Shown here piece after piece: positions 1 through 54,332 of a stretch of DNA of 54,332 nt. Origin of the DNA: a virus (taxonomy: Duplodnaviria > Caudoviricetes). Position numbers and translations under genes: made by a program. Where the stretch lies: IMG/VR virus record IMGVR_UViG_3300011115_000623, positions 1 to 54,332 of that record, one strand, 5' to 3'. How positions within the stretch are numbered: the first letter of the stretch is position 1; each line of letters opens with the position of its first letter. The notes under the pieces were generated by a model. It saw nothing but the letters and a program-made list of their open reading frames with translations, was not told the origin of the DNA and ran no database searches.

Positions 1-127
1 GGCAGCCTGGGGGGCTGAGTCTTAGCGGTCTGGCCTTTAGGTTCCCTGGTCGGTACTGCTTACTCGGCTGGTTCCCTTTTTGTATCCCCCTGGTCCTTCG
101 GGGCCGTCTCGTTTCCGAGCACAGCCC
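1..127. repeat. Exact 127-bp terminal direct repeat (left copy); circular-contig overlap
   Basis: 1-127 is identical to 54206-54332; 127 is a common assembler k-mer size. Confidence 0.95.
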
Positions 128-128
128 A

Positions 129-159
129 ATCATAACAAGACATAGACAGTGCCTGTCAA
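129..159 (-). promoter_or_regulatory. Sigma70-like leftward (early) promoter
   Basis: Minus strand TTGACA (154-159), 19-nt spacer, extended -10 TGtTATGAT (-10 at 129-134); points into the early arm across the circular junction. Confidence 0.6.
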
Positions 160-216
160 CTATTTTACAAACTGTTGTTGCGATTTTGCATCAATTTTTT
201 GGCCGGGTTTTGCCAC

Positions 217-246
217 TTGACCTTGGAAACCGTTATCCCCCATAAT
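217..246 (+). promoter_or_regulatory. Sigma70-like rightward (late) promoter
   Basis: TTGACC (217-222), 18-nt spacer, CATAAT (241-246). Confidence 0.6.
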
Positions 247-286
247 GTGGGCGGGAAGATGCGTCTTGCCAAAAACCGACTAACCG

Positions 287-308
287 AGCCGCCGAAAGGC
301 GGCTTTTT
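287..308 (+). terminator. Intrinsic terminator/attenuator in late leader
   Basis: AGCCGCC-GAAA-GGCGGCT followed by TTTT, before the first late gene. Confidence 0.7.
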
Positions 309-321
309 CATTGGAAAACCC

Positions 322-561
322 ATGAAACAAATCACCATCACCATCGGCGACGATGGCCAGATCACCGTCGATTCGAGCGAGGGTGGTGAGCCGTATCAGT
401 GCCAAAGCATTGACGAGTGCCGCCAGTACGTCGACAAGATGCTGGCCGAAGAGGGCGGAGAGAGCCCGCAGGAACAAGCCACTGAAGGCCCGGAGGACTA
501 CGGCCAGATGTGGAACGAAGAAGCCGCTCAGCGGAAACCCCAACCCGGCCTGATGGCCTAA
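322..561 (+). CDS. Small acidic hypothetical protein
   Basis: ATG at 322 after GGAAA and after the leader terminator; ORF track start at 175 is probably too far upstream. Confidence 0.75.
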   Translation: MKQITITIGDDGQITVDSSEGGEPYQCQSIDECRQYVDKMLAEEGGESPQEQATEGPEDYGQMWNEEAAQRKPQPGLMA

Positions 562-577
562 ACCCCGGAGAACCACC

Positions 578-814
578 ATGCAAGAGTATTCCAACCCCGC
601 CAGCCGTAACACCATGCGCGCCGCTGGCAACCCCATGAAAACCGGCGCGGCTATCGGCGGTGGCGGCAACGCTACCCAGGGCGCTGGCATGATCCCCGGC
701 AAGGTCTCGGTGCCCATGCCTGGCACCAACACAACCCAGCCCGACTACAAGGGCGGCGGCTCCTACAAAGCGCCCGCAGGCTTCAACAACGGCCTGATCG
801 CTGGCAAGATTTAA
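578..814 (+). CDS. Small Gly-rich hypothetical protein
   Basis: GGAG RBS; TAATG coupling to next gene. Confidence 0.8.
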   Translation: MQEYSNPASRNTMRAAGNPMKTGAAIGGGGNATQGAGMIPGKVSVPMPGTNTTQPDYKGGGSYKAPAGFNNGLIAGKI

Positions 815-1011
815 TGCCCAGCCGGTCACCGGCCCAGGCCAGGATGATGGCCGCCGCAGCACACGACCCCGCCTTCGCCAAGAAAGTGGGCGTTCCCGTG
901 TCTGTCGCGGAGGACTTCAACCGAGCCGACAAGGGTCGCGGCCTTCTGAGCAAAGCGATGTCCCATGGCAACAAAACCCGGCCTGTACGCCAACATCCAG
1001 GCAAAGCGTGA
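814..1011 (+). CDS. Small basic phage protein (MPSRSPAQARMMAAAAHDPAFAKKVG type)
   Basis: Coupled start; resembles small proteins often found near terminase/virion genes. Confidence 0.75.
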   Translation: MPSRSPAQARMMAAAAHDPAFAKKVGVPVSVAEDFNRADKGRGLLSKAMSHGNKTRPVRQHPGKA

Positions 1012-1135
1012 GCGGATCGCCGCTGGCAGCGGTGAGCGCATGCGCAAACCAGGCAGCGAAGGTGCGCCCACCGCAAAGGCTTTCCGCGAGTCAGCAAAGA
1101 CTGCGGGCATCATCAGCAAGGCGATGAAGCGATGA
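965..1135 (+). CDS. 56-aa basic protein MATKPGLYANIQAKRERIAAGSGERMRKPG... (not in ORF track)
   Basis: Translated by hand; ATGA overlap with the gene at 1132; GLYANI.AKR.R motif typical of small phage proteins. Confidence 0.8.
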   Translation: MATKPGLYANIQAKRERIAAGSGERMRKPGSEGAPTAKAFRESAKTAGIISKAMKR

Positions 1136-1440
1136 CCGCCGCCTGGCAGCGCAAAGAAGGCAAAAACCCCGAAGGGGGCTTGAACGCGAAGGGCCGCGCC
1201 AGCGCCAAGGCTGAGGGCATGAACCTGAAGGCCCCGGTCAAATCAGGCGACAACCCACGCCGGGCCAGCTTCCTGGCGCGCATGGGCAACATGCCTGGCC
1301 CAGAGCGCAAGAACGGCGAGCCCACCAGGCTGCTGCTGAGCTTGAACGCCTGGGGCGCGTCATCCAAGGCAGACGCCAAGGCCAAAGCGGCCGCGATCAG
1401 CAAGCGCAACGGCCTGGTGCGCAAGCACATGAAGGACTGA
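1132..1440 (+). CDS. Basic phage protein (WQRKEGKNPEGGLNAKGRAS...RRASFLARM)
   Basis: Recognisable conserved small phage protein motif; coupled start. Confidence 0.8.
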   Translation: MTAAWQRKEGKNPEGGLNAKGRASAKAEGMNLKAPVKSGDNPRRASFLARMGNMPGPERKNGEPTRLLLSLNAWGASSKADAKAKAAAISKRNGLVRKHMKD

Positions 1441-1443
1441 CCC

Positions 1444-1920
1444 GTGAAGAAGGCAAGTCGAGCAAACGCACGCCACGCCGACCTGGCCGGAGCGCCGCCC
1501 AAGCTGGCGACGCTTGACGACCTGGAAGTGCCGACGGTTGCCAAGCCTGGGCGAGCGCATGCGTCCAACCGAAGCAGCAGCACCAAGAAGGGCGGCGAGC
1601 TGAAGATCAACCTCAAGGCCGTGGCGCAGGCCCTGGTCGATGAGGGCTACGACCCGGCCGTGGAGATCATCAGCATCCTCAAAAAGCAGGTGCCGATCTA
1701 CGACAACAACGGCGTGCCCAAGATCGACCCGAAAACCAAGCAGCCGATCATGCGCGACGCCCTGGACCCAGATACCAAATTGCGCATGCTCAACGAGATG
1801 CTGCAATACACCCAGCCCAAGCTAAAAGCCGTCGAGATGAAGGTCTCTGGCCACTTGGATTTAACCAACGAGCAGCTCGACTCCAGGCTTGAGATGCTGT
1901 TTGCCAAGGCGATGAAATGA
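1444..1920 (+). CDS. Probable terminase small subunit
   Basis: Lies upstream of TerL; helical core with ..QYTQPKLKAVE.. motif. Confidence 0.55.
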   Translation: MKKASRANARHADLAGAPPKLATLDDLEVPTVAKPGRAHASNRSSSTKKGGELKINLKAVAQALVDEGYDPAVEIISILKKQVPIYDNNGVPKIDPKTKQPIMRDALDPDTKLRMLNEMLQYTQPKLKAVEMKVSGHLDLTNEQLDSRLEMLFAKAMK

Positions 1921-2459
1921 ACGACTACAAGGGTTTCAACGTTCGGCCCATCTCCCCAATTACGGGTTTGCCCGAGGACTCGGGTGAACTGGAGCGCCCG
2001 GTCTACTACCAGCTTGGCAAAGACTTGACTGCCTACAGCCAAGGGCCATACGGCACGTTTCTCCCCGGCGGCATAGCTGCTGGCCTGATTGGCGGAGCGA
2101 TGACCGGCCCTTACGACCGGCAGAACGCATTCCGCAGCGAGATGTCCAACGCGGGCCTTGCACCGAATGGGCCGCAAGGCCAGCCCCAGGCAAGCCGGGC
2201 CACGGCCAAGACTGGCCGCCTAGCCGGTGCGGTCAACCTGGGTAATGGCCTGATCGGCCTGCCCAACGGTGACGTGATGGACCATACCGGCACCGTGGTC
2301 GGCGGTGCCTGGAAAGGCGTCGTGGATCGCAACGGCGGGTCAGTTGGATGGGGTGTCGGCGTCAGCCCCAATAAGGGCGAGTATTCGCATGAAGGCAACA
2401 ACCATCCAGCCCCAGCCGAGCATCCGTCATACACGCACGAAGGGTACGGCCCGACATGA
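1917..2459 (+). CDS. Gly-rich hypothetical protein between putative TerS and TerL
   Basis: ATGA overlaps at both ends. Confidence 0.7.
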   Translation: MNDYKGFNVRPISPITGLPEDSGELERPVYYQLGKDLTAYSQGPYGTFLPGGIAAGLIGGAMTGPYDRQNAFRSEMSNAGLAPNGPQGQPQASRATAKTGRLAGAVNLGNGLIGLPNGDVMDHTGTVVGGAWKGVVDRNGGSVGWGVGVSPNKGEYSHEGNNHPAPAEHPSYTHEGYGPT

Positions 2460-3937
2460 AAATCGACGACATAGACCTGAGCAAGCTGGACCTCAGCAAG
2501 CTCACGATGGAAGAAAAGCTCCAGGTCTATGAGCTGATGCGCCTGCGCGACATTCGGGCAAAGCGCAATCGCCTGGCGGCCTACTCGGCCTATGCCAAGC
2601 AAGTCGAGTTCCACACCGCTGGCGCGTCGTTCCGTGAACGGCTCTTTATGGCGGGCAACCAGCTTGGCAAGACCTGGGCGGGTGCCTTCGAGGTCGCCAT
2701 GCACGCGACTGGCCGTTACCCTGATTGGTGGAAGGGCAAACGCTTTCCCTATGCCACCAGGTCGATGGTGGGCTCCGAGTCTGCTGAGCTGACACGCAAA
2801 GGGGTGCAGCGCCTGTTGCTTGGCCCGCCTGAGATGCGCGACGAATGGGGCACCGGCGCGATCCCGCATGCTTGCCTGCGCGACACGTCGATGAAGCAGG
2901 GCGTGCCCGATGCCGTATCCAGCGTGGTGGTCCGCCACGAATGCGGCGAGGACTCGGTCATCCAGTTCAACAGCTACGACCAGGGCCGCACGAAGTGGCA
3001 GGCCGACACCGTGGACTTCGTCTGGTTTGACGAAGAGCCGCCGCTGTCGATTTACTCCGAGGGCCTGACCCGTACCCAGGCAACCGGTGGCCAGGTGTTC
3101 GTCACCTTCACGCCGCTGCTGGGCATGTCCGACGTGGTGAAGCGGTTCCTTGTCGACAAGCCTGCCGGGTCCAACGTCACCAGCATGACGATCTACGACG
3201 CGGAGCACTACTCGGACGAGCAGCGCGAAGCGATCATCGCCAGCTACCCGGAGCATGAGCGCGAAGCCCGCGCGAAGGGCATCCCTATCCTGGGCAGTGG
3301 GCGCGTGTTCCCCGTCGCCGAAGAGGCGATCAAGGTACGAGCTTTTCCGATTCCGCCCCACTGGCCGCGCATCACCGGCATCGACTTCGGCGTGGACCAC
3401 CCGACCGCTGCTGTCTGGCTGGCGTGGGACCGCGACAGCGACACGCTTTACGTCACCGACACGTACCGCAAGAGTGAGCCCGGCATCGCTGGTCACGCCA
3501 TGGCTATTCGGGCCCGGGGAGACTGGGTGCCAATCGCCTGGCCGCATGACGGCTTGCAGCGTGACAAAGGCGGCTCCGGCGAGCAGTTGGCCAAGCAGTA
3601 CCGCGACCAGGGGCTTAACCTGCTGAAGGACAAAGCCACTTTCGAGGATGGCAGCAACGGCGTGGAGGCCGGTCTGTCCGAAATGCTGACACGCATGCAG
3701 ACCATGCGTCTGCGCGTATTTGCCCACCTGGAAGACTGGTTCGAGGAGTTCCGGCTCTACCACCGCAAAGACGGCATGGTCGTCAAGCTCACCGACGACC
3801 TGATGTCAGCTACCAGGTACGCGATGATGATGCGCCGCATGGCCAAAACGCAGGAAGAATCCGAAGCCAGGATTCGCACCAATCGCCCACCAATCGCCCC
3901 GGCATTCGGGGTATTTGACGAAGTCACAGGATACTGA
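2456..3937 (+). CDS. terL: Terminase large subunit (P22-like)
   Basis: Walker A AGNQLGKT, Walker B VWFDEEPP, coupling motif TFTP, nuclease GIDFG..HPTA and DDLMSATRYA. Confidence 0.95.
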   Translation: MKIDDIDLSKLDLSKLTMEEKLQVYELMRLRDIRAKRNRLAAYSAYAKQVEFHTAGASFRERLFMAGNQLGKTWAGAFEVAMHATGRYPDWWKGKRFPYATRSMVGSESAELTRKGVQRLLLGPPEMRDEWGTGAIPHACLRDTSMKQGVPDAVSSVVVRHECGEDSVIQFNSYDQGRTKWQADTVDFVWFDEEPPLSIYSEGLTRTQATGGQVFVTFTPLLGMSDVVKRFLVDKPAGSNVTSMTIYDAEHYSDEQREAIIASYPEHEREARAKGIPILGSGRVFPVAEEAIKVRAFPIPPHWPRITGIDFGVDHPTAAVWLAWDRDSDTLYVTDTYRKSEPGIAGHAMAIRARGDWVPIAWPHDGLQRDKGGSGEQLAKQYRDQGLNLLKDKATFEDGSNGVEAGLSEMLTRMQTMRLRVFAHLEDWFEEFRLYHRKDGMVVKLTDDLMSATRYAMMMRRMAKTQEESEARIRTNRPPIAPAFGVFDEVTGY

Positions 3938-3939
3938 AC

Positions 3940-4197
3940 ATGAAACCGGCAATCGACGTCAGCGTTAAGCCCATGCCCCTGGCCAGCAAGATGCCGGGCA
4001 TGACCCAGGGCATGTCGGTGGTCGCCACACAAGACCCCGCAATAGCAGGACCAATCCGAGGCCCCGGCACACCGCCACCAGGTGGCCAAGTGTCTCCCGG
4101 CACACTGGGTCGCACGTCAATGCGCCCGCCAGGCCCGGGTGAACAACAGCCGACCGGCGGCTTGATCGGCAATCAGATGTTGAGGAATAACCCATGA
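3940..4197 (+). CDS. Pro/Gly-rich small hypothetical protein
   Basis: Fills the TerL-portal gap; ATGA overlap with portal. Confidence 0.7.
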   Translation: MKPAIDVSVKPMPLASKMPGMTQGMSVVATQDPAIAGPIRGPGTPPPGGQVSPGTLGRTSMRPPGPGEQQPTGGLIGNQMLRNNP

Positions 4198-6407
4198 TGC
4201 AAGACCCCATGGTCGAAGAAGACCAGCAAGCAGCCAAGGAGCGCCTGGAAGAGAAGCTGCAAGCCTTTGGCACCAATATGGCTCAGCAGCGCGACGAGTG
4301 GATTCGCTCGCGCTACAGCTACGGCGTGGACAAGCGGTGGCTTGAAGACGAGGACCAGTACAACGCCAAGGACAACATCAACAAGGCAGCCAGCCAGATG
4401 ATGACCAGCGTGGAGCAGGGCTACCCCGTCACCACACAGCAGGCCAAGCCTCATCGGTCAACCGTCTACATCGGCCTGACACGTCAGAAGTCCAACGCGG
4501 CCGAGGCGCGCCTTGCCGACATCCTGCTTCCCACCGACGACCGCAATTGGGGTATCCAGCCCACACCTAAGCCTGAGCTGATGACCATGGCGCGTGATGG
4601 GCAAATGGCCGGTGACAAGCAGACAGGCCAACCCCTGACGAACCCGGACACCAACGAGCCGCTGCGCATGAAGGACATTGCCCGTGCTGCCATGGACGTG
4701 GCACGCAAGAAGGCCGAGGCCATGCAGTTGGAGATCGACGATCAGCTCACCGAGTGCGACTACAACGCCGAAGTGCGCAAGGTCATCCACAACGCGGCGG
4801 TCATGGGCACCGGCGTGCTCAAGGGCCCCATCGTCACCAACCGCACACGCAAAGCCTGGCAGCCGTACAAGGACATGGACGGCAACCAGATTCACACCCT
4901 GGAGATCGTTGAGGAGATCACCCCCGCGTCGTTCAGCGTGGACCCGCGCAACGTCTGGCCCGATCCAGGCTGCGGCGACAGCATCCACAACGGCAAGGGT
5001 GTTTATGAGCGCGAGCAGCTCACCGCCCGCCAGGTCCGTGAGCTGGCCAAGCAGCCGGGCTTTATGAAGGACCAGCTCCGCAAGGTGCTGGCGGAAGGGC
5101 CGAAGAAGTCGGCCACGTTCCAAGAGCTGAAGGACGAAGACCAGCGCGACATCGCGCGCGACGTGTATGAGATGTGGACCTACTGGGGCGAGGTCGAGCA
5201 TGAAGACCTGGAAGCCACAGGCGTCAACATCGGAGAGCAGGACGAGCTGCGCAGCATCAGCGCATGCGTCGTGATGATCAACAGCACCGTGGTCAAGGCA
5301 TTCCTGAACCCGCTGGAAGGTGGCGACCTGCCTTATGACTTTTTTGTCTGGGAGAAGGTGGCAGGTAGCGTTTGGGGTTACGGAGTGCCATACCTCATGC
5401 GCGCGCAGCAACGCGTGCTCAATGCGGCGTGGCGGCAGATGATGGACAACTCAGGCGTCACCAGCGGCCCGCAGATCATCGTCAAGGCTGGCACGATCCA
5501 GCCAGCCGACAAGCAGTGGCAGCTCAGCGCACGGAAAATCTGGTACGCCACCGACGACGTGGACGACGTGCGCAAAGCGTTCACGGCTGTCGAGTTCAAC
5601 AGCCACCAAGCCGAGCTGGCCAACATCATCAAGATGGCGATGGAGCTGGCCGACCAGGAGACTGGCGTGCCCGCGATCACCCAGGGCGAGAAGGGCGCAG
5701 CGCCTGACACCGTGGGCGGCATGCAGATGCTGATGAACAGCGCCAACGTGGTCCTGCGCCGCCTGGTCAAGCAGTTCGACGACATGATCACCAAGCCGCA
5801 CATCCGTCGCTACTACGACTACAACATGATGTACAGCACGGACGAAGAGATCAAGGGCGACTTCAGCGTCGACGCACGCGGCTCCAGCGCGCTGCTGGTG
5901 CGTGACATCCAGAACCAGTCATTCCTGAACTTACTTGCCGCTGCGGCCAATCCCACATTCGGCGTTTACATCGACACGCAGAAGCTGTTCGAGAAGGCGC
6001 TGCAAGCTCAGCACATTGATCCCAAGGACGTGTTCAAGCCTGAAGACGAACTAGAAAAAATCAAAGAGCAGATGGCCAACCCGCAGCAACAGCAGGCACC
6101 CGATCCGCGTGTCCAGGCTGCGCAGATTCGCGCGCAGACAGACATGGAAAGAGCCAAGGCCCAGAACGCGGGCGACCTGGCGGAGATTCAACTGCGCCAA
6201 TCCATCATGCAGCAAGACGCCCAACTGAAAATGGCCGAGCTGCAAATGACGCGCGAGATCGAAATGCTGAAGATGTCGAACAGCCAGAACATCAGCCTGG
6301 AAGAGATCAAAGCAAAGCTGGCCGACACGGCTATCCGCGAACGCAGCAAAAAGGAAATCTACGCTGCCGAGCAAAACCTCAAACTCCGTACCGGTTCCGG
6401 TATCTAA
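4194..6407 (+). CDS. Portal protein with C-terminal coiled-coil barrel
   Basis: 737 aa after TerL; GTGVLKGP, WGYGVPYL, Q-rich helical C-terminus as in P22-like portals. Confidence 0.9.
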   Translation: MMQDPMVEEDQQAAKERLEEKLQAFGTNMAQQRDEWIRSRYSYGVDKRWLEDEDQYNAKDNINKAASQMMTSVEQGYPVTTQQAKPHRSTVYIGLTRQKSNAAEARLADILLPTDDRNWGIQPTPKPELMTMARDGQMAGDKQTGQPLTNPDTNEPLRMKDIARAAMDVARKKAEAMQLEIDDQLTECDYNAEVRKVIHNAAVMGTGVLKGPIVTNRTRKAWQPYKDMDGNQIHTLEIVEEITPASFSVDPRNVWPDPGCGDSIHNGKGVYEREQLTARQVRELAKQPGFMKDQLRKVLAEGPKKSATFQELKDEDQRDIARDVYEMWTYWGEVEHEDLEATGVNIGEQDELRSISACVVMINSTVVKAFLNPLEGGDLPYDFFVWEKVAGSVWGYGVPYLMRAQQRVLNAAWRQMMDNSGVTSGPQIIVKAGTIQPADKQWQLSARKIWYATDDVDDVRKAFTAVEFNSHQAELANIIKMAMELADQETGVPAITQGEKGAAPDTVGGMQMLMNSANVVLRRLVKQFDDMITKPHIRRYYDYNMMYSTDEEIKGDFSVDARGSSALLVRDIQNQSFLNLLAAAANPTFGVYIDTQKLFEKALQAQHIDPKDVFKPEDELEKIKEQMANPQQQQAPDPRVQAAQIRAQTDMERAKAQNAGDLAEIQLRQSIMQQDAQLKMAELQMTREIEMLKMSNSQNISLEEIKAKLADTAIRERSKKEIYAAEQNLKLRTGSGI

Positions 6408-6422
6408 CGAAAGGACTTCACC

Positions 6423-6785
6423 ATGGCTTCCATCAACGCAACCGTCAGCCGCGACACCGCACCAGGTGCGGTAATCGTTACCTGGGCGCTGGGCAACGCA
6501 GACACCGGTACGGCGTTCCAGTTGCCTGCCGCTGGCGACATGACCTGCCACACCTTTGGCACGTTCGGCGCGGCCACTATCACTTGGCAAGGGTCAAGCG
6601 ATGGGACCAACTGGCACCCGATGACCCAGAAGGGCGGCACAGCCAATATGGCCTACACCACTACGGCCAACCACTCGCCAAACGAAATGCCTCCCTTCGT
6701 CCGCGCCATATCGGCTGGCGGCACCGGCACAGCTATCACGGCGTCCCTGTGCTTCTACCCGCGCTACATTAAAAACCAGTATTAA
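6423..6785 (+). CDS. Hypothetical virion protein (beta-rich, GTFGAATITWQGS.DG.NW)
   Basis: AAGGA RBS; head gene cluster. Confidence 0.75.
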   Translation: MASINATVSRDTAPGAVIVTWALGNADTGTAFQLPAAGDMTCHTFGTFGAATITWQGSSDGTNWHPMTQKGGTANMAYTTTANHSPNEMPPFVRAISAGGTGTAITASLCFYPRYIKNQY

Positions 6786-6812
6786 GCGGGCAGTAGCGAG
6801 CAGTACAACATG

Positions 6813-6841
6813 TTGCAAGAAAACCCCTTCCGCCCTATACT
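6813..6841 (+). promoter_or_regulatory. Sigma70-like promoter for the scaffold/capsid block
   Basis: TTGCAA (6813-6818), 17-nt spacer, TATACT (6836-6841). Confidence 0.7.
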
Positions 6842-6872
6842 ATGGGCAGGGGCCTTGCGCCCAAAAATACAT

Positions 6873-6897
6873 AGCCAGGCAATGACCTGGCTTTTTT
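6873..6897 (+). terminator. Intrinsic terminator/attenuator
   Basis: AGCCAGG-CAATGA-CCTGGCT-TTTTT. Confidence 0.7.
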
Positions 6898-6903
6898 GAT
6901 GGC

Positions 6904-7107
6904 ATGAACGATTTCACTTCTGCAACCTGGCACCAACTGCGCAAATGGGCTGAAACAGAGCTTCAGCGCGCGCGTGTCAAAAACGACGCTGTCGGACTCT
7001 CCGAAAACGAGACCGCGTCGCTGCGGGGTGAAATCAAAATGCTCAAACGATTTCTCGACTTGCCGAATGAGGCAACTCGGGGTGTGGTGGTCGAGCCGGA
7101 CGAATAG
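6904..7107 (+). CDS. Small head-region protein
   Basis: 67 aa, ..LRGEIKMLKRFLDLP, typical of the small gene between portal and scaffold in podoviruses. Confidence 0.8.
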   Translation: MNDFTSATWHQLRKWAETELQRARVKNDAVGLSENETASLRGEIKMLKRFLDLPNEATRGVVVEPDE

Positions 7108-7127
7108 TCCCGCATGACCGTGTGAGT

Positions 7128-7151
7128 AGGCCGCCCTTGGGCGGCTTTTTT
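7128..7151 (+). terminator. Terminator-like hairpin before scaffold gene
   Basis: AGGCCGCC-CTTG-GGCGGCTT followed by a T-run. Confidence 0.55.
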
Positions 7152-7164
7152 ATTGGAGAGCATT

Positions 7165-8055
7165 GTGGAAGAAAACCAACTGTCTCAGGAAGAGGCGCAA
7201 AAACTTTGGAACGAGGAAGCTAACAAGCTCGATGCCGGTGATCAAACACCCGCGTTTGAGATTCAAGCATCTGTGCCGGATACACCGCCGCAGGAAAACC
7301 CCGAGCCAATAGCAACTGCCCAGGAACAGGTGGCTGATCCACTAGCTGGACTCCCGGCGGAAGTGAAGATTGCCTTGGGCAAAATCACCCAACTGGAACA
7401 GCAAAATGCTCAACTGCTGCACCACGTAAAGACTGCCGAGGGTCGCGTGGCCGCGATACAGCGTGAGTTCCAACAAGGACGCCAAGCAGCGACTTCGGTC
7501 GATGCGGCTCCGAGCCAGGGACAAATGGCTGCCGCTGCCAAGAACCCCGAGAAGTGGGAGCAGCTCAAGCAAGATTTTCCCGAGTGGGCGGGAGCGATGG
7601 AAGAATACGTGGGCTCAAAGCTCGACGGCATGCAAAGCGGCGTACAGGCAGACCAGGTCATGCAGTACGTGCAGCAACAGCTTGCGGTAGAGCGCGAGAA
7701 CATGAGAACTGCCATTGAAGAAGCCCGAGTCGAAGGCCGGTACGAAAACTGGCGCGATACGGTGAACACACCCGAATTCGCGCAATGGTTTGCGATCCAG
7801 TCTCCCGAGGTGAAAGCCTTGGCTGACAGCTCGGCTGCGAAGGACGCGATCAAGATGTTGGACATGTTCCACAAACTGAGCGCCAAATCGACATCGGAAA
7901 TCAAGCAAGAGCGTGAAGCACGTCTCGCTGCGGCTGCGACGACTCGACCCGGCCAGACACCGCCGCCCAAAACATTGGACGACATGTCACCGGAGGAACT
8001 GTGGAACTACGAGGCCAAGAAGCGCGAGGAACAACTCGCAAAACGCGGCTACTAA
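7165..8055 (+). CDS. Capsid scaffolding protein
   Basis: GTG after GGAG; acidic, helical, immediately upstream of the major capsid gene. Confidence 0.8.
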   Translation: MEENQLSQEEAQKLWNEEANKLDAGDQTPAFEIQASVPDTPPQENPEPIATAQEQVADPLAGLPAEVKIALGKITQLEQQNAQLLHHVKTAEGRVAAIQREFQQGRQAATSVDAAPSQGQMAAAAKNPEKWEQLKQDFPEWAGAMEEYVGSKLDGMQSGVQADQVMQYVQQQLAVERENMRTAIEEARVEGRYENWRDTVNTPEFAQWFAIQSPEVKALADSSAAKDAIKMLDMFHKLSAKSTSEIKQEREARLAAAATTRPGQTPPPKTLDDMSPEELWNYEAKKREEQLAKRGY

Positions 8056-8084
8056 CCCTCTCTTTTTTGTAAGGAATTTTCAAA

Positions 8085-9146
8085 ATGGCTATTCAAAATT
8101 ACGGCACAGTCGCATCGCGGAATTTGATCCGCGCCGCGCAAGGCATGCTTGAGCACGCCCAGCCCATCACCGTCCTTGGCGACTTCGGTACTCAGCGCGA
8201 GATGCCGCAGAATTCGACTGACACCCTGGTGTTCCGTCGTACTCTGCCCTTTGGCGCAAGCACCTCGGGAACCACGATTGAAAACAGCTCGCGCTATGTG
8301 GGCACGCCGGACATCACCGCTTCCAACTTCGTGTTGGCAGAGGGTGTGACTCCCAACTCCAACACCATCTCCTTCCAGGACGTGTCCGTTCAGCTCCAGC
8401 AGTACGGTGTGTTGTTCAAGTACAGCTCGAAAACCGAGCAACTGTACGAAGACGACATCCCCGGCGAGATGGTCAAGCTGACCGGCGAGACCCTGGCCGA
8501 GGTGATGGAGCTGGTTCGCTACGGCGTGTTGAAGGCCGGTTCGACTGTGATCTACGCAAACGGCTCCAGCCGCTCTGCCGTGAACACCGCGATCAGCTTG
8601 AACGCAATCCGCAAAGCAGCACGTACCCTGGAATCCAACCGTTGCCGCCGCGTGACCAGCCGCCTGGCTCCTGGCGTGAACTTCGGTACTCGCGCAGTGC
8701 AGCCTGCCTATGTGGTTTTCTGCCACACCGACGCAGTGTCTGACGTGCGTAACCTGCCTGGCTTCACCCGCGTGGAAGAGTACGGCAGCTTCAAGCCAAT
8801 CCACGACCGTGAGATCGGCGCTTGCGAAGACTTCCGCTTCGTCAGCTCCCCTCTGCTGAAGTCGTTCCTGGCTGCTGGCGCATCGGTCGGTTCGTCCGGC
8901 ATGCTGTCCATCGGCGCATCCAACGTGGACGTGTACCCCTTCATCGTTATCGGTGAAGACGCATGGGGCCAGGTTGCGCTGAAGGGCATGTCTGCCATCA
9001 AGCCTGTGGTGTTGAAAGCATCGCAGACCAACCACGCTAACCCGCTGGGCCAATTTGGCTACGTGGGCGCTTCGACTTGGTTCGCTACCGTGCGTTTGAA
9101 CGACGCATGGATGGCCCGTATCGAAGCCGGTGTGACCGCTCTGTAA
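8085..9146 (+). CDS. Major capsid protein (N4-gp56-like family)
   Basis: MPQN..TLVFRR, LAEGVTP, QQYG, NPLGQFGYVG motifs; strong AAGGA RBS; biased codon usage. Confidence 0.92.
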   Translation: MAIQNYGTVASRNLIRAAQGMLEHAQPITVLGDFGTQREMPQNSTDTLVFRRTLPFGASTSGTTIENSSRYVGTPDITASNFVLAEGVTPNSNTISFQDVSVQLQQYGVLFKYSSKTEQLYEDDIPGEMVKLTGETLAEVMELVRYGVLKAGSTVIYANGSSRSAVNTAISLNAIRKAARTLESNRCRRVTSRLAPGVNFGTRAVQPAYVVFCHTDAVSDVRNLPGFTRVEEYGSFKPIHDREIGACEDFRFVSSPLLKSFLAAGASVGSSGMLSIGASNVDVYPFIVIGEDAWGQVALKGMSAIKPVVLKASQTNHANPLGQFGYVGASTWFATVRLNDAWMARIEAGVTAL

Positions 9147-9152
9147 TGACCA

Positions 9153-9174
9153 GGGGCCAGGGTGACCTGGCCCC
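9153..9174 (+). other. GNRA-loop hairpin after capsid gene (no U-tail; probable mRNA stabiliser)
   Basis: GGGGCCAGG-GTGA-CCTGGCCCC. Confidence 0.55.
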
Positions 9175-9195
9175 GTCTAACCAAAGGAAATCACA

Positions 9196-9381
9196 ATGGC
9201 CGCTGAATCGTTAAAAGCGCGGATGTCTCATCTGCCTGATCGCCTGACCGAGCAAGAAGTGCGTGCTTTGCTGCAAGCATTGCTTGATGGTCTCCAAGCC
9301 ACTATGGCTCAACTGGACGCAGACACCGGTGTCGCTGACACCACCTACGCTGCAAATTTCGCAACCTATATCGTTGACTAA
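9196..9381 (+). CDS. Small virion-associated protein
   Basis: AAGGA RBS; follows major capsid gene. Confidence 0.8.
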   Translation: MAAESLKARMSHLPDRLTEQEVRALLQALLDGLQATMAQLDADTGVADTTYAANFATYIVD

Positions 9382-9392
9382 GGAACTTCACC

Positions 9393-9830
9393 ATGTCTTA
9401 CAACATCGAACAAGCCAACAGTGGCTACCTCTCGCTCACCGCTGCCGGTCTGGCTGAAGGCACGAACGCAAACACGTTCAAGACTGCCAACACCTTGACC
9501 TTCACCAGCAACGGTGTTTTCAAGTCCAAGTCGGCTACCGACAACCTGACATTCAGCACCGGCACCGCGCTGGGCAATAGCCAGGCTTGCCTGTTTGCTG
9601 TGTGGATTACTTCCGGCGGCACGATCTCGACCACCCAAGGCCCCATCGTGGCCTCCGGTGATCCTTGCCCCGTGCCTAGCCAGGCTACTGCGAACACCAC
9701 GCTGGTTGGCCTGATCAAGGTCACCACCAGCTCGTCGGCCACGTTCACGCCTGGTAGCACCGACCTGTCCGCCTCTGGCGTGACCGGCGCGTACTACGAC
9801 TGCATGGACATGCCTGGCTCTGCCCAGTAA
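9393..9830 (+). CDS. Possible capsid decoration protein (Thr/Ser/Gly-rich)
   Basis: AAGGA RBS; co-transcribed with capsid gene up to a strong terminator. Confidence 0.7.
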   Translation: MSYNIEQANSGYLSLTAAGLAEGTNANTFKTANTLTFTSNGVFKSKSATDNLTFSTGTALGNSQACLFAVWITSGGTISTTQGPIVASGDPCPVPSQATANTTLVGLIKVTTSSSATFTPGSTDLSASGVTGAYYDCMDMPGSAQ

Positions 9831-9861
9831 GTTGCCATCTCTCTTCTTTGAAGAGCTTTAC

Positions 9862-9890
9862 GCAGACCACCTTCGGGTGGTCTGCTTTTT
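9862..9890 (+). terminator. Intrinsic terminator
   Basis: GCAGACCACC-TTCG-GGTGGTCTGC-TTTTT. Confidence 0.9.
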
Positions 9891-9920
9891 GGCATATCTG
9901 TTTTTCAACCCCTGGAGTAA

Positions 9921-10346
9921 ATGATGGCAACAAAACAAAAAATCCAAGGCATCGAGATCAGCGACGATGCACCTGAAATTGAAACCGTATCCGAGTCAAA
10001 AGACTTTTCCGCTCTCGCCGCAAGCGAAGCGTTTATGAACGAGCTGGTTACCGTGATGGTCCATTCGACCACCGACGAGAATCAACCCCCTCAAGTCATC
10101 ATCAGTTGCAATGGTATGAATCAACCGATCTTTCGCGGCTACCCCACGGTGATCAAACGCAAGTACGTGGAAATCCTGGCCCGCATGAAAGAGACCAAGT
10201 ACACCCAGGTGACGCGCAACCCGGCAGCTCCTGACCAGATCGACATGGTGGCCCGCCACGGGCTGTCGTATCCGTTCGACCTGGTAGAGGACAAAAACCC
10301 GCGCGGGCGCGCTTGGCTGAACAACGTATTGGCCGAACCGGCTTAA
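9921..10346 (+). CDS. Hypothetical virion morphogenesis protein
   Basis: GGAG RBS; between head and tail genes. Confidence 0.75.
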   Translation: MMATKQKIQGIEISDDAPEIETVSESKDFSALAASEAFMNELVTVMVHSTTDENQPPQVIISCNGMNQPIFRGYPTVIKRKYVEILARMKETKYTQVTRNPAAPDQIDMVARHGLSYPFDLVEDKNPRGRAWLNNVLAEPA

Positions 10347-10359
10347 CTGAAAGCTCCGC

Positions 10360-11037
10360 ATGAATTTGCTTCAGCTCGTCAACCAGACCCGCGTTGAGTG
10401 CGGTGTGTCAGGGCCAGCCCTGTCCACCGCGCAAGGCCAAACAGGCGAATCCGGCAGGATTGTCGCCTGGGTCGTGCAAGCCTGGACCGACATCCAGACA
10501 AGCAAAGAAGACTGGCTGTTCATGCGTGAGTCTTTTGACTTCAACACCACGGCCAACGTCTGGGAGTATTCCGCTACCGACGCTGGCCTCACCAATTTCG
10601 GCAATTGGAAGCGCGACAGTTTTCGGGCTTCTACTTATGGCCAGGACTACAAAGACGAGCAGCTCCTGAATTACATGGAGTGGACCACGTTCCGTAACTT
10701 GTACCGTTACGCGAACATGCGCAACACCAAGGCGCGACCAGTGGTTGTGTCCATCATGCCAAACAAAGACTTGGCATTCGGCTCGATCCCGGACAACGTC
10801 TACGTGATCGACGGCGAGTATTACACCCAGCCTGTCGTCCTATCAGCGGATGCTGACACCCCTCTTCTCCCCGCCCGCTTCCACATGGCCATCGTGTACC
10901 GGGCGATGATGTACTACGCAGGGTACGAAGCTGCGCCTGAAGTGATGACACGCGGTGAGTTTGAATACCGCCGCCTGTACATGCGCATGGAGATCGACCA
11001 GCTTCCGACCCTGATCAGCGGCCCACCCCTGGCATAA
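10360..11037 (+). CDS. Head-tail adaptor (tail tubular A-like)
   Basis: MNLLQLVNQ N-terminus, W.F, D.P.LP.RFH.AIV motifs. Confidence 0.75.
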   Translation: MNLLQLVNQTRVECGVSGPALSTAQGQTGESGRIVAWVVQAWTDIQTSKEDWLFMRESFDFNTTANVWEYSATDAGLTNFGNWKRDSFRASTYGQDYKDEQLLNYMEWTTFRNLYRYANMRNTKARPVVVSIMPNKDLAFGSIPDNVYVIDGEYYTQPVVLSADADTPLLPARFHMAIVYRAMMYYAGYEAAPEVMTRGEFEYRRLYMRMEIDQLPTLISGPPLA

Positions 11038-11045
11038 GGACTGAC

Positions 11046-13091
11046 ATGGCCAGCGGCATGCCCCCAGTCCAATACCAGCTAATCACGATGCAAGGCGGGT
11101 TGGACCTGGTCACCCCGACTCTGTCCCTTCCCCCGGGTGTTGCTACCGAAGCGAGCAATTTTGAGGTATCCGTTACCGGTGGCTACACGCGGATTGCGGG
11201 CTACGAACGGTTTGATGGGCGGCCCAGCCCGGCGGCTGCTACCTACGCAGCCATCACCGTGGCGGACGCTTCTACCCTGGCCGTGGGCGACACCATCACT
11301 AATTCTGGGGCCACCGTTTCCGGCTTGATCATCGCCATAGATGACGACAGCGTTTTCTTCACCAAATCGGTCGGCGGTGGTTTCAGCGTGGGCACAAGCA
11401 TCTACGTGAGCGCCGTGTTAAAAACCACGGTCACGGTGCTGGGGGCCAGTTCCACGGTCACCAACGCTTTGATCGCGCACTACAACTATTTGGCGGCCGA
11501 GGCTTACCGGTCCGACATCGGCGCGGTTCCGGGCAGTGGGCCTATTCGCGGCGTGGCGTATTTCAAAGCCGCAGACGTCTACGCTTGGCGAGATAACGCC
11601 GCAGGCACGGCGATGGAAATCTACAAGTCCACGACCAGTGGCTGGACCCTGGTGCCTTTGGGGTACGAGCTTCAGTTCGACACGGGCTCTGGTGAGATTT
11701 TTGAAGGCAACACGATCACCGGCCAGACCAGCGGGGCGACCGCCGTCGTCACGCGAGTGGCTGTCCAATCCGGCACATGGGCATCCAACTCTGCCGCCGG
11801 GTACATCAACTTTGCGTCAGTCACCGGGACCTTCAGCGCAGGCGAAAACATCCGCGTCGGGGGCACAACAAAAGCCCATGCGGCCGCAGCCCAATCCGCC
11901 ATCACCCTGTCGCCCGGTGGCCGAGTCGACGTGTGGATTGACGACTTCGGTGCAGGCAGCCGCATCTACGGCGCGGACGGGGTCAACTACGGATTTGAGT
12001 TTGACGGAACGGTCTACACGCGCATCCGCACGGGCATGACAACCGACACGCCAAATCACGTCGTTGTTCACAAGCAGCACCTGTTTTTCAGCTTTGGCAA
12101 TTCGGTTCAGTTTTCCGGCATTGCAGACCAGTACAACTGGAGCCCGGTCATTGGCGCTGGCGAGATCGCAATGAACGCGGCGGTGACTGCTTTCTTGATC
12201 CAGCCAGGTAACCAGTCGACCGGCGCGCTGGCAATCTACACAGACGACAACACGTCGGTCTTGTACGGCACCAGCTCGGCCACGTTCTCCCTGGTGTCGT
12301 ACAACATCGGCACGGGTGCCAAAGCGTTTAGTTGCCAAAACATCAACGCGAGCTACAGCTTTGATGACCGTGGCGTCATCAACATGGCGACCACGTTGAA
12401 TTACGGCAACTTCGACTCGGCTTCGTTGACACTCAACATCCGCCCATTCATCCAGAACCATCGCACCCTGGTGACGGCCAGCGGCGTGAGCCGCGAGAAG
12501 GGTCAGTACCGGGTCTTCTTCAGCGACGGCACCGCCCTCTACGTCACCCTTAGCAACGGGCAGTACATGGGCACCATGCCAGTGCAGTTTCCCAATTCGG
12601 TGACTTGCATGGCTGAGGGTGAAAAATCAGACGGGTCCGAGACTTCGTTCTTTGGATCGACCAACGGGTACGTGTACCGGCTTGATTCCGGCACGTCCTT
12701 TGATGGGGCTTCCATACCGTCCAGCCTGACCTTGGTTTTCAACGCCATCGGCAGCCCGCGCTTGCTAAAGCGTTTTCGCAAAGCCGCCCTGGAAATCACT
12801 GGAAGCAGTTACGCCCAGTTTGCATTTAGCTACGACCTGGGCTATTCAACGACCGAGATCAACCAGGAATCATCCACCCAGTATTCGACCAACCTGGCTG
12901 CCAGTTTTTGGGACTCGGTCTATTGGGACAATTTTGTCTGGGACGGGCGGACACTGGCCCCGTCAGAGGTTGAGGTGAAAGGCACCGCTGAAAACATCTC
13001 CATCAGGATCGCAAGCGATTCTGCCGAGTACCAGCCTTTCACGATTAACTCAGCCATCTTGCACTACACACCGCGAAGAGGACTCCGATGA
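11046..13091 (+). CDS. Tail nozzle / DNA stabilisation protein
   Basis: 681 aa beta-rich; N-terminal GGLDL..P motif; follows adaptor. Confidence 0.75.
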   Translation: MASGMPPVQYQLITMQGGLDLVTPTLSLPPGVATEASNFEVSVTGGYTRIAGYERFDGRPSPAAATYAAITVADASTLAVGDTITNSGATVSGLIIAIDDDSVFFTKSVGGGFSVGTSIYVSAVLKTTVTVLGASSTVTNALIAHYNYLAAEAYRSDIGAVPGSGPIRGVAYFKAADVYAWRDNAAGTAMEIYKSTTSGWTLVPLGYELQFDTGSGEIFEGNTITGQTSGATAVVTRVAVQSGTWASNSAAGYINFASVTGTFSAGENIRVGGTTKAHAAAAQSAITLSPGGRVDVWIDDFGAGSRIYGADGVNYGFEFDGTVYTRIRTGMTTDTPNHVVVHKQHLFFSFGNSVQFSGIADQYNWSPVIGAGEIAMNAAVTAFLIQPGNQSTGALAIYTDDNTSVLYGTSSATFSLVSYNIGTGAKAFSCQNINASYSFDDRGVINMATTLNYGNFDSASLTLNIRPFIQNHRTLVTASGVSREKGQYRVFFSDGTALYVTLSNGQYMGTMPVQFPNSVTCMAEGEKSDGSETSFFGSTNGYVYRLDSGTSFDGASIPSSLTLVFNAIGSPRLLKRFRKAALEITGSSYAQFAFSYDLGYSTTEINQESSTQYSTNLAASFWDSVYWDNFVWDGRTLAPSEVEVKGTAENISIRIASDSAEYQPFTINSAILHYTPRRGLR

Positions 13092-14329
13092 GCAATTCTT
13101 TCTACACACACGGGTCGTTTCCGTCGACCGGCTCGGCGGCCACATCGGCCACCATGCGCAATGAGCTGGACCTGATCACCCAAGGTTTTGACAAGCTGCC
13201 CACCCTGGCCAGTGGCTCGGCCAACCAGGTCGTGGTGCTGTCCGCCACCGGCCTGGCCATGACGACGACCAGCTCGCTGAACGGCATTTCGATTGGAAGC
13301 ACAACTCCGTCCACTGGTGCGTTTACGACCCTGAGCGCCAGCAGCACGGTCAGCGGCGCGGGCTTCACCACTTACCTGGCCAGCCCTCCTGCTATCGGCG
13401 GCACGGCGGCAGCGGCTATCACCGGAACCACCATCACGGCCAACACAGGCTTCGCTGGGGCGCTTAACGGCACTGTGGGTGCCACCACCCCTGCCACGGG
13501 CGCATTCACGACCCTGAGCGCGTCCAGCACGGTCAGCGGCGCGGGCTTCACCACTTACCTGGCCAGTCCCCCTGCCATCGGCGGTACGGCGGCAGCAGCC
13601 ATCACCGGGACCACCATCACGGCCAACACAGGCTTCGCTGGCGCGCTGAACGGCACCGTGGGTGCCACCACCCCTGCCGCTGGCGCGTTTACGACCCTGA
13701 GCGCCAGCGGCACGGTTAGCGGCACTGGATTCAGCAACTACCTGGCCAGCCCACCGGCCATTGGCGGTACGGCTGCTGCGGCTGGCGCGTTCACGACCCT
13801 GAGCGCCAGCGGCACGGTTAGCGGCACTGGCTTTAGCACCTACCTGGCCAGCCCACCGGCTATCGGCGGCACGGCTGCTGCGGCTGGCACGTTTACGGCT
13901 CTCACCTACAGCACCACGCTGACAGGCGGCACCGGCATCGTCAACCTTGGCAGCGGGCAGTTTTACAAAGATGCCAGCGGCAAGGTCGGCATTGGAACAC
14001 CTTCCCCTGCGGTCACTCTTGCCATCAGCGCCACCGATGCGGTGCTAGTCCCGTCAGGCACCACCGCGCAGCGTCCTACAGGCGCGGCAGGCTACATCCG
14101 GTACAACAGCACCCTTGGGTCATTTGAGGGCTATACCACGGCGTGGGGCTCAATTGGTGGTGGGGCTACAGGCGCTGGCGGTGACCAAATTTTTTACCAG
14201 AACGGCCAGACCGTGAACACCAGCTACAGCATCCCTTCCGGGCAGAACGCCGGTACATTCGGCCCCGTCACAGTCGCCAGTGGGGTTACCGTGACCGTGC
14301 CAAGCGGCTCTGTCTGGTCTATCGTTTAA
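13088..14329 (+). CDS. Tail fibre protein with internal repeats
   Basis: N-terminal ..RNELDLI..GFDKLP anchor; T/G/A repeats; GKVGIGT, P.GTTAQRP, IRYN..FEGY fibre motifs. Confidence 0.85.
   Translation: MSNSFYTHGSFPSTGSAATSATMRNELDLITQGFDKLPTLASGSANQVVVLSATGLAMTTTSSLNGISIGSTTPSTGAFTTLSASSTVSGAGFTTYLASPPAIGGTAAAAITGTTITANTGFAGALNGTVGATTPATGAFTTLSASSTVSGAGFTTYLASPPAIGGTAAAAITGTTITANTGFAGALNGTVGATTPAAGAFTTLSASGTVSGTGFSNYLASPPAIGGTAAAAGAFTTLSASGTVSGTGFSTYLASPPAIGGTAAAAGTFTALTYSTTLTGGTGIVNLGSGQFYKDASGKVGIGTPSPAVTLAISATDAVLVPSGTTAQRPTGAAGYIRYNSTLGSFEGYTTAWGSIGGGATGAGGDQIFYQNGQTVNTSYSIPSGQNAGTFGPVTVASGVTVTVPSGSVWSIV
13315..13900 (+). repeat. Intragenic tandem repeats (183-bp units, then 102-bp units)
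   Basis: GAFTTLSAS.TVSG.GF..YLASPPAIGGTAAA occurs four times at 61-, 61- and 34-aa spacing. Confidence 0.9.
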
Positions 14330-14338
14330 GGAGAACCC

Positions 14339-15367
14339 ATGAGTTCAGTCGCACTTTCAGGCAACGCAAGCGGGGCTGGTGTCTTCACCATTGCCGCGCC
14401 CAACAGCGCCAGCAGCTATACCCTCACATTGCCCGCTGAAACAGGCACCGGTCTTACCAGCGTTTCTCCGGGCTATACAGGTTTTAAGAACCGCCTCATC
14501 AACGGCGCGATGGCAGTCGCTCAAAGGGCAACAAGTGGAACATCAGGCGCGTCTGTGCCTACTACTTCTGCCACATACCCATCCGTAGACCGCTGGTATG
14601 CCTACGCAACAGGCGCAACTGTCACGGTGGCTCAAGTGGCGGGTTCTGGCGCTAATCAATACAACCTGCAAGCAACAGGCGCGGCTTCTGTAACCGCAGT
14701 TGGTATTGGTCAACGGATTGAGCAGTTGAATTGCTACGACATGGCTGGGAGCACAGCAACTTTGTCGGTGAACATTTCCAATTCCCTGTTGACCACAGTT
14801 ACATGGACGGCAAGTTACGCAACAAGCGCGAACACTTGGTCTGCCAAAACACAGATTGCCACGGGAACTTTTACGGTCACTTCAACACTAACCAATTACA
14901 CCGCTCAAATTAGCATTCCGGGCGCGGCTACCACGGGAATTGAAATTTTGTTCACCGTTGGCGCTCAGACCAGCGGAACTTGGGTAATTGGCAATGTGCA
15001 ACTAGAAAAAGGCAGCACAGCCACATCGTTTGATGTGCGCTCGTATGGGACTGAGTTGGCTTTGTGCCAGCGGTACTATATTTTGTTTGGTATCAGCAGA
15101 TATGCTATGGGAGGCGGCAATACAACTACAGTTAGTGGCAATATGGCCGTTCCAGTAACAATGCGGGCAAGCCCAACCGTAACAGGTACTACGAGCAATG
15201 TAACTAGATATGATGCTACTGCGGCTACCAATGTGGCAAATGCGACTTATAGTGTTAGCGGTAATTACGCAAACAATGTCGCCCTCAACATAGCCAACCT
15301 AGTAGGTGTGTCTGACAATATGACATATTGGGTAAATGGTAGTTATCAATTTAATGTGGAGTTGTGA
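14339..15367 (+). CDS. Tail fibre / receptor-binding protein
   Basis: FKNRLING.M.VAQR, VDRW, VQLEKGSTATSF..R.YGTELALCQRYY, MRASPT motifs. Confidence 0.85.
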   Translation: MSSVALSGNASGAGVFTIAAPNSASSYTLTLPAETGTGLTSVSPGYTGFKNRLINGAMAVAQRATSGTSGASVPTTSATYPSVDRWYAYATGATVTVAQVAGSGANQYNLQATGAASVTAVGIGQRIEQLNCYDMAGSTATLSVNISNSLLTTVTWTASYATSANTWSAKTQIATGTFTVTSTLTNYTAQISIPGAATTGIEILFTVGAQTSGTWVIGNVQLEKGSTATSFDVRSYGTELALCQRYYILFGISRYAMGGGNTTTVSGNMAVPVTMRASPTVTGTTSNVTRYDATAATNVANATYSVSGNYANNVALNIANLVGVSDNMTYWVNGSYQFNVEL

Positions 15368-15522
15368 TGTATAAATTTTTTAGTCCCGAAAACACCAGCG
15401 TCATCAGGCTTGCAGACAATGCAGGAATTCCTTTTGACCCAGCCAACACCGACTACCAGCAATACCTTGAGTGGCTTGCTGAAGGCAACACGCCACAACC
15501 CGCAGATGAGGTGACCCAATGA
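15367..15522 (+). CDS. 51-aa tail-fibre-associated protein (IPFDPANTDYQQYLEWLAEGNTP; not in ORF track)
   Basis: Translated by hand; overlapping start and stop with both neighbours. Confidence 0.85.
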   Translation: MYKFFSPENTSVIRLADNAGIPFDPANTDYQQYLEWLAEGNTPQPADEVTQ

Positions 15523-16376
15523 CCGCAAAACTCGACGGCACAAACGGGCTGCTCCAGTCCTACGACTACCAGACCCCGACCACGGGGTTTACCTACACCT
15601 TCACGCCGTCATCGACGGGAACTGTGTTGGTGATGAACCCTGCTGGCACGCTGGCTACCGGCACAATCACAATGCCCGCTGCACCAGTGGATGGCATGAC
15701 CATCACGTTCAGCAGCAGCCAGCAAATTACGGCGCTGACAATGGCGGGCAACGGTGCAAGCATCAACAACGCGGTGACATTGCTGCCAGCCAAAACAGCG
15801 GTGACCTACGTCTACCGCGCCACAGGCACTACTTGGTGGCCTATGCAAAACGTACCGGGTATTTTGACCAACGGTTTGCAGTTGTATAGGCTGAACTCAG
15901 ACCTTGTCGGTGCGAACGTCACAACGGCGCAAAGCATTTTAGGCGTGGGGGTGACTGTCGCAGCAAGCACGGTATACGCATTTGAAATGGTCGCTGCGTT
16001 CTCCAAAACTGCTGGCGCAACTAGCCATGCATTTCAACTCGGTTTTGGTGGCACTGCCACAATTACCAACATCGCATACGATGTTTTGCTAAACAATAGC
16101 GCCACAAATTTCGTCCAGTTTTCTCCGGGCAACGGTTCTAACGGATTCATCCAAACTGCGACTGCCACTACGATTACCACCAATGCCAGCGCCACGTTGT
16201 ACAACAGCATATTTTGCGCGGGCATGGTATCCATCAATGCTGGCGGCACATTCATTCCGCAGTACACGCTATCCGCTGCTCCGGGCGGGGCGTACACCAC
16301 GGCCACAAACAGCTACATGAAAATATATCCAGTTGGCGCAACGGGCGCTAACACCAACATCGGCGCTTGGGCTTAA
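15519..16376 (+). CDS. Tail fibre-like protein
   Basis: T/A/G-rich beta composition; coupled start. Confidence 0.75.
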   Translation: MTAKLDGTNGLLQSYDYQTPTTGFTYTFTPSSTGTVLVMNPAGTLATGTITMPAAPVDGMTITFSSSQQITALTMAGNGASINNAVTLLPAKTAVTYVYRATGTTWWPMQNVPGILTNGLQLYRLNSDLVGANVTTAQSILGVGVTVAASTVYAFEMVAAFSKTAGATSHAFQLGFGGTATITNIAYDVLLNNSATNFVQFSPGNGSNGFIQTATATTITTNASATLYNSIFCAGMVSINAGGTFIPQYTLSAAPGGAYTTATNSYMKIYPVGATGANTNIGAWA

Positions 16377-16388
16377 AGGACAAACACT

Positions 16389-16760
16389 ATGGCAACCACA
16401 ATTAGCGGAAGCACTGGAATCGCAGCGCCGGGCCTGACCTTATCGGGACAGTACACCGAAGGCGTGGTCGGCATTGGTAACTCAGGCACGGCGCAAACAC
16501 TGTCTCTTGCCACTGGCACTGCCCAGACGGTGACCATGACGGGCAACTGCACGTTCACAATGCCAACAGCGGTGACAGGGCAGTCGTTCATCCTCATCAT
16601 CAACACCGGTGCTGGAGGCTTCACAGGCACGTTCACAAGCGTCAAGTGGCCTAGTGGCATCGCACCTACATTAACCGTGACTGCAAGCCGCTGGGACATC
16701 CTGACGTTCATCAGCGACGGCACCAACTGGTACGGCAACTACGCACAGGCATACCAATAA
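16389..16760 (+). CDS. Small tail fibre-like protein (VKWPSGIAPTLT...DGTNWYG)
   Basis: AAGGA RBS; common fibre C-terminal module. Confidence 0.8.
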   Translation: MATTISGSTGIAAPGLTLSGQYTEGVVGIGNSGTAQTLSLATGTAQTVTMTGNCTFTMPTAVTGQSFILIINTGAGGFTGTFTSVKWPSGIAPTLTVTASRWDILTFISDGTNWYGNYAQAYQ

Positions 16761-19123
16761 TGTTCGCCAGCAAAGACGTATCCATTAGCGCCCGGGCTAC
16801 ATACCCTGTTGCGCGGTCTGTGCGCTTTCGCAGCAGTGCAAGTGCATATTTAAGTAAAACCCCTGCGGCTGCTGGAAACACAACAACCTACACCTACTCG
16901 GTTTGGGCAAAACGTGGTTCTTTGAGTTCAAATCAATACTTGTTTTGGGGTGGCAACAACTGCAATTTTGGTTTTGGTTTGACTGGAGCGGATGACCTTA
17001 GTGGTAATTTGCGAGGTACTGGAGCCACCAATTACTTCTGGAATACGGTGGGTGTTTTCCGTGACCCTTCTGCTTGGTATCATGTTGTTTTGGCAGTTGA
17101 CACCACTCAGGCTACAGACACCAATCGATTAAAGCTGTATGTGAATGGCATTCAGCAAACCCTATCTGCTAGTTATTGTCCGCAAAACACGGCGCAGTTA
17201 AGCACTGCCCAAAGAAACATTGGTTCTGAGAGTGGACGGTATTACTTTGATGGCTACCTTGCAGAAGTCAACTTCATTGACGGCCAGCAACTGACCCCAT
17301 CCAGCTTTGGCGCGTTCAACATCTACGGCGTGTGGCAACCAGCCAAGTACCAAGGCACATACGGCACGAATGGGTTCTACCTCAAGTTCGATAGCTACGC
17401 CACCGCTGCTGCGCTTGGCACCGACTCCAGCGGCAACAGCAATACCTGGACGGTGAACAACATCAGCGTGACTGCTGGAGCCACCTACGATGCCATGACG
17501 GATGTGCCCACGCTGACTGGCTTGGGCGCAGCGAACTACTCCGTAATGAACCCGCTTTCTTTTGATGAATCTGCATATAGAACAATCACTGATGCAAATT
17601 TAACTGTTTCTTTTACTGCCACTGGTAATACATCATTTGTTCCGGGAACTATATATGCCACAACTGGCAAATGGTATGCAGAATTTGTGTGGAATGGTAC
17701 AGGCAACTTAACTCAAGCCGCTGTTGGAATTTCCACATCAAATTATCATAGTTATTATTTGGGAAATAGTTCTACCAACGGTACATCATATGCATATCGA
17801 GCGAACGGTAACAAAATTGGAAACGGCAGCGCACAAACAGCTTATGGCGCAACTTACACTACAGGTGATGTTATAGGTGTTGCGTTTGATGCTGATGCTG
17901 GCACATTGGAATTTTATAAAAACAATACTTCGCAAGGCGTTGCATACACTGGCTTAACTGGTCTGACTTCTACTTTTGCAGTAGGCGCTTTTGGTAGTTG
18001 TTCTGTTGCTTGCAACTTCGGTCAACGCCCATTCACCTACACCCCGCCCACTGGCTTTGTTGCGCTGAACACTTTCAGCCTGTCCGCTCCTCCGATACCA
18101 AACGGAGCTACTGTGATGGCAGCTACGACCTACACGGGCGACGGAACTGCAAACCGTGTTATTTCTGGATTGAGTTTTACACCAGACTTTATTTGGATTA
18201 AAAATAGAAGTAGTACATGGGACAACATACTTGGAAATTATTTAGTCGTTGCTGGAACTAACACCCCTATTACGCTAGTGTCAAATAGCACCGCCGCTCA
18301 AGTAGATGGCGGGTACATTGGAACTCAAACAACGAATTCATTAAAATTGGCAACAAGCGCAGGTGAAAATCGAACTAACGGAAATACTCTTACTTATGTT
18401 GCGTGGTCTTGGGCAGCCAACGGCGCAGGCGTATCCAATACCAGCGGCTCTATCACCAGCACGGTGAGCGCAGGGACTACGCAGGGGTTTAGCGTGGTGA
18501 CCTACACGGGCACGGGTGCTAATGCTACGGTGGGGCATGGGCTGGGTGTTGCTCCGAGCATGATTATTGTGAAAGCAAGGTCGTTCGCTGGGGCAGATTG
18601 GAATGTTTATCATTCTTCAACAGGCAACACTGGAAGATTGTTTTTAGATACGACTGCTGCTTTTCAAACAGTTGCTGTTTGGAATAACACATCACCAACA
18701 TCTTCTGTATTTACAGTTGGTGGTGCTTATAGCGATGTTAATTCAAATACTCAAACCTACGTCGCCTACTGTTTTGCCGCAGTAGCAGGGTACAGCGCGT
18801 TCGGTAGCTACACAGGCAACGGCTCTACCGATGGGCCGTTTGTGTACCTTGGATTTCGCCCACGCTTTACGCTTATAAAGCGCACAGACGCAATAGCAAA
18901 CTGGCGTATTCACGATACTGCCCGCGACACCTATAACGTGGCGTCGAAAACTTTGTATCCCAACTTGTCAAACGCAGAAACATCTGCGGCAAGCGAGTAT
19001 TGGGACATATTGAGCAACGGAATTAAGTTGCGTACTTCAGATGCTGAATCAAACGCCAGCGGTGGCACATACATCTATGCCTGCTTCGCCGAAAACCCAT
19101 TCAAATATTCTTTAGCAAGGTAA
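16760..19123 (+). CDS. Tail/adhesion protein with LamG/ConA-like and SPRY-like domains
   Basis: RDPSAWYHVV..DTTQ, GKWYAE, GDVIGVAFDADAG, YTGNGS..G, YACFAENPFK motifs. Confidence 0.85.
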   Translation: MFASKDVSISARATYPVARSVRFRSSASAYLSKTPAAAGNTTTYTYSVWAKRGSLSSNQYLFWGGNNCNFGFGLTGADDLSGNLRGTGATNYFWNTVGVFRDPSAWYHVVLAVDTTQATDTNRLKLYVNGIQQTLSASYCPQNTAQLSTAQRNIGSESGRYYFDGYLAEVNFIDGQQLTPSSFGAFNIYGVWQPAKYQGTYGTNGFYLKFDSYATAAALGTDSSGNSNTWTVNNISVTAGATYDAMTDVPTLTGLGAANYSVMNPLSFDESAYRTITDANLTVSFTATGNTSFVPGTIYATTGKWYAEFVWNGTGNLTQAAVGISTSNYHSYYLGNSSTNGTSYAYRANGNKIGNGSAQTAYGATYTTGDVIGVAFDADAGTLEFYKNNTSQGVAYTGLTGLTSTFAVGAFGSCSVACNFGQRPFTYTPPTGFVALNTFSLSAPPIPNGATVMAATTYTGDGTANRVISGLSFTPDFIWIKNRSSTWDNILGNYLVVAGTNTPITLVSNSTAAQVDGGYIGTQTTNSLKLATSAGENRTNGNTLTYVAWSWAANGAGVSNTSGSITSTVSAGTTQGFSVVTYTGTGANATVGHGLGVAPSMIIVKARSFAGADWNVYHSSTGNTGRLFLDTTAAFQTVAVWNNTSPTSSVFTVGGAYSDVNSNTQTYVAYCFAAVAGYSAFGSYTGNGSTDGPFVYLGFRPRFTLIKRTDAIANWRIHDTARDTYNVASKTLYPNLSNAETSAASEYWDILSNGIKLRTSDAESNASGGTYIYACFAENPFKYSLAR

Positions 19124-19126
19124 ATC

Positions 19127-19342
19127 ATGGAAGACACCCACGAATTAGCTACCGACACCGACAAGCGCCTGAGCGTCCATGAGGCGGTTTGCGCCCAGCG
19201 GTACGAAGGCATACAGACCAGCTTTGCCAAAGGCGACAAACGCATGACCAAGATCGAGTACCTGCTGTACATCGTCATCGTGGCTGTGCTACTTGGGCCA
19301 GGCGTGGCTGCGGAACTCGGCAAAAAGTTGCTGGGGCTATAG
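19127..19342 (+). CDS. Small membrane protein in lysis region (HEAVCAQRY coiled coil + C-terminal TM)
   Basis: Hydrophobic YLLYIVIVAVLLG segment. Confidence 0.75.
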   Translation: MEDTHELATDTDKRLSVHEAVCAQRYEGIQTSFAKGDKRMTKIEYLLYIVIVAVLLGPGVAAELGKKLLGL

Positions 19343-19504
19343 GTGATCGACCAGCTTGCGTCTGCCGATAGCCCCTGGCCAAACACCGAAACAAAAACGG
19401 TCCTGGTCTGCCGGATGCCCAAGAAAGATGACAAGTTGAGCGCGAATGAATTTGTGGACAAAGACGGGCGCGTCTGTCGCTGGGTCGTGGTGAACAAAAA
19501 ATGA
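19343..19504 (+). CDS. 53-aa hypothetical protein (MIDQLASADSPWPNTETK...; not in ORF track)
   Basis: GTG directly after the previous stop; ATGA overlap with next gene. Confidence 0.6.
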   Translation: MIDQLASADSPWPNTETKTVLVCRMPKKDDKLSANEFVDKDGRVCRWVVVNKK

Positions 19505-19968
19505 TCGACCCCTTCACCGCGTTTGCCGCCGCGCAAGCAGCGGTGAAAGGAATCCAAGCAGCCATCAAGCTGGGCAAAGATGTCCAGGGTATCGCGGCTG
19601 ATTTGGGCAAATTCTTTGAGGCTAAAGATGTTGTTCAGCAGGCTGCGAACAACCCCAAAAAATTCAAGAGCGATACCGCCCAGGCCCTGGAAACGGTTAT
19701 GCAGGCCAAGCAGCTTGCAGATGCAGAGACCGAGCTGAAGAACATGCTGATCTGGTCCGGCAACGCCGACGTATGGGAAGGCGTGCTGCTGGAGCGCAAC
19801 AACATCATCCAGCGGCGCAAGAAGGCAGAGATGGAAGCGGCCGCTGCCAAAGCCAAACGCAAAAAGGAAATCATGGAAGCCGTCAACATGGCTTTTTGGA
19901 TTTCCATATTTCTGTCTGCAATTGGCTTGAGTTACTTTTTCACAACCCTGTTTTTGGATAGGAGATAG
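19501..19968 (+). CDS. Coiled-coil protein with C-terminal TM (MIDPFTAFAAAQAAV...)
   Basis: Lysis region; C-terminal hydrophobic helix. Confidence 0.75.
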   Translation: MIDPFTAFAAAQAAVKGIQAAIKLGKDVQGIAADLGKFFEAKDVVQQAANNPKKFKSDTAQALETVMQAKQLADAETELKNMLIWSGNADVWEGVLLERNNIIQRRKKAEMEAAAAKAKRKKEIMEAVNMAFWISIFLSAIGLSYFFTTLFLDRR

Positions 19969-19970
19969 CT

Positions 19971-20465
19971 ATGTTCGACATACTGACCGGCGGTATTTTT
20001 GGCTCCCTGCTAGGGGGCATCTTTCGCTTGGCACCCGAGGTGCTCAAGTGGGTGGACAAAAAAGACGAGCGCGCGCATGAGCTGAAGATGTTCGAGCAGC
20101 AGTGCGCACTGGAAGCCCAGCGCGGCCAGCAGAAAATGGCCGAGATCGGGGCCCAGCGCGAAGCGTCCATCGACACTGGGGTCGTCCAGGCGTTCAACAG
20201 CGCCGTGGAGCAGCAAACGGAGATGGCCAAGGCCGCAGGCGGCTGGGCTGCCAGTCTGTCCGCCAGCGTCCGTCCCGTGGTCACCTACTGGATTCTGGCC
20301 TTGTGGAGCTTCGTGCATCTGTGGTTTGCCTGGAATTCGTATATCACTGGCGCGTCACCCGACGTGGTGTTCAAGATGATGATGTCGGCTGACTTCGCTG
20401 CCTTGGTCAGCGGCACGCTGAACTACTGGTTCCTGGATCGCACCCTGGCTAAGCGCGGGCTATGA
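19971..20465 (+). CDS. Holin-like membrane protein
   Basis: SASVRPVVTY, hydrophobic segments, YWFLDRTL; directly upstream of endolysin. Confidence 0.7.
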   Translation: MFDILTGGIFGSLLGGIFRLAPEVLKWVDKKDERAHELKMFEQQCALEAQRGQQKMAEIGAQREASIDTGVVQAFNSAVEQQTEMAKAAGGWAASLSASVRPVVTYWILALWSFVHLWFAWNSYITGASPDVVFKMMMSADFAALVSGTLNYWFLDRTLAKRGL

Positions 20466-20905
20466 ACCTGGACCTGGCCACGGCCCTGTGTAAGCAGTTT
20501 GAGGGCTTCAAGTCGAAGCCGTATCTCTGCCCGGCAGGCATCCCCACCATCGGGTACGGGTCGACCTATTACTCGGACGGGCGCAAGGTCACTTTGGCCG
20601 ACGCGCCCATCAGTGAGCCTGATGCGGCCGCCCTGCTGCGTTACGAGCTTGAGCATACCTACCTGCCAGGCGCTTTGCGGAACTGCCCAATTTTGGCCAC
20701 GGATGAGCGCAAGGCCAATGCCATTGTGGATTTTTGCTACAACTTGGGCATCGGCCGACTTCAGACCAGCACGCTGAAGCGCAAGATCAACGCCCAGGAT
20801 TGGGAGGGCGCGCAGGAGCAACTTATGTTGTGGACCAAAGGCGGCGGGCGGGTTTTGCCCGGCCTGGAGAAGCGGCGAAAAGCCGAGTGCGCGCTACTGG
20901 CGTGA
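20462..20905 (+). CDS. Endolysin, GH24 lysozyme
   Basis: FEG...PYLCPAGIPTIGYGST, FCYNLG, LPGLEKRRKAE. Confidence 0.95.
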   Translation: MNLDLATALCKQFEGFKSKPYLCPAGIPTIGYGSTYYSDGRKVTLADAPISEPDAAALLRYELEHTYLPGALRNCPILATDERKANAIVDFCYNLGIGRLQTSTLKRKINAQDWEGAQEQLMLWTKGGGRVLPGLEKRRKAECALLA

Positions 20906-20950
20906 CAACCTATTTTGACGTAAAATATTTGCGGGGGCAGTGCGCCCGCA

Positions 20951-20974
20951 AAAAGCCGCTGCAAAGCGGCTTTT
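20951..20974 (+). terminator. Intrinsic terminator/attenuator before ejection-protein block
   Basis: AAAAGCCGCT-GCAA-AGCGGCTTTT. Confidence 0.7.
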
Positions 20975-20992
20975 CACTTTGTGGAGCAAACC

Positions 20993-22006
20993 ATGGCGAC
21001 GACCAATCCTTTTGACATCACGGCGACCAGTACCGGCCAAACTGCCGCCCTGGACACAGCCGCGCCTGGCGGCTTGACTCCCGCGCCCAACACCGTCACG
21101 TCTCTGACGCCCAACAACGGCACAACCGCCGCGCAGTACACACCCCAGCTCAGCGCCGTCGACGCAAACAAAGAGACCACCGCTGGCCAGCTCCAGGGCA
21201 TCATCGCCGAGGACAGCCCGCTCATGCAGCAGGCACGCGCGCAGGCGAAGCAGGGCATGGCTCAGCGCGGCCTGATTAACAGCTCCATGTCTCAAGGCGC
21301 TGGCGTCGCGGCCATGTTGGAGCGGGCTACGCCCATCGCGGCATCCGACGCTGCCACCTACAGCAACCGGGCCTTGGCCAACCAGAACGCAACTAACACG
21401 GGTGGCCAATTTAACGCCGCTCAGCAAAACCAGTTTGGTCTCCAGACCGGCCAGCAAACTTTTGCTGCCACCCAGGCTGAAAAGGACCGCGCTCAGCAAA
21501 CCGCTTTGCAGACCGGCCAGCAAACCTTTACCGCCAGCCAAAACACGATCCAGAACGAATTTAACGCCCGTCAGGCAGAGCTGCAACGCCAAGGTCAGTC
21601 CGACCTTCAAGCCAAACAGCTCGCCACTACTGAAGCCCTGGCCAAGCTGCAAGAGGCTGGCGTCACCAACCGGTTTGACAAAGAACTGGCTCTCAAGAGC
21701 AGCCAGTTCAACATCGAGCAAAACAACTTGGATCGGCGTCAGCTTATCGAAAACCAAGCAAAGATGGACGCAATTGGTTTGCAGATCAAAGCGAATCGGG
21801 ACAACATTCCGACCACATTTGCCGCAAACATCAGCAACACCACGATGGCCGGTGTGGACGCAATCATCGCCGATGGCACTTTGAACGCCGCCGCCAAACA
21901 AGCTGCAATCAACAACCTGGTCACTTATGCCAACAGCCAAATTGATTGGGCAGTCAAGTTTTACGGCACAACGATCCCGCCCATTACCGCGCCAGTACAG
22001 AAATGA
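20993..22006 (+). CDS. Probable ejection/internal virion protein (Q/A-rich)
   Basis: GGAG RBS; AQRGLINSS motif; helical low-complexity composition. Confidence 0.7.
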   Translation: MATTNPFDITATSTGQTAALDTAAPGGLTPAPNTVTSLTPNNGTTAAQYTPQLSAVDANKETTAGQLQGIIAEDSPLMQQARAQAKQGMAQRGLINSSMSQGAGVAAMLERATPIAASDAATYSNRALANQNATNTGGQFNAAQQNQFGLQTGQQTFAATQAEKDRAQQTALQTGQQTFTASQNTIQNEFNARQAELQRQGQSDLQAKQLATTEALAKLQEAGVTNRFDKELALKSSQFNIEQNNLDRRQLIENQAKMDAIGLQIKANRDNIPTTFAANISNTTMAGVDAIIADGTLNAAAKQAAINNLVTYANSQIDWAVKFYGTTIPPITAPVQK

Positions 22007-22452
22007 TTTACCGCAAAGCCACACCTGCGGACGTGCCAGCGATTGTCGAGATTGCGGTCGTGTCCGTGTCCAACGACCCGATCCCAGTCAAGATCGACAA
22101 GGACGGCATGACAGCAGCGGCCAAGCTGTGCTTGAACCCGGCCCACTTCATGTGGGTCGCAGAGGACAAAGACGGCAAGGTCGTTGCTGCGTTCGCGGCG
22201 TGCGTGCAAAAGGGGTTTTGGTTTGAGCGCATGCAGTGCTCAGTCCTGTTGTACTACACGCTGGTGAAGGGCGCTGGCTTGCAACTGATCCGCGAGTTTG
22301 CCAGGTGGGTGAAGAGCAGGCCGGGGATCAAGATGGCGATCTTTTCATTGGAGCCAGGGGTCGATGACCGCCTGGTGAAGTTTCTCAAACGACTTGGCTT
22401 TTCGCGTGAAACAAGGCAGGTCAGTTACATCTTAGGAGTCACGTATGGCTAA
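22003..22452 (+). CDS. GNAT-fold-like protein among internal virion genes
   Basis: YRKATPADVPAIV N-terminus, GAGLQLI, FLKRLGF; ATGA coupling. Confidence 0.7.
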   Translation: MIYRKATPADVPAIVEIAVVSVSNDPIPVKIDKDGMTAAAKLCLNPAHFMWVAEDKDGKVVAAFAACVQKGFWFERMQCSVLLYYTLVKGAGLQLIREFARWVKSRPGIKMAIFSLEPGVDDRLVKFLKRLGFSRETRQVSYILGVTYG

Positions 22453-23368
22453 AGAAGTCGGTCAAGTATTTGGCGGTATCGGCGACGCCGTAAATGGTGT
22501 TTTGAAAGGTGTCGGCGACGTTGTTGATGGCGCTGTCAAAGGCGTCGGCACTCTTGCCAAACAGATATGGGACTCCGATGTGGGCAAAGCCATCATCATC
22601 GCTGGCGCGATCTACTTCGGAGGTGCGGCCCTGGCAGGGGGCTTTGGCAGTGCCGGTGCCGGGGGGAGTTTTCTATCAGGCATGGGTACCGGCGTAGCGA
22701 GTGCAGCCGACTCCATGGCTGCGGCTTGGGCCGACAGTAACTGGGGTCCTTTAGCCAACGCCTGGGGCACCGCCGCCGACGGTGGCGCGAACGCCGCCAG
22801 GTTTGTCGCAGGAGACCTGGGTACCGCCGGGGCAAACACGGCGGCCTTGTCGCAAGGTAACGTAGCCGCTATGGACGCCGCCGCTCCTACGGCAACGGTC
22901 GCCGCGCCGCCGCCTCCTGTGGTAGCCGCCCCCGGTGCCAGCACGGTGGGCAATTACTCATTGGGCAACGCCTCGGTGCCGCAAATTACTCAGGCGGGCG
23001 CTTCTCTGCCTCCGGTAGACCAGCCCTGGTACTCAAAGGCGCTTGACTATGTCACTCCCAAAAGCGAGCTGGCTAAGTACGGTTTGATCAGCGGAGCAAC
23101 TCAGCTTGTTGGCGGTTTGATTCAAGGCGCTGGCCAAGACCAGGCGGCGCGAGAGCAGCGCGAGTACGAGGCCGAGCAATTGAGAAAAGCTCAAGATTTG
23201 CGCAACGCAAACGTGGGTGCCGATTTATTTGCTCCGGGTCAGTACGCTGCGCCAACGCCTGCCCCGATTCAACCGACGGGCCTGGCTCGGCGTTACATGC
23301 CCAGCTACACGCCGATGTATGGCCAACTGCCGCCCGGTTATGGCGCTGTTCGGCCGGTGATGGGTTAA
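22445..23368 (+). CDS. Probable ejection protein (Gly/Ala-rich, hydrophobic segment)
   Basis: AGGAG RBS; AIIIAGAIYFGGAALAGG. Confidence 0.7.
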   Translation: MAKEVGQVFGGIGDAVNGVLKGVGDVVDGAVKGVGTLAKQIWDSDVGKAIIIAGAIYFGGAALAGGFGSAGAGGSFLSGMGTGVASAADSMAAAWADSNWGPLANAWGTAADGGANAARFVAGDLGTAGANTAALSQGNVAAMDAAAPTATVAAPPPPVVAAPGASTVGNYSLGNASVPQITQAGASLPPVDQPWYSKALDYVTPKSELAKYGLISGATQLVGGLIQGAGQDQAAREQREYEAEQLRKAQDLRNANVGADLFAPGQYAAPTPAPIQPTGLARRYMPSYTPMYGQLPPGYGAVRPVMG

Positions 23369-23378
23369 GGAGTCAACG

Positions 23379-23798
23379 ATGATCAAAAAACAAATTCCTG
23401 GCGGGAACGAGGACAACCCGTATTTTGTCCAAGCGATGAAGTACGCGCTTCAAGTTTTGTATGAAAAAGGCGCTGCCAAAGACGTTGCTCAACAAGTCCG
23501 CGCCGGGCAAGACAAGGTCGACGCCATGGCCAACATTGCGTATGAGATCACGTCCACAGTCGATGAACGCACAGACGGCAAGGTGCCGCGTGAGCTGATC
23601 GCCTTGCTTGCCATGGCAATCTTGAAAGAGGTCATCGACATCGCCAAAGCGGCCAACGTGGACTCTTCGCCCCTGGATGCAGCCAACGCATTTAAGACGA
23701 TGTTGCTTCGCTACCTGGGCGAAAACGGCGTGGAGACATCCAAGTTGCAACAAGCAATGGACCAGGTTGATCCCTCGGTCTTTACCCAAGGAGCTTAA
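23379..23798 (+). CDS. Hypothetical helical protein
   Basis: AAGGAG RBS. Confidence 0.8.
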   Translation: MIKKQIPGGNEDNPYFVQAMKYALQVLYEKGAAKDVAQQVRAGQDKVDAMANIAYEITSTVDERTDGKVPRELIALLAMAILKEVIDIAKAANVDSSPLDAANAFKTMLLRYLGENGVETSKLQQAMDQVDPSVFTQGA

Positions 23799-23800
23799 CC

Positions 23801-25039
23801 ATGGCCGGATTGATCTGGGCCGGTATCGGCCAGGGGATTGCCAACGCTGGCGCAACAGCGGCCAACATCGGCGTGCGTGACTACGAGATGCGCGAAGCCG
23901 CGCGCTTGCGGCGCGAAGACAAGGAAGAAGATCGCGCTTGGCGTGAAGAGCAAAAAGACATTGACCGTGATCGCCAGGATGAGCGCGACAAGCTCTACCG
24001 CAAAACCGTTGAGCAGCAGATCGCTGCCGGTAAAGGCAGCGGCGGGATGAAGGGTGTCGACCCGGCGGACATTGCGCCAGGTGGTAGATTGGCCCACCTT
24101 ATTGCGGGTGAGGCGGGCATGACCGCACCCGACTACGAAAAGCAAATTAACGCCATGAAGACCGGCGATATGTCGGGTTATGAAACTATCGTTGGCGCTA
24201 GAGCTGGCGAAGAAGGCCCAACCCCAATCAAAGCCTTACCCGAAGGATTCAAAAAAGAATTTGATGCAAAAGCCAAGATGCTTAGCCAGTTGGCCATGAC
24301 CTACGTGACGGGCAGCGAGGCAAAGGGCATCGCTGAAGCAAAGCAAATCGGTTTGGTCACCAACGCCATGGAAGGTGCTCAAGCAGGCGGCGATGTCACA
24401 AAAGCAGCTCAGCTTGCCGCAATCAGCAAGGGACATGTTCCATACGCAGGCGACTCCAACGTGACGCGCAACGTGTTGACTGGAGACACATCAACCACCG
24501 CCGTGGGCACCGCGACGATTAGCGAGAAAGGCGCTTTGGCAAAACAAGCCGAAGCAGGCGCAACGGAAAACGCAGCGCAAGCTAAAGCCGCCGACGCCCT
24601 GGCTGACAAGCACAAAGAAGAAATCACCAAGATCAGAGAAGACGTCAAGAAAATCCAAGCCGAAATTCCTGAAGTTAACGCGAGAACGAAAAAGATTCAA
24701 GCTGAAACTGGCCAGGTTGGGAAAGACGGCGGCAACGACAAAACGCAAGAGCGCCTTAGCACAGTCATCAATTCTGCGAATGCGACTTTGAAATCGCTTG
24801 AAGATAACGGCCCTGGAAAAACGCCCGAGTCCAAAGCACTCTGGGAACGCCAACGCGCTGATGCCATCGCCTTGCGTGATCAAGCAATCAGTTTGCAAAA
24901 GGAAGCCCTGGGCGCTCGCGGTACGCCACCGGCAGCGGATACGAGCGGACGTAAAGTGGGCGATACTCAAATTGTCCAAGCTGGACCAAACAAAGGCAAG
25001 ACCGCTGTTTGGGATGGCAAAGGCTGGAAGCTCCAATAA
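23801..25039 (+). CDS. Probable ejection protein (charged coiled coil, C-terminal WDGKGW)
   Basis: AAGGAG RBS; composition and position. Confidence 0.75.
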   Translation: MAGLIWAGIGQGIANAGATAANIGVRDYEMREAARLRREDKEEDRAWREEQKDIDRDRQDERDKLYRKTVEQQIAAGKGSGGMKGVDPADIAPGGRLAHLIAGEAGMTAPDYEKQINAMKTGDMSGYETIVGARAGEEGPTPIKALPEGFKKEFDAKAKMLSQLAMTYVTGSEAKGIAEAKQIGLVTNAMEGAQAGGDVTKAAQLAAISKGHVPYAGDSNVTRNVLTGDTSTTAVGTATISEKGALAKQAEAGATENAAQAKAADALADKHKEEITKIREDVKKIQAEIPEVNARTKKIQAETGQVGKDGGNDKTQERLSTVINSANATLKSLEDNGPGKTPESKALWERQRADAIALRDQAISLQKEALGARGTPPAADTSGRKVGDTQIVQAGPNKGKTAVWDGKGWKLQ

Positions 25040-25041
25040 CT

Positions 25042-28000
25042 ATGGCGGCTTATCTTTCGGATGACGAAGTCTTTGGCGGCTCAACATATTTGTCGGACGC
25101 CGAAGTATTCGGTGGCCGAAAAGATGTAACACCGTTCAAGGTATCCATCGGCGACCAGGCCGCGCGCGACCAGGAGTCGCTTGGCATCTTGCAACGCGAA
25201 CGCGAGAAAGCCCAGCGCCTGGCAGCCGATGCGCAGAAGTCAGGCAATCAGGCTGATGCCGTTCGCTACGCAAACGACCAAGCGGCCCTTGACCGCGAGA
25301 TCGCAGCCAGGGCCAAGACCGCTGGCGTGGAAGCGCCTGCCCCGGCTGCGGTGGTAGCCCCGGCGCGTAGCACCCTCACCCTACCCACTCGACCTGGGCA
25401 AGAGCAGTCAGGCGTTGTTGCGCCCGAGCCCAGCGTCCTTGCACCGCAAGGCAAAGCCCCGCGCATGACGACTGGCACAGCGGCACTTAAATCCAACGAG
25501 TACGTACCGGTAGCTGCCACCATTAGGGGCGAGCCCGCCCCGCCTTTGATTGAGCGCCGGGGAGCTCCGGTGAGCGAAGAACGGTTCCGCGAATTGCAAC
25601 GAGCCTATGACGCGGCAACACCGGCTCAGCGGGTTGCCCTGATACAGCGTCCTGGCTTTGAGGGATCGGTGTTCAAAAGCATCGACGACCAATACCGCGC
25701 AATGGAAAAAGCCGCCGTGACTACGCCGTCGGCCAGGCTGCTGGACACCAGGCGCGAAGCCCGGCGCGTTAAGTTGGCCGTAGAGAGCGGCATGGACGTT
25801 GACGCAGCCGACGCGCTGGCCGCGCAGCAAGCCTTGCAAGGAAGGCCGACAACCCGACTGGCCCAGGCAACCGCGTCCGACTTTGACTTTGAAACGAAGA
25901 ACGAGTTTGCCCGCCCCAGTACGCAAGTAGACATGCGCCAAAAAGGCGGCATCATCTACCGTGCAAAACCAAGCAACGCTGACGAATTGGCAGCAGCGGC
26001 AAAAGCTATTGGCGGCAAGGTAAAGGGTCAGTTTGAATCGGCAGCAGCCGGTGCTTGGCAAATGGTCGGCGACCTGATCTCTGCAACAGGCGACTTTGTT
26101 GGGTCGCCCGGCACGGAGCGATTCGGAGACCGGCTGTCCGCTGGAAACGCCCAGCAACAAAAACAAGCCCAAGCCCGTTTGGCCGCAATTGGAGACAACC
26201 CTAACGCGGCTTTGAATTTTGTCGAGTCAGGCGTGTCCGGTGCCATCACCAATATCGTGCCTCTGTTCGTGGCTGGCCCGGCCCTTGGGGTAAGCGCCAT
26301 GGTTGGCCAGGTTGTGGCTGATGAGTACGGCGCTGGCAAAGCGGCCGGTCTCAGCGGGCCAGAGGCTTTGGCCAGGGGATCGGCTTTAGGGTTTGCTGAA
26401 TTGGTTGGCGAATTAGCCAGCCTACCAACGCCTTTGGTGAAAGGCTTTAAGCAACTGGTCAAAGGCGTTCCAACTGAACAAATTTTGCCTGAGTTTGCCC
26501 GCTATTTGGTAAAAGAAAACGCGGCAGAGCAAGTTACCAGTTCGCTTAATTTCGCTACCGACAAGTGGGCTCCGTTTGGCATCAAGCCCAATTCAACTTT
26601 GGCAGATTACCTCCAGGCCGCTGCCGATACGTTTTACCAAACCACCGCCCAAACTTTGGTTATGGGAGCCGCCGGAAAATTGGCTGCTCCTGTTGCCCGC
26701 GCGATTAACACGCCCGAGCGCCAGTTTGCCAACGCGTTCCAGGCTGACGTGGACGCGCGCCAGGCAAACGCCGACGCGATTGATTACCTGGCCCGATGGG
26801 AGATGTCTGCCAACAAAGACAAGTTCGCTGGCAACGTGGCCAAAATGGAAAAAGCGGCCCGAGACTACGAAACTCAAATTCTTACGCCTTTGGCCAGAGC
26901 GATGGAGGCATCGCGCGCTTTTGATGTAGAGTACGAAAATCAACTCCGCGCAGCAAGAGACCAGGCAGACCTTCAGCAAGCCTCCACAGCAAGCGATGCG
27001 GCCACGGCTGCGGATAACCTATCCGGCTCCCTCAGCGAGATGCTGGAGCCCGCCCTGACGGGCGAGGCGATCCCTGGCGAAGTGCTGCCACCCGAGCCTG
27101 GTTTGACCGGCGCGGAGATGAGCGCCGCAGCCGACCAGGTTGAGCCTGCCTTTACTGGCGCTGCGGTGCCTGGCGAAGTCCTGGGCACCGAGCCCCCGTT
27201 GTTCGCGCCAGCCCCTGTTGTTACGCCAGCAGTCGAGACTGCTGGCATCAACCCCGATCTGGAACAGCGGATGGGGTTCGACAAGCTGCGCCTGAACGCG
27301 CCGCGCCCGCAAACCATCCAGGGCACACCGGTTGCCAGCTTGAGCGACGACCAGCTTCAAACGATGGCTGGCGACGAAAGCATCGCTCCGATTTCGCGTC
27401 GCAGTGCTGCCATTGAGCTGACTGCGCGCCAGGCCGAGCCGGGTGCATTTACCCAGCGCGCCGCGCCGCAAGCTACCGGGGCACCAAGTACGGTATCCTA
27501 TGCGGGTGAAGCACTTGACACCAGCAGAACCACGTTTGGCCTGGGCGACGCCCAAGGGCGGGTGTCTGACGCCCCTGTTACGGGAGCTGGAGCCACTGCC
27601 AGGGCCGAGCTTCAGGCCCGCCTGGACCGTGCCGCAGCAATCCACGGCGTGGCAGTCCCGACCCTTGCCGCTCCTACTCCAGAAAACGAAGCAGCAGTAA
27701 GCGTCATCGCTGACGCCCTGGGCGGCGTCGGCTTGGCTGACAAGGTCGTGTCCTATACCGACCCCAACGGGGCAGACGGTTTTGAGCTTGGCGGCGTCAT
27801 TGCGGTCAACACCGCCACCCAGAAGGGCGTCGCGCATTCGTCTTTCCATGAGAGCTTCCACGTTGCCGAGCGGATCGCCGCCGCCGATACAGCAGCCGGT
27901 CGCACCAACACACCGGCGCAGCAGTACGTTGCGTCCATTCACAGCTTGTTCGATGAAATGTCGGATGAGGGCAAGCGCGCGTACATCACCAATTTCCTAA

Positions 28001-31000
28001 ACAAGGAAGAGCTGGACGCGATCCAGGACCCGGCTCAGCGCGAAGCCCGCATCAGCCAGATGCTGACCGAGCAGAAGACCCGTTCGGAAATGACGGCCGA
28101 CTTCATGGGCAACCGCGCCACGGACAAGCGTTTCCTGGCCAGCCTGGCCAAGGCAGACCCCAAGGGGTTTGGCGACTTCGTGAAGAAGTGGATTGGCATT
28201 CTGGATGGAATGATCGCGCGCCTACGTGGCGTTCGCAGCCGGTCCAACCTGGAATCGGTCAAGGTTGACAGCTACATCAAAGACTTAAACCGGGCTAAAA
28301 TGGTTGCGCGTGACGCCATGGTAGCCTATCGCAAAGGCACGCTTCAACAGCTTGCGCCCACAACCACGCCCCCGGCGATGAGCCTGCGGCAAGGAGAACG
28401 AAATGCTATCAGCACCGGAAATCAAAACGTACCAGGCGCTCCAGCGACAACTGGACGAGTCACTGGCGAAGATGGGGGCGGTCCGACCCCAGCCTACGGA
28501 ACAGCCCGCCCGGGCGCAATTTCCGTCGTCGGACGCCACTACTCAACGTCCCCCCGTCAATCGTTAAGCGGAGCGTTTTATGGCCAAGGACTCAAAGGCG
28601 CAGAGCGTGATCGCCTGGACCGTAGCACTGATCCTCGACTTAAAAACCGCATCTACTTCTATGTTGACCAGGGCGCAGGTGTTCGCCCCGAATCCGGCGT
28701 CGGCGGGTACGCCCACGAAACCCGGCTGGACAACATCTACGATCCACAGACTCGAATCGTAAAACCGCAGGCGGATTTCAACGCCTTCGAGTCAGCAGTC
28801 ATCAACGCCGGTTTCGACGGCTACATCGCACCTTTTGGCAACAACCAGGCAGCAGTCGTCCTGCTTGGCCAAAAGCACAAAGCTGTTCCAGTCAAGGCCA
28901 TAGGCCAGCCCGCACCGGCAGCACCTGTCGAAAGCGCAGCTCCAAGCGTACTCAAGAAGGGGCTCATGTCGAAAGAGCTGAGCCAGATCGACACGTCCAA
29001 CATCCCGGGTGCGCGCCTGCGCGCGGGCAGCCTGGAGATTCCAGCAGAGCAACGCGACGCAGCCAACGCGGAGCTGGAGCGGATCGGTAGCGAAGTGCGC
29101 TTTGCCAAGAAGGAAAAGGTCACCCCGGCGCGAGTGATGTTTGAGGTTGCGCCAGACCCCAATGACGCTGCTTTGAAAGCCCGCTGGGACGCCGTGCCTT
29201 TTGAGCGCAAGGTGGAAATTAGCCAAAGCGTTGCCAAGCAAATCATGCCCCAGGTCTTTAAGCTGGCCGAGGTACGCGCCAGGCTTACCACGCAGCTTGG
29301 CGGTTATCTCGAAGACACCAGCCCGTCTTTTGCGGCTATCGTGCCCAGCACGGCGTCAGCCCAGCAGCTCATGGAGATAGCGCGCATTGGCGGTTTTGGC
29401 CTAACCCAAGACAGCATGATGGTGCTGGATTCCAAACCCTTTGAGGGCTCATCCCCAACCGGCTTGATCACAATCACGTTGCCGGAAAACATGAAAGACC
29501 AAGACGCAGTTCATTCGGTTTATCAAGCTGCGCGGCAGGTTTCTCCGAAAGACATCACCGGCCACACAACTGTTGGCCGGGAAATGGTTTTGGCTGTGCC
29601 GTCTGATAAGATGGCCGACCTCACTTCAAAAATTGTGGGCGTGTTAGACGCGCGCCCGGAAAATTTCAACATTGATTCAGCGAACGGCCACATGGCCTTT
29701 GTGTCCAAAGAGGAGTACGGCTATGGTAGTGAAGCAAGGAAACCAACCCCCGAGTTTTCTGCAAAACGGGCAGAAGCTAATCGCATCCGCGAAGAAGCCA
29801 GCGCCGCACTCGAACGCGAAATCGCAACCTACGAAGGCACCGGCGGGCGCAAAATAGACACAGGCGTTTATCGCAACGTCGCTGACTCTTTCGGGTTATC
29901 CCAGGCTGAATACGAAGCCAGTGTTCTGCCCCTTATGTTGGGCGGCGTAAAGGACAAAACTTTCCGCGCTCCCAATATTGGCGAAATCCCCGAGATCGTG
30001 CAATGGCTGGATCAGCGCCGGGCCGATACCGGCCTGCCCAAGCTGGACATCAACAAGCCCGAAGACCGCACAACCCTGGCCAAGCTGATGGCGTCCGAAG
30101 CAGTGGCCGCAATTCGTAGCGCGGGCAACGCGGTTGAGTGGTACGACGAAACCGTGGCCAAGACTTTGCGCATCATGGCTGTCAAGTACCCAGAGCTGGA
30201 CACAGACCCGAACGCACGAAACGCTTTCTTGATTGCCGTAGCCATATCGTCTCAAACAATGGACGTTGAGGCCAACCTGAAATACGCTTCTGAGCAATAC
30301 GAACAGTTCCGCACAACAGGCAAATTCCCAGAGGTTGGCAAAGGCAAGTCAGCCCCGCCAATGGCCAAGAATTTTGCTTTGGCCAATGACGTGTTGGCTG
30401 ATATGGGGCCGGACTTACTGCTTCGCTTTTTACGAAGCGAATTTACCAAACGTGAGCTGGAAACTATTGGCTTCCCTATTGGTGGCGAGTCGATGGACGA
30501 AAAGGTGCTTGGCTCTGCCATCTTCGGCCCCAAAATTGGGTTTGGTTTTTACAGCAACCTTTCGGGCAACTTTGAGCCCATTACCATGGACATGTGGTTC
30601 ATGCGCACTGTCGGCCGTCTGGCCGGGACTTTGCCAGCGTTTGACCCCGTGCTGTTCCCCAAGCAAGTGGCCAAGCTGCGTGCGGCTTTGGCCGAGACTG
30701 GAGATGCGGGGCGTGGGGTGTACGCCGATCAGTTTGACCCGGCTGCCGTCCAGGCTGCGATGGAGACGGACGAAGGCGCAATCGCCCTGGCGCGCCAGGT
30801 AAACAGCTTGCACAACCGCCAGTTCATCAAGGAACGGGCCGCATTCGACTCAGGAACGCGAATCAAGACCGCCCTGGTGGGTGCTTCCGGTAGCATCATT
30901 AAATCGGCTGACAAGCCCACAGATGCCCCTGGCAGCGGCGGCGAACGCCAGCGGCTGCGCGACGTGGTTCGCCAGATGGTTGCCATGGTGGAGGAGCAGG

Positions 31001-31482
31001 TGGGCAAGCGCGTGCCACCGGCGGCTTTGCAAGCCTTGATCTGGTATCCTGAACAAGAGTTGTATAAAAAGTTGGGCGCTGGCCTTCGCGTGACTAGCCA
31101 AGACTACGCGGGTGCGGCAGAATCACTACTTACGAAAGAAGGTTTTGATGGAAAACAATTACGCACAGCAGCCGAATCTGGACCAGGACCGGCACGACAA
31201 GTGGCTGGAAAGCCGGTCGCGCGAGCAGATCAGCAGGCTGGCCAAGCGGGCAGGCCAACTGGCGCGCTCCAAGGAGCAGAGCGGGAAACTTTCATCGCCG
31301 CCCGCACTCCCCTCGAAACAATCTTCGACGGACTAAACAAACGCGGCCTGGCCAAGACACGCGCAGAAGCTGCGATTGAATTGCGCCCGGACGGCGCGCA
31401 AATAAAATACGTCCACGAAAACTTCCTCGACATACTGTCCGAGCTGGATGACTCCGGCCTGGTTAAGATTAACTGCAAATAA
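25042..31482 (+). CDS. Giant polyvalent virion protein 1: zincin-like HExxH, ART-like, unknown and HhH-glycosylase-like domains
   Basis: About 2146 aa; HESFH...EMTAD (27847 onward); HYS...IYFY...GFDGY (about 28520-28900); WY...SSQ...N...GPKIG.FY.NL...TMD.WFMR...LQALIW (about 30060-31110). Confidence 0.8.
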   Translation: MAAYLSDDEVFGGSTYLSDAEVFGGRKDVTPFKVSIGDQAARDQESLGILQREREKAQRLAADAQKSGNQADAVRYANDQAALDREIAARAKTAGVEAPAPAAVVAPARSTLTLPTRPGQEQSGVVAPEPSVLAPQGKAPRMTTGTAALKSNEYVPVAATIRGEPAPPLIERRGAPVSEERFRELQRAYDAATPAQRVALIQRPGFEGSVFKSIDDQYRAMEKAAVTTPSARLLDTRREARRVKLAVESGMDVDAADALAAQQALQGRPTTRLAQATASDFDFETKNEFARPSTQVDMRQKGGIIYRAKPSNADELAAAAKAIGGKVKGQFESAAAGAWQMVGDLISATGDFVGSPGTERFGDRLSAGNAQQQKQAQARLAAIGDNPNAALNFVESGVSGAITNIVPLFVAGPALGVSAMVGQVVADEYGAGKAAGLSGPEALARGSALGFAELVGELASLPTPLVKGFKQLVKGVPTEQILPEFARYLVKENAAEQVTSSLNFATDKWAPFGIKPNSTLADYLQAAADTFYQTTAQTLVMGAAGKLAAPVARAINTPERQFANAFQADVDARQANADAIDYLARWEMSANKDKFAGNVAKMEKAARDYETQILTPLARAMEASRAFDVEYENQLRAARDQADLQQASTASDAATAADNLSGSLSEMLEPALTGEAIPGEVLPPEPGLTGAEMSAAADQVEPAFTGAAVPGEVLGTEPPLFAPAPVVTPAVETAGINPDLEQRMGFDKLRLNAPRPQTIQGTPVASLSDDQLQTMAGDESIAPISRRSAAIELTARQAEPGAFTQRAAPQATGAPSTVSYAGEALDTSRTTFGLGDAQGRVSDAPVTGAGATARAELQARLDRAAAIHGVAVPTLAAPTPENEAAVSVIADALGGVGLADKVVSYTDPNGADGFELGGVIAVNTATQKGVAHSSFHESFHVAERIAAADTAAGRTNTPAQQYVASIHSLFDEMSDEGKRAYITNFLNKEELDAIQDPAQREARISQMLTEQKTRSEMTADFMGNRATDKRFLASLAKADPKGFGDFVKKWIGILDGMIARLRGVRSRSNLESVKVDSYIKDLNRAKMVARDAMVAYRKGTLQQLAPTTTPPAMSLRQGERNAISTGNQNVPGAPATTGRVTGEDGGGPTPAYGTARPGAISVVGRHYSTSPRQSLSGAFYGQGLKGAERDRLDRSTDPRLKNRIYFYVDQGAGVRPESGVGGYAHETRLDNIYDPQTRIVKPQADFNAFESAVINAGFDGYIAPFGNNQAAVVLLGQKHKAVPVKAIGQPAPAAPVESAAPSVLKKGLMSKELSQIDTSNIPGARLRAGSLEIPAEQRDAANAELERIGSEVRFAKKEKVTPARVMFEVAPDPNDAALKARWDAVPFERKVEISQSVAKQIMPQVFKLAEVRARLTTQLGGYLEDTSPSFAAIVPSTASAQQLMEIARIGGFGLTQDSMMVLDSKPFEGSSPTGLITITLPENMKDQDAVHSVYQAARQVSPKDITGHTTVGREMVLAVPSDKMADLTSKIVGVLDARPENFNIDSANGHMAFVSKEEYGYGSEARKPTPEFSAKRAEANRIREEASAALEREIATYEGTGGRKIDTGVYRNVADSFGLSQAEYEASVLPLMLGGVKDKTFRAPNIGEIPEIVQWLDQRRADTGLPKLDINKPEDRTTLAKLMASEAVAAIRSAGNAVEWYDETVAKTLRIMAVKYPELDTDPNARNAFLIAVAISSQTMDVEANLKYASEQYEQFRTTGKFPEVGKGKSAPPMAKNFALANDVLADMGPDLLLRFLRSEFTKRELETIGFPIGGESMDEKVLGSAIFGPKIGFGFYSNLSGNFEPITMDMWFMRTVGRLAGTLPAFDPVLFPKQVAKLRAALAETGDAGRGVYADQFDPAAVQAAMETDEGAIALARQVNSLHNRQFIKERAAFDSGTRIKTALVGASGSIIKSADKPTDAPGSGGERQRLRDVVRQMVAMVEEQVGKRVPPAALQALIWYPEQELYKKLGAGLRVTSQDYAGAAESLLTKEGFDGKQLRTAAESGPGPARQVAGKPVARADQQAGQAGRPTGALQGAERETFIAARTPLETIFDGLNKRGLAKTRAEAAIELRPDGAQIKYVHENFLDILSELDDSGLVKINCK
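28403..28567 (+). CDS. Nested +1-frame ORF, 54 aa (MLSAPEIKTYQALQRQLDESLAKMG...)
   Basis: AAGGAG 6 nt upstream of ATG; lies in a low-complexity linker of the host gene. Confidence 0.5.
   Translation: MLSAPEIKTYQALQRQLDESLAKMGAVRPQPTEQPARAQFPSSDATTQRPPVNR
29723..29857 (+). CDS. Nested +1-frame ORF, 44 aa (MVVKQGNQPPSFLQNGQKLIASAK...)
   Basis: GAGGAG 7 nt upstream of ATG; at a domain boundary. Confidence 0.35.
   Translation: MVVKQGNQPPSFLQNGQKLIASAKKPAPHSNAKSQPTKAPAGAK
31148..31336 (+). CDS. Nested +1-frame ORF, 62 aa (MENNYAQQPNLDQDRHDKWLESRSREQISRLAKRAGQLAR...)
   Basis: GAAGG 5 nt upstream of ATG; directly after the glycosylase-like domain; host frame here is G/A/Q/P linker. Confidence 0.5.
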   Translation: MENNYAQQPNLDQDRHDKWLESRSREQISRLAKRAGQLARSKEQSGKLSSPPALPSKQSSTD

Positions 31483-31491
31483 GGACCCGCC

Positions 31492-31983
31492 ATGTTGCCC
31501 AAAATGATCATCTCCGCCGACTGCAAGAAGATGCTGGACGAGGCGGTCCATTCCGAGCTTTACGCATCCAACCTGTACAAGCACATCGCCAATCAGCTTC
31601 AGCGCCTGGGCTACTTTGGCGCGTCAAAGTTCTTCCTGAACGAAAGCGCAGACGAGCTGAAGCACTACCAGCTCCACGTTGAATTCCAGAACGATGTCGG
31701 CACCGTGGCCAAGGTGCCCATGATCGAAGCGATGAACGAAACCATCGAGACCTTCAGCGACGCAATTGAAACCGGTTACGAGACCGAGCTGGAGCTACTT
31801 AACAACTACCAGTCCTGGTACGCTGAAGCGGCAGACGATCCCATTGTGCAGCAGTTTTTGCTCCAGTTCCTGGAGATTCAGCGGCGCAGCGTGGGCGAGT
31901 ACGGCGACCTGCTGGCGCGCATCCAGCTTGTCGATCAAGACAAAGCTGGCATGCTACTGATCGACCAAGAATTGGGCGGTTAA
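31492..31983 (+). CDS. Ferritin-like protein
   Basis: E22, Y29, E55, H58, E99 and Q130 match the spacing of FtnA ferroxidase ligands E17/Y24/E50/H53/E94/Q127; 163 aa; AAGGA RBS. Confidence 0.88.
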   Translation: MLPKMIISADCKKMLDEAVHSELYASNLYKHIANQLQRLGYFGASKFFLNESADELKHYQLHVEFQNDVGTVAKVPMIEAMNETIETFSDAIETGYETELELLNNYQSWYAEAADDPIVQQFLLQFLEIQRRSVGEYGDLLARIQLVDQDKAGMLLIDQELGG

Positions 31984-31986
31984 ACC

Positions 31987-34900
31987 ATGGCCGATTGCAC
32001 GTATCGGTTCACCGACGCGGATGGCAAACAGCGTGTCATAAAAGGCCAAGCCGCGTTCAAAGCGTACCTGGCCAGTGGTGGCCTTCAGCACCTGATGCCC
32101 AGCGCCAAGGTGGCGTTCAGCGGCAAGCAGACCGAGACCCCGGAATTCAAGCGTTGGTTCGGCGACAGCAAAGTGGTGGACGCCGAAGGCAAACCCCTGG
32201 TGGTTTACCACGGCAGCGTTGCCCGAGGCGTGACGGTGTTTGATACTACCCGCGTTACCACCCGCAGCGCCAAGGGCGACTTGGCTGGCACCTACTTTAC
32301 AAGCAGCCCAGAAGCGGCTTACGGTTATACGCGGGACTTTGGCGCAAGCCTGCCCTTGACTGGATCGAAGGCAGGTACTAAGGCTCCAAGGGGTGACGTT
32401 ACCCAGGCTTACCTCAAGATTGAGAACCCGCTCAACACCACCGCCGCAATCAAAAAATATCGCAAGCAGGGCCTGTCGTTTGGGGACGCCAAGCGCAAGG
32501 CCCTTGAGGCCCTCACGCCTGAGCATGACGGCGTCATCTTTGACGGCGACAAACTAAACCCACCCGAGTACGTGGTGTTCAAGCCCACCCAGATCAAATC
32601 CGCCACCGACAACAACGGCCAGTTCGACGCGACCAACCCGGACATCCGGTTCAGCCCCAGGCAAGACCTCAAGCCGGAAGACGTGCTCAAGCCGGAAACC
32701 GTCATTAAGGCCCGAGAGGCCATTGCCAAGTACAAGAAAGCCGAGCCGCCTGACCCGTTGTCAGCGGCGGATCGCGCGCACGGCGAAGACCTGCTGAAGC
32801 CTTTGTTCGCAGCGGCAGAGCGCAACAAGCCCGCGTTCGACACGACCCTGGACAAGATCGCCGAAAGCGTCGGCGGCTACGCCAAGAAGCCTGGTATCAA
32901 GAAGCCGTTCCGCGCAGTCACCAAGCTGGCCATCGAGAACGGTTACGACCCGGCCACCATGAAAGACCTGTTGCGAGGCACTGTCGTGGTGGAGACGCCG
33001 GAAGACGCGCAGCGGGTGATTGACGAGATCGGCAAGGTCTACAAGTTCGACCGGATCAAGAACCGACTGTCGATTGACCTGACCGACAACAAGGGCGAGA
33101 CCCTACAAGGCAAGCCGTTGTCGACCGGGTACCAAGACGTGCTGACCAACGTGGTGTTGGATGACGGGACTGTTGCCGAAATTCAGATCAGCACGCCAGG
33201 GATGCTGGCTGCTAAGAACCTTGGCCATGAGATTTACGCGTTTGAGCGCGAGATGCCACCCAGCCCGGTCAAGGCCAAGATGGTCGACATCCAGAAGCAG
33301 ATTTACGCCGAAGGCGCAAACTTTGGCCGGGCAACGCAGGCGTCAAACACGCGCTTGAATTCAGCTCTGTCGACCGGGTCGGCTTTCTCACGCACGTCCG
33401 AAGGGTTGCGCGGGGAGGGAGCCGGTAGCCAGGCGGTGGCCGAACGCCAATCTGGCGAGACCGTCACAGGCACTTCGTTCCAGTCGAAGAACATGGTGCC
33501 GGGGGCTAAGGAATCAAAATCGAATTTCATTGGAACCTCCGGCCTGATTATACCTGAAAGCATTGGTATCAACGTCAACCAAGACGGAAAAAACCAGTAC
33601 GCTGACAAGATCGTTGACGGAGAAAAGACACTCGAAACCAGGACGTCGGACTCGCTTCGCCCATACGTCGGCAAGCGGGTCGCCATTGTGCGTACTGGGG
33701 ACGGCCCGGCCAAAGCCATTGGCGCGGTGACGATTGGCGAGCCGATCAAGGTGACGACGCAAAAGCAGTTTGACCAATACCGCGACCAGACCCTGATCCC
33801 CAAGGATTCCAAGTTCGACATCGCGCCTGGCCAGATCAAGTACATGTACCCCTTGGAGAACCCGGTCCGGTACTCTGACGAAAGAGACGTCGGCCAGGGA
33901 ATCGTTGCGCGCAAAGTGATGCTGCCTAGCCGAGCTGGCCAGAAGAACGCAGCGGCCAGCCGGGTGGAGGGCACAAGCGCCGACCGATTCAAACGCACTG
34001 AGCAGCTCCAGCAAGCCGTGGCGGACCTGCAAGAGGGCAAGATCACCAGGACCGAATACAACCGCATGGTGGACGAATTGCGTCCAGTGCAGCCCTATGC
34101 TGCGGTGCCTGCCGTTACGACGCCCAAAGACGCGCGCTATGCCCTGGAGCATGGCCGGGGGCAGAGCCCGGAGAAGGCAGCCAAGTATGGCGTGCCATCC
34201 ATGACTTTGAAGAAAGGCGACTGGGCACAGCTTCGCCTGGACATTCCTTCGTACCAGGAGCACGATGCCTGGGTCGTCAGCGTCCATACGCCGAAGTCAA
34301 CCAACCGCGAAGTGCAGTCTGCATACGACGCTGGCCCGGTGGTGGGGTATGAGTCGGTGGCCGCTCTCACAGACGTGACCTTTGGCATGAACCAGAAGGC
34401 CGCAGCCAAGATCGCTACGGGGTCCGCCAAGGGCACGATTGCCACCATGCTGGGTAAGTGGTCACCCATCAGCAAAGAAGCCGCCAAAGCCCGCGCTGAC
34501 GCCGCGCTGAACGATCCAGCCTGGACCCAGGTCGGCATGGACCCATTCCGCCACAGCTACTTCTACGACCGCGACACCATGCGCCCCGTGCTCAGCGCGG
34601 ACGAAGTGATCCAGGTCGGCCCCCTGGTGCTGGCCAAGAACGTCAAGTTCGGTCTGGACACAGACATCACCGGCGCGCCCATCGCGTTCAGCCAACGCCA
34701 GCCGATGGGCAAAGAGACCGAGGGCTGGCTGCTCAGCCGCGACGCCACCGGCCGCTTCCGCTTCGGCGCGGGTGCCAAGGCTTACCGATACGTGGCAGAC
34801 GTGGCCAACGACGTGCTCGACCGCATAGCCATGAAGCCGGTCAGCCAAGACCTCAAGCGGGCGATGCGCAAGATGCGCATGGAGATCGACAAGGCCCAGA

Positions 34901-37113
34901 ACCTGACAGTCGAAGTGGCCAAGAACATGAAGGACCTGCCAGAGCAGGAGCGCGAGATGGTCAGCGATGTGATCGAAGCCGAGCTGAAGCGCGGTGCCAA
35001 ACCGCCCAAGCGCGTGCTGGAGATCGCGGCCACCATGCAGTCGATCATGTCCGAGCAATCGGCGGAACTGGTGCGCCTGGGCATGCTGACGCCAGAAGCC
35101 GCTGGCCGCTGGGACGGCAAGTACCTGCCTCGCTTCTACGAAAAGACTTTGGGCGATGAGACCAAAGCCTGGATGAAAGCGGTCAAGGGTTTGCTTGGTC
35201 GCAAGAAAACCATGCAGGGTATCGGCGGCAGCAGCCTCAAGGCGCGCGGCATGTTCGAGAGCGTGCCCGTTGCAGACCTGGCTGACTGGGAAGCAAACGG
35301 TTGGGAAGTGCGAGACGACGCATTCGATCCAGCGGTCGATGACCAGATCACGGTCTGGCGCGACTACACGCGCACAGAGCGCGATGACATGGGCGAGATT
35401 CGTGACTCGATGTTCCGCTTCGTTATGGGGTACAACAAGAGCCAACGCGACATCGCACTGGGCCGGTTGTACGAAAACCTGGCCAGCAACTACGCAAGCC
35501 GAATCGAGAAGGAGGGCTACGTGCAAGTGCCATCCACAAACGTGGAAGACACGTATGCCAAGCGTTACGGCAAGCTGGCGGGCAAGTGGGTGCCTAAAGA
35601 AATTCTGGATCAACTGGTGGCGTTCGACACAAGCATGCAGAACGATCTGCTGAAGATGTACCTGAAGGGTCTGTCGATGTGGAAAGAGGGCAAGACCGTC
35701 CTCAACCCAGTCGCTCACGCAAACAACGTGATGTCGAACATCACGATGGCTCACTTCGCTGGCGTGTCTTACTGGGACGGCCACAAGTACGTGGGCGCGA
35801 TCAAAGACCTGGTCAAGAAAGACGCCATGGTGACTGAAGCCCAGGACGCGGGTTTGTTCAGCGGCACGTTCAACCACGCCGAACTGATGGACGCCATGCC
35901 CGAGCAATTGCGCGCGCTGGCCCAGATGTCAGAGAGCAAGGCCAAGAAGGCAGTCGACATGATCTGGAACGCGATGTCTTTGTGGTTGCGCAAACCCCTG
36001 GGCAAAGCATACGCTGCCGAGGATGACTTCTTCCGATACATGATTTACCGCGATGCGCGCAACAAGGGTCTAAGCCCGGACGACGCTGTCGACTACGCGC
36101 TCCAGTACATGTTCTCTTACGACGACATGCCAAAGGGCGCACGGATTATTCGGGACGTGCCCATCGGTTTGCCTTTCTTTGCGTACACGTATAACGTCGT
36201 GCCCGCCCTGGCCAAAACCGCACTGGAGCAGCCGTGGCGTTATGCCGCCCCAGCGGTGGCTTTGTACACAATCAACGCGGCTATGTACGCAATGGCTGCC
36301 AGCCTGGGTGGCGGTGATGACGAAGACTGGTGGACCGTGATCCAGCGTTACCTGACCGACCCGGAATTCCGGGACCGGGCCAAGAAGATGGAAGAGCAGG
36401 AGCGCAAGAACTTGCCGCCTTGGCAAAAGGGCGAGAGCTTGATGCTGGGCACCGAGAAGACGATCCGCCTGGGTATGGACGACATGACCAACCTGCCCGT
36501 GTTCCTGGACGTCAGCCGGATATTCCCAGGCGGCGACATCTTCGACGCACACAACAATGCAGGCGGCATGCCGATCATTGCTCCGCTCATGCCCAACAGC
36601 CCGATCCTCACAACCATCGCGGCGATTGCGTACAACGAAGACACGTTCCGTGGACGGGACATCACCGACAAGACGGACACCAGCGCGGAAGCTGCCGCAA
36701 AACGAGCAGCGTTTATGTGGCGTCAGATGACACCGGCAATTGCCATCGGCAACACTCACTTTGAGCGCGCCATGAACGTGATCGCCAACGTCACGGGCGA
36801 GGTCGTCAAGACGCCCCTGGCCGACTACACCGGCATTGGCAAAGACGGCGTGCCGATCATGCCCGGCTACGCTGCTATGCAGACGGTCGGTATCAAGGCC
36901 CGACCAATCGACCTGGCTGCATCGGAGAAGTTTGCAAAGGCCGAGCAAAAGCGCATGGTGACCGAGGTCAACATTAAGATGAGCAGTTTGCGCAAGCAGC
37001 GCAACAAGGGCTCAATCAGCGACGAGACCGCCGAGGCCGAACTGGAAAAGCTGCGCGAGAAGAAGCGCAACCTCAAGCAAGGTCTGACCCTGGAAGGCGA
37101 AGAGAAAGACTAG
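31987..37113 (+). CDS. Giant polyvalent virion protein 2: ART-PolyVal + RelA/SpoT-like synthetase + ASCH + unknown + LPD38-like C-terminus
   Basis: FKRWFGDSKVVD..GKPLVVYHG...YFT...DGVI...YVVF.PTQIKSA; IKK..R...K...KDLLRG...GYQD....EIQI...K..GH.IY; YADKIVDGEKTLETR. Confidence 0.85.
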   Translation: MADCTYRFTDADGKQRVIKGQAAFKAYLASGGLQHLMPSAKVAFSGKQTETPEFKRWFGDSKVVDAEGKPLVVYHGSVARGVTVFDTTRVTTRSAKGDLAGTYFTSSPEAAYGYTRDFGASLPLTGSKAGTKAPRGDVTQAYLKIENPLNTTAAIKKYRKQGLSFGDAKRKALEALTPEHDGVIFDGDKLNPPEYVVFKPTQIKSATDNNGQFDATNPDIRFSPRQDLKPEDVLKPETVIKAREAIAKYKKAEPPDPLSAADRAHGEDLLKPLFAAAERNKPAFDTTLDKIAESVGGYAKKPGIKKPFRAVTKLAIENGYDPATMKDLLRGTVVVETPEDAQRVIDEIGKVYKFDRIKNRLSIDLTDNKGETLQGKPLSTGYQDVLTNVVLDDGTVAEIQISTPGMLAAKNLGHEIYAFEREMPPSPVKAKMVDIQKQIYAEGANFGRATQASNTRLNSALSTGSAFSRTSEGLRGEGAGSQAVAERQSGETVTGTSFQSKNMVPGAKESKSNFIGTSGLIIPESIGINVNQDGKNQYADKIVDGEKTLETRTSDSLRPYVGKRVAIVRTGDGPAKAIGAVTIGEPIKVTTQKQFDQYRDQTLIPKDSKFDIAPGQIKYMYPLENPVRYSDERDVGQGIVARKVMLPSRAGQKNAAASRVEGTSADRFKRTEQLQQAVADLQEGKITRTEYNRMVDELRPVQPYAAVPAVTTPKDARYALEHGRGQSPEKAAKYGVPSMTLKKGDWAQLRLDIPSYQEHDAWVVSVHTPKSTNREVQSAYDAGPVVGYESVAALTDVTFGMNQKAAAKIATGSAKGTIATMLGKWSPISKEAAKARADAALNDPAWTQVGMDPFRHSYFYDRDTMRPVLSADEVIQVGPLVLAKNVKFGLDTDITGAPIAFSQRQPMGKETEGWLLSRDATGRFRFGAGAKAYRYVADVANDVLDRIAMKPVSQDLKRAMRKMRMEIDKAQNLTVEVAKNMKDLPEQEREMVSDVIEAELKRGAKPPKRVLEIAATMQSIMSEQSAELVRLGMLTPEAAGRWDGKYLPRFYEKTLGDETKAWMKAVKGLLGRKKTMQGIGGSSLKARGMFESVPVADLADWEANGWEVRDDAFDPAVDDQITVWRDYTRTERDDMGEIRDSMFRFVMGYNKSQRDIALGRLYENLASNYASRIEKEGYVQVPSTNVEDTYAKRYGKLAGKWVPKEILDQLVAFDTSMQNDLLKMYLKGLSMWKEGKTVLNPVAHANNVMSNITMAHFAGVSYWDGHKYVGAIKDLVKKDAMVTEAQDAGLFSGTFNHAELMDAMPEQLRALAQMSESKAKKAVDMIWNAMSLWLRKPLGKAYAAEDDFFRYMIYRDARNKGLSPDDAVDYALQYMFSYDDMPKGARIIRDVPIGLPFFAYTYNVVPALAKTALEQPWRYAAPAVALYTINAAMYAMAASLGGGDDEDWWTVIQRYLTDPEFRDRAKKMEEQERKNLPPWQKGESLMLGTEKTIRLGMDDMTNLPVFLDVSRIFPGGDIFDAHNNAGGMPIIAPLMPNSPILTTIAAIAYNEDTFRGRDITDKTDTSAEAAAKRAAFMWRQMTPAIAIGNTHFERAMNVIANVTGEVVKTPLADYTGIGKDGVPIMPGYAAMQTVGIKARPIDLAASEKFAKAEQKRMVTEVNIKMSSLRKQRNKGSISDETAEAELEKLREKKRNLKQGLTLEGEEKD
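33303..33530 (-). CDS. Nested antisense gene, 75 aa (MKFDFDSLAPGTMFFDWNEVPVTVSPDW...); candidate immunity protein for the RelA/SpoT-like domain
   Basis: GGAGG 5 nt before ATG; perfect TATAAT 6 nt further upstream; occupies exactly the linker between the synthetase and ASCH domains. Confidence 0.7.
   Translation of the reverse strand: MKFDFDSLAPGTMFFDWNEVPVTVSPDWRSATAWLPAPSPRNPSDVREKADPVDRAEFKRVFDACVARPKFAPSA
33536..33578 (-). promoter_or_regulatory. Internal antisense promoter/RBS for the nested gene
   Basis: TATAAT (33547-33552), GGAGG (33536-33540); candidate -35 boxes TTGATA and TTGACG are at non-ideal 14- and 20-nt spacing. Confidence 0.5.
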
Positions 37114-37340
37114 CCCGGCGGCGGGCAGTTTTCTGGGATCGGAACAGCCACCCACACGGCTGCGTACTGGCCCCTGTTGGGTCCCATCCATCGGTCGATG
37201 TAGCAGTCGGCCATCTTGACCAGGCCGCGTCTGACGCTGTCTTCATCCAAGCCGGTGCGATCCGCCAAGTCGGGCACGGTGAGCCCGTCCGGGTTGCGCA
37301 GCAAATGGGCGCGGATGGTGGGGTGCTGTGATACGGTCAT
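37110..37340 (-). CDS. Small winged-HTH-like protein
   Basis: DGLTVPDLADRTGLDEDSVRRGL; YIDRW. Confidence 0.7.
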   Translation of the reverse strand: MTVSQHPTIRAHLLRNPDGLTVPDLADRTGLDEDSVRRGLVKMADCYIDRWMGPNRGQYAAVWVAVPIPENCPPPG

Positions 37341-37708
37341 GCGTATTCCCGTCTTGGCTTGGCTAGGTTAAAAACAAAGTTCATGGTGTTGTGCGCAGCA
37401 CGCTTCTTGTCGCTGCGCTTGCGGTTGTCCCGGCGGTTGGCCTGCCTGTTGGGTTTCTTCGCGTCAGGCAGATCACCGACGGCATAGATTGCCCTGGGAT
37501 AGCGACGCCCGTGCTCGCTGTCGTGCGTGTAGCCTGAGATGTAAATGCGCTGGGGTATCTTCGGCCCGCCCTTGGCCAGGCGAGTGATGACAGCAGAGCA
37601 GTTCATTCGGTCCATCCCAATGTGAAAACAGATTTCGCTGCGCGTCATTGGCCCGTAGGTTTCAAGCGTGTGAAGGATACGGGCGACTGTGGAGCCGTAG
37701 GGTTTCAC
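37337..37708 (-). CDS. HTH-like DNA-binding protein
   Basis: GPMTRSEICFHIG; coupled to neighbours. Confidence 0.7.
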   Translation of the reverse strand: MKPYGSTVARILHTLETYGPMTRSEICFHIGMDRMNCSAVITRLAKGGPKIPQRIYISGYTHDSEHGRRYPRAIYAVGDLPDAKKPNRQANRRDNRKRSDKKRAAHNTMNFVFNLAKPRREYA

Positions 37709-38046
37709 GCGTTCTGGTCCTTCAACAGCTTCTCAATCGCTTCGGCAAACTGCTTAAACCCCGGCGGAAGCCTGGCGGTTTTGGGGTCTATAAATTTCAA
37801 CGCCATCAGCCGTTGCTCATCGGTCAGCCCGCGCCAGGGTTTGCGGTAGTCCTGGATGTCGTCGTCATCGTCCAACAAGGCCCGCATCTTTTTGTTTTTG
37901 TTTTCTTGCTCGGCCAAATACTCGGGTGTTAGCACGGAAGACGGTGGCCAACCCAACTTGTCCGCAGCCATCTGCCGCTTGGCCGGGAAGCCCCCGCCCT
38001 GCCTGCGCTCCATCTCTTCCCAGGCTTCATCCTCTGGTGTTTTCAT
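37705..38046 (-). CDS. Hypothetical protein (MKTPEDEAW...WRGLTDEQ...FAEAIEKLLK)
   Basis: ATG at 38046 overlaps the upstream stop; common phage C-terminal motif. Confidence 0.7.
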   Translation of the reverse strand: MKTPEDEAWEEMERRQGGGFPAKRQMAADKLGWPPSSVLTPEYLAEQENKNKKMRALLDDDDDIQDYRKPWRGLTDEQRLMALKFIDPKTARLPPGFKQFAEAIEKLLKDQNA

Positions 38047-38255
38047 AACATTCCATTCTTGAGTGTGATGCAGGTGCCTTCGATCTGGGTGATCATCTGT
38101 CCGCCTTTGAGGGCCATCTTTTGCATGTGTTCTTTTTGGGCATCTAGCGCGGCGCGGCACTGCTGTTCGGACTTGAACCAGGTTTGGGCTTGCATAAATT
38201 CACAATTGCCGTTCATACAAAGGAAAAGCACGGGAACAAAAATAACTTGGATCAT
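38043..38255 (-). CDS. Small Cys-containing, possibly exported protein
   Basis: ATGA-coupled start at 38255; hydrophobic N-terminus. Confidence 0.65.
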   Translation of the reverse strand: MIQVIFVPVLFLCMNGNCEFMQAQTWFKSEQQCRAALDAQKEHMQKMALKGGQMITQIEGTCITLKNGML

Positions 38256-38359
38256 GTGATTAACCACCAAACAATGCTGCCGAGACCGGCAATAAAAAAG
38301 ATAAAAGCAATGACCGAAATGGCAGTGACTGCCAGGTCATCAAGCTCTTCGTCGTTCAT
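38252..38359 (-). CDS. 35-aa membrane peptide (MNDEELDDLAVTAISVIAFIFFIAGLGSIVWWLIT)
   Basis: Translated by hand; GGAG RBS; ATGA overlaps on both sides. Confidence 0.6.
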   Translation of the reverse strand: MNDEELDDLAVTAISVIAFIFFIAGLGSIVWWLIT

Positions 38360-38493
38360 CTGCACTTCTCCGTAAAGGCCGATGCCACGGTGCGGCATTT
38401 GGGCTCAGCCGTTTTATAGCCCAGGTAGAAGCACACGACTATTAGGGTTGATACGAATCCCAGCATTTGGAAGAAGGCGATGACGTGTCTCAT
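38356..38493 (-). CDS. 45-aa membrane peptide (MRHVIAFFQMLGFVSTLIVVCFYLGY...)
   Basis: Translated by hand; AAGGAG RBS; ATGA overlaps. Confidence 0.6.
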   Translation of the reverse strand: MRHVIAFFQMLGFVSTLIVVCFYLGYKTAEPKCRTVASAFTEKCR

Positions 38494-38645
38494 GTCGGTA
38501 GCTCCTTGTTAAATACAAAATCCAGGGCTTGCAATGCCTGGTACAACTCCCTGATTTCCTGGCGCAGTTGCTGGTCGGTGGCGCGGCTTTCACCGCGCAG
38601 CTCAGCCAGCTTGGCCGTCGCCGCTTCAAGCTGGTCGTTTGTCAT
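38490..38645 (-). CDS. 51-aa coiled-coil peptide (MTNDQLEAATAKLAELRG...)
   Basis: Translated by hand; completes the coupled gene chain. Confidence 0.55.
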   Translation of the reverse strand: MTNDQLEAATAKLAELRGESRATDQQLRQEIRELYQALQALDFVFNKELPT

Positions 38646-38823
38646 TGATCTTCTCGATCCATGCGATGACGTCGGATTCCAGCCATACCAGACGCCTGCT
38701 GCCGGGCACCCGGAACCTGGGCGGCAGTACGTCTGGTCGGCGACGCGCGTCTGACTTGATGGTCTCTTCGCTTCTGCGCAAGAGCTTGGCCAGGTCGGCT
38801 GGGCCTAGTGTTTTCAAGCCCAT
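38626..38823 (-). CDS. AlpA/excisionase-like HTH protein
   Basis: LGPADLAKLLRRSEETI...LPP...W.ESDVIAWI. Confidence 0.75.
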   Translation of the reverse strand: MGLKTLGPADLAKLLRRSEETIKSDARRRPDVLPPRFRVPGSRRLVWLESDVIAWIEKINDKRPA

Positions 38824-39044
38824 GACGGCTTCTCCACTTCTGCGAGTTTTTCCAAGTAGTGCTGGAGTTTGCCGTTGTCATCGGTCCCGTCTTTGCGGCC
38901 CGACCGCATCCCGTACTTGATGATGTTGCCCTTGAGAAAGCCAACAAACTCATCATGCGTCAGCACGGCCTGCATCACGGTCCAGGGTTGCACGGCCATG
39001 TCTTTGTAGTGGCTGCCGCCCACTTGTTTTTCGTCTGCGTTCAT
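38814..39044 (-). CDS. DUF3310-like protein
   Basis: QVGGSHYK...GFLKGNIIKY..R.GRK. Confidence 0.85.
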   Translation of the reverse strand: MNADEKQVGGSHYKDMAVQPWTVMQAVLTHDEFVGFLKGNIIKYGMRSGRKDGTDDNGKLQHYLEKLAEVEKPSWA

Positions 39045-41059
39045 CAGTCTATTTCCTTCATGTAGTAGGTTGTTGAAAATCCGTCTGCCCGCAAAGGCAA
39101 ACCCGGTGCCCATGCAATGTCCCGCCCCATGATCGCTTCGATCTCAAGCAGGGCATCGTGGTTTTCTGTCTCGACGATGATTTCGTCGTGGACGGTGAAC
39201 AGTTGCGAGTAGCCCGCCCGATCCAAGGCAAGCATGGACTCGGCCAAGCAGTCGCGCGCAATGGCCTGGGTGATGTTCTCCACCAGCTTGCCGCCGTAGG
39301 TAGCGAGCCTGGTCCAGGTCTTGGTCTTCTGGTCCATGCCTTCGTATGTCAAAGACCCGGCACGCGCCACAGTGAAGCTCGCACCGCTGGCGGTCTCGCG
39401 GATCAGGTCTTCGGACTCGATCCGTGGCTTGACGTAGAACAGCTTGCGCTTGGACGGGAGCTCGATTGAGAGAAAGCCCGACTCCCAGGTAAACGTCACC
39501 GGGCAGTACTTGTTGTTTACCGCCAATCTTGTTTGGTTTTTGTGCATCACCGCGTGCTTGGCCGAAAGCTCGACCGCGTACCAAAGGTCCACGATCTCCG
39601 GGTTGGCCGCGCGCCAGGCGTCCTTGATGGGGTCCAGCTCGTCCTCTGTCAGGCCCATGGCCAGCGCGCCCATGGTTTTTAGCGCACCGGCTCCGCCCTG
39701 GTAGCCCAGAGCCAGCTCGGCGATCTTGCCCTTCTGCCGGTAGGGTGACTTCTTGGTCACCGATCCAGGTGGCAGTTTGAACATCTGCTCAGCAGACGCT
39801 TCGTAGATTTTGCCGTGTGTCTTAAACACATCCAGACGCCACGCGCACCGTGCCAGCCAAGCGATCACACGGGCCTCAATGGCGCTGAAATCGACCGGCA
39901 TGAGGGTAGCCCCTGGCCGGGCAATAAAAGACGTCCTGATGAGCTGTGAAAGCGTGTCAGGCACGTTGCCAAAGAGTGTCTCCAGCAGCTCGAACTGGCG
40001 GCTGCGCACCAAGTCGCGCGCCAGGTCCAGGTCTTTGAGTTTGTTCTGAGGCAGGTTCTGCACCTGGACGATCCGGCCAGCCCACCGGCCAGTGCGGTTG
40101 GCACCGTAGAACTGGGTCAGCCCGCGCACGCGGTCGTCCTTGCACATCGCCCTGGCCATGGCGTGGTACTTGGACACGCTTGTCTTGGCCAGCTCCTGGC
40201 GCAGCTCAAGCACCCGGCGCACGATGGCGCTGTCGGTGTTGGCCAACAGGCCGGGCACGGTCTTCTTGGTCAGGTCGACGATAGTGTCGTCTTCCTCTTC
40301 CTCTTGCAGCCACTTCAGCAGTTGATCGCGGCTGTTGGGATTGTCCAGGCCGGTGAGCTTCTCTGCTTCGGCCAGGGTGCGGGCGCGCACGATCCCGTCG
40401 CACTCAATGGCAGCCTCGACCAGGTCGCGGTCCAGCATCGCGCCTTGGGTCATCATCCGGTGATCCAGGTGCCAGAGCTTCCACTCCTTCTCGGGCACGG
40501 GAAACTTGGCCAGCTTCTGCGCGATGGCGTCTTCGGAATCAACGTCCCTGGCGCAGTAGTCTTTGAACAGAGCCCACTTGGCTGGGTCGTGATGGGGCAG
40601 GTTGCGCGTGCGGCCGCCGTTCGCTTTGGTCGGCTTGCATGGCAGGCAAAAGTATTTGACCAGGCCCCAGCCGATGGACATCTTCTGCTTGTCAGGCGGC
40701 AGACCGACCACGCGGCCCACGTCGTTTAGGTTGCCTGGCATGCCCAGGTAGAGGGCGTGGACGCTGGTGCATCTCCACTGCGTGACGTCAAGCGGGTCGA
40801 CCATTAGCTTGTTCAAGCAGGCCAGCTCGAAGGCCGCGTTGTATGCGGTCTTCAGAATCTTGGGATCGTAAAGGGCAAGGATGATATGGGCGGGCAGCTC
40901 TTCGCCCTGGGCTAGGTCGATGACGTTGACCTGGCCGTCGCCATACTTGTAACCAAAAAGCGTGATCTCGAACGCGTCCGACTCGACGTACTTATGCACG
41001 CCGCACTTCTTCAGGTCGACGTCGCTGTACGTTTCCAAGTCGATTCGTAATGTGATCAT
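39044..41059 (-). CDS. polA: DNA polymerase, family A, with 3'-5' exonuclease
   Basis: IDLETYS, AYNAAFE, YCARDV; DFSAIEARV (motif A), RQKGKIAELALGY (motif B), TVHDEI (motif C); start could be 41068. Confidence 0.95.
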   Translation of the reverse strand: MITLRIDLETYSDVDLKKCGVHKYVESDAFEITLFGYKYGDGQVNVIDLAQGEELPAHIILALYDPKILKTAYNAAFELACLNKLMVDPLDVTQWRCTSVHALYLGMPGNLNDVGRVVGLPPDKQKMSIGWGLVKYFCLPCKPTKANGGRTRNLPHHDPAKWALFKDYCARDVDSEDAIAQKLAKFPVPEKEWKLWHLDHRMMTQGAMLDRDLVEAAIECDGIVRARTLAEAEKLTGLDNPNSRDQLLKWLQEEEEDDTIVDLTKKTVPGLLANTDSAIVRRVLELRQELAKTSVSKYHAMARAMCKDDRVRGLTQFYGANRTGRWAGRIVQVQNLPQNKLKDLDLARDLVRSRQFELLETLFGNVPDTLSQLIRTSFIARPGATLMPVDFSAIEARVIAWLARCAWRLDVFKTHGKIYEASAEQMFKLPPGSVTKKSPYRQKGKIAELALGYQGGAGALKTMGALAMGLTEDELDPIKDAWRAANPEIVDLWYAVELSAKHAVMHKNQTRLAVNNKYCPVTFTWESGFLSIELPSKRKLFYVKPRIESEDLIRETASGASFTVARAGSLTYEGMDQKTKTWTRLATYGGKLVENITQAIARDCLAESMLALDRAGYSQLFTVHDEIIVETENHDALLEIEAIMGRDIAWAPGLPLRADGFSTTYYMKEID

Positions 41060-41319
41060 CGGATGCATTCCACGTCAACAATCACCGGAAAACCTTCGCC
41101 CATTTGACAACCAATAATGTTGAAGTCAACATAATCTTCAGCATCGTTTTTAGCCATAAACCGGGCCACAATCTCCACCAATTTAAGACGGTCGTATGCA
41201 ACACTTGCATAGCCGTGGACTTGTTCTGCTACGCCAATGATTGCCTCATCATAAGTAGGCGGCTCAAGAAAGATGGGGTCCTCGATATACGCCAAAATCT
41301 TTTCTCTTATCGTCGTCAT
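41056..41319 (-). CDS. Conserved phage protein (YDEAIIG...AEDYVDFNIIG..MGE..P)
   Basis: GGAG RBS; recognisable motif. Confidence 0.75.
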   Translation of the reverse strand: MTTIREKILAYIEDPIFLEPPTYDEAIIGVAEQVHGYASVAYDRLKLVEIVARFMAKNDAEDYVDFNIIGCQMGEGFPVIVDVECIR

Positions 41320-41473
41320 CGAGCTGCTCCAGTAAAAGGGCGATGAGGCGCTCGTAGTGCATCACCAAAACCCATAGTTGTTCGTTGGTCATAAAAGGTG
41401 GGGCGCTGTTACTGCGACGTCGGCCCCGCTGAGCGGGACAACCAACCGCTGGCCACGCCAGCGCCCCTATAAC

Positions 41474-41674
41474 TTACTCGGGTGCTTTCACCTTGGGGGT
41501 GCGTGGCTTGCGCGGCTTCTTCTCCACCGGCGCGGAAGGCGCAGGGGAGATCGCGTTATCGCGCTGGGTGGCAATGTCCATGACCAGATCGTGGACCTGG
41601 TCGTGTGGCAGCTTGCGCAGTGCAGCAATCACCAAATTGATGGACTCTTCAGTGAGATGGATTGGTAGGAACAT
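41474..41674 (-). CDS. Small hypothetical protein
   Basis: INLVIAALRKLPHDQV..LV..I motif. Confidence 0.65.
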   Translation of the reverse strand: MFLPIHLTEESINLVIAALRKLPHDQVHDLVMDIATQRDNAISPAPSAPVEKKPRKPRTPKVKAPE

Positions 41675-41780
41675 GTCGATCTTTCTTTTTGAATAAACGG
41701 CCAGCTTGAAAACCGGCCACAAAGCAAGCGACGCCAATGACGACGACGCCTAGAGCAATGAGGGTGTCAAGCACCATCAT
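41649..41780 (-). CDS. 43-aa membrane peptide (MMVLDTLIALGVVVIGVACFVAGF...)
   Basis: Translated by hand; ATGA overlap with the lipoprotein gene. Confidence 0.55.
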   Translation of the reverse strand: MMVLDTLIALGVVVIGVACFVAGFQAGRLFKKKDRHVPTNPSH

Positions 41781-42184
41781 TTCGCCACCTTCGGCAGCGG
41801 GTACGGCACCTTGTTGGTGGGCTGGCAATGCCCATCATCGGATGCAAACGGCTTGGTCTTGAACTCGGTGTCCTCCAGGCATCCGGTGTTGCCAGATACG
41901 GTCGAGCACTTGACCTTGATGAGCTGCGTCTTCTCGGGGTTGACAAACTCCATGGTCGCCCAGCCATCGCCCTGGGGGCAGGCGTTGTCCTGGGTCGAAT
42001 CGCCGCGTGCGACAACGTCCCATCCCTTGTAAAGGATGTTCTCTTGCCGGTATCGTTGCGCGTTCCACAGCGCGTTTTCACGCGCCGTGCCTTTTGCTTC
42101 TTCGAGCGAAGCAAAGCTCACTTCGTTCTTGCCGCATGCAGCCAAAGCGCATGCAGCAATCACGGCTGCCATCGTGTATTTCAT
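41777..42184 (-). CDS. Lipoprotein, Cys-rich
   Basis: Signal peptide with lipobox LAAC; four further Cys; GAGG RBS. Confidence 0.8.
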   Translation of the reverse strand: MKYTMAAVIAACALAACGKNEVSFASLEEAKGTARENALWNAQRYRQENILYKGWDVVARGDSTQDNACPQGDGWATMEFVNPEKTQLIKVKCSTVSGNTGCLEDTEFKTKPFASDDGHCQPTNKVPYPLPKVAK

Positions 42185-42198
42185 TTTGGGTTTCCTCG

Positions 42199-42723
42199 TT
42201 AAGACAAGAAGTCTTCTTCGACCGCAGTGAAGTCGTCGCTTGCGCGCGATCCGCCGCCCAGGCGCTCGCCGTCGGCCAGCTTCTGCACGTTGTTCAGACC
42301 CGCTGCGATGCCCTTGTTGCCGTCCATGCTGAACGGGTAGAAGTTGACCGACGCCCGGCCATAGCAGCCGCTGTACACAGCCGACTTGTCCAGGATCGGG
42401 TTGAGAGCGGTGTCAACCACGTCGGGCTTTTGGCCGCTGTTGCAGTTGATGAAGTAGTGGCCCTTGTACTCAGGGTTTTTCTCCAGGTCGCGCTCGGTGT
42501 CGCCGTCGCGCAGGGGCGACTTGTAACTGGCCAACCACTTGCCGCCCCACTTGACTGCCGACTTGGGATCGACCTTCACTCCTTCAATGGCAGCCTTGAT
42601 TTTGGTCAAGGTTTCCTTGTCGCTTTTGGGGATGAGCAAGCAGACGCTGTACTTGTCCTTGTCGTTCATCTCAAACACGTTGACGTAAGACATGCGGACC
42701 TTGCCGGTGATTACTTTTGACAT
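42199..42723 (-). CDS. DUF2815 family ssDNA-binding protein
   Basis: VRMSY, KYSVCLLIPK, LRDGD, YSGCYGRAS, GLNNVQKL.DGERLGG, acidic C-terminal tail. Confidence 0.92.
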   Translation of the reverse strand: MSKVITGKVRMSYVNVFEMNDKDKYSVCLLIPKSDKETLTKIKAAIEGVKVDPKSAVKWGGKWLASYKSPLRDGDTERDLEKNPEYKGHYFINCNSGQKPDVVDTALNPILDKSAVYSGCYGRASVNFYPFSMDGNKGIAAGLNNVQKLADGERLGGGSRASDDFTAVEEDFLS

Positions 42724-42732
42724 ACTGATTTC

Positions 42733-43911
42733 CTAGTTTGCGTTTTTGAAATCCTCGGCTGCGGATGCAGCCAAGGCGAGTGCTGGTCTCTTGTCCCCTT
42801 CGGGCACCAGCGTTGGTTTACCGGCAGGCTTGGCGACCAGGTCGCCCAGCAATTCGGTGAACTTCTTTTTGCCGATTGCACTCTCCATGGCAGTGATGCC
42901 AAGGAGGCTGCGCTCGAACATGATCTCTTCGGGTATGCCGCTGTCCTTCAGCTTGGCTGCTACCGCGTCCTGGTCTACATACTTCCGGTTGGACCGGCCT
43001 TCGACCAGCTTGAAACCGGGCACCGCGACGCCGTGCTCGACCGCCTGCTTCAGCGCGTGAGCTTGCAGGTCTTTGAACCAGTCGATCACCATGTCTGCTT
43101 GGGGTAACAAGGCTGCGATCCGGTCCATGGACAGCGTCTCTACCGCTGGCGGTCCAACACGAACTGGGCTGGAGAACTCGGCCTTGGCCACCGCAAGCGC
43201 AGCCTCCGCCCTGGCCGGGCATGTAAAGCGGGCACGGCAGAAACCGTCTTTGCAATGGTCGCCTGGCACGAACTCGCCGCCACCAACCCAAGCCATCTTG
43301 GCCCGAGGCATGACGTACTGCTGGCCCCACTCAAGCAGGTCTTCCATTGATAGCTCTTCGCTTCGGAAGTTGGACAACCGTGGCTGAAGAACCGTCATGC
43401 GCACGCTGGTGATGTCGTACAGGTGGCACAGCTCGTAGTAAGCGCCCAGGCCATAGAGCCGGAGCTGGCTGTTCTCACGCGGGTCGACGTAGATGCCCTT
43501 GCCGTACTTCAGGTCCATCACTTCGACCAGGCCATCGGTGATGATCACCAGGTCTCCGGTGCCAAACCCTTCGGGCACCCACATGCTGAAGTCCAGCCGC
43601 TGCTCGACCAGGATGATCGGGTCTTTGCACCGGTTATACGCGTCGTTGATCCGATCCCATGCGACGTTCACCGCTTCGGCCACGTACTCGCGCAGCTCGG
43701 CAGTGTCGTGGTGAAGCAGGTCCTTGGGCAGCGGGATGGTCGGGCGGCTCAGCATCATTAGGATCGCCTGCTCGAACACAGCGTGTGCGAAGGTGCCTTC
43801 GCTTGCGAAGTCGCTTCCCTCGTCGGGAAGTGTCGACTCCAGGTTTGCACTGGGTGTGCAGACCAGCCACTTGGCGCTTCCGCTGGCGCTCAGCTTTGCG
43901 TGTGCTGTCAT
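42733..43911 (-). CDS. DUF2800 family PD-(D/E)XK nuclease
   Basis: HAKLSAS...W..C, EGT.AH, GFGTGD, DLKYGKG, QL.LY.LG, GFKLVEGRS.RK. Confidence 0.92.
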   Translation of the reverse strand: MTAHAKLSASGSAKWLVCTPSANLESTLPDEGSDFASEGTFAHAVFEQAILMMLSRPTIPLPKDLLHHDTAELREYVAEAVNVAWDRINDAYNRCKDPIILVEQRLDFSMWVPEGFGTGDLVIITDGLVEVMDLKYGKGIYVDPRENSQLRLYGLGAYYELCHLYDITSVRMTVLQPRLSNFRSEELSMEDLLEWGQQYVMPRAKMAWVGGGEFVPGDHCKDGFCRARFTCPARAEAALAVAKAEFSSPVRVGPPAVETLSMDRIAALLPQADMVIDWFKDLQAHALKQAVEHGVAVPGFKLVEGRSNRKYVDQDAVAAKLKDSGIPEEIMFERSLLGITAMESAIGKKKFTELLGDLVAKPAGKPTLVPEGDKRPALALAASAAEDFKNAN

Positions 43912-44162
43912 TTGTCGTACCTCGGTGCGCAGGTCACGTCGACCGGTGCGGTTGAAAGATAGCCGTTGATGCGGCGGCGTGCGGTGACCATCACGGGGCG
44001 CAGGCCACTGCCTTCGCATTCCTTGACCCCGTTGATGACCTCGTTGCGTGTGAGCACGTTGATCTCGCGCTCAACGACCAGCGCGGTGTTCTGCTCGTAC
44101 TGCTGGGGTGGCGTGCTTGAACACCCGGCCAGGATGAATGGGATGATGGCCAGGGCTTTCAT
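43908..44162 (-). CDS. Small lipoprotein
   Basis: Lipobox LAGC; two additional Cys. Confidence 0.75.
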   Translation of the reverse strand: MKALAIIPFILAGCSSTPPQQYEQNTALVVEREINVLTRNEVINGVKECEGSGLRPVMVTARRRINGYLSTAPVDVTCAPRYDK

Positions 44163-44392
44163 GTTTGCTCCACAGGTTCGTAGGTCAGTTCAAAAATGTC
44201 AGGCTTGCACGGGTAGTGTTCGCCCTTCACGCCAGTGATGATGTAGTCGCCGGGGCTAACTATGTGACCGCCCTCAAGCGTGTCAATCCATCCAAATTGG
44301 TCATTTGCCAAAGATTCCTCAACAGCAGGATGGTCGCCGTGCTTGAACCATTGCGTGGCCTCAACGACCACAGGTTTTTTGCGGTACTTCAT
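44159..44392 (-). CDS. Widespread small phage protein (KKPVVVEA...PGDYII.G..GE.YPCKPDIF..TYE)
   Basis: Recognisable conserved motif. Confidence 0.85.
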   Translation of the reverse strand: MKYRKKPVVVEATQWFKHGDHPAVEESLANDQFGWIDTLEGGHIVSPGDYIITGVKGEHYPCKPDIFELTYEPVEQT

Positions 44393-44583
44393 TCCACCGC
44401 TCCCATCTGGTTGTACCAGGCCATGGCGTTGTCGCTGACTTCCTTGATGTGGGAGCTCAGGTAGGTGGCGATGATGAGCGCCGGTGTGGGCGGCTCGTTG
44501 ATGGCCTCGGGCCGATCCAGTGTGCCTTCGATGGTGTATTCATTGCCCGGCAGGTCGGTGATGGTGATGGTTGCGATGGTCAT
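44389..44583 (-). CDS. Hypothetical protein
   Basis: GGAGG RBS; TAATG coupling. Confidence 0.7.
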   Translation of the reverse strand: MTIATITITDLPGNEYTIEGTLDRPEAINEPPTPALIIATYLSSHIKEVSDNAMAWYNQMGAVE

Positions 44584-44945
44584 TACAGCGCCTCCACTGC
44601 GGCCAACAGGTCGCTGTACTTCTCGACCGGAACGGTGGTCAGGTTGTTGGCACCGAACGTGGCCAGCAGGGCCTTGCACTCAGACCCTTTGCCTGCCTGG
44701 CTTTTCGCCGCCATCTTGGCGCGGAGCTGTTCCAGGGTGATCGGCTCGGGTGCGGGTGCCTCTTCGGCTGTCGGCTTCTTGGGGCTGGCGCGCTTGGCCT
44801 TTACGGGTTCAGGCTGGGCCTCTGCTTCGGTGATTGGCACTGGCGTTGGCTCGGTCGTTGGCCCGGCTTGCACGTATGCGTTCATGGCAGCGGTCAAGAT
44901 GGCCATCTGCTCTGGCGTGTAGGGGTTGAATGTGATGGTGATCAT
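44583..44945 (-). CDS. Hypothetical protein typical of DUF2800 modules (ITLEQLRA...ALLATFGA.NLT.V..EKY..LL)
   Basis: P/A/E linker plus conserved helical C-terminus. Confidence 0.8.
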   Translation of the reverse strand: MITITFNPYTPEQMAILTAAMNAYVQAGPTTEPTPVPITEAEAQPEPVKAKRASPKKPTAEEAPAPEPITLEQLRAKMAAKSQAGKGSECKALLATFGANNLTTVPVEKYSDLLAAVEAL

Positions 44946-45145
44946 ATTGGTCGTGTGGAAAGGTTGTGGTAGTTTTCAACGTAGCGGCAAGACAGGCCGT
45001 ATTCAGTTGGTTGGTTGAGTTGAAAGTACGCTTCGACGTACTCCTTGATATTGGCAAAAGTGCCAATCTTGGGGAACTCCCGCTTGGGAAGCTCGCGTTG
45101 TCGGCGCTTGAGGTCGCGCATGAGTTTTTGGGTGTGTGATTTCAT
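44942..45145 (-). CDS. Hypothetical protein
   Basis: AGGAG RBS; coupled. Confidence 0.7.
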   Translation of the reverse strand: MKSHTQKLMRDLKRRQRELPKREFPKIGTFANIKEYVEAYFQLNQPTEYGLSCRYVENYHNLSTRPI

Positions 45146-45294
45146 TCGGACTTCTCCTGCGGAGCCGGTGGGCGGGTCTCGCTTGGAGGGGTCCAGCCGT
45201 ATCGACGCCAGGTCTGCTGGACGTCAGCTCCGGTGGTCCAGATAAAGCGTGGATCGCTTGCTGGGATGTAGGGGTCGGTTCTGGTTGCTGCCAT
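45142..45294 (-). CDS. 50-aa protein (MAATRTDPYIPASDPRFIW...DVQQTWRRYGW)
   Basis: AGGAG RBS; first gene of the leftward operon. Confidence 0.7.
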   Translation of the reverse strand: MAATRTDPYIPASDPRFIWTTGADVQQTWRRYGWTPPSETRPPAPQEKSE

Positions 45295-45322
45295 TCTGGT
45301 CTCCTGAGTTAGGGTGAAGCGG

Positions 45323-45352
45323 ATGTTAGCACAGGTTTCATCGACCGTGCAA
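45323..45352 (-). promoter_or_regulatory. Leftward promoter of replication operon
   Basis: TTGCAC, 18-nt spacer, extended -10 TGcTAACAT. Confidence 0.55.
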
Positions 45353-45392
45353 CAGCTAGTTTTTAGCGGGCTGTAGCGGGCCGTGAAAGCAA

Positions 45393-45401
45393 TGGTATCA
45401 T
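45393..45401 (+). promoter_or_regulatory. Extended -10 for Cro-like gene (probably leaderless mRNA)
   Basis: TGgTATCAT ending 8 nt before the ATG; no Shine-Dalgarno. Confidence 0.5.
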
Positions 45402-45409
45402 GCCCGACC

Positions 45410-45622
45410 ATGGACGTTCAAGACATCATCAAAAAGCTCGGCGGGCCAGTGCTGGTCAGCCAACATTTCGGCATCACCAGCCAGGCTGTGTCGAACTGGA
45501 AGCGCGTGCCCGCTGAGCGTGTGCCGCACCTGGTGATGATGGCCAAGTCGATGGGCGTGAACATCACGGCGGAGGACATGAGGCCGGACATCGAGTGGGA
45601 ATTCTTGCGTGCGGATCGCTAG
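45410..45622 (+). CDS. Cro/YdaS-like HTH regulator
   Basis: LGG...VSQHFGITSQAVSNW.RVPAER...MRPDI.W. Confidence 0.88.
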   Translation: MDVQDIIKKLGGPVLVSQHFGITSQAVSNWKRVPAERVPHLVMMAKSMGVNITAEDMRPDIEWEFLRADR

Positions 45623-45785
45623 GGTCACGCTGACGGACGAAGCCTTGGAGCTGTTGTTTGACGGCGCGGTGCTACGATTCATAGCCGAAGACCTGGAAGT
45701 GCAGATTGACCTGGACGTTGACATGAAAGGCGCGATTGAGAAGGCGATGCTGGCGCTGCTGCCGACATCGCCGACGGTGAATTAA
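45609..45785 (+). CDS. 58-aa hypothetical protein (MRIARVTLTDEALELLFDG...; not in ORF track)
   Basis: Translated by hand; GTG overlapping the end of the Cro-like gene. Confidence 0.55.
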   Translation: MRIARVTLTDEALELLFDGAVLRFIAEDLEVQIDLDVDMKGAIEKAMLALLPTSPTVN

Positions 45786-46029
45786 GGTTCCTGCCCACCG
45801 GACTTGTTGGGGCAATTTGCGCAGATATTCGGTTGTACGCGCGGCGGCGGGTCAAGCCGTGATAAGGGGCGAGCACAGCCTAAGATGTTGACCAGAGTGC
45901 CGACTCACCCCCGTAAGGGGTGACCATCACGCATGGGGATTGACGCTTATATGGGTTCATCCATGATTGGTCCCCAGCCGTGTTGGTTAACCGAGCTGCG
46001 CGGTTCGCAGCGTTTTATTGGAGTGATCC

Positions 46030-46212
46030 ATGCAATCAAGAGTCGAGTATTTCAAAGACCTGATCGAGGACTGCGTTGAAGCAGTCGCCGAAACAAACCT
46101 AGCACCCGAAGACACCAGCCACGCCATCGCGGCGCTCATACTCTCCGACAGCTACAACGGCCTGCGCAAAGCTATTTTGCAAGCATCGGCCGCCATCGCT
46201 CACCGGGAGTAG
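46030..46212 (+). CDS. Hypothetical protein
   Basis: GGAG RBS. Confidence 0.7.
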   Translation: MQSRVEYFKDLIEDCVEAVAETNLAPEDTSHAIAALILSDSYNGLRKAILQASAAIAHRE

Positions 46213-46215
46213 GCC

Positions 46216-48522
46216 ATGAAACCATCTGTTTTGCCAGTGCTGCTGGAGGGTATCCCGTCCGAGCTGAAGACGAAGCGCGAGTGGGTGATGTGGAAGTCGG
46301 TTCAGCGCAAGAAGCCGAACGGTGACAAGGTCTGGGCGAAGATGCCCATGACCGTTGACGGCAAGGCGGCCAGCTCAACCAATGCCGCGACCTGGGCCAG
46401 CTACGACGACGTGACCGATGCGCTGATCATGGGCGAGGGTTTTGACGGCATCGGCCTGGTGCTGGGTGGCGACCTCCACGGCATCGACCTGGACGACTGC
46501 CGCGACCCGGCGACTGGGGCCTTGTCAGAATTTGCTCAGGAAGTGCTGGCCCGGGTGGAAGGCTATGCCGAAGTCAGCCCGTCTGGCACCGGTATCAAAA
46601 TATTCACCCGGACAAACCTGGACGGCGGTCGTACCAAAAAAGAACTTGGCCTTGAGCTGTACAAGGACGGGCGCTACTTCACAGTGACTGGCCATGGCAT
46701 CAACGGCCACGACAGTTTGCCGGAGTCGGTGCAGGACCTGGGCTGGCTGATCGAGCGTGAGTGGGGCGAGAGCGTTGCGACGCCTGACGGCTTGGTGGGT
46801 GACCTGGCCACATACAGACCCGCGCTCGACGGTTGGGACTTGGACCGTGTGATCGACGAAGTGATGCCGCACCTGGACCCTGACTGCGGTTACGCTGACT
46901 GGCTGAAGGTGGGCGCTGCACTGCACCACCAGGGCGAGGGCGACCCGGAATGGCTGGCTGCATGGGACTCTTGGTCTGCTGGATCGGGCAAGTATGCGGA
47001 GGGCGTGTGCGAACAGAAGTGGGACAGCTTCAGGCAGCAGCGGACGTCCGGCAAGGGCGCGGTGACCCTGGCTTCCCTGCTGAAGGACACCAAGGACAAG
47101 CGCGTGGCCGTGGTGCGCGGTGAGCGCGACCAGGCGATGGACTCGGTCATGGCCCAGATCGACGCAGCAACCGACGCGCGCGACCTGCAAGAGAAGGTGG
47201 CCGCGTCTGTGGCAAACAACGGTGACTTCAGCGACGTCGACCGGGCCAGGGTGGCGTCCGCCATCCAGAGGCAGGCCAAGGCTTTGGGCGTGAGCCTGGA
47301 GATCGGCACAGTGCGTGGATGGCTTCGCGCCCGGGTGCGCGCTTCGTTCCCACACCTGAACGACGACGGTCACCCGCTTTGCACTCTGGAGAATTTGCAG
47401 GTGCTTCTGGGCAGGCTGAACGTGGTGGTCCGGTACAACGTGATCAGCAAGAACGTGGAAATCCTGATACCCGACAGCAGTTTTACCAGGGACAACCGCG
47501 AGAACGCGTCCATCGCATACATCCTGAGCGAGTGCGAGAAGGCGCGCATGGGTACCAAGTTCGTGCCGCAGTTTCTTCTCATGCTTGCAGACAGCAACCA
47601 ATACAACCCGGTGGCTGAATGGGTACAAAGTCGGAGCTGGGACGGGGTCTCGCGCCTGGCTGCCTTCTACGACACGGTGGACTGCGGTGGCCAGATGGAT
47701 CAGGGACTGAAGGAAATGCTGATGCGCAAGTGGCTGGTCCAGGCCATTGCGGCAGCGTTTGAGCCCGACGGCATAGCGGCCCAGGGCATGCTGACATTCA
47801 GCGGGCCTCAGAACATCGGCAAGACCACCTGGTTCAAGAGGCTGGCACCCGAGTACCTCAACGCGGTTTACACCGGCCACACGCTTGACGTGCGTTCAAA
47901 GGACTCATGCCTGATTGCGATCAGGTACTGGATCGTGGAGCTGGGCGAGGTCGACGGGACGATCCGCAAGTCAGACATGGCCGCGCTGAAGTCGTTCATC
48001 ACGCAATCACTCGACCCGATCAGGCGTCCATATGCGATGACAGAGTCGATTTACGGGCGTCGAACGGTTTTTGGAGCATCGGTGAATGACGAGTTGTATT
48101 TGGCCGACCCTTCTGGCAACCGGCGTTTTTGGACTATTCCTGCCGTGGCTTTTGGCAGCTTCGACGATCTGGACATGCAACAGGTCTGGGCCGAGGTCCT
48201 GACACTCTGGCAGGCCGGTGAGCGTTGGTATCTGTCGATGGACGAAGCCGGTAACCTGGGCCAGCACAACGACAAGTTCACCGCGATAGACCCAATTGAA
48301 GAGCGCCTGACAAGCGGCTTCGCCTGGGGTCCAAACGTGGTTGTTTGGGACTGGATCACGGCAACCGAGGCGCTGATCCGCATCGGAATCAAAGACCCTA
48401 ACAAGCCCCAAACCATCACCGCAAGCAGGGTATTACAGAGGCTAAATGCAGGGCAAAGGCGAAAATCGAACGGACGCGTACTTTTTTCGGTACCTAATGT
48501 TGCCAATGACTTTTTAGCGTAA
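46216..48522 (+). CDS. Primase-helicase: AEP prim-pol domain + PriCT-2 + VirE/VapE-like P-loop
   Basis: GIDLDDC, YAEVSPSGTGI, RYFTVTG; Y..WL.VG.ALH...W..WS; GPQNIGKTT, IVELGE, D.SGNRRFW. Confidence 0.92.
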   Translation: MKPSVLPVLLEGIPSELKTKREWVMWKSVQRKKPNGDKVWAKMPMTVDGKAASSTNAATWASYDDVTDALIMGEGFDGIGLVLGGDLHGIDLDDCRDPATGALSEFAQEVLARVEGYAEVSPSGTGIKIFTRTNLDGGRTKKELGLELYKDGRYFTVTGHGINGHDSLPESVQDLGWLIEREWGESVATPDGLVGDLATYRPALDGWDLDRVIDEVMPHLDPDCGYADWLKVGAALHHQGEGDPEWLAAWDSWSAGSGKYAEGVCEQKWDSFRQQRTSGKGAVTLASLLKDTKDKRVAVVRGERDQAMDSVMAQIDAATDARDLQEKVAASVANNGDFSDVDRARVASAIQRQAKALGVSLEIGTVRGWLRARVRASFPHLNDDGHPLCTLENLQVLLGRLNVVVRYNVISKNVEILIPDSSFTRDNRENASIAYILSECEKARMGTKFVPQFLLMLADSNQYNPVAEWVQSRSWDGVSRLAAFYDTVDCGGQMDQGLKEMLMRKWLVQAIAAAFEPDGIAAQGMLTFSGPQNIGKTTWFKRLAPEYLNAVYTGHTLDVRSKDSCLIAIRYWIVELGEVDGTIRKSDMAALKSFITQSLDPIRRPYAMTESIYGRRTVFGASVNDELYLADPSGNRRFWTIPAVAFGSFDDLDMQQVWAEVLTLWQAGERWYLSMDEAGNLGQHNDKFTAIDPIEERLTSGFAWGPNVVVWDWITATEALIRIGIKDPNKPQTITASRVLQRLNAGQRRKSNGRVLFSVPNVANDFLA

Positions 48523-48741
48523 GGGTGTAGGGCAAAACATGAAAACGTATTCCCCTGGTCTATTAACCTGTCCTAAGTCGTTGATTCTTAACAGTAAAAC
48601 TACTAAAGAGTATTACAGGGTAATAGAATTTAGTATAAATGGGGAGGAAGATAGGGGGAAAAAGAGAGAGAAAGGGGAAATAGGGAGGATTGCTAATAGT
48701 GAGATAGGAAAAACGATGCACTACACTGCCCCAATGCCCTA
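48523..48741. other. AT-rich non-coding region, candidate replication origin
   Basis: Sharp drop in GC; purine tract 48641-48690; GTATTACAG repeated at 48430 and 48610; follows primase-helicase gene. Confidence 0.5.
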
Positions 48742-49008
48742 ATGCTTGAAAAAACAATTGAATCGCACCTGGTCAAAAGGGCGCGCGCGGCTGGCGCAAT
48801 GGCCATCAAGTGGGTAGCCCCGGGCATGGCTGGGGTGCCCGACCGGATCGTGTTTTTGCCTGGCGGGAGGATCGTTTTTGTGGAACTGAAGGCACCTGGG
48901 AAAAAGCCGACAGCGATCCAGTTGCACGTCCACCGGCTTCTGGCCAACATGGGTGCCGATGTTCGAGTGATTGATTCAAAGGAGCAAGTCGATGGAATAT
49001 TTGCCTAG
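48742..49008 (+). CDS. VRR-NUC domain nuclease
   Basis: EK.IE..L, GVPDRI, FVELKAPG.KP..Q. Confidence 0.92.
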   Translation: MLEKTIESHLVKRARAAGAMAIKWVAPGMAGVPDRIVFLPGGRIVFVELKAPGKKPTAIQLHVHRLLANMGADVRVIDSKEQVDGIFA

Positions 49009-50284
49009 ACCGGCGCAGGTCCAGACCCAGGAGCGGATGCTGGCCAAGCCTTACCAGTTGGTCGCCCTTCGCATGGGTGCCGGAAAGACGGCCGCCACCC
49101 TGACCGTGGTCAAAGAGCTGGGGATGAAGACCCTGGTGGTAGCGCCCAAACGGGTCGCAGAGCTTGTTTGGCACACGGAGGTGGGTAAGTGGGACCACCT
49201 GGCTGAAATGCGCGTACAGCGCGTTCTGGGCGGTCCTGGCCAGCGTATTGCGGCATTGAACACCCCGGCCGACGTCTACGTGATCAACCGGGAGAACTTT
49301 TGTTGGCTGGTCAGCGAGCTGCTGGTCTGGCCGTTCAAGTGCGTGGTGATCGACGAGAACCGGGGATTCAAGGACCGGGCCAGCAGGTCTTGGCAGGCTT
49401 TGAAGAGCATCAGGGCCGAGATCGAGAGGCTGTACATCCTGACCGGTACGCCTGACCCGAACGGCAACCTGCTGGATTTGTGGGCGCAGATCAGCATCAT
49501 GGATCGTGGCCAGAGGCTGGGCACCGGGATCACGAAGTACCGGGACAGGTGGTATTTGCCAGACAAGCGAAACGGCCAGACGATCTACACCTGGCGGCTG
49601 AAGTCTGGCGCAAGGGATGAAATTCAAAGAGCGGTCCAGGACGTGATGGTCAGCATCGACAGCGGGGTCACTTTGCCTGACCGGATTGACAACGTGATAC
49701 CGGTCACGTTTGACCGCAAGCGTTACGACCAGATGGAGGCGACCATGGTCAGCGGATCGGTGACGGCGGCCAACGTGGCCGTCTTGGCTGGCAAGCTGGG
49801 CCAAATGGCCAACGGCGCGGTTTACGACAACCTGGGTTTGGTTCACCACATACACGACGCGAAGCTGGATGCGTTGGAGGAAATCCTGGAACAAGGCGAG
49901 CCGGTCCTTTGCTTCACCGCATACGTCCACGACTACGACCGGATCAGGGCCAGGTTTCCGCAGGCTTGGAAATTCGATGGCGAGCCCAGCCTGCGCCATT
50001 GGCAAGCCGGGAACATCAAGTTGCTGGTCATGCACCCGGCCAGTGGTGGCCACGGCGTGGACGGGCTACAGGTGGGCGGCAACGTGGCTGTGTGGTTTGG
50101 GCTGCCTTACAGCCTGGACTTGTACGAGCAGGCCAATGCGCGTCTGCACCGGCCGGGCCAGGTCAACAGCGTGGTGGTCCACCACATCGTGGCCGTGGGC
50201 ACAATCGACGAACGTATCGTCCAGGTCTTGCAGGCCAAGGGCGACATGCAACAGGCTTTGATCGACGCAGTGAGGAACAGATGA
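48992..50284 (+). CDS. SNF2-like helicase
   Basis: AAGGAG RBS; MGAGKT, VVIDE, LTGTP, HPASGGHG..LQ, QANARLHRPGQ. Confidence 0.92.
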   Translation: MEYLPRPAQVQTQERMLAKPYQLVALRMGAGKTAATLTVVKELGMKTLVVAPKRVAELVWHTEVGKWDHLAEMRVQRVLGGPGQRIAALNTPADVYVINRENFCWLVSELLVWPFKCVVIDENRGFKDRASRSWQALKSIRAEIERLYILTGTPDPNGNLLDLWAQISIMDRGQRLGTGITKYRDRWYLPDKRNGQTIYTWRLKSGARDEIQRAVQDVMVSIDSGVTLPDRIDNVIPVTFDRKRYDQMEATMVSGSVTAANVAVLAGKLGQMANGAVYDNLGLVHHIHDAKLDALEEILEQGEPVLCFTAYVHDYDRIRARFPQAWKFDGEPSLRHWQAGNIKLLVMHPASGGHGVDGLQVGGNVAVWFGLPYSLDLYEQANARLHRPGQVNSVVVHHIVAVGTIDERIVQVLQAKGDMQQALIDAVRNR

Positions 50285-50721
50285 AAGAACGAATCGTGAG
50301 CGCGCAAACGTCCAGCAACCTGGGCGAGTCTTTGGTCAACGACCTGGGCGACATCGACGTGGTCAGGGCATGCGGCATGGCCGGTCAGACCAACCCCCTG
50401 GGGCTGTCGATCTGGCGATGGCGTTATGCGGGTGATGAGCGTGAGCTGTGGAAGGTGGCCGATGGCCTGGTGGCGCGAGGGCGTCCTGCCCTGCTTGTGA
50501 TGCGCGTTCTCCATCACCTGGCAGACGACGTGTGCAAAGTCTGCTTCGGGCGCGGATACGGCGTGATTGAAGACACCCCGGTCCTGAACGGTAAGCAATG
50601 CACCGAGTGCCGGGGTGAGGGTCGACTGATGATTCAGGGCGAGGCTGAGCAAGCCCTGGTCGAGGAGATCGCGGCACTGGAGCGCGAAGTAGCCGGGAAC
50701 ATCATGCGAAAGCTCGCATAA
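50281..50721 (+). CDS. Zinc-finger protein, antiterminator Q-like
   Basis: CKVCFGRG...CTECRGEG; last gene of the rightward replication operon. Confidence 0.6.
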   Translation: MKERIVSAQTSSNLGESLVNDLGDIDVVRACGMAGQTNPLGLSIWRWRYAGDERELWKVADGLVARGRPALLVMRVLHHLADDVCKVCFGRGYGVIEDTPVLNGKQCTECRGEGRLMIQGEAEQALVEEIAALEREVAGNIMRKLA

Positions 50722-51061
50722 CCTGGCCGCACGAAGGGCAGATGTCTTTGCCATCGCGTCTCTTCAGAGCCCGGTGAACGGCTGATTGATTGACGCCCAC
50801 CTGCTTGGATGCAGCGTAGACGGTCAGCCCTTCATCGGATACCAGATCGAGTGCCTGCATGGTCCGGGATTTTGGAATCTTGGACCAGATGGCGACGACG
50901 TTGTCCGGCATCTCATCAGGCTTTTCGGTGTAGGCCGAGCAGGCCAGGCTGCCGTTTTCTTTGGTGTACGCAACCAGGTAGGCCGCGTCCTGGGCGGCGA
51001 TCTCGATTGCGCGGCGTGTGTTTGCTGATGGGAACAGGGCGAGGAATTCGTCGATTGTCAT
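50702..51061 (-). CDS. HTH + C-terminal CxxC protein
   Basis: GGAG RBS; GLTVYAASKQVGVNQSAVHRAL; ICPSCGQ. Confidence 0.75.
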   Translation of the reverse strand: MTIDEFLALFPSANTRRAIEIAAQDAAYLVAYTKENGSLACSAYTEKPDEMPDNVVAIWSKIPKSRTMQALDLVSDEGLTVYAASKQVGVNQSAVHRALKRRDGKDICPSCGQVMRAFA

Positions 51062-51285
51062 TTTTGATTCTCCAAAATGGAAGCGGCCTCGCGTGCGAGT
51101 GCGGCTTGCCTGGTTAAACGCGAAGCAGTCACCTGCTGATCTGTCGCCCACTCGCGCAGTGATTCAGCAGCGGACTTGCCAGGGTAGAGGCGGACGTCGA
51201 GCGACACGTTGTCGGTAGTGATGCATGCATAGGCTGCCTGCGCGCCAACGAATGTGCGGACTTTCACGGCGTCACCTTTGGGCAT
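51058..51285 (-). CDS. Hypothetical early protein
   Basis: Coupled to downstream gene; start may be the GTG at 51267. Confidence 0.65.
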   Translation of the reverse strand: MPKGDAVKVRTFVGAQAAYACITTDNVSLDVRLYPGKSAAESLREWATDQQVTASRLTRQAALAREAASILENQK

Positions 51286-51494
51286 TTTTCAAACAGCTCA
51301 ACTAACCTGGGGTCGTTGATTTCCGTCCATCCGTCGGGCCTATACCAAACCCCGTCCAACTCATGCGCGACTTGTCGGCCCCACATGGCGGGCCATTCGT
51401 GAGACCCCGGTATGTCTTCGCGGGGCAAATGTTGCGGTTGCACCGAATACACGGCGCGGTTGCCGCTGGGTAAAGTGACCAGCATGTTGATCAT
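51264..51494 (-). CDS. Hypothetical early protein
   Basis: GGAGG RBS before ATG at 51494. Confidence 0.65.
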   Translation of the reverse strand: MINMLVTLPSGNRAVYSVQPQHLPREDIPGSHEWPAMWGRQVAHELDGVWYRPDGWTEINDPRLVELFEKCPKVTP

Positions 51495-51561
51495 AAAAGC
51501 CTCCAAAAAAGATAGATGACCGCGTACATGTACGCGACGCGAAAGATGAATGCAGCCATAG

Positions 51562-51678
51562 TTAAAACGGTGCGGGCGGACCGACTGGGGTTGATGGTCG
51601 TGGTCGGTACTCTTTGATTACGGGCGGCAAGCACTTGTTTGGTAGCGTGCGGGGGAACGGCCAGATAGCTTTTTTCAT
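51562..51678 (-). CDS. 38-aa Pro-rich peptide (MKKAIWPFPRTLP...PPAPF)
   Basis: Translated by hand; GGAGG RBS; ATGA overlap. Confidence 0.55.
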   Translation of the reverse strand: MKKAIWPFPRTLPNKCLPPVIKEYRPRPSTPVGPPAPF

Positions 51679-51980
51679 ACCGCCTCCATGTAGCTGGCCC
51701 ACTCTTCGCCAACGGCGTCGACGACATATTTGCGGCTGCCTTTGGTGCCGCTTTTGACTTCGTCGCGTGATGGGATGCGGTTGCCGTAGTAGTCACGCGC
51801 CGGGCTCTTGCCGAGCATGCAGTAGCCGCCTTCGATGGCGGACATCAGGGTGCGGCCGTAGCTGCCCTGGAAAGCCCAGGCGCTGCCGCTGTTGATCGCA
51901 ACCTGGATGCTGCGGAAGTAGTCAATCTCGGACACTTCGTCATCCGATTCGATGTTGTTGATGTCGTTCAAGGTAAGCAT
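51675..51980 (-). CDS. Hypothetical early protein (Q..IN.G.AW.FQGSYGR....I..GYC)
   Basis: GGAG RBS directly after repeat copy A. Confidence 0.8.
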   Translation of the reverse strand: MLTLNDINNIESDDEVSEIDYFRSIQVAINSGSAWAFQGSYGRTLMSAIEGGYCMLGKSPARDYYGNRIPSRDEVKSGTKGSRKYVVDAVGEEWASYMEAV

Positions 51981-51990
51981 GTTTATCTCC

Positions 51991-52065
51991 AAAAAACCAA
52001 GCAGTTATCGGTCGCCTGGATACACCGCCTAAACCTGGCACGCCAGGCTTAGGGGCCGAAGCCCC
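51991..52065 (-). repeat. Early-region structured element, copy A
   Basis: UUCG hairpin + 11-bp CGUG-loop hairpin + invariant CGGTGTATCCAGGCGACCGA + U-run + RBS. Confidence 0.9.
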
Positions 52066-52070
52066 ACCGC

Positions 52071-53027
52071 TTACGCGGCCAACAACTCAAGGGTGCGAGC
52101 CTTGAGAGCAGCGCCGGTGCCCCACTGTGCAGCAACGAACCGGTTCTGGTCGTTGTGAGCGCGGACGTGGTGGTCAGCGTATTCGGTCACCGCGTTGAGA
52201 AAGCCCCAACGTGTGCCAAAAACACCGTCCATCATTGCGCCCATGCCGTCGCCGTTGAACAACGACATGACTTTCTTGAACCCGGCGGTCTCGCGCACTT
52301 TCTCACCACCACCAAACACCTGGACTGCAACGTCAGCGGCCTGCTCTTCGTGCATCTCGATGTTGGCCAAGCGGGTGACCGTGGCGCGGAACGCGTCCCA
52401 GGCAGCGGTGTTGAGTCCCATGAACTCTTTCACCGAAACCGGGTCGAACACCGAGCGGTGCGACACTTTGACCGAAGCTGGCGCGTCGGCCATGGCCATC
52501 TGCAAGGTGTTTTTGCACACGGTGCGGACAGTGGTGCGGCGCACTTCAGTGGCCAGCGACCCGTCAGCACTGGAGCTGATCAGGATGTAGCCGCCGATGG
52601 TGTCGCGCACCGACACGGGAGCGGCTTCGCCGATCTTGGCAGTTGCCCAGAAGCGTTTGCCGTCGTAGATCGTGCCTGCTGCTGACAGCTCCAGGCCACC
52701 GGCCCGGGCGATGTCGCGGAAAAACTCGATCACTTGGCCGGGCTGCACGACCTGGTACTTGTTGGACACGACGCCCAGGGGCTTCTTCGTATCCGAGCGG
52801 AACAGAACGTGCTGGCTGGGCAGATCGATCTGGTCGCCGTAGACGCTGGTGTTGTAGCGCACGACCCCGCGCTTGATCTTCCAATCCATCCCGGCAGCGG
52901 CGCGCCAGGCGTCCAGGTCGGTGCCGTCTTCCAGGGCCTGGCCAAGGCCGTGCCAGGGAGTACCGTCGCTTGCCAGGTAAGCAAATTCGACGCGGCCGTC
53001 AGCGTGGGTTGTGAGTTCGTGAGACAT
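52071..53027 (-). CDS. DUF932 family phage/plasmid protein
   Basis: TPWHGLG, AGMDW, LGVVS.KY.VVQ, RTVCKNTL, NAVTEY.DH. Confidence 0.9.
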   Translation of the reverse strand: MSHELTTHADGRVEFAYLASDGTPWHGLGQALEDGTDLDAWRAAAGMDWKIKRGVVRYNTSVYGDQIDLPSQHVLFRSDTKKPLGVVSNKYQVVQPGQVIEFFRDIARAGGLELSAAGTIYDGKRFWATAKIGEAAPVSVRDTIGGYILISSSADGSLATEVRRTTVRTVCKNTLQMAMADAPASVKVSHRSVFDPVSVKEFMGLNTAAWDAFRATVTRLANIEMHEEQAADVAVQVFGGGEKVRETAGFKKVMSLFNGDGMGAMMDGVFGTRWGFLNAVTEYADHHVRAHNDQNRFVAAQWGTGAALKARTLELLAA

Positions 53028-53042
53028 GATTTATTCCTTTGC

Positions 53043-53121
53043 AAAAAACCAAGCTGTTATCGGTCGCCTGGATACACCGCCAATGCCGAGCACGCCGGGC
53101 ATTGGAAGGGGCCGAAGCCCC
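53043..53121 (-). repeat. Early-region structured element, copy B
   Basis: Same architecture and invariant 20-nt core. Confidence 0.9.
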
Positions 53122-53127
53122 GGGGGC

Positions 53128-53277
53128 TCACGCCCGGTTTGTTTGATTTACAGCAGCTTGAGCGTCTTTTTTACCCATGCGGCCAAAGAAGTGCCAAGGC
53201 TGCCCATGGCAAACGGCTACCCAACCGGGCGTGGGCCGCCCGTAGTATTTGCTGGCCTTTACCAGATAAGCGTTCAT
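53128..53277 (-). CDS. 49-aa hypothetical protein (MNAYLVKASKYYGRPTPGW...)
   Basis: Translated by hand; GGAG RBS; ATGA overlap; stop directly before copy B. Confidence 0.6.
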   Translation of the reverse strand: MNAYLVKASKYYGRPTPGWVAVCHGQPWHFFGRMGKKDAQAAVNQTNRA

Positions 53278-53462
53278 GCTACTGACTCCAGGTTAAGTTT
53301 ATTGACCAGTTCGACTTCGTAGCCCAGCTTGGCGATCAGAGCCAAGACCTGGCTGGTAAGAGTCGCAGTGCCTGCGATGCGAGCAAACAGCTTGGCTTGT
53401 TCGCACACGGGGTAGGCTTTAGGCACCCCGTAAACCTCGCGGATGTTGACGATGATTTTCAT
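53274..53462 (-). CDS. Small conserved phage protein (VYG...YPVCEQAKLFARIAGT.TLT)
   Basis: AAGGA RBS; coupled. Confidence 0.8.
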   Translation of the reverse strand: MKIIVNIREVYGVPKAYPVCEQAKLFARIAGTATLTSQVLALIAKLGYEVELVNKLNLESVA

Positions 53463-53755
53463 GCTGACTTCCTTGCAGAGATGCGAACCACAGCGTAGGA
53501 ATCACCCTGGCTGCTGTGGGCTTTGATCAACTGGCGCGATGGCTTGAAGTGCATCGCAATCGATTGCCAGTCGATGCTGACCTTGCCGTCAGGCTGGCTG
53601 ATGGCGGCTCGGTAGAACAGGCCGTCGACCACCGACTCGCCGGACTCGACCAGCTCTAACCGCAAAGCGGCTTCCTCTTTCTTCAGGTCGGCAATCTGAG
53701 CTTTGACCTGGGCCATACGGTCGACGACGCGACCAAGGATGTTTTCAACTTGCAT
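53459..53755 (-). CDS. Hypothetical early protein (coiled coil + IDW motif)
   Basis: GGAG RBS directly after copy C. Confidence 0.8.
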   Translation of the reverse strand: MQVENILGRVVDRMAQVKAQIADLKKEEAALRLELVESGESVVDGLFYRAAISQPDGKVSIDWQSIAMHFKPSRQLIKAHSSQGDSYAVVRISARKSA

Positions 53756-53765
53756 GCTTTTCTCC

Positions 53766-53844
53766 AAAAAACCAGGCCGTTGTCGGTCGCCTGGATACAC
53801 CGCCAATGCCGAGCACGCCGGGCATTGGAAGGGGCCGAAGCCCC
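53766..53844 (-). repeat. Early-region structured element, copy C
   Basis: Same architecture and invariant 20-nt core. Confidence 0.9.
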
Positions 53845-53849
53845 GACCA

Positions 53850-54116
53850 TCACGCTACTTCGCAGGTCACTTCCGCGACGTCCATGATGTTGGCCAACCG
53901 ACCGTTGGCGTTGATCGAGTATTCGATCTGTTCCAGCGTCGGCTTGTAACTGCCGCTGTAATCGGCCCACTGGCCACACTTGCGTGTGCCCTCGAACCAC
54001 ACCAGGTAGATGGCGTTGCCTCGCGGCACGCCCTGCACCGTGTACACCTGGGCATCAGGGTGCTCACCGCGCACCACCAACAGGCCAGGGCGAATGTCAG
54101 CTTTTTTGTACTGCAT
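53850..54116 (-). CDS. Hypothetical early protein (first gene of the early transcript)
   Basis: GGAG RBS directly after copy D. Confidence 0.75.
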   Translation of the reverse strand: MQYKKADIRPGLLVVRGEHPDAQVYTVQGVPRGNAIYLVWFEGTRKCGQWADYSGSYKPTLEQIEYSINANGRLANIMDVAEVTCEVA

Positions 54117-54126
54117 AACCTTCTCC

Positions 54127-54189
54127 AAAAGACCAGGCAGTTATCGGTCGCCTGGATACACCGTCAAAGGACAGCACGCTGCCCTTTGA
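54127..54189 (-). repeat. Early-region structured element, copy D
   Basis: Invariant core; hairpin stem has a different sequence but the same length and loop; no UUCG hairpin. Confidence 0.9.
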
Positions 54190-54205
54190 TCCTTCCTTCG
54201 CACTC

Positions 54206-54332
54206 GGCAGCCTGGGGGGCTGAGTCTTAGCGGTCTGGCCTTTAGGTTCCCTGGTCGGTACTGCTTACTCGGCTGGTTCCCTTTTTGTATCCCCCTGGTC
54301 CTTCGGGGCCGTCTCGTTTCCGAGCACAGCCC
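54206..54332. repeat. Exact 127-bp terminal direct repeat (right copy)
   Basis: Identical to 1-127. Confidence 0.95.

Follow-up and report, generated by a model that had tools for sequence, protein, structure and literature searches.

Does the small open reading frame (ORF) that runs antisense through a linker of a giant phage virion gene encode a protein and, if so, does that protein serve the synthetase-like domain that precedes the linker? We addressed this question in a 54,332-nt stretch of DNA (hereafter, the window), which holds a complete 54-kb phage genome and for which a first-pass annotation had proposed a nested immunity gene. Our analysis indicates that the 75-aa antisense ORF is very probably a real nested protein-coding gene; that it encodes an immunity protein or antitoxin for the synthetase domain, a statement that includes function, is a close call that we place slightly on the doubtful side.

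The giant gene and its domains

At the end of the structural operon lies a giant gene (31987..37113, plus strand) that encodes a 1708-aa polyvalent virion or ejection protein. Its domains are, in order, an ART-PolyVal domain, a Tas1-like synthetase domain, a linker, an ASCH-like cassette, an L5_gp82-like domain and a long C-terminal part, so that several effector domains reside in one virion-associated polypeptide, the criterion by which polyvalent proteins are recognized. ART-PolyVal was matched in Pfam with E = 1.5 × 10−22 (81 bits vs. a cutoff of 31.2), L5_gp82 was matched at its cutoff, and the ASCH-like cassette (33592..33891, plus strand) gave a weak match below the cutoff (E = 1 × 10−3).

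The synthetase-like domain, of the Tas1/Apk-like type in the RelA/SpoT superfamily, occupies 32788..33210 (plus strand) when its extent is taken as the part that aligns to Tas1. The first-pass annotation had named it a RelA/SpoT-like domain, and the direct match is weaker than that name implied (Pfam RelA_SpoT, E = 5 × 10−4, 20.8 bits, below the 27-bit gathering cutoff). Tas1 (6ox6_A), however, was matched in a single-sequence search (E = 1.3 × 10−4) and was the sole PDB match of a profile built from relatives (E = 1.1 × 10−7). In the alignment with Tas1, D-L-x-R, G-Y and E-I-Q are matched between the two proteins; these are presumably the catalytic motifs of the synthetase.

Read in the sense direction, the linker (33304..33579, plus strand) is an S/G/T/A-rich spacer that is predicted to be disordered. 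The S/G/T-rich filler and, within it, the ATT-ATA codons that make up a −10-like box on the other strand were both found in the sense frame as the first-pass annotation had described them. ATA is a rare codon in this phage (19 of 280 Ile codons in 12 genes).

An antisense reading frame with its own start signals

The minus-strand arrangement TATAAT-N6-GGAGG-N5-ATG that had been reported to open a 75-aa ORF was recovered unchanged, with an identical translation. The ORF (33303..33530, minus strand) comprises 75 codons and a TAA stop (33305-33303), starting from the ATG at 33530-33528. A Shine-Dalgarno GGAGG (33536..33540, minus strand) is located 5 nt (ttcca) ahead of the ATG, so that the window holds the combination expected for translation initiation, GGAGG-N5-ATG. 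The hexamer TATAAT (33547..33552, minus strand), a −10-like candidate promoter element that arises from the sense codons ATT ATA, is separated from GGAGG by caggcc. In the giant protein, the ORF corresponds to residues 439-515, between the end of the RelA/SpoT-like match (near residue 414) and the beginning of the ASCH match (residue 536), in agreement with its earlier placement in the linker between the two domains; its stop codon falls in the last helix of the synthetase-like domain.

A sigma-70 promoter combines a −10 and a −35 element across a spacer of 16-18 nt. Here, the −10 hexamer TATAAT is perfect and the −35 candidates are TTGATA at a 14-nt spacer and TTGACG at a 20-nt spacer, the imperfect spacing that had been noted at the outset; a sigma-70 consensus scan of 32800-38200 returned no promoters. 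Because the −35 is poor, the −10 hexamer is the sole basis of the claim that host RNA polymerase would express the small gene. Of the sequencing runs that matched the stretch, 4 from a single study carried small shares of it as contigs, and none was recorded as RNA.

The first-pass annotation was silent on the fact that the antisense frame in the window is open upstream of the ATG as far as 34067 (254 aa). This extension is not conserved, the frame being closed in relatives by stops 12-21 codons ahead of the ATG. The genome, of 59% GC, abounds in long antisense ORFs (254, 257, 481 and 292 aa in the giant gene), and this, together with the far upstream openness in the window, favors the explanation that there is no gene here: a functional sense peptide or a recombination site at the junction would be conserved, and the ORF, its ATG and GGAGG would be shadows in a GC-rich frame with coincident wobble positions. 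We consider this explanation unlikely in view of the comparisons that follow.

Conservation of the antisense ORF among relatives

In the first-round loci that contain the linker, an ATG-started antisense frame of 70-77 aa was present in 20 of 20; further loci had an ATG-started frame of 70-86 aa in 9 of 10 cases, the tenth ending at the contig end. When only unique related copies were counted, all 25 had the ATG and a frame of 70-86 aa, all 25 had the hexamer (16 TATAAT and 9 TATACT), and 18 kept GGAGG, the other 7 having only GGTGA or GGAGA beside the ATG. Conservation across relatives, which the first-pass annotation had singled out as a check, was thus found throughout for the ORF, the ATG and TATA[AC]T, and in part for GGAGG. 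The base ahead of the AT of the start was always C, and the sense residue at this position varied (F, V, S, A or N). Between lineages, the identity at third codon positions was 0.43-0.65, that is, synonymous sites are well diverged.

Beyond these copies, L062 and L066, giant phage proteins that are distantly related and have a synthetase-like domain, contain divergent members in the same frame and the same place, with the start signals AGGAGG-N7-ATG and TATACT-N6-GGAGG-N8-ATG. GGAGG is kept in both, as well as in L018/L019. In L062, GGAGG is coded by sense L-P-P instead of T-S, and its retention despite different sense residues argues against a shadow of the sense peptide.

Chance is not enough to explain the antisense ORF. 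The longest stretch without an antisense stop in any of 24 aligned sequences is 33319-33580 (261 nt), and elsewhere, stretches open in all 24 reach at most 117 nt in this frame and 180 nt in a different one. When the sense protein and the codon usage are taken as fixed, the probability of an open frame is 0.26-0.72 per sequence, with a product over 10 lineages of 7 × 10−4.

The antisense ORF is always found directly behind the synthetase domain and stays in place whether ASCH or ART modules are gained or lost; the ASCH-like cassette itself is present or absent among relatives and is located outside the module made up of the synthetase domain and the antisense gene. In domain-shuffled relatives, the module boundary is just outside the −10 box. 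The two have stayed together through domain shuffling, which bears out the earlier suggestion that they form a cassette: the small gene is adjacent to the putative toxin domain and co-inherited with it, its opposite strand being atypical for such a partner. The junction is also where the no-gene explanation finds some of its support. The string ATT ATA NCT GAA A is common even to loci with different neighbors, in the manner of a recombination linker, and synonymous conservation peaks at 33526-33560 (observed/expected 1.26-1.38), with similar peaks (1.2-1.3) elsewhere.

The hexamer, which is conserved in 25 of 25 copies and uses the rare ATA codon, would also fit regulation of the giant late gene by an antisense RNA, acting for instance on its timing or dosage, with the ORF being incidental. 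A search of 33000-33900 against Rfam found no family at E ≤ 1, and an antisense RNA leaves unexplained the protein-like substitutions, the fold and the stand-alone protein homologues described below, so we regard this explanation as highly improbable.

Substitution patterns in the sense and antisense frames

In this arrangement, antisense third codon positions coincide with sense third positions, and therefore a conserved sense peptide yields a conserved antisense peptide. This geometry, which couples the two readings, favors the shadow explanation. At depth, both frames score: clade-only HMMs gave 18.6 and 16.9 bits for the antisense frame vs. 10.6 and 14.6 bits for the sense frame. A dip in the synonymous rate within the ORF body, which is not expected in this frame, was not seen.

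The BLOSUM signals of the sense and antisense frames were compared in 68 sliding windows across 32740-35373. The sense signal was lost only in the ORF windows (χ2 = 0.2-2.6 vs. 4.5-37 in the 56 others), and the antisense signal peaked there (up to 5.4, compared with at most 2.6 elsewhere), the other linkers of the giant gene giving no antisense signal. For the exact ORF, the antisense term was 6.6 (p = 0.010) and the sense term had p = 0.165, compared with p ≤ 1 × 10−10 for the sense term and an antisense term of about 0 in control regions. A permutation test on the substitution pattern gave p = 0.005. At sense first codon positions, the domain shows 1.36 changes per site and the ORF only 0.78, with second positions steady at 0.79 (Fisher p = 0.010). 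The pattern was retained with 7 matrices. These tests use related sequences and their significance is moderate, the key tests giving p of about 0.005-0.03, or 0.057-0.078 with 2 of the 7 matrices. The substitution analysis, akin to the comparison of selection in both frames that the first-pass annotation had named as a check, came out in its favor: in the ORF stretch, and there only, the changes observed are those expected from constraint on the antisense protein instead of the sense protein, contrary to what a conserved sense peptide would produce.

Predicted fold and protein family

AlphaFold2 predicts four strands and a helix for the antisense product (pLDDT 75.5, pTM 0.62) vs. no secondary structure for the sense control (pLDDT 57.8, pTM 0.10), a comparison in which 2 of 5 models had a pLDDT near 50 and the alignments held 34 rows for the antisense and 22 for the sense peptide. 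A sense peptide that is predicted to be disordered, opposite an antisense one that is predicted to fold, is again the reverse of what the shadow explanation suggests.

The 75-aa protein belongs to an unnamed and undescribed family of small domains, which is characterized by the motif [FL]PxG[TS]xFF[DN][VW]x[GD]VP[VI]...AW.P...[AE][ED]F. Neither Pfam nor PHROGs contained a family that matches the protein or its relatives. A sequence search of PDB gave nothing below E = 0.1, and the family profile did not retrieve Tis1 at E ≤ 10. Foldseek found no PDB structure at E ≤ 0.001, with only weak PWWP/Tudor/SH3-like rows (E > 0.1), the VIA wide fold search reached a best Z of 3.0, and the ESM Atlas search gave no usable match. 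INPHARED phages, searched as DNA and as protein with a domain-linker-ASCH query, gave no match, and neither did a search with a 220-aa relative (P0020); scans of viral contigs with P0026 and P0020 yielded no locus.

Stand-alone homologues

Stand-alone homologues of the 75-aa protein are ordinary genes beside integrases in mobile elements of Burkholderiales. They include a 116-aa gene (L067) and a 218-aa gene (L071), each located after an integrase, a tandem 153-aa gene (L068) and a conserved 220-aa family; tandem and fused forms were found in P0021, P0027 and the 220-aa family. L067, L068 and L071 are not overlapped by another gene, and in L068 and L071 stops occur in all opposite frames, so that these genes are not embedded in a long opposite ORF. 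Among 1134 ORFs, the L067 gene was matched by an HMM made solely from sequences of the window's clade (E = 1.5 × 10−6). Non-embedded genes that are matched by such an HMM argue for a protein-coding family and against the no-gene explanation.

The amino acid composition points in the same direction. Tyr, His and Gln, the residues that in the antisense frame are able to put stops in the sense frame, account for 1 of 290 residues in embedded copies and 17 of 283 in verified stand-alone domains (Fisher p = 5 × 10−5), with a background of 9.1% in the phage. Because this depletion is limited to the embedded copies, it counts against a shadow of the sense peptide.

Several candidates were set aside. 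A convergent stand-alone 77-aa gene behind a synthetase-ending gene (L039/L040) had the look of an ancestral arrangement, but neither hhalign (E = 0.02 with a probability of 2%) nor the HMM (E = 2.2) supported its homology with the family. Antisense ORFs of 82 and 78 aa behind a synthetase domain (L037 and L038) have no clear Shine-Dalgarno sequence and no HMM match, and P0019 and P0030, which look like repeat proteins, were not counted as members.

A putative immunity role

If the small gene is real, its job may still be unrelated to the synthetase domain. It could encode a small mobile-element protein of a new family, such as an anti-defense factor, a regulator or an exclusion factor, and would sit in the linker only because no other part of a giant gene than a disordered spacer tolerates a second reading; we give this possibility considerable weight, though we would not bet on it. 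The neighbors of the stand-alone members (integrases, an AlpA-like regulator, a serine recombinase and an AAA_25 protein) are in line with it. So is the distribution of the synthetase, no such domain being found within about 10 kb at four stand-alone loci, or genome-wide at E ≤ 0.01 in three genomes that hold stand-alone homologues. The tandem and fused forms are unusual for a dedicated one-to-one immunity protein, and the searches above revealed no likeness of the family to Tis1 or to a known antitoxin fold. The absence of a match to Tis1 also weighs directly against the immunity role, as do the stand-alone loci and genomes in which no such synthetase was found and the below-cutoff Pfam match of the synthetase-like domain, whose toxicity is putative.

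The locations of the family, however, speak against an unrelated job. Every embedded case observed, namely the 25 unique copies of the window's clade, L062 and L066, is directly behind a Tas1-like domain and not behind another; in a six-frame HMM search of all loci, members turned up only where the synthetase domain is present, barring the stand-alone ones found later; and the other linkers of the same giant gene lack the antisense signal. Orphan immunity genes in mobile elements are, moreover, a known pattern according to the available part of PMC10470768.

Under the reading that we prefer, a nested gene with a putative immunity role, the same DNA would be read twice, the plus strand as a disordered S/G/T-rich tether that needs only to stay open, and the minus strand as a small folded protein. 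Translation would begin from the conserved ATG behind GGAGG, and the transcript may arise at a start site close to the TATA[AC]T hexamer on that strand or by antisense read-through. The synthetase domain and the small gene would shuffle between phages as one cassette. The small protein may bind the neighboring synthetase domain and keep it inactive, which would render the producing cell, or cells carrying the element, immune, and the orphan copies of bacterial islands could shield their cells from synthetase effectors that are injected. An immunity gene that is placed antisense in a disordered tether would make the pair insertable in frame without breaking the giant virion protein. We therefore put forward, tentatively, the broader idea of a portable toxin-immunity cassette for polyproteins, in which the antisense immunity gene in the tether allows in-frame splicing into giant virion proteins that remain unbroken, immunity is made separately, and the stand-alone copies are orphan immunity genes against injected effectors.

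Comparison with known systems

toxSAS enzymes are encoded with cognate immunity or antitoxin proteins, as described in the available part of PMC12691689. The closest likeness is to Tas1-Tis1 (Apk1) and the phage-encoded MuF-Apk2/BcTis1/Aph1, in which, according to the portion of PMC10083569 at hand, a Tas1-like domain is part of a delivered or virion-associated protein and a small ORF follows immediately 3′ of the toxin domain. Unlike in those systems, the synthetase domain here is internal to a polyprotein, and the small gene is on the opposite strand and fully nested in the following linker; unlike Tis1, the 75-aa protein shows no detectable sequence or fold likeness to that immunity protein, and its neutralizing activity, like the toxicity of the domain, is putative. 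toxSAS modules such as FaRel/ATfaRel and PhRel of phage Phrann likewise pair a RelA/SpoT-superfamily synthetase with a small neutralizing protein, and phages, too, carry pairs of this kind (PMC7229694, PMC11782079, PMC12691689), but their two genes are neighbors on one strand, and the available parts of these papers describe no antisense nesting for them.

Embedded antisense genes of bacteria, in E. coli O157:H7 (PMC9927249) and olg1/olg2 of P. aeruginosa (PMC8850804), resemble the linker gene, as far as the accessible text of both papers goes, in being opposite-strand ORFs wholly inside a gene, with their own translation signals and under purifying selection. Unlike them, the present gene occupies a disordered linker within a modular effector protein. 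The available part of PMC8850804 calls olg1/olg2 evolutionarily novel, whereas the gene described here is conserved across deeply divergent phages and its family includes stand-alone, tandem and fused members. In a limited search of the literature on antisense overlapping genes in bacteriophages, we found no case in a phage polyprotein. With the polyvalent proteins of PMC5512222, the giant protein shares the presence of ART-PolyVal and a RelA/SpoT-type domain on a single long polypeptide delivered with the virion, and the available portion of that text, in which neither ‘antisense’ nor ‘linker’ occurs, describes no second gene encoded in a linker.

If the ORF is translated, it would clearly exemplify a phage gene whose opposite strand holds the code for a conserved and foldable protein at the level of a family; the shadow-ORF objection is answerable here by stand-alone homologues, and linkers of polyvalent proteins could then hide genes that annotation pipelines discard. 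The analysis also identifies a new family of small domains in mobile elements and suggests, in a form that can be tested, how phages may make a Tas1-like synthetase effector without poisoning their own production in the producing cell. It provides an experimental handle as well, in that a mutation that leaves the sequence of the giant protein unaltered is enough to remove the antisense start.

The host gene and the antisense reading frame

The window is a complete phage genome (54,332 bp, G+C about 59%) with direct terminal repeats, whose plus strand carries terminase, portal, major head and tail genes. Two giant genes (25009-31482, 2157 aa, and 31987-37113, 1708 aa) close this structural run, and the minus-strand replication genes converge on them. 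In the 1708-aa protein, encoded on the plus strand, we identified an ART-PolyVal domain (Pfam E = 1.5 × 10−22), a RelA/SpoT-superfamily domain (Pfam E = 5 × 10−4, below Pfam's cutoff), a weak ASCH match and, by domain search, an L5_gp82-like match; a profile of relatives of the synthetase-like domain had the synthetase toxin Tas1 as its sole PDB match (6ox6_A, E = 1.1 × 10−7). The 2157-aa ORF just upstream had no Pfam or PHROG match at E ≤ 0.01. A ferritin/rubrerythrin-like gene (31492-31983, Pfam Ferritin E = 3.8 × 10−15) lies between the two giant genes, and a GC-rich hairpin, GCCCGGCGGCGGGC, terminator-like on either strand, lies at 37113-37126, where the structural operon meets the replication genes.

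On the minus strand, a TATAAT -10-like box (33552-33547) is followed after six bases by GGAGG (33540-33536) and, after five more, by the ATG of a 75-codon frame (33530 to 33303) opposite host residues 439-515, which separate the synthetase-like part from the ASCH-like part. The first-pass annotation had described this arrangement, and our re-reading of the sequence confirmed it in each element and as a whole. It had also rightly called the -35 spacing imperfect. A consensus scan found no full promoter near the ORF, and the promoter is a weak candidate. The antisense frame in the window stays open upstream of the ATG as far as 34067; in several relatives this extension is shut 12-21 codons before the ATG.

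Selection in the two frames

Long antisense ORFs are plentiful inside the host gene; others on the minus strand occupy 31954-32526 (190 aa), 33514-34287 (257 aa), 34462-35907 (481 aa) and 36070-36948 (292 aa). Because the third positions of antisense and host codons coincide, a conserved sense peptide entails a conserved antisense peptide, so that neither plain conservation nor a dip in synonymous rate can decide whether the antisense ORF is real; no such dip was seen in the ORF body. The linker, supposed to be filler, is under more constraint than the enzyme domain: Fitch changes per site at sense positions 1, 2 and 3 were 1.36, 0.79 and 3.20 in the synthetase domain, and 0.78, 0.79 and 3.03 in the ORF stretch. 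Sense position 1, equivalent to antisense position 2, bears the added constraint (Fisher p = 0.010).

We further regressed the single-base changes seen at positions 1 and 2 among relatives (19 sequences) against the BLOSUM62 score in each frame. In the synthetase domain the sense score was predictive (p = 1.9 × 10−12) and the antisense score was not (p = 0.72), whereas in the ORF stretch the antisense score was predictive (p = 0.011) and the sense score was not (p = 0.12). In a sliding-window version (24 sequences, 68 windows over 32740-35373), the 56 windows outside the ORF gave a sense χ2 of 4.5-37 and an antisense χ2 of at most 2.6; on the ORF, sense values went down to 0.2-2.6 and antisense values up to 3.4-5.4, reaching 6.6 for the exact ORF. 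Changes at position 2 outnumbered those at position 1 in five ORF windows (by 4-13) and in one other window (by 1), and no antisense signal appeared over 33600-35400. Seven substitution matrices concurred (antisense p = 0.006-0.078, sense p = 0.17-0.52) and a stratified permutation test gave p = 0.005; the strength of these p-values is moderate, and they derive from related sequences. The antisense-tracking pattern is nonetheless unique to the ORF stretch.

Antisense stops are absent from all 24 sequences over 33319-33580 (261 nt), the longest such stretch; the next longest in that frame measures 117 nt, and the two remaining antisense frames reach 180 and 93 nt. Given the sense protein and codon usage, the chance of staying open was 0.26-0.72 per sequence, and its product over ten lineages was 7 × 10−4, assuming that the lineages are independent. 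Tyr, His and Gln are all absent from the antisense protein of the window, and the host frame cannot close there because only codons for these residues can place stops in it. Together they make up 1 of 290 residues in four embedded copies, compared to 17 of 283 in verified stand-alone domains (Fisher p = 5 × 10−5) and 9.1% in the phage's own genes, a depletion that true dual coding would predict.

AlphaFold2 modelled the antisense product (34 sequences) with four strands and a C-terminal helix (pLDDT 75.5, pTM 0.62; pLDDT near 50 in two of five models), and the sense translation of that DNA (22 sequences) without secondary structure (pLDDT 57.8, pTM 0.10). Fold searches with the antisense-product model found no solved structure resembling it. 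We conclude that the linker probably holds a real nested antisense gene, its expression being putative.

Conservation among relatives

We scanned viral contigs, metagenome contigs and one genome collection and obtained 61 related loci, many of which share contigs. An ATG-started antisense frame of 70-77 aa was present in all 20 first-round loci carrying the linker, and one of 70-86 aa in 9 of 10 further loci, the tenth being cut by the contig end. Identity at third positions between lineages is 0.43-0.65; synonymous sites are thus well diverged, and the conservation does not stem from recent shared ancestry. After de-duplication, the ORF, its ATG and a TATA(A/C)T hexamer were found in the 25 unique copies; TATAAT itself occurred in 16 (TATACT in 9) and GGAGG, at 4-9 nt, in 18. 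Seven copies have lost 9 nt, so that just 7 nt separate TATACT from the ATG, next to which stands GGTGA or GGAGA; these copies may use a leaderless start. C invariably precedes the AT of the start codon, at a place where the host residue can be F, V, S, A or N. The -10 box relies on an ATA codon in every aligned sequence; across 12 well-supported phage genes, ATA accounts for only 19 of 280 Ile codons.

In one relative (L030, a 1221-bp contig) a TGA stop interrupts the host frame within the linker, with the antisense ORF intact (E to Q there). In another (L036) the host frame shifts close to the 3' end of the antisense ORF. Each of these may reflect a misassembly or a giant gene that is broken. 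Two relatives (L018:557-781 and L019:2357-2581) whose synthetase domain is 44-48% identical, and whose linker differs, carry a 75-aa antisense ORF behind GGAGG-N5-ATG, with TATAAT further upstream. These ORFs do not match the HMM of the family; proteins P0022 and P0025 are of the same type.

The embedded gene always lies directly behind the Tas1-like domain and accompanies it through gains and losses of ASCH and ART modules; the module boundary falls immediately beyond the -10 box. The giant protein has a mosaic structure (window 31987-33900; L001-L024, L029 and L052): 71-352 residues precede the synthetase domain in relatives, some of which hence lack the ART domain, and the ASCH cassette is present, absent or replaced by other sequence. 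All mosaic relatives share the N-terminal leader MA(D/N)CTYRFTD, and the junction string ATT ATA NCT GAA A is conserved at the nucleotide level with both kinds of neighbor.

Family members beyond the linker

Searching 1.84 billion representative proteins with a profile gave 13 matches at E ≤ 1 × 10−3, including 81-aa and 77-aa proteins, two tandem two-copy proteins (152 and 133 aa), and proteins of 258 and 220 aa with the domain N-terminal and C-terminal, respectively. The 220-aa form occurs in several diverged clusters of equal length with both halves conserved. We excluded two of the matches, which resemble unrelated repeats. The domain matched no family in Pfam or PHROGs.

In a 56-kb viral contig (L062) and a Burkholderiales MAG contig (L066), another giant protein has a synthetase-like domain followed by a low-complexity linker, with a divergent family member antisense in the linker in the same frame relation as in the window. 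Their start signals are AGGAGG-N7-ATG and TATACT-N6-GGAGG-N8-ATG, respectively, and the host residues coding GGAGG in L062 are L-P-P, not T-S. The Burkholderiales MAG in which a close relative of the window's gene occurs contains a further giant ORF (L082, G001:C267), open for 2986 aa, that has a synthetase-like domain and an embedded family member of its own.

Among 401 Burkholderiales genomes we found ordinary, non-embedded family genes: a 116-aa gene that immediately follows a tyrosine integrase and has an AlpA-like gene in its vicinity (L067), a 218-aa gene after an integrase (L071) and a 153-aa gene of the tandem form (L068). No opposite-strand frame spans the latter two. An HMM built from the window's clade alone matches the 116-aa gene (E = 1.5 × 10−6 among 1134 ORFs).

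Possible function

Toxic small alarmone synthetases are encoded together with cognate immunity or antitoxin proteins, according to PMC12691689, and RelA/SpoT domains in polyvalent proteins are recorded in PMC5512222, where the words 'antisense' and 'linker' are both absent. A same-strand gene behind an internal toxin domain would end the polyprotein, which an antisense gene in the tether would avoid; for this reason we prefer an immunity role, plausible but tentative. Counting against it, the family shows no detectable relatedness to Tis1, the immunity protein of Tas1, and no such synthetase occurs within about 10 kb of four stand-alone loci or in three genomes holding stand-alone loci. Orphan immunity genes are one reading of the stand-alone copies; a different role for the family is another.

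In two marine scaffolds (L039:640-1300 and L040), a gene ends right after a distant synthetase domain (26% identical), and five bases past it a stand-alone gene of 77 aa (P0018) is encoded on the other strand. P0018 shows no detectable relatedness to the family (E = 0.02 and 2.2) and is preceded by a 91-aa lysine-rich gene that looked RHH-like by eye.

Follow-up and report, generated by a model that had tools for sequence, protein, structure and literature searches.

Four copies of a hairpin-pseudoknot element precede early genes

We analyzed a window of 54,332 bp, the whole stretch of phage DNA considered here as one genome. Its minus strand carries four copies (A to D) of a hairpin-pseudoknot RNA element (Table 1), each made up, in order, of an 11-bp hairpin with a CGUG loop (HP2), an H-type pseudoknot, a U-run, and a Shine-Dalgarno sequence (SD) with its ATG. 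An earlier sequence-only reading had reported the four copies and their CGUG-loop stems, the stem sequences, the single mismatch in copies B and C, the G-U pairs, and a GGGGC-UUCG-GCCCC hairpin after the stop codons that precede copies A to C; we found all of these as described. The U-run that it listed was present in all four copies as well, but it is not conserved in distant members. The copies are spaced 361 to 1052 nt apart, with ORFs in between, in an arrangement that is not tandem. The 24-mer core CGGTGTATCCAGGCGACCGAYAAC occurs four times, on the minus strand only, and 0 times in 100 shuffles (0 expected). When the covariance model was run with filters off over the whole 54,332-bp genome, just the four copies were recovered (E 3e-24 to 9e-23); the next-best match (E 0.04) was HP2 on the reverse strand.

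HP2 passes with zero linker into a compact pseudoknot (S1 of 4 bp, S2 of 6 bp) with the loop consensus L1 G-N-A-N, L2 G, and L3 (A)-Y-R-A-C-N, in which the unpaired G of L1, G of L2, and A-C of L3 are invariant. Stacked end to end, HP2, S1, and S2 could form a single coaxial stack of ~21 bp. The GGGGC-UUCG-GCCCC hairpin (HP1), which lies 3' of the upstream stop codon in copies A to C, is present after every upstream stop codon and absent from first copies, where there is no upstream gene. It has a folding energy of -9.6 kcal/mol and no U-tract, and HP1, HP2, S1, and S2 adjoin one another with gaps of 0 to 4 nt. Taken singly, the copies have modest fold-energy z-scores (-0.04 to -2.3). Because the pseudoknot stems are invariant among the genome's own four copies, the evidence for pairing comes only from relatives.

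Table 1. Predicted features of the early region, all on the minus strand, with positions in the 54,332-bp window
Feature	Position	Strand	Remarks
Putative early promoter	129..159	-	TTGACA 159-154, TG 137-136, TATGAT 134-129; circularly upstream of copy D
Early-transcript 5' leader	54193..54327	-	5' hairpin with compensatory changes, then ~130 nt
Copy D HP2	54164..54189	-	11 bp, CGUG loop, one G-U pair
Copy D H-type pseudoknot	54133..54163	-	S1 CGGU/ACCG, S2 CCAGGC/GCCUGG
Copy D pseudoknot loops	within 54133..54163	-	L1 GUAU, L2 G, L3 AUAACU
Copy D UCUUUU run (54132-54127), SD GGAG, ATG 54116	54114..54132	-	first early gene, 88 aa
Copy C HP1	53831..53844	-	5 nt past upstream stop TGA 53852-53850
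Copy C HP2 (53828-53803) and pseudoknot (53802-53772)	53772..53828	-	
Copy C U6, SD GGAG, ATG 53755	53753..53771	-	three-gene cassette
Copy B HP1	53108..53121	-	past stop TGA 53130-53128
Copy B HP2 (53105-53080) and pseudoknot (53079-53049)	53049..53105	-	
Copy B U6, SD AAGGA, ATG 53027	53025..53048	-	DUF932 gene (52071-53027)
Copy A HP1	52052..52065	-	past stop TAA 52073-52071; final two bases overlap HP2
Copy A HP2 (52053-52028) and pseudoknot (52027-51997)	51997..52053	-	
Copy A U6, SD GGAG, ATG 51980	51978..51996	-	101-aa gene

The three helices covary in related phages

We examined covariation in 65 distinct copies from related uncultured phages. Across this set, all three helices (HP2, S1, and S2) are maintained through compensatory changes and 96.5% of cells are paired, a count that suggests more independent compensatory events than there were, because copies within a lineage share variants. 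None of 500 shuffles matched the observed percentage paired or the covariation score, and when partners were shifted by 1 to 3 columns, at most 48% were paired.

HP2 shows double changes at 11 of its 11 pairs, and its length varies in distant copies (about 8 to 13 bp). In S1, 99.6% of cells are paired and two of the four pairs have changed on both sides: one reads U-A in 42 copies, C-G in 22, and U-G, the intermediate, in 1 (n = 65), while the other reads C-G in 62 copies and U-A in 2 and is unpaired in 1. The CGGU/ACCG pairing proposed for this stem was kept in the covariance-model search of relatives. Our pattern searches fixed S1 in advance, so S1 covariation rests on the model-based matches. 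S2 is 99.7% paired, and two of its six pairs have changed on both sides (C-G 53 and U-A 10; A-U 60 and G-C 5); one S2 pair alternates between G-C (28) and G-U (37), and G-C appears at the first S2 pair in more distant copies. The G-U pairs, of which there are up to three per stem, are compatible with the sense strand only, and at the loci oriented by DUF932 (L016 to L056) every model match with E<1e-3 lies on the coding strand. Four false positives of the pattern search (L181, L184, L211, and L179), which represent the same coding gene and have an S2 unable to pair, were excluded, as were two uncertain loci (L187 and L224).

The strands of S1 and S2 interleave and both helices covary, which is the pattern of an H-type pseudoknot. 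The pseudoknot drawn in the sequence-only reading therefore stands on the relatives, in which both stems covary; the genome's own copies alone give no pairing evidence. Overall, these comparisons support a sense-strand RNA module under selection, in which a covarying hairpin is combined with a predicted H-type pseudoknot.

The element is coupled to ribosome-binding sites of unrelated genes

An SD and an ATG that opens an ORF of at least 30 codons lie downstream of 84 of 85 copies, and the sole exception is cut by the contig end. The pseudoknot ends 16 to 19 nt before the ATG in 63 of the 84 copies (16 nt in 30, 17 nt in 7, 18 nt in 20, and 19 nt in 6) and 21 to 40 nt before it in the other 21; the distance from the pseudoknot end to the SD is 6 to 14 nt. 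The SD lies outside the fold, with no conserved alternative pairing. The 84 downstream ORFs make up 14 families, such that at least 14 unrelated first genes stand behind the element. Genomes carry one to five copies, clustered on one strand. Loci vary in the order of their genes, and the junctions lie at the elements; in relatives, joints between contigs were seen at 52065-52071, 53106-53121, and 53760; the element thus has the PeSL-like feature of repeats at the junctions of exchanged gene modules. Searches of the early proteins against Pfam and PHROGs returned just DUF932, a weak DUF7417 match, and a weak HTH match, and no RNA-binding candidate emerged from them.

A putative conserved promoter lies upstream of the first copy

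Positions 54206-54332 of the window repeat positions 1-127, and the putative early promoter lies circularly upstream of copy D. In 8 relatives, a promoter with a -35 TTGAC and a TGnTAnnnT motif occupies the same place ahead of the first copy. Given this conserved sigma-70-type promoter upstream of copy D, all copies would lie within one early mRNA. A sigma-70-like promoter scan gave 0 sites in 50500-54332; the scan omitted the early promoter, the spacer of which is 19 nt. The covarying helices, the conserved upstream promoter, and the single early transcript that it would yield support the earlier suggestion of a selected RNA module in front of early gene cassettes. About 130 nt of the leader are nearly invariant in the 8 relatives, and the leader has a 13-nt stretch complementary to the 3' arm of S2, the U-run, and the leading GG of the SD of the copies. 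In a reading that we consider rather unlikely, the leader would serve as an inbuilt antagonist, either of copy D in cis or of every copy in trans. The sequencing runs that contain the region are available as contigs, and two of those labeled as RNA are probably DNA.

The element is a candidate new RNA family

Rfam 15 (4227 models) gave 0 matches at the gathering score over the whole 54,332-bp stretch, and with permissive filters over 51900-54332 it gave 0 matches at E<=10, riboswitches, ribozymes, r-protein leaders, and ToxI included. This agrees with the earlier failure to assign the element to a known family. With its good covariation and no Rfam family, the element is a candidate new RNA family as judged from sequence comparison, and it may already be numbered among the 8,495 candidate structured RNAs from IMG/VR that the available text of PMC10690425 reports.

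Among named phages, blastn of 51000-54332 gave just four weak partial matches, and the nearest cultured relatives are distant (PolA at most 55% and TerL at most 62% identity). An 18-mer scan of bacterial contigs gave at least 120 single matches in many phyla, against a chance expectation that we estimate at roughly a few hundred. In 80 of these bacterial loci (L057 to L136) the covariance model detected 0 elements, and we take the bacterial matches as chance words, with 80 of the at least 120 loci checked.

Discussion

Among the functions put forward in the sequence-only reading, a translational switch or a processing or stabilizing element is favored in view of the close link between the element and the SD and ATG, whereas a put/nut-like signal and a ToxI-type RNA are unsupported. 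The reading that we prefer, tentatively and with somewhat less confidence than would make it probable, is a portable 5'-UTR module through which translation initiation or mRNA protection is controlled cassette by cassette in the early region and which also serves as a junction for cassette exchange. Such a module would act in cis, placed at the 5' boundary of every translational unit in the early polycistronic mRNA. It would place a rigid fold where the 30S platform and protein S1 would meet the mRNA, adjoining a short, unstructured, and usually U-rich linker, and from this position it would most likely set the initiation of every early cassette. One option is a docking or standby platform that works independently of context. 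The other is an operator shared by all early cassettes, through which a single trans-acting factor (the ribosome or its protein S1, or a phage or host RNA-binding protein) would switch them in concert; these two options are not separable on present evidence. As a stable block, the element would also shield the cassette mRNA and keep the ribosome-binding site free of upstream sequence. Because an element unit of ~100 nt flanks every cassette, it would double as homology for cassette exchange between related phages. A bolder form of this idea, which we consider rather unlikely, is a plug-and-play initiation cassette with a single dedicated partner that reads it, be it a protein of phage or host, the ribosome platform or protein S1, or a small ligand, such that one signal switches all early accessory genes.

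Most of the structured 5'-UTR operators known in phages belong to individual genes, T4 gene 32 being an example. In the present case, a single conserved fold appears to be reused before many unrelated early genes and to travel with them at cassette exchange. If the element does control translation, the phage would co-regulate its fast-evolving early genes post-transcriptionally with a single promoter, newly acquired genes would have immediately working expression signals, and synthetic biology would gain a useful part that is compact and works regardless of context. If the plug-and-play form were true, a mobile RNA module would give rise to a new kind of phage post-transcriptional regulon.

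Some of the same features would suit an intrinsic terminator or attenuator, in which S2 and the U-run halt a fraction of polymerases before each cassette and produce a graded or regulated early cascade, with the pseudoknot and HP2 tuning the efficiency. In this genome and close relatives, the 6-bp G+C-rich helix is followed by UUUUUU, UCUUUU, UAUUUU, or UACUUU, the hairpin by itself has a folding energy of -5.9 to -9.7 kcal/mol, and the operon has a single promoter. We nonetheless regard termination as improbable, given that distant copies that keep the hairpin, pseudoknot, and SD lack the U-run (L044, L052, L048, L047, L220, L222, L199, L217, and L228), so that the conserved role is something other than termination. 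At 11 nt, the loop exceeds the usual 3 to 8 nt, and the terminator scan did not list the element. Moreover, a series of four efficient terminators would shut off the genes behind them, and neither the invariant loop bases nor the fixed distance to the ATG would be explained. Processing has a similarly small chance of being the function. RNase III sites lie between T7 early genes, and a cut by RNase III, P, or E between HP1 and HP2 would leave the upstream mRNA with HP1 as 3' protection and give the downstream mRNA a structured 5' end (HP2 and the pseudoknot). The occurrence of HP1 behind every upstream stop but not in first copies, its stability without a U-tract, and the close packing of the four helices would fit such a site. 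However, there is no single-stranded A/U-rich RNase E site between HP1 and HP2, the inconstant length of HP2 in distant copies is contrary to a ruler-type RNase III substrate, and processing alone needs no conserved pseudoknot with invariant loop bases. We note that in the genome's own clade the U6 directly after S2 looks like an intrinsic terminator and that HP1-HP2 could be a processing site, two observations that count against the preferred reading.

The smallest known riboswitches have a similar layout, with a compact pseudoknot beside the SD, and the element combines a compact H-type pseudoknot and invariant unpaired bases beside the SD or U-run. The cassettes could accordingly be sensing one host metabolite through a new small riboswitch or, less likely, excising themselves through a self-cleaving ribozyme. 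We think this quite unlikely, given the empty Rfam riboswitch and ribozyme searches, the 14 unrelated downstream families, which would be unusual for a metabolite sensor, and an SD that is not part of the fold. Less credible still is a DNA-level element, either a promoter for each cassette or a recombination site only. Copy D does read TTGACG-16 nt-GATAAC, and cassette order varies between relatives with junctions at the elements, as in the T4-type PeSL described in the available text of PMC2839356 and PMC4122927. Yet neither hexamer is conserved, the -35-like one falling within the variable arm of HP2 and the -10-like one ending without its T, compensatory changes and strand-specific G-U pairs in three helices are unexpected for double-stranded DNA, and recombination alone would not preserve pairing. 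Given the empty promoter scan (50500-54332) and the covariation, we rejected the element as a promoter.

Antitermination and decoy functions, both raised in the sequence-only reading, seem to us very improbable as well. Their appeal lies in the pseudoknot topology and in the one copy that sits in the leader just after the early promoter. A lambda-type nut site pairs a boxA word with a boxB hairpin, and the HK022 put RNA consists of two stem-loops just downstream of the early promoter that make RNA polymerase terminator-resistant; here, only copy D is in the promoter-proximal leader, and at least one complete relative has a single copy that is not promoter-proximal. With a boxA-like pattern, we counted 20 matches against 25 expected, none of them in an element. 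Copy numbers of one to five per genome, and a tie to the ribosome-binding site rather than to a promoter, also run counter to antitermination, and neither function explains that tight link. ToxI is a short repeated pseudoknot-forming RNA of which phages can carry mimics; according to the available text of PMC3475682, it is a tandem array of 36-nt repeats next to toxN and is cleaved by ToxN, whereas the copies here are dispersed in 5' UTRs with genes between them. No ToxI match was found in Rfam, and a search for a toxN-type gene gave no ToxN_toxin match, a weak negative because the control matched nowhere.

Returning to the preferred reading of a portable 5'-UTR module, several known mRNA pseudoknots offer comparisons. 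The rpsO pseudoknot, located at the ribosome-binding region, can retain the 30S subunit at the platform or block it there; it contains the SD and AUG and is bound by the gene's own product. In the present element, by contrast, the SD is outside the fold, and there is no match to an Rfam r-protein leader. The available text of PMC3014915 names this rpsO (ribosomal protein S15) mRNA pseudoknot operator and describes the T4 gene 32 operator, in which a 5' pseudoknot precedes an unstructured, A/U-rich tract with the ribosome-binding site inside it. The element shares with the latter an H-type pseudoknot at the 5' end of a phage mRNA and an A/U-rich tract at the ribosome-binding site, an arrangement that in T4 affects translation initiation, and the coaxial stacking of stems in the T4 pseudoknot is predicted here too (PMC3014915). 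The T4 pseudoknot lies ~67 nt upstream of the AUG of one gene (SSB) and serves autoregulation (PMC3014915), whereas the element mostly lies 16 to 19 nt from the ATG, has an extra stacked hairpin, and recurs one to five times per genome before at least 14 unrelated genes, the SSB gene not among them. The two show no likeness in sequence, and the covariance model, run over the whole genome, placed no element at the Enc34-type SSB gene (42199-42723).

In the E. coli tisB +42 mRNA, a 5' pseudoknot likewise stands beside a single-stranded stretch and is required for binding of protein S1 and for 30S standby binding, as the available text of PMC7708055 describes. By analogy, this precedent offers a plausible route by which the element might act as a ribosome docking platform. 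The tisB standby site lies ~100 nt from a sequestered ribosome-binding site in a toxin mRNA (PMC7708055), whereas here the ribosome-binding site is adjacent and looks open. For the exchange of cassettes, the closest parallel is with the PeSL cassettes of T4-like phages, short conserved repeats between non-essential early genes that are exchange points in modular shuffling (PMC2839356 and PMC4122927, in their available text). PeSL are composed of a sigma-70 promoter and a terminator stem-loop (same sources), whereas the present element is a covarying RNA pseudoknot in which no promoter was found.

A search of the genome for a phage sigma factor found none, and a search for a phage RNA polymerase gave no RNA_pol family match, a weak negative because the control matched no control genome. 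An N4-type virion RNA polymerase promoter is a short DNA hairpin used with a phage-encoded RNA polymerase. We rejected this type of promoter for the element on the misfit of an 11-bp stem with a 4-nt loop and of the pseudoknot covariation, together with the missing RNA_pol match, for which the control was uninformative. The 2157-aa and 1708-aa ORFs show no polymerase likeness, and the giant ORF at 25009-31482 had no Pfam, PHROG, or PDB match. In the Atlas, this ORF gave leads below 0.9 only, to large phage proteins, and in one of its Atlas clusters ART-PolyVal is present in 43% of members.

A composite RNA element precedes each early gene cassette

Within the last 2.3 kb of the window, on the minus strand, we found four copies (A to D) of a composite element, each placed before a successive gene cassette. 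Copy D comes first, before the first early gene. Each copy joins a CGUG-loop hairpin (HP2) to an H-type pseudoknot (stems S1 and S2, loops L1 to L3), and copies A to C carry an additional hairpin (HP1). The 24-mer at the core occurs four times in the window and did not occur in 100 shuffles, and a covariance-model scan of the whole genome, run without filters, returned copies A to D as its sole matches; the sequence-only reading had thus placed all four correctly. Because HP2 is the only part that varies within the window, we gathered relatives to judge the fold.

Features of the composite element, the early region, and the structural genes
Feature	Position	Strand	Description
HP2	each copy A-D	minus	11 bp, CGUG loop; three stem sequences among four copies
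Core 24-mer	each copy A-D	minus	CGGUGUAUCCAGGCGACCGAYAAC, invariant
3' part	each copy A-D	minus	order GCYUGG, U-run, SD, ATG
HP1	copies A-C	minus	GGGGC-UUCG-GCCCC, 5-6 nt past upstream stop codon
Early 5' leader	54193-54327	minus	same sequence as 1-122 (minus) plus following bases
Putative early promoter	159-129	minus	TTGACA-19 nt-TATGAT, TG extension; ~210 nt 5' of first gene, circularly
Rightward promoter-like site	217-246	plus	TTGACC-18 nt-CATAAT (promoter scan)
G+C-rich hairpin + U-run	286-305	plus	directly before SD + ATG of small rightward gene at ~331
Giant ORF	25009-31482	plus	2157 aa, among structural genes
Giant ORF	31987-37113	plus	1708 aa, among structural genes

The fold is maintained in relatives

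Scanning IMG/VR with an exact 19-mer yielded 27 further copies in 11 contigs, for a total of 31 copies (26 distinct) including the window. A covariance model built from the 26 distinct copies (R1) was run on 41 loci located by way of the adjacent DUF932 protein and on 5 others, giving 81 matches at E<1e-3, with at least one match in 35 of the 41 DUF932 loci. Our MAFFT alignment holds 65 of 66 distinct copies, the omitted one being identical to window copy D. A further pattern scan added more distant members (L229, L220, L222, L199, L217, and L228, and probably L194), which were read by eye and lie outside the 65-copy counts; in these members S2 opens with G-C or U-A, and HP2 differs in sequence and loop size.

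HP2 pairing was kept in 97.6% of cells among the 26 distinct copies, with two-sided changes at 7 of its 11 pairs. S1 and S2 were paired in 99.6% and 99.7% of cells, respectively, in the 65-copy alignment, where cells are sequences and not independent events. The first S1 pair is C-G in 62 copies, U-A in 2, and unpaired in 1, and the last is U-A in 42, C-G in 22, and U-G in 1. In S2, we observed C-G (53) or U-A (10) at the first pair, A-U (60) or G-C (5) at the third, and G-C (28) or G-U (37) at the fourth. Because S1 was fixed by the 19-mer and later search patterns, its covariation rests on the model-based matches. In 500 shuffles, neither pairing nor the covariation score ever came up to the observed value, and sliding the partners by 1 to 3 columns left at most 48% of cells paired. 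The two-sided changes bear out the H-type pseudoknot proposed from the window, and the CGGU/ACCG pairing of S1, whose breakage in homologues had been named as a refuting observation, is kept. The minus-strand assignment also agrees with the G-U pairs (up to three per HP2 stem), which are compatible with the sense strand alone. Invariant unpaired bases are the G of L1, the G of L2, and A-C of L3. Since HP2 abuts S1 with no linker in any copy, HP2, S1, and S2 could stack as a single rod of approximately 21 bp.

The copies probably share one early transcript

The -35 and TGnTAnnnT boxes of the putative early promoter keep their positions in eight relatives, within DNA that is otherwise only ~74% identical. 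A promoter scan detected no sigma-70-like site inside 50500-54332, and we saw no RNA polymerase or sigma factor gene in the genome. From these features, we infer that copies A to D all lie within one early mRNA made by the host polymerase, with copy D in its 5' leader. The region at 129-246 is a divergent promoter region on both strands, and the hairpin and U-run before the rightward gene constitute a second case in this phage of a stable structure followed by a U-run and SD.

At the start of the early 5' leader is a hairpin with compensatory changes among relatives; the ~130 nt after it are nearly invariant in eight relatives, compared to ~74% identity in the promoter region. The leader contains many GGA motifs and a hairpin, CAGYC-CCCCA-GRCUG, in which a C-G pair changes to U-A. 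No Rfam family matches this leader, which may have an RNA function of its own. One leader stretch, CCGAAGGACCAGG (~54302-54290, minus), is complementary to copy D at 54137-54125 (minus), where its 12 to 13 pairs, G-U included, span the S2 3' arm and U-run and reach the first two G of the SD. This pairing is predicted in the minimum-energy and centroid folds of the window and in the eight-relative consensus fold; the C that interrupts the U-run of the first copy is a G-C partner in it, and changes among the eight relatives are one-sided only. The leader may thereby offer copy D another fold, one in which the first SD is hidden.

The element is coupled to ribosome-binding sites

Of 85 copies, 84 are followed by an SD, an ATG, and an ORF of 30 codons or more; the remaining copy is truncated by a contig end. 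The distance from pseudoknot end to ATG is 16 to 19 nt in 63 of the 84 (range 16 to 40 nt), and the 84 ORFs fall into 14 families. Genomes carry one to five copies; five relatives that are 92 to 100% complete have one to three, within 0.65 to 2.3 kb and on one strand, plus one additional weak match (E 0.006).

The properties that the copies share and conserve are a rigid fold and, immediately 3' of it, a short unstructured linker with the RBS, whatever gene comes next. They point to a role in initiating translation and/or protecting the mRNA, and not in starting or stopping transcription. On our leading reading, a tentative one at somewhat under even chances, the element would act either as a constitutive device that docks ribosomes and insulates the cassette, or as the operator for a common repressor or activator; no candidate RNA-binding protein emerged among the early proteins. 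The U-run is present in the window's clade, where it is often broken (UCUUUU, UAUUUU, UACUUU), and is missing in distant members that retain the hairpin, pseudoknot, and nearby SD. In the window's clade, S2 plus U6 may also terminate some transcripts, a reading to which we give a low probability. HP1, which adjoins HP2, may mark an RNA processing site, with similarly low probability, and a new riboswitch or ribozyme is still less probable. A role at the DNA level is very improbable, and the lack of internal sigma-70-like sites argues against a promoter. Among the functions listed by the sequence-only reading, the translational switch and the processing or stabilizing element are favored, while the decoy or antitermination RNA retains only a very slim chance.

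There are two closest precedents. In the T4 gene 32 operator, an A/U-rich tract with the RBS comes directly after a pseudoknot (PMC3014915), and the tisB standby pseudoknot is needed for protein S1 and the 30S subunit to bind (PMC7708055). We regard the element as probably belonging to a known kind, the phage 5'-UTR pseudoknot operator; what is unusual here is its modular, multi-copy use. The proposed check against Rfam 15 gave no matching family, and word searches of open-access papers turned up no account of anything like it. It may already be present, unnamed, among the 8,495 candidate structured RNAs cataloged from IMG/VR (PMC10690425).

Identical elements flank different cassettes

Identical elements flank different cassettes in different relatives, and relatives' contigs from public runs (contigs only) join at element positions (52065-52071, 53106-53121, and 53760). 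In this respect it resembles the PeSL cassettes of T4-like phages; unlike those cassettes, the element has no promoter and is kept together by RNA structure. The early region (51991-54189; L005-L015) is hypervariable between close relatives, and small ORFs without family match, differing by relative, sit between identical elements in these loci. The three HP2 stem types are exchanged between positions among close relatives; behind the DUF932 gene, for instance, the copy's stem is of type 1 in the window but of type 2 in the related locus L006.

Genome context

The window, 54,332 bp long, constitutes a complete virus record. Its gene content, which includes DUF2800, an Enc34-type SSB, PolA, a VapE-type primase, an SNF2 helicase, and DUF932, marks an uncultured phage whose terminase is P22-like and which lacks close named relatives. 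What is called the "direct terminal repeat" consists of 127 nt by which the two ends overlap identically (1-127 and 54206-54332). Considered alongside the P22-like terminase, this overlap is better explained by headful packaging of a circularly permuted genome, or by the assembly, than by true physical ends. Directly upstream of it is the early promoter, and the overlap contains both the predicted start of transcription and the 5' leader. Both giant ORFs are probably ejected internal virion proteins, and we saw no polymerase signal in either. The 2157-aa ORF had no match in Pfam, PHROG, or PDB; Atlas gave leads only, scoring below 0.9, to large phage proteins, with one cluster showing ART-PolyVal in 43% of members. 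Because several public runs labeled with a single organism (X6-X14) contain 55 to 63% of the region's words, some cultured strain, or a lysate of it, may harbor a close relative of the phage.
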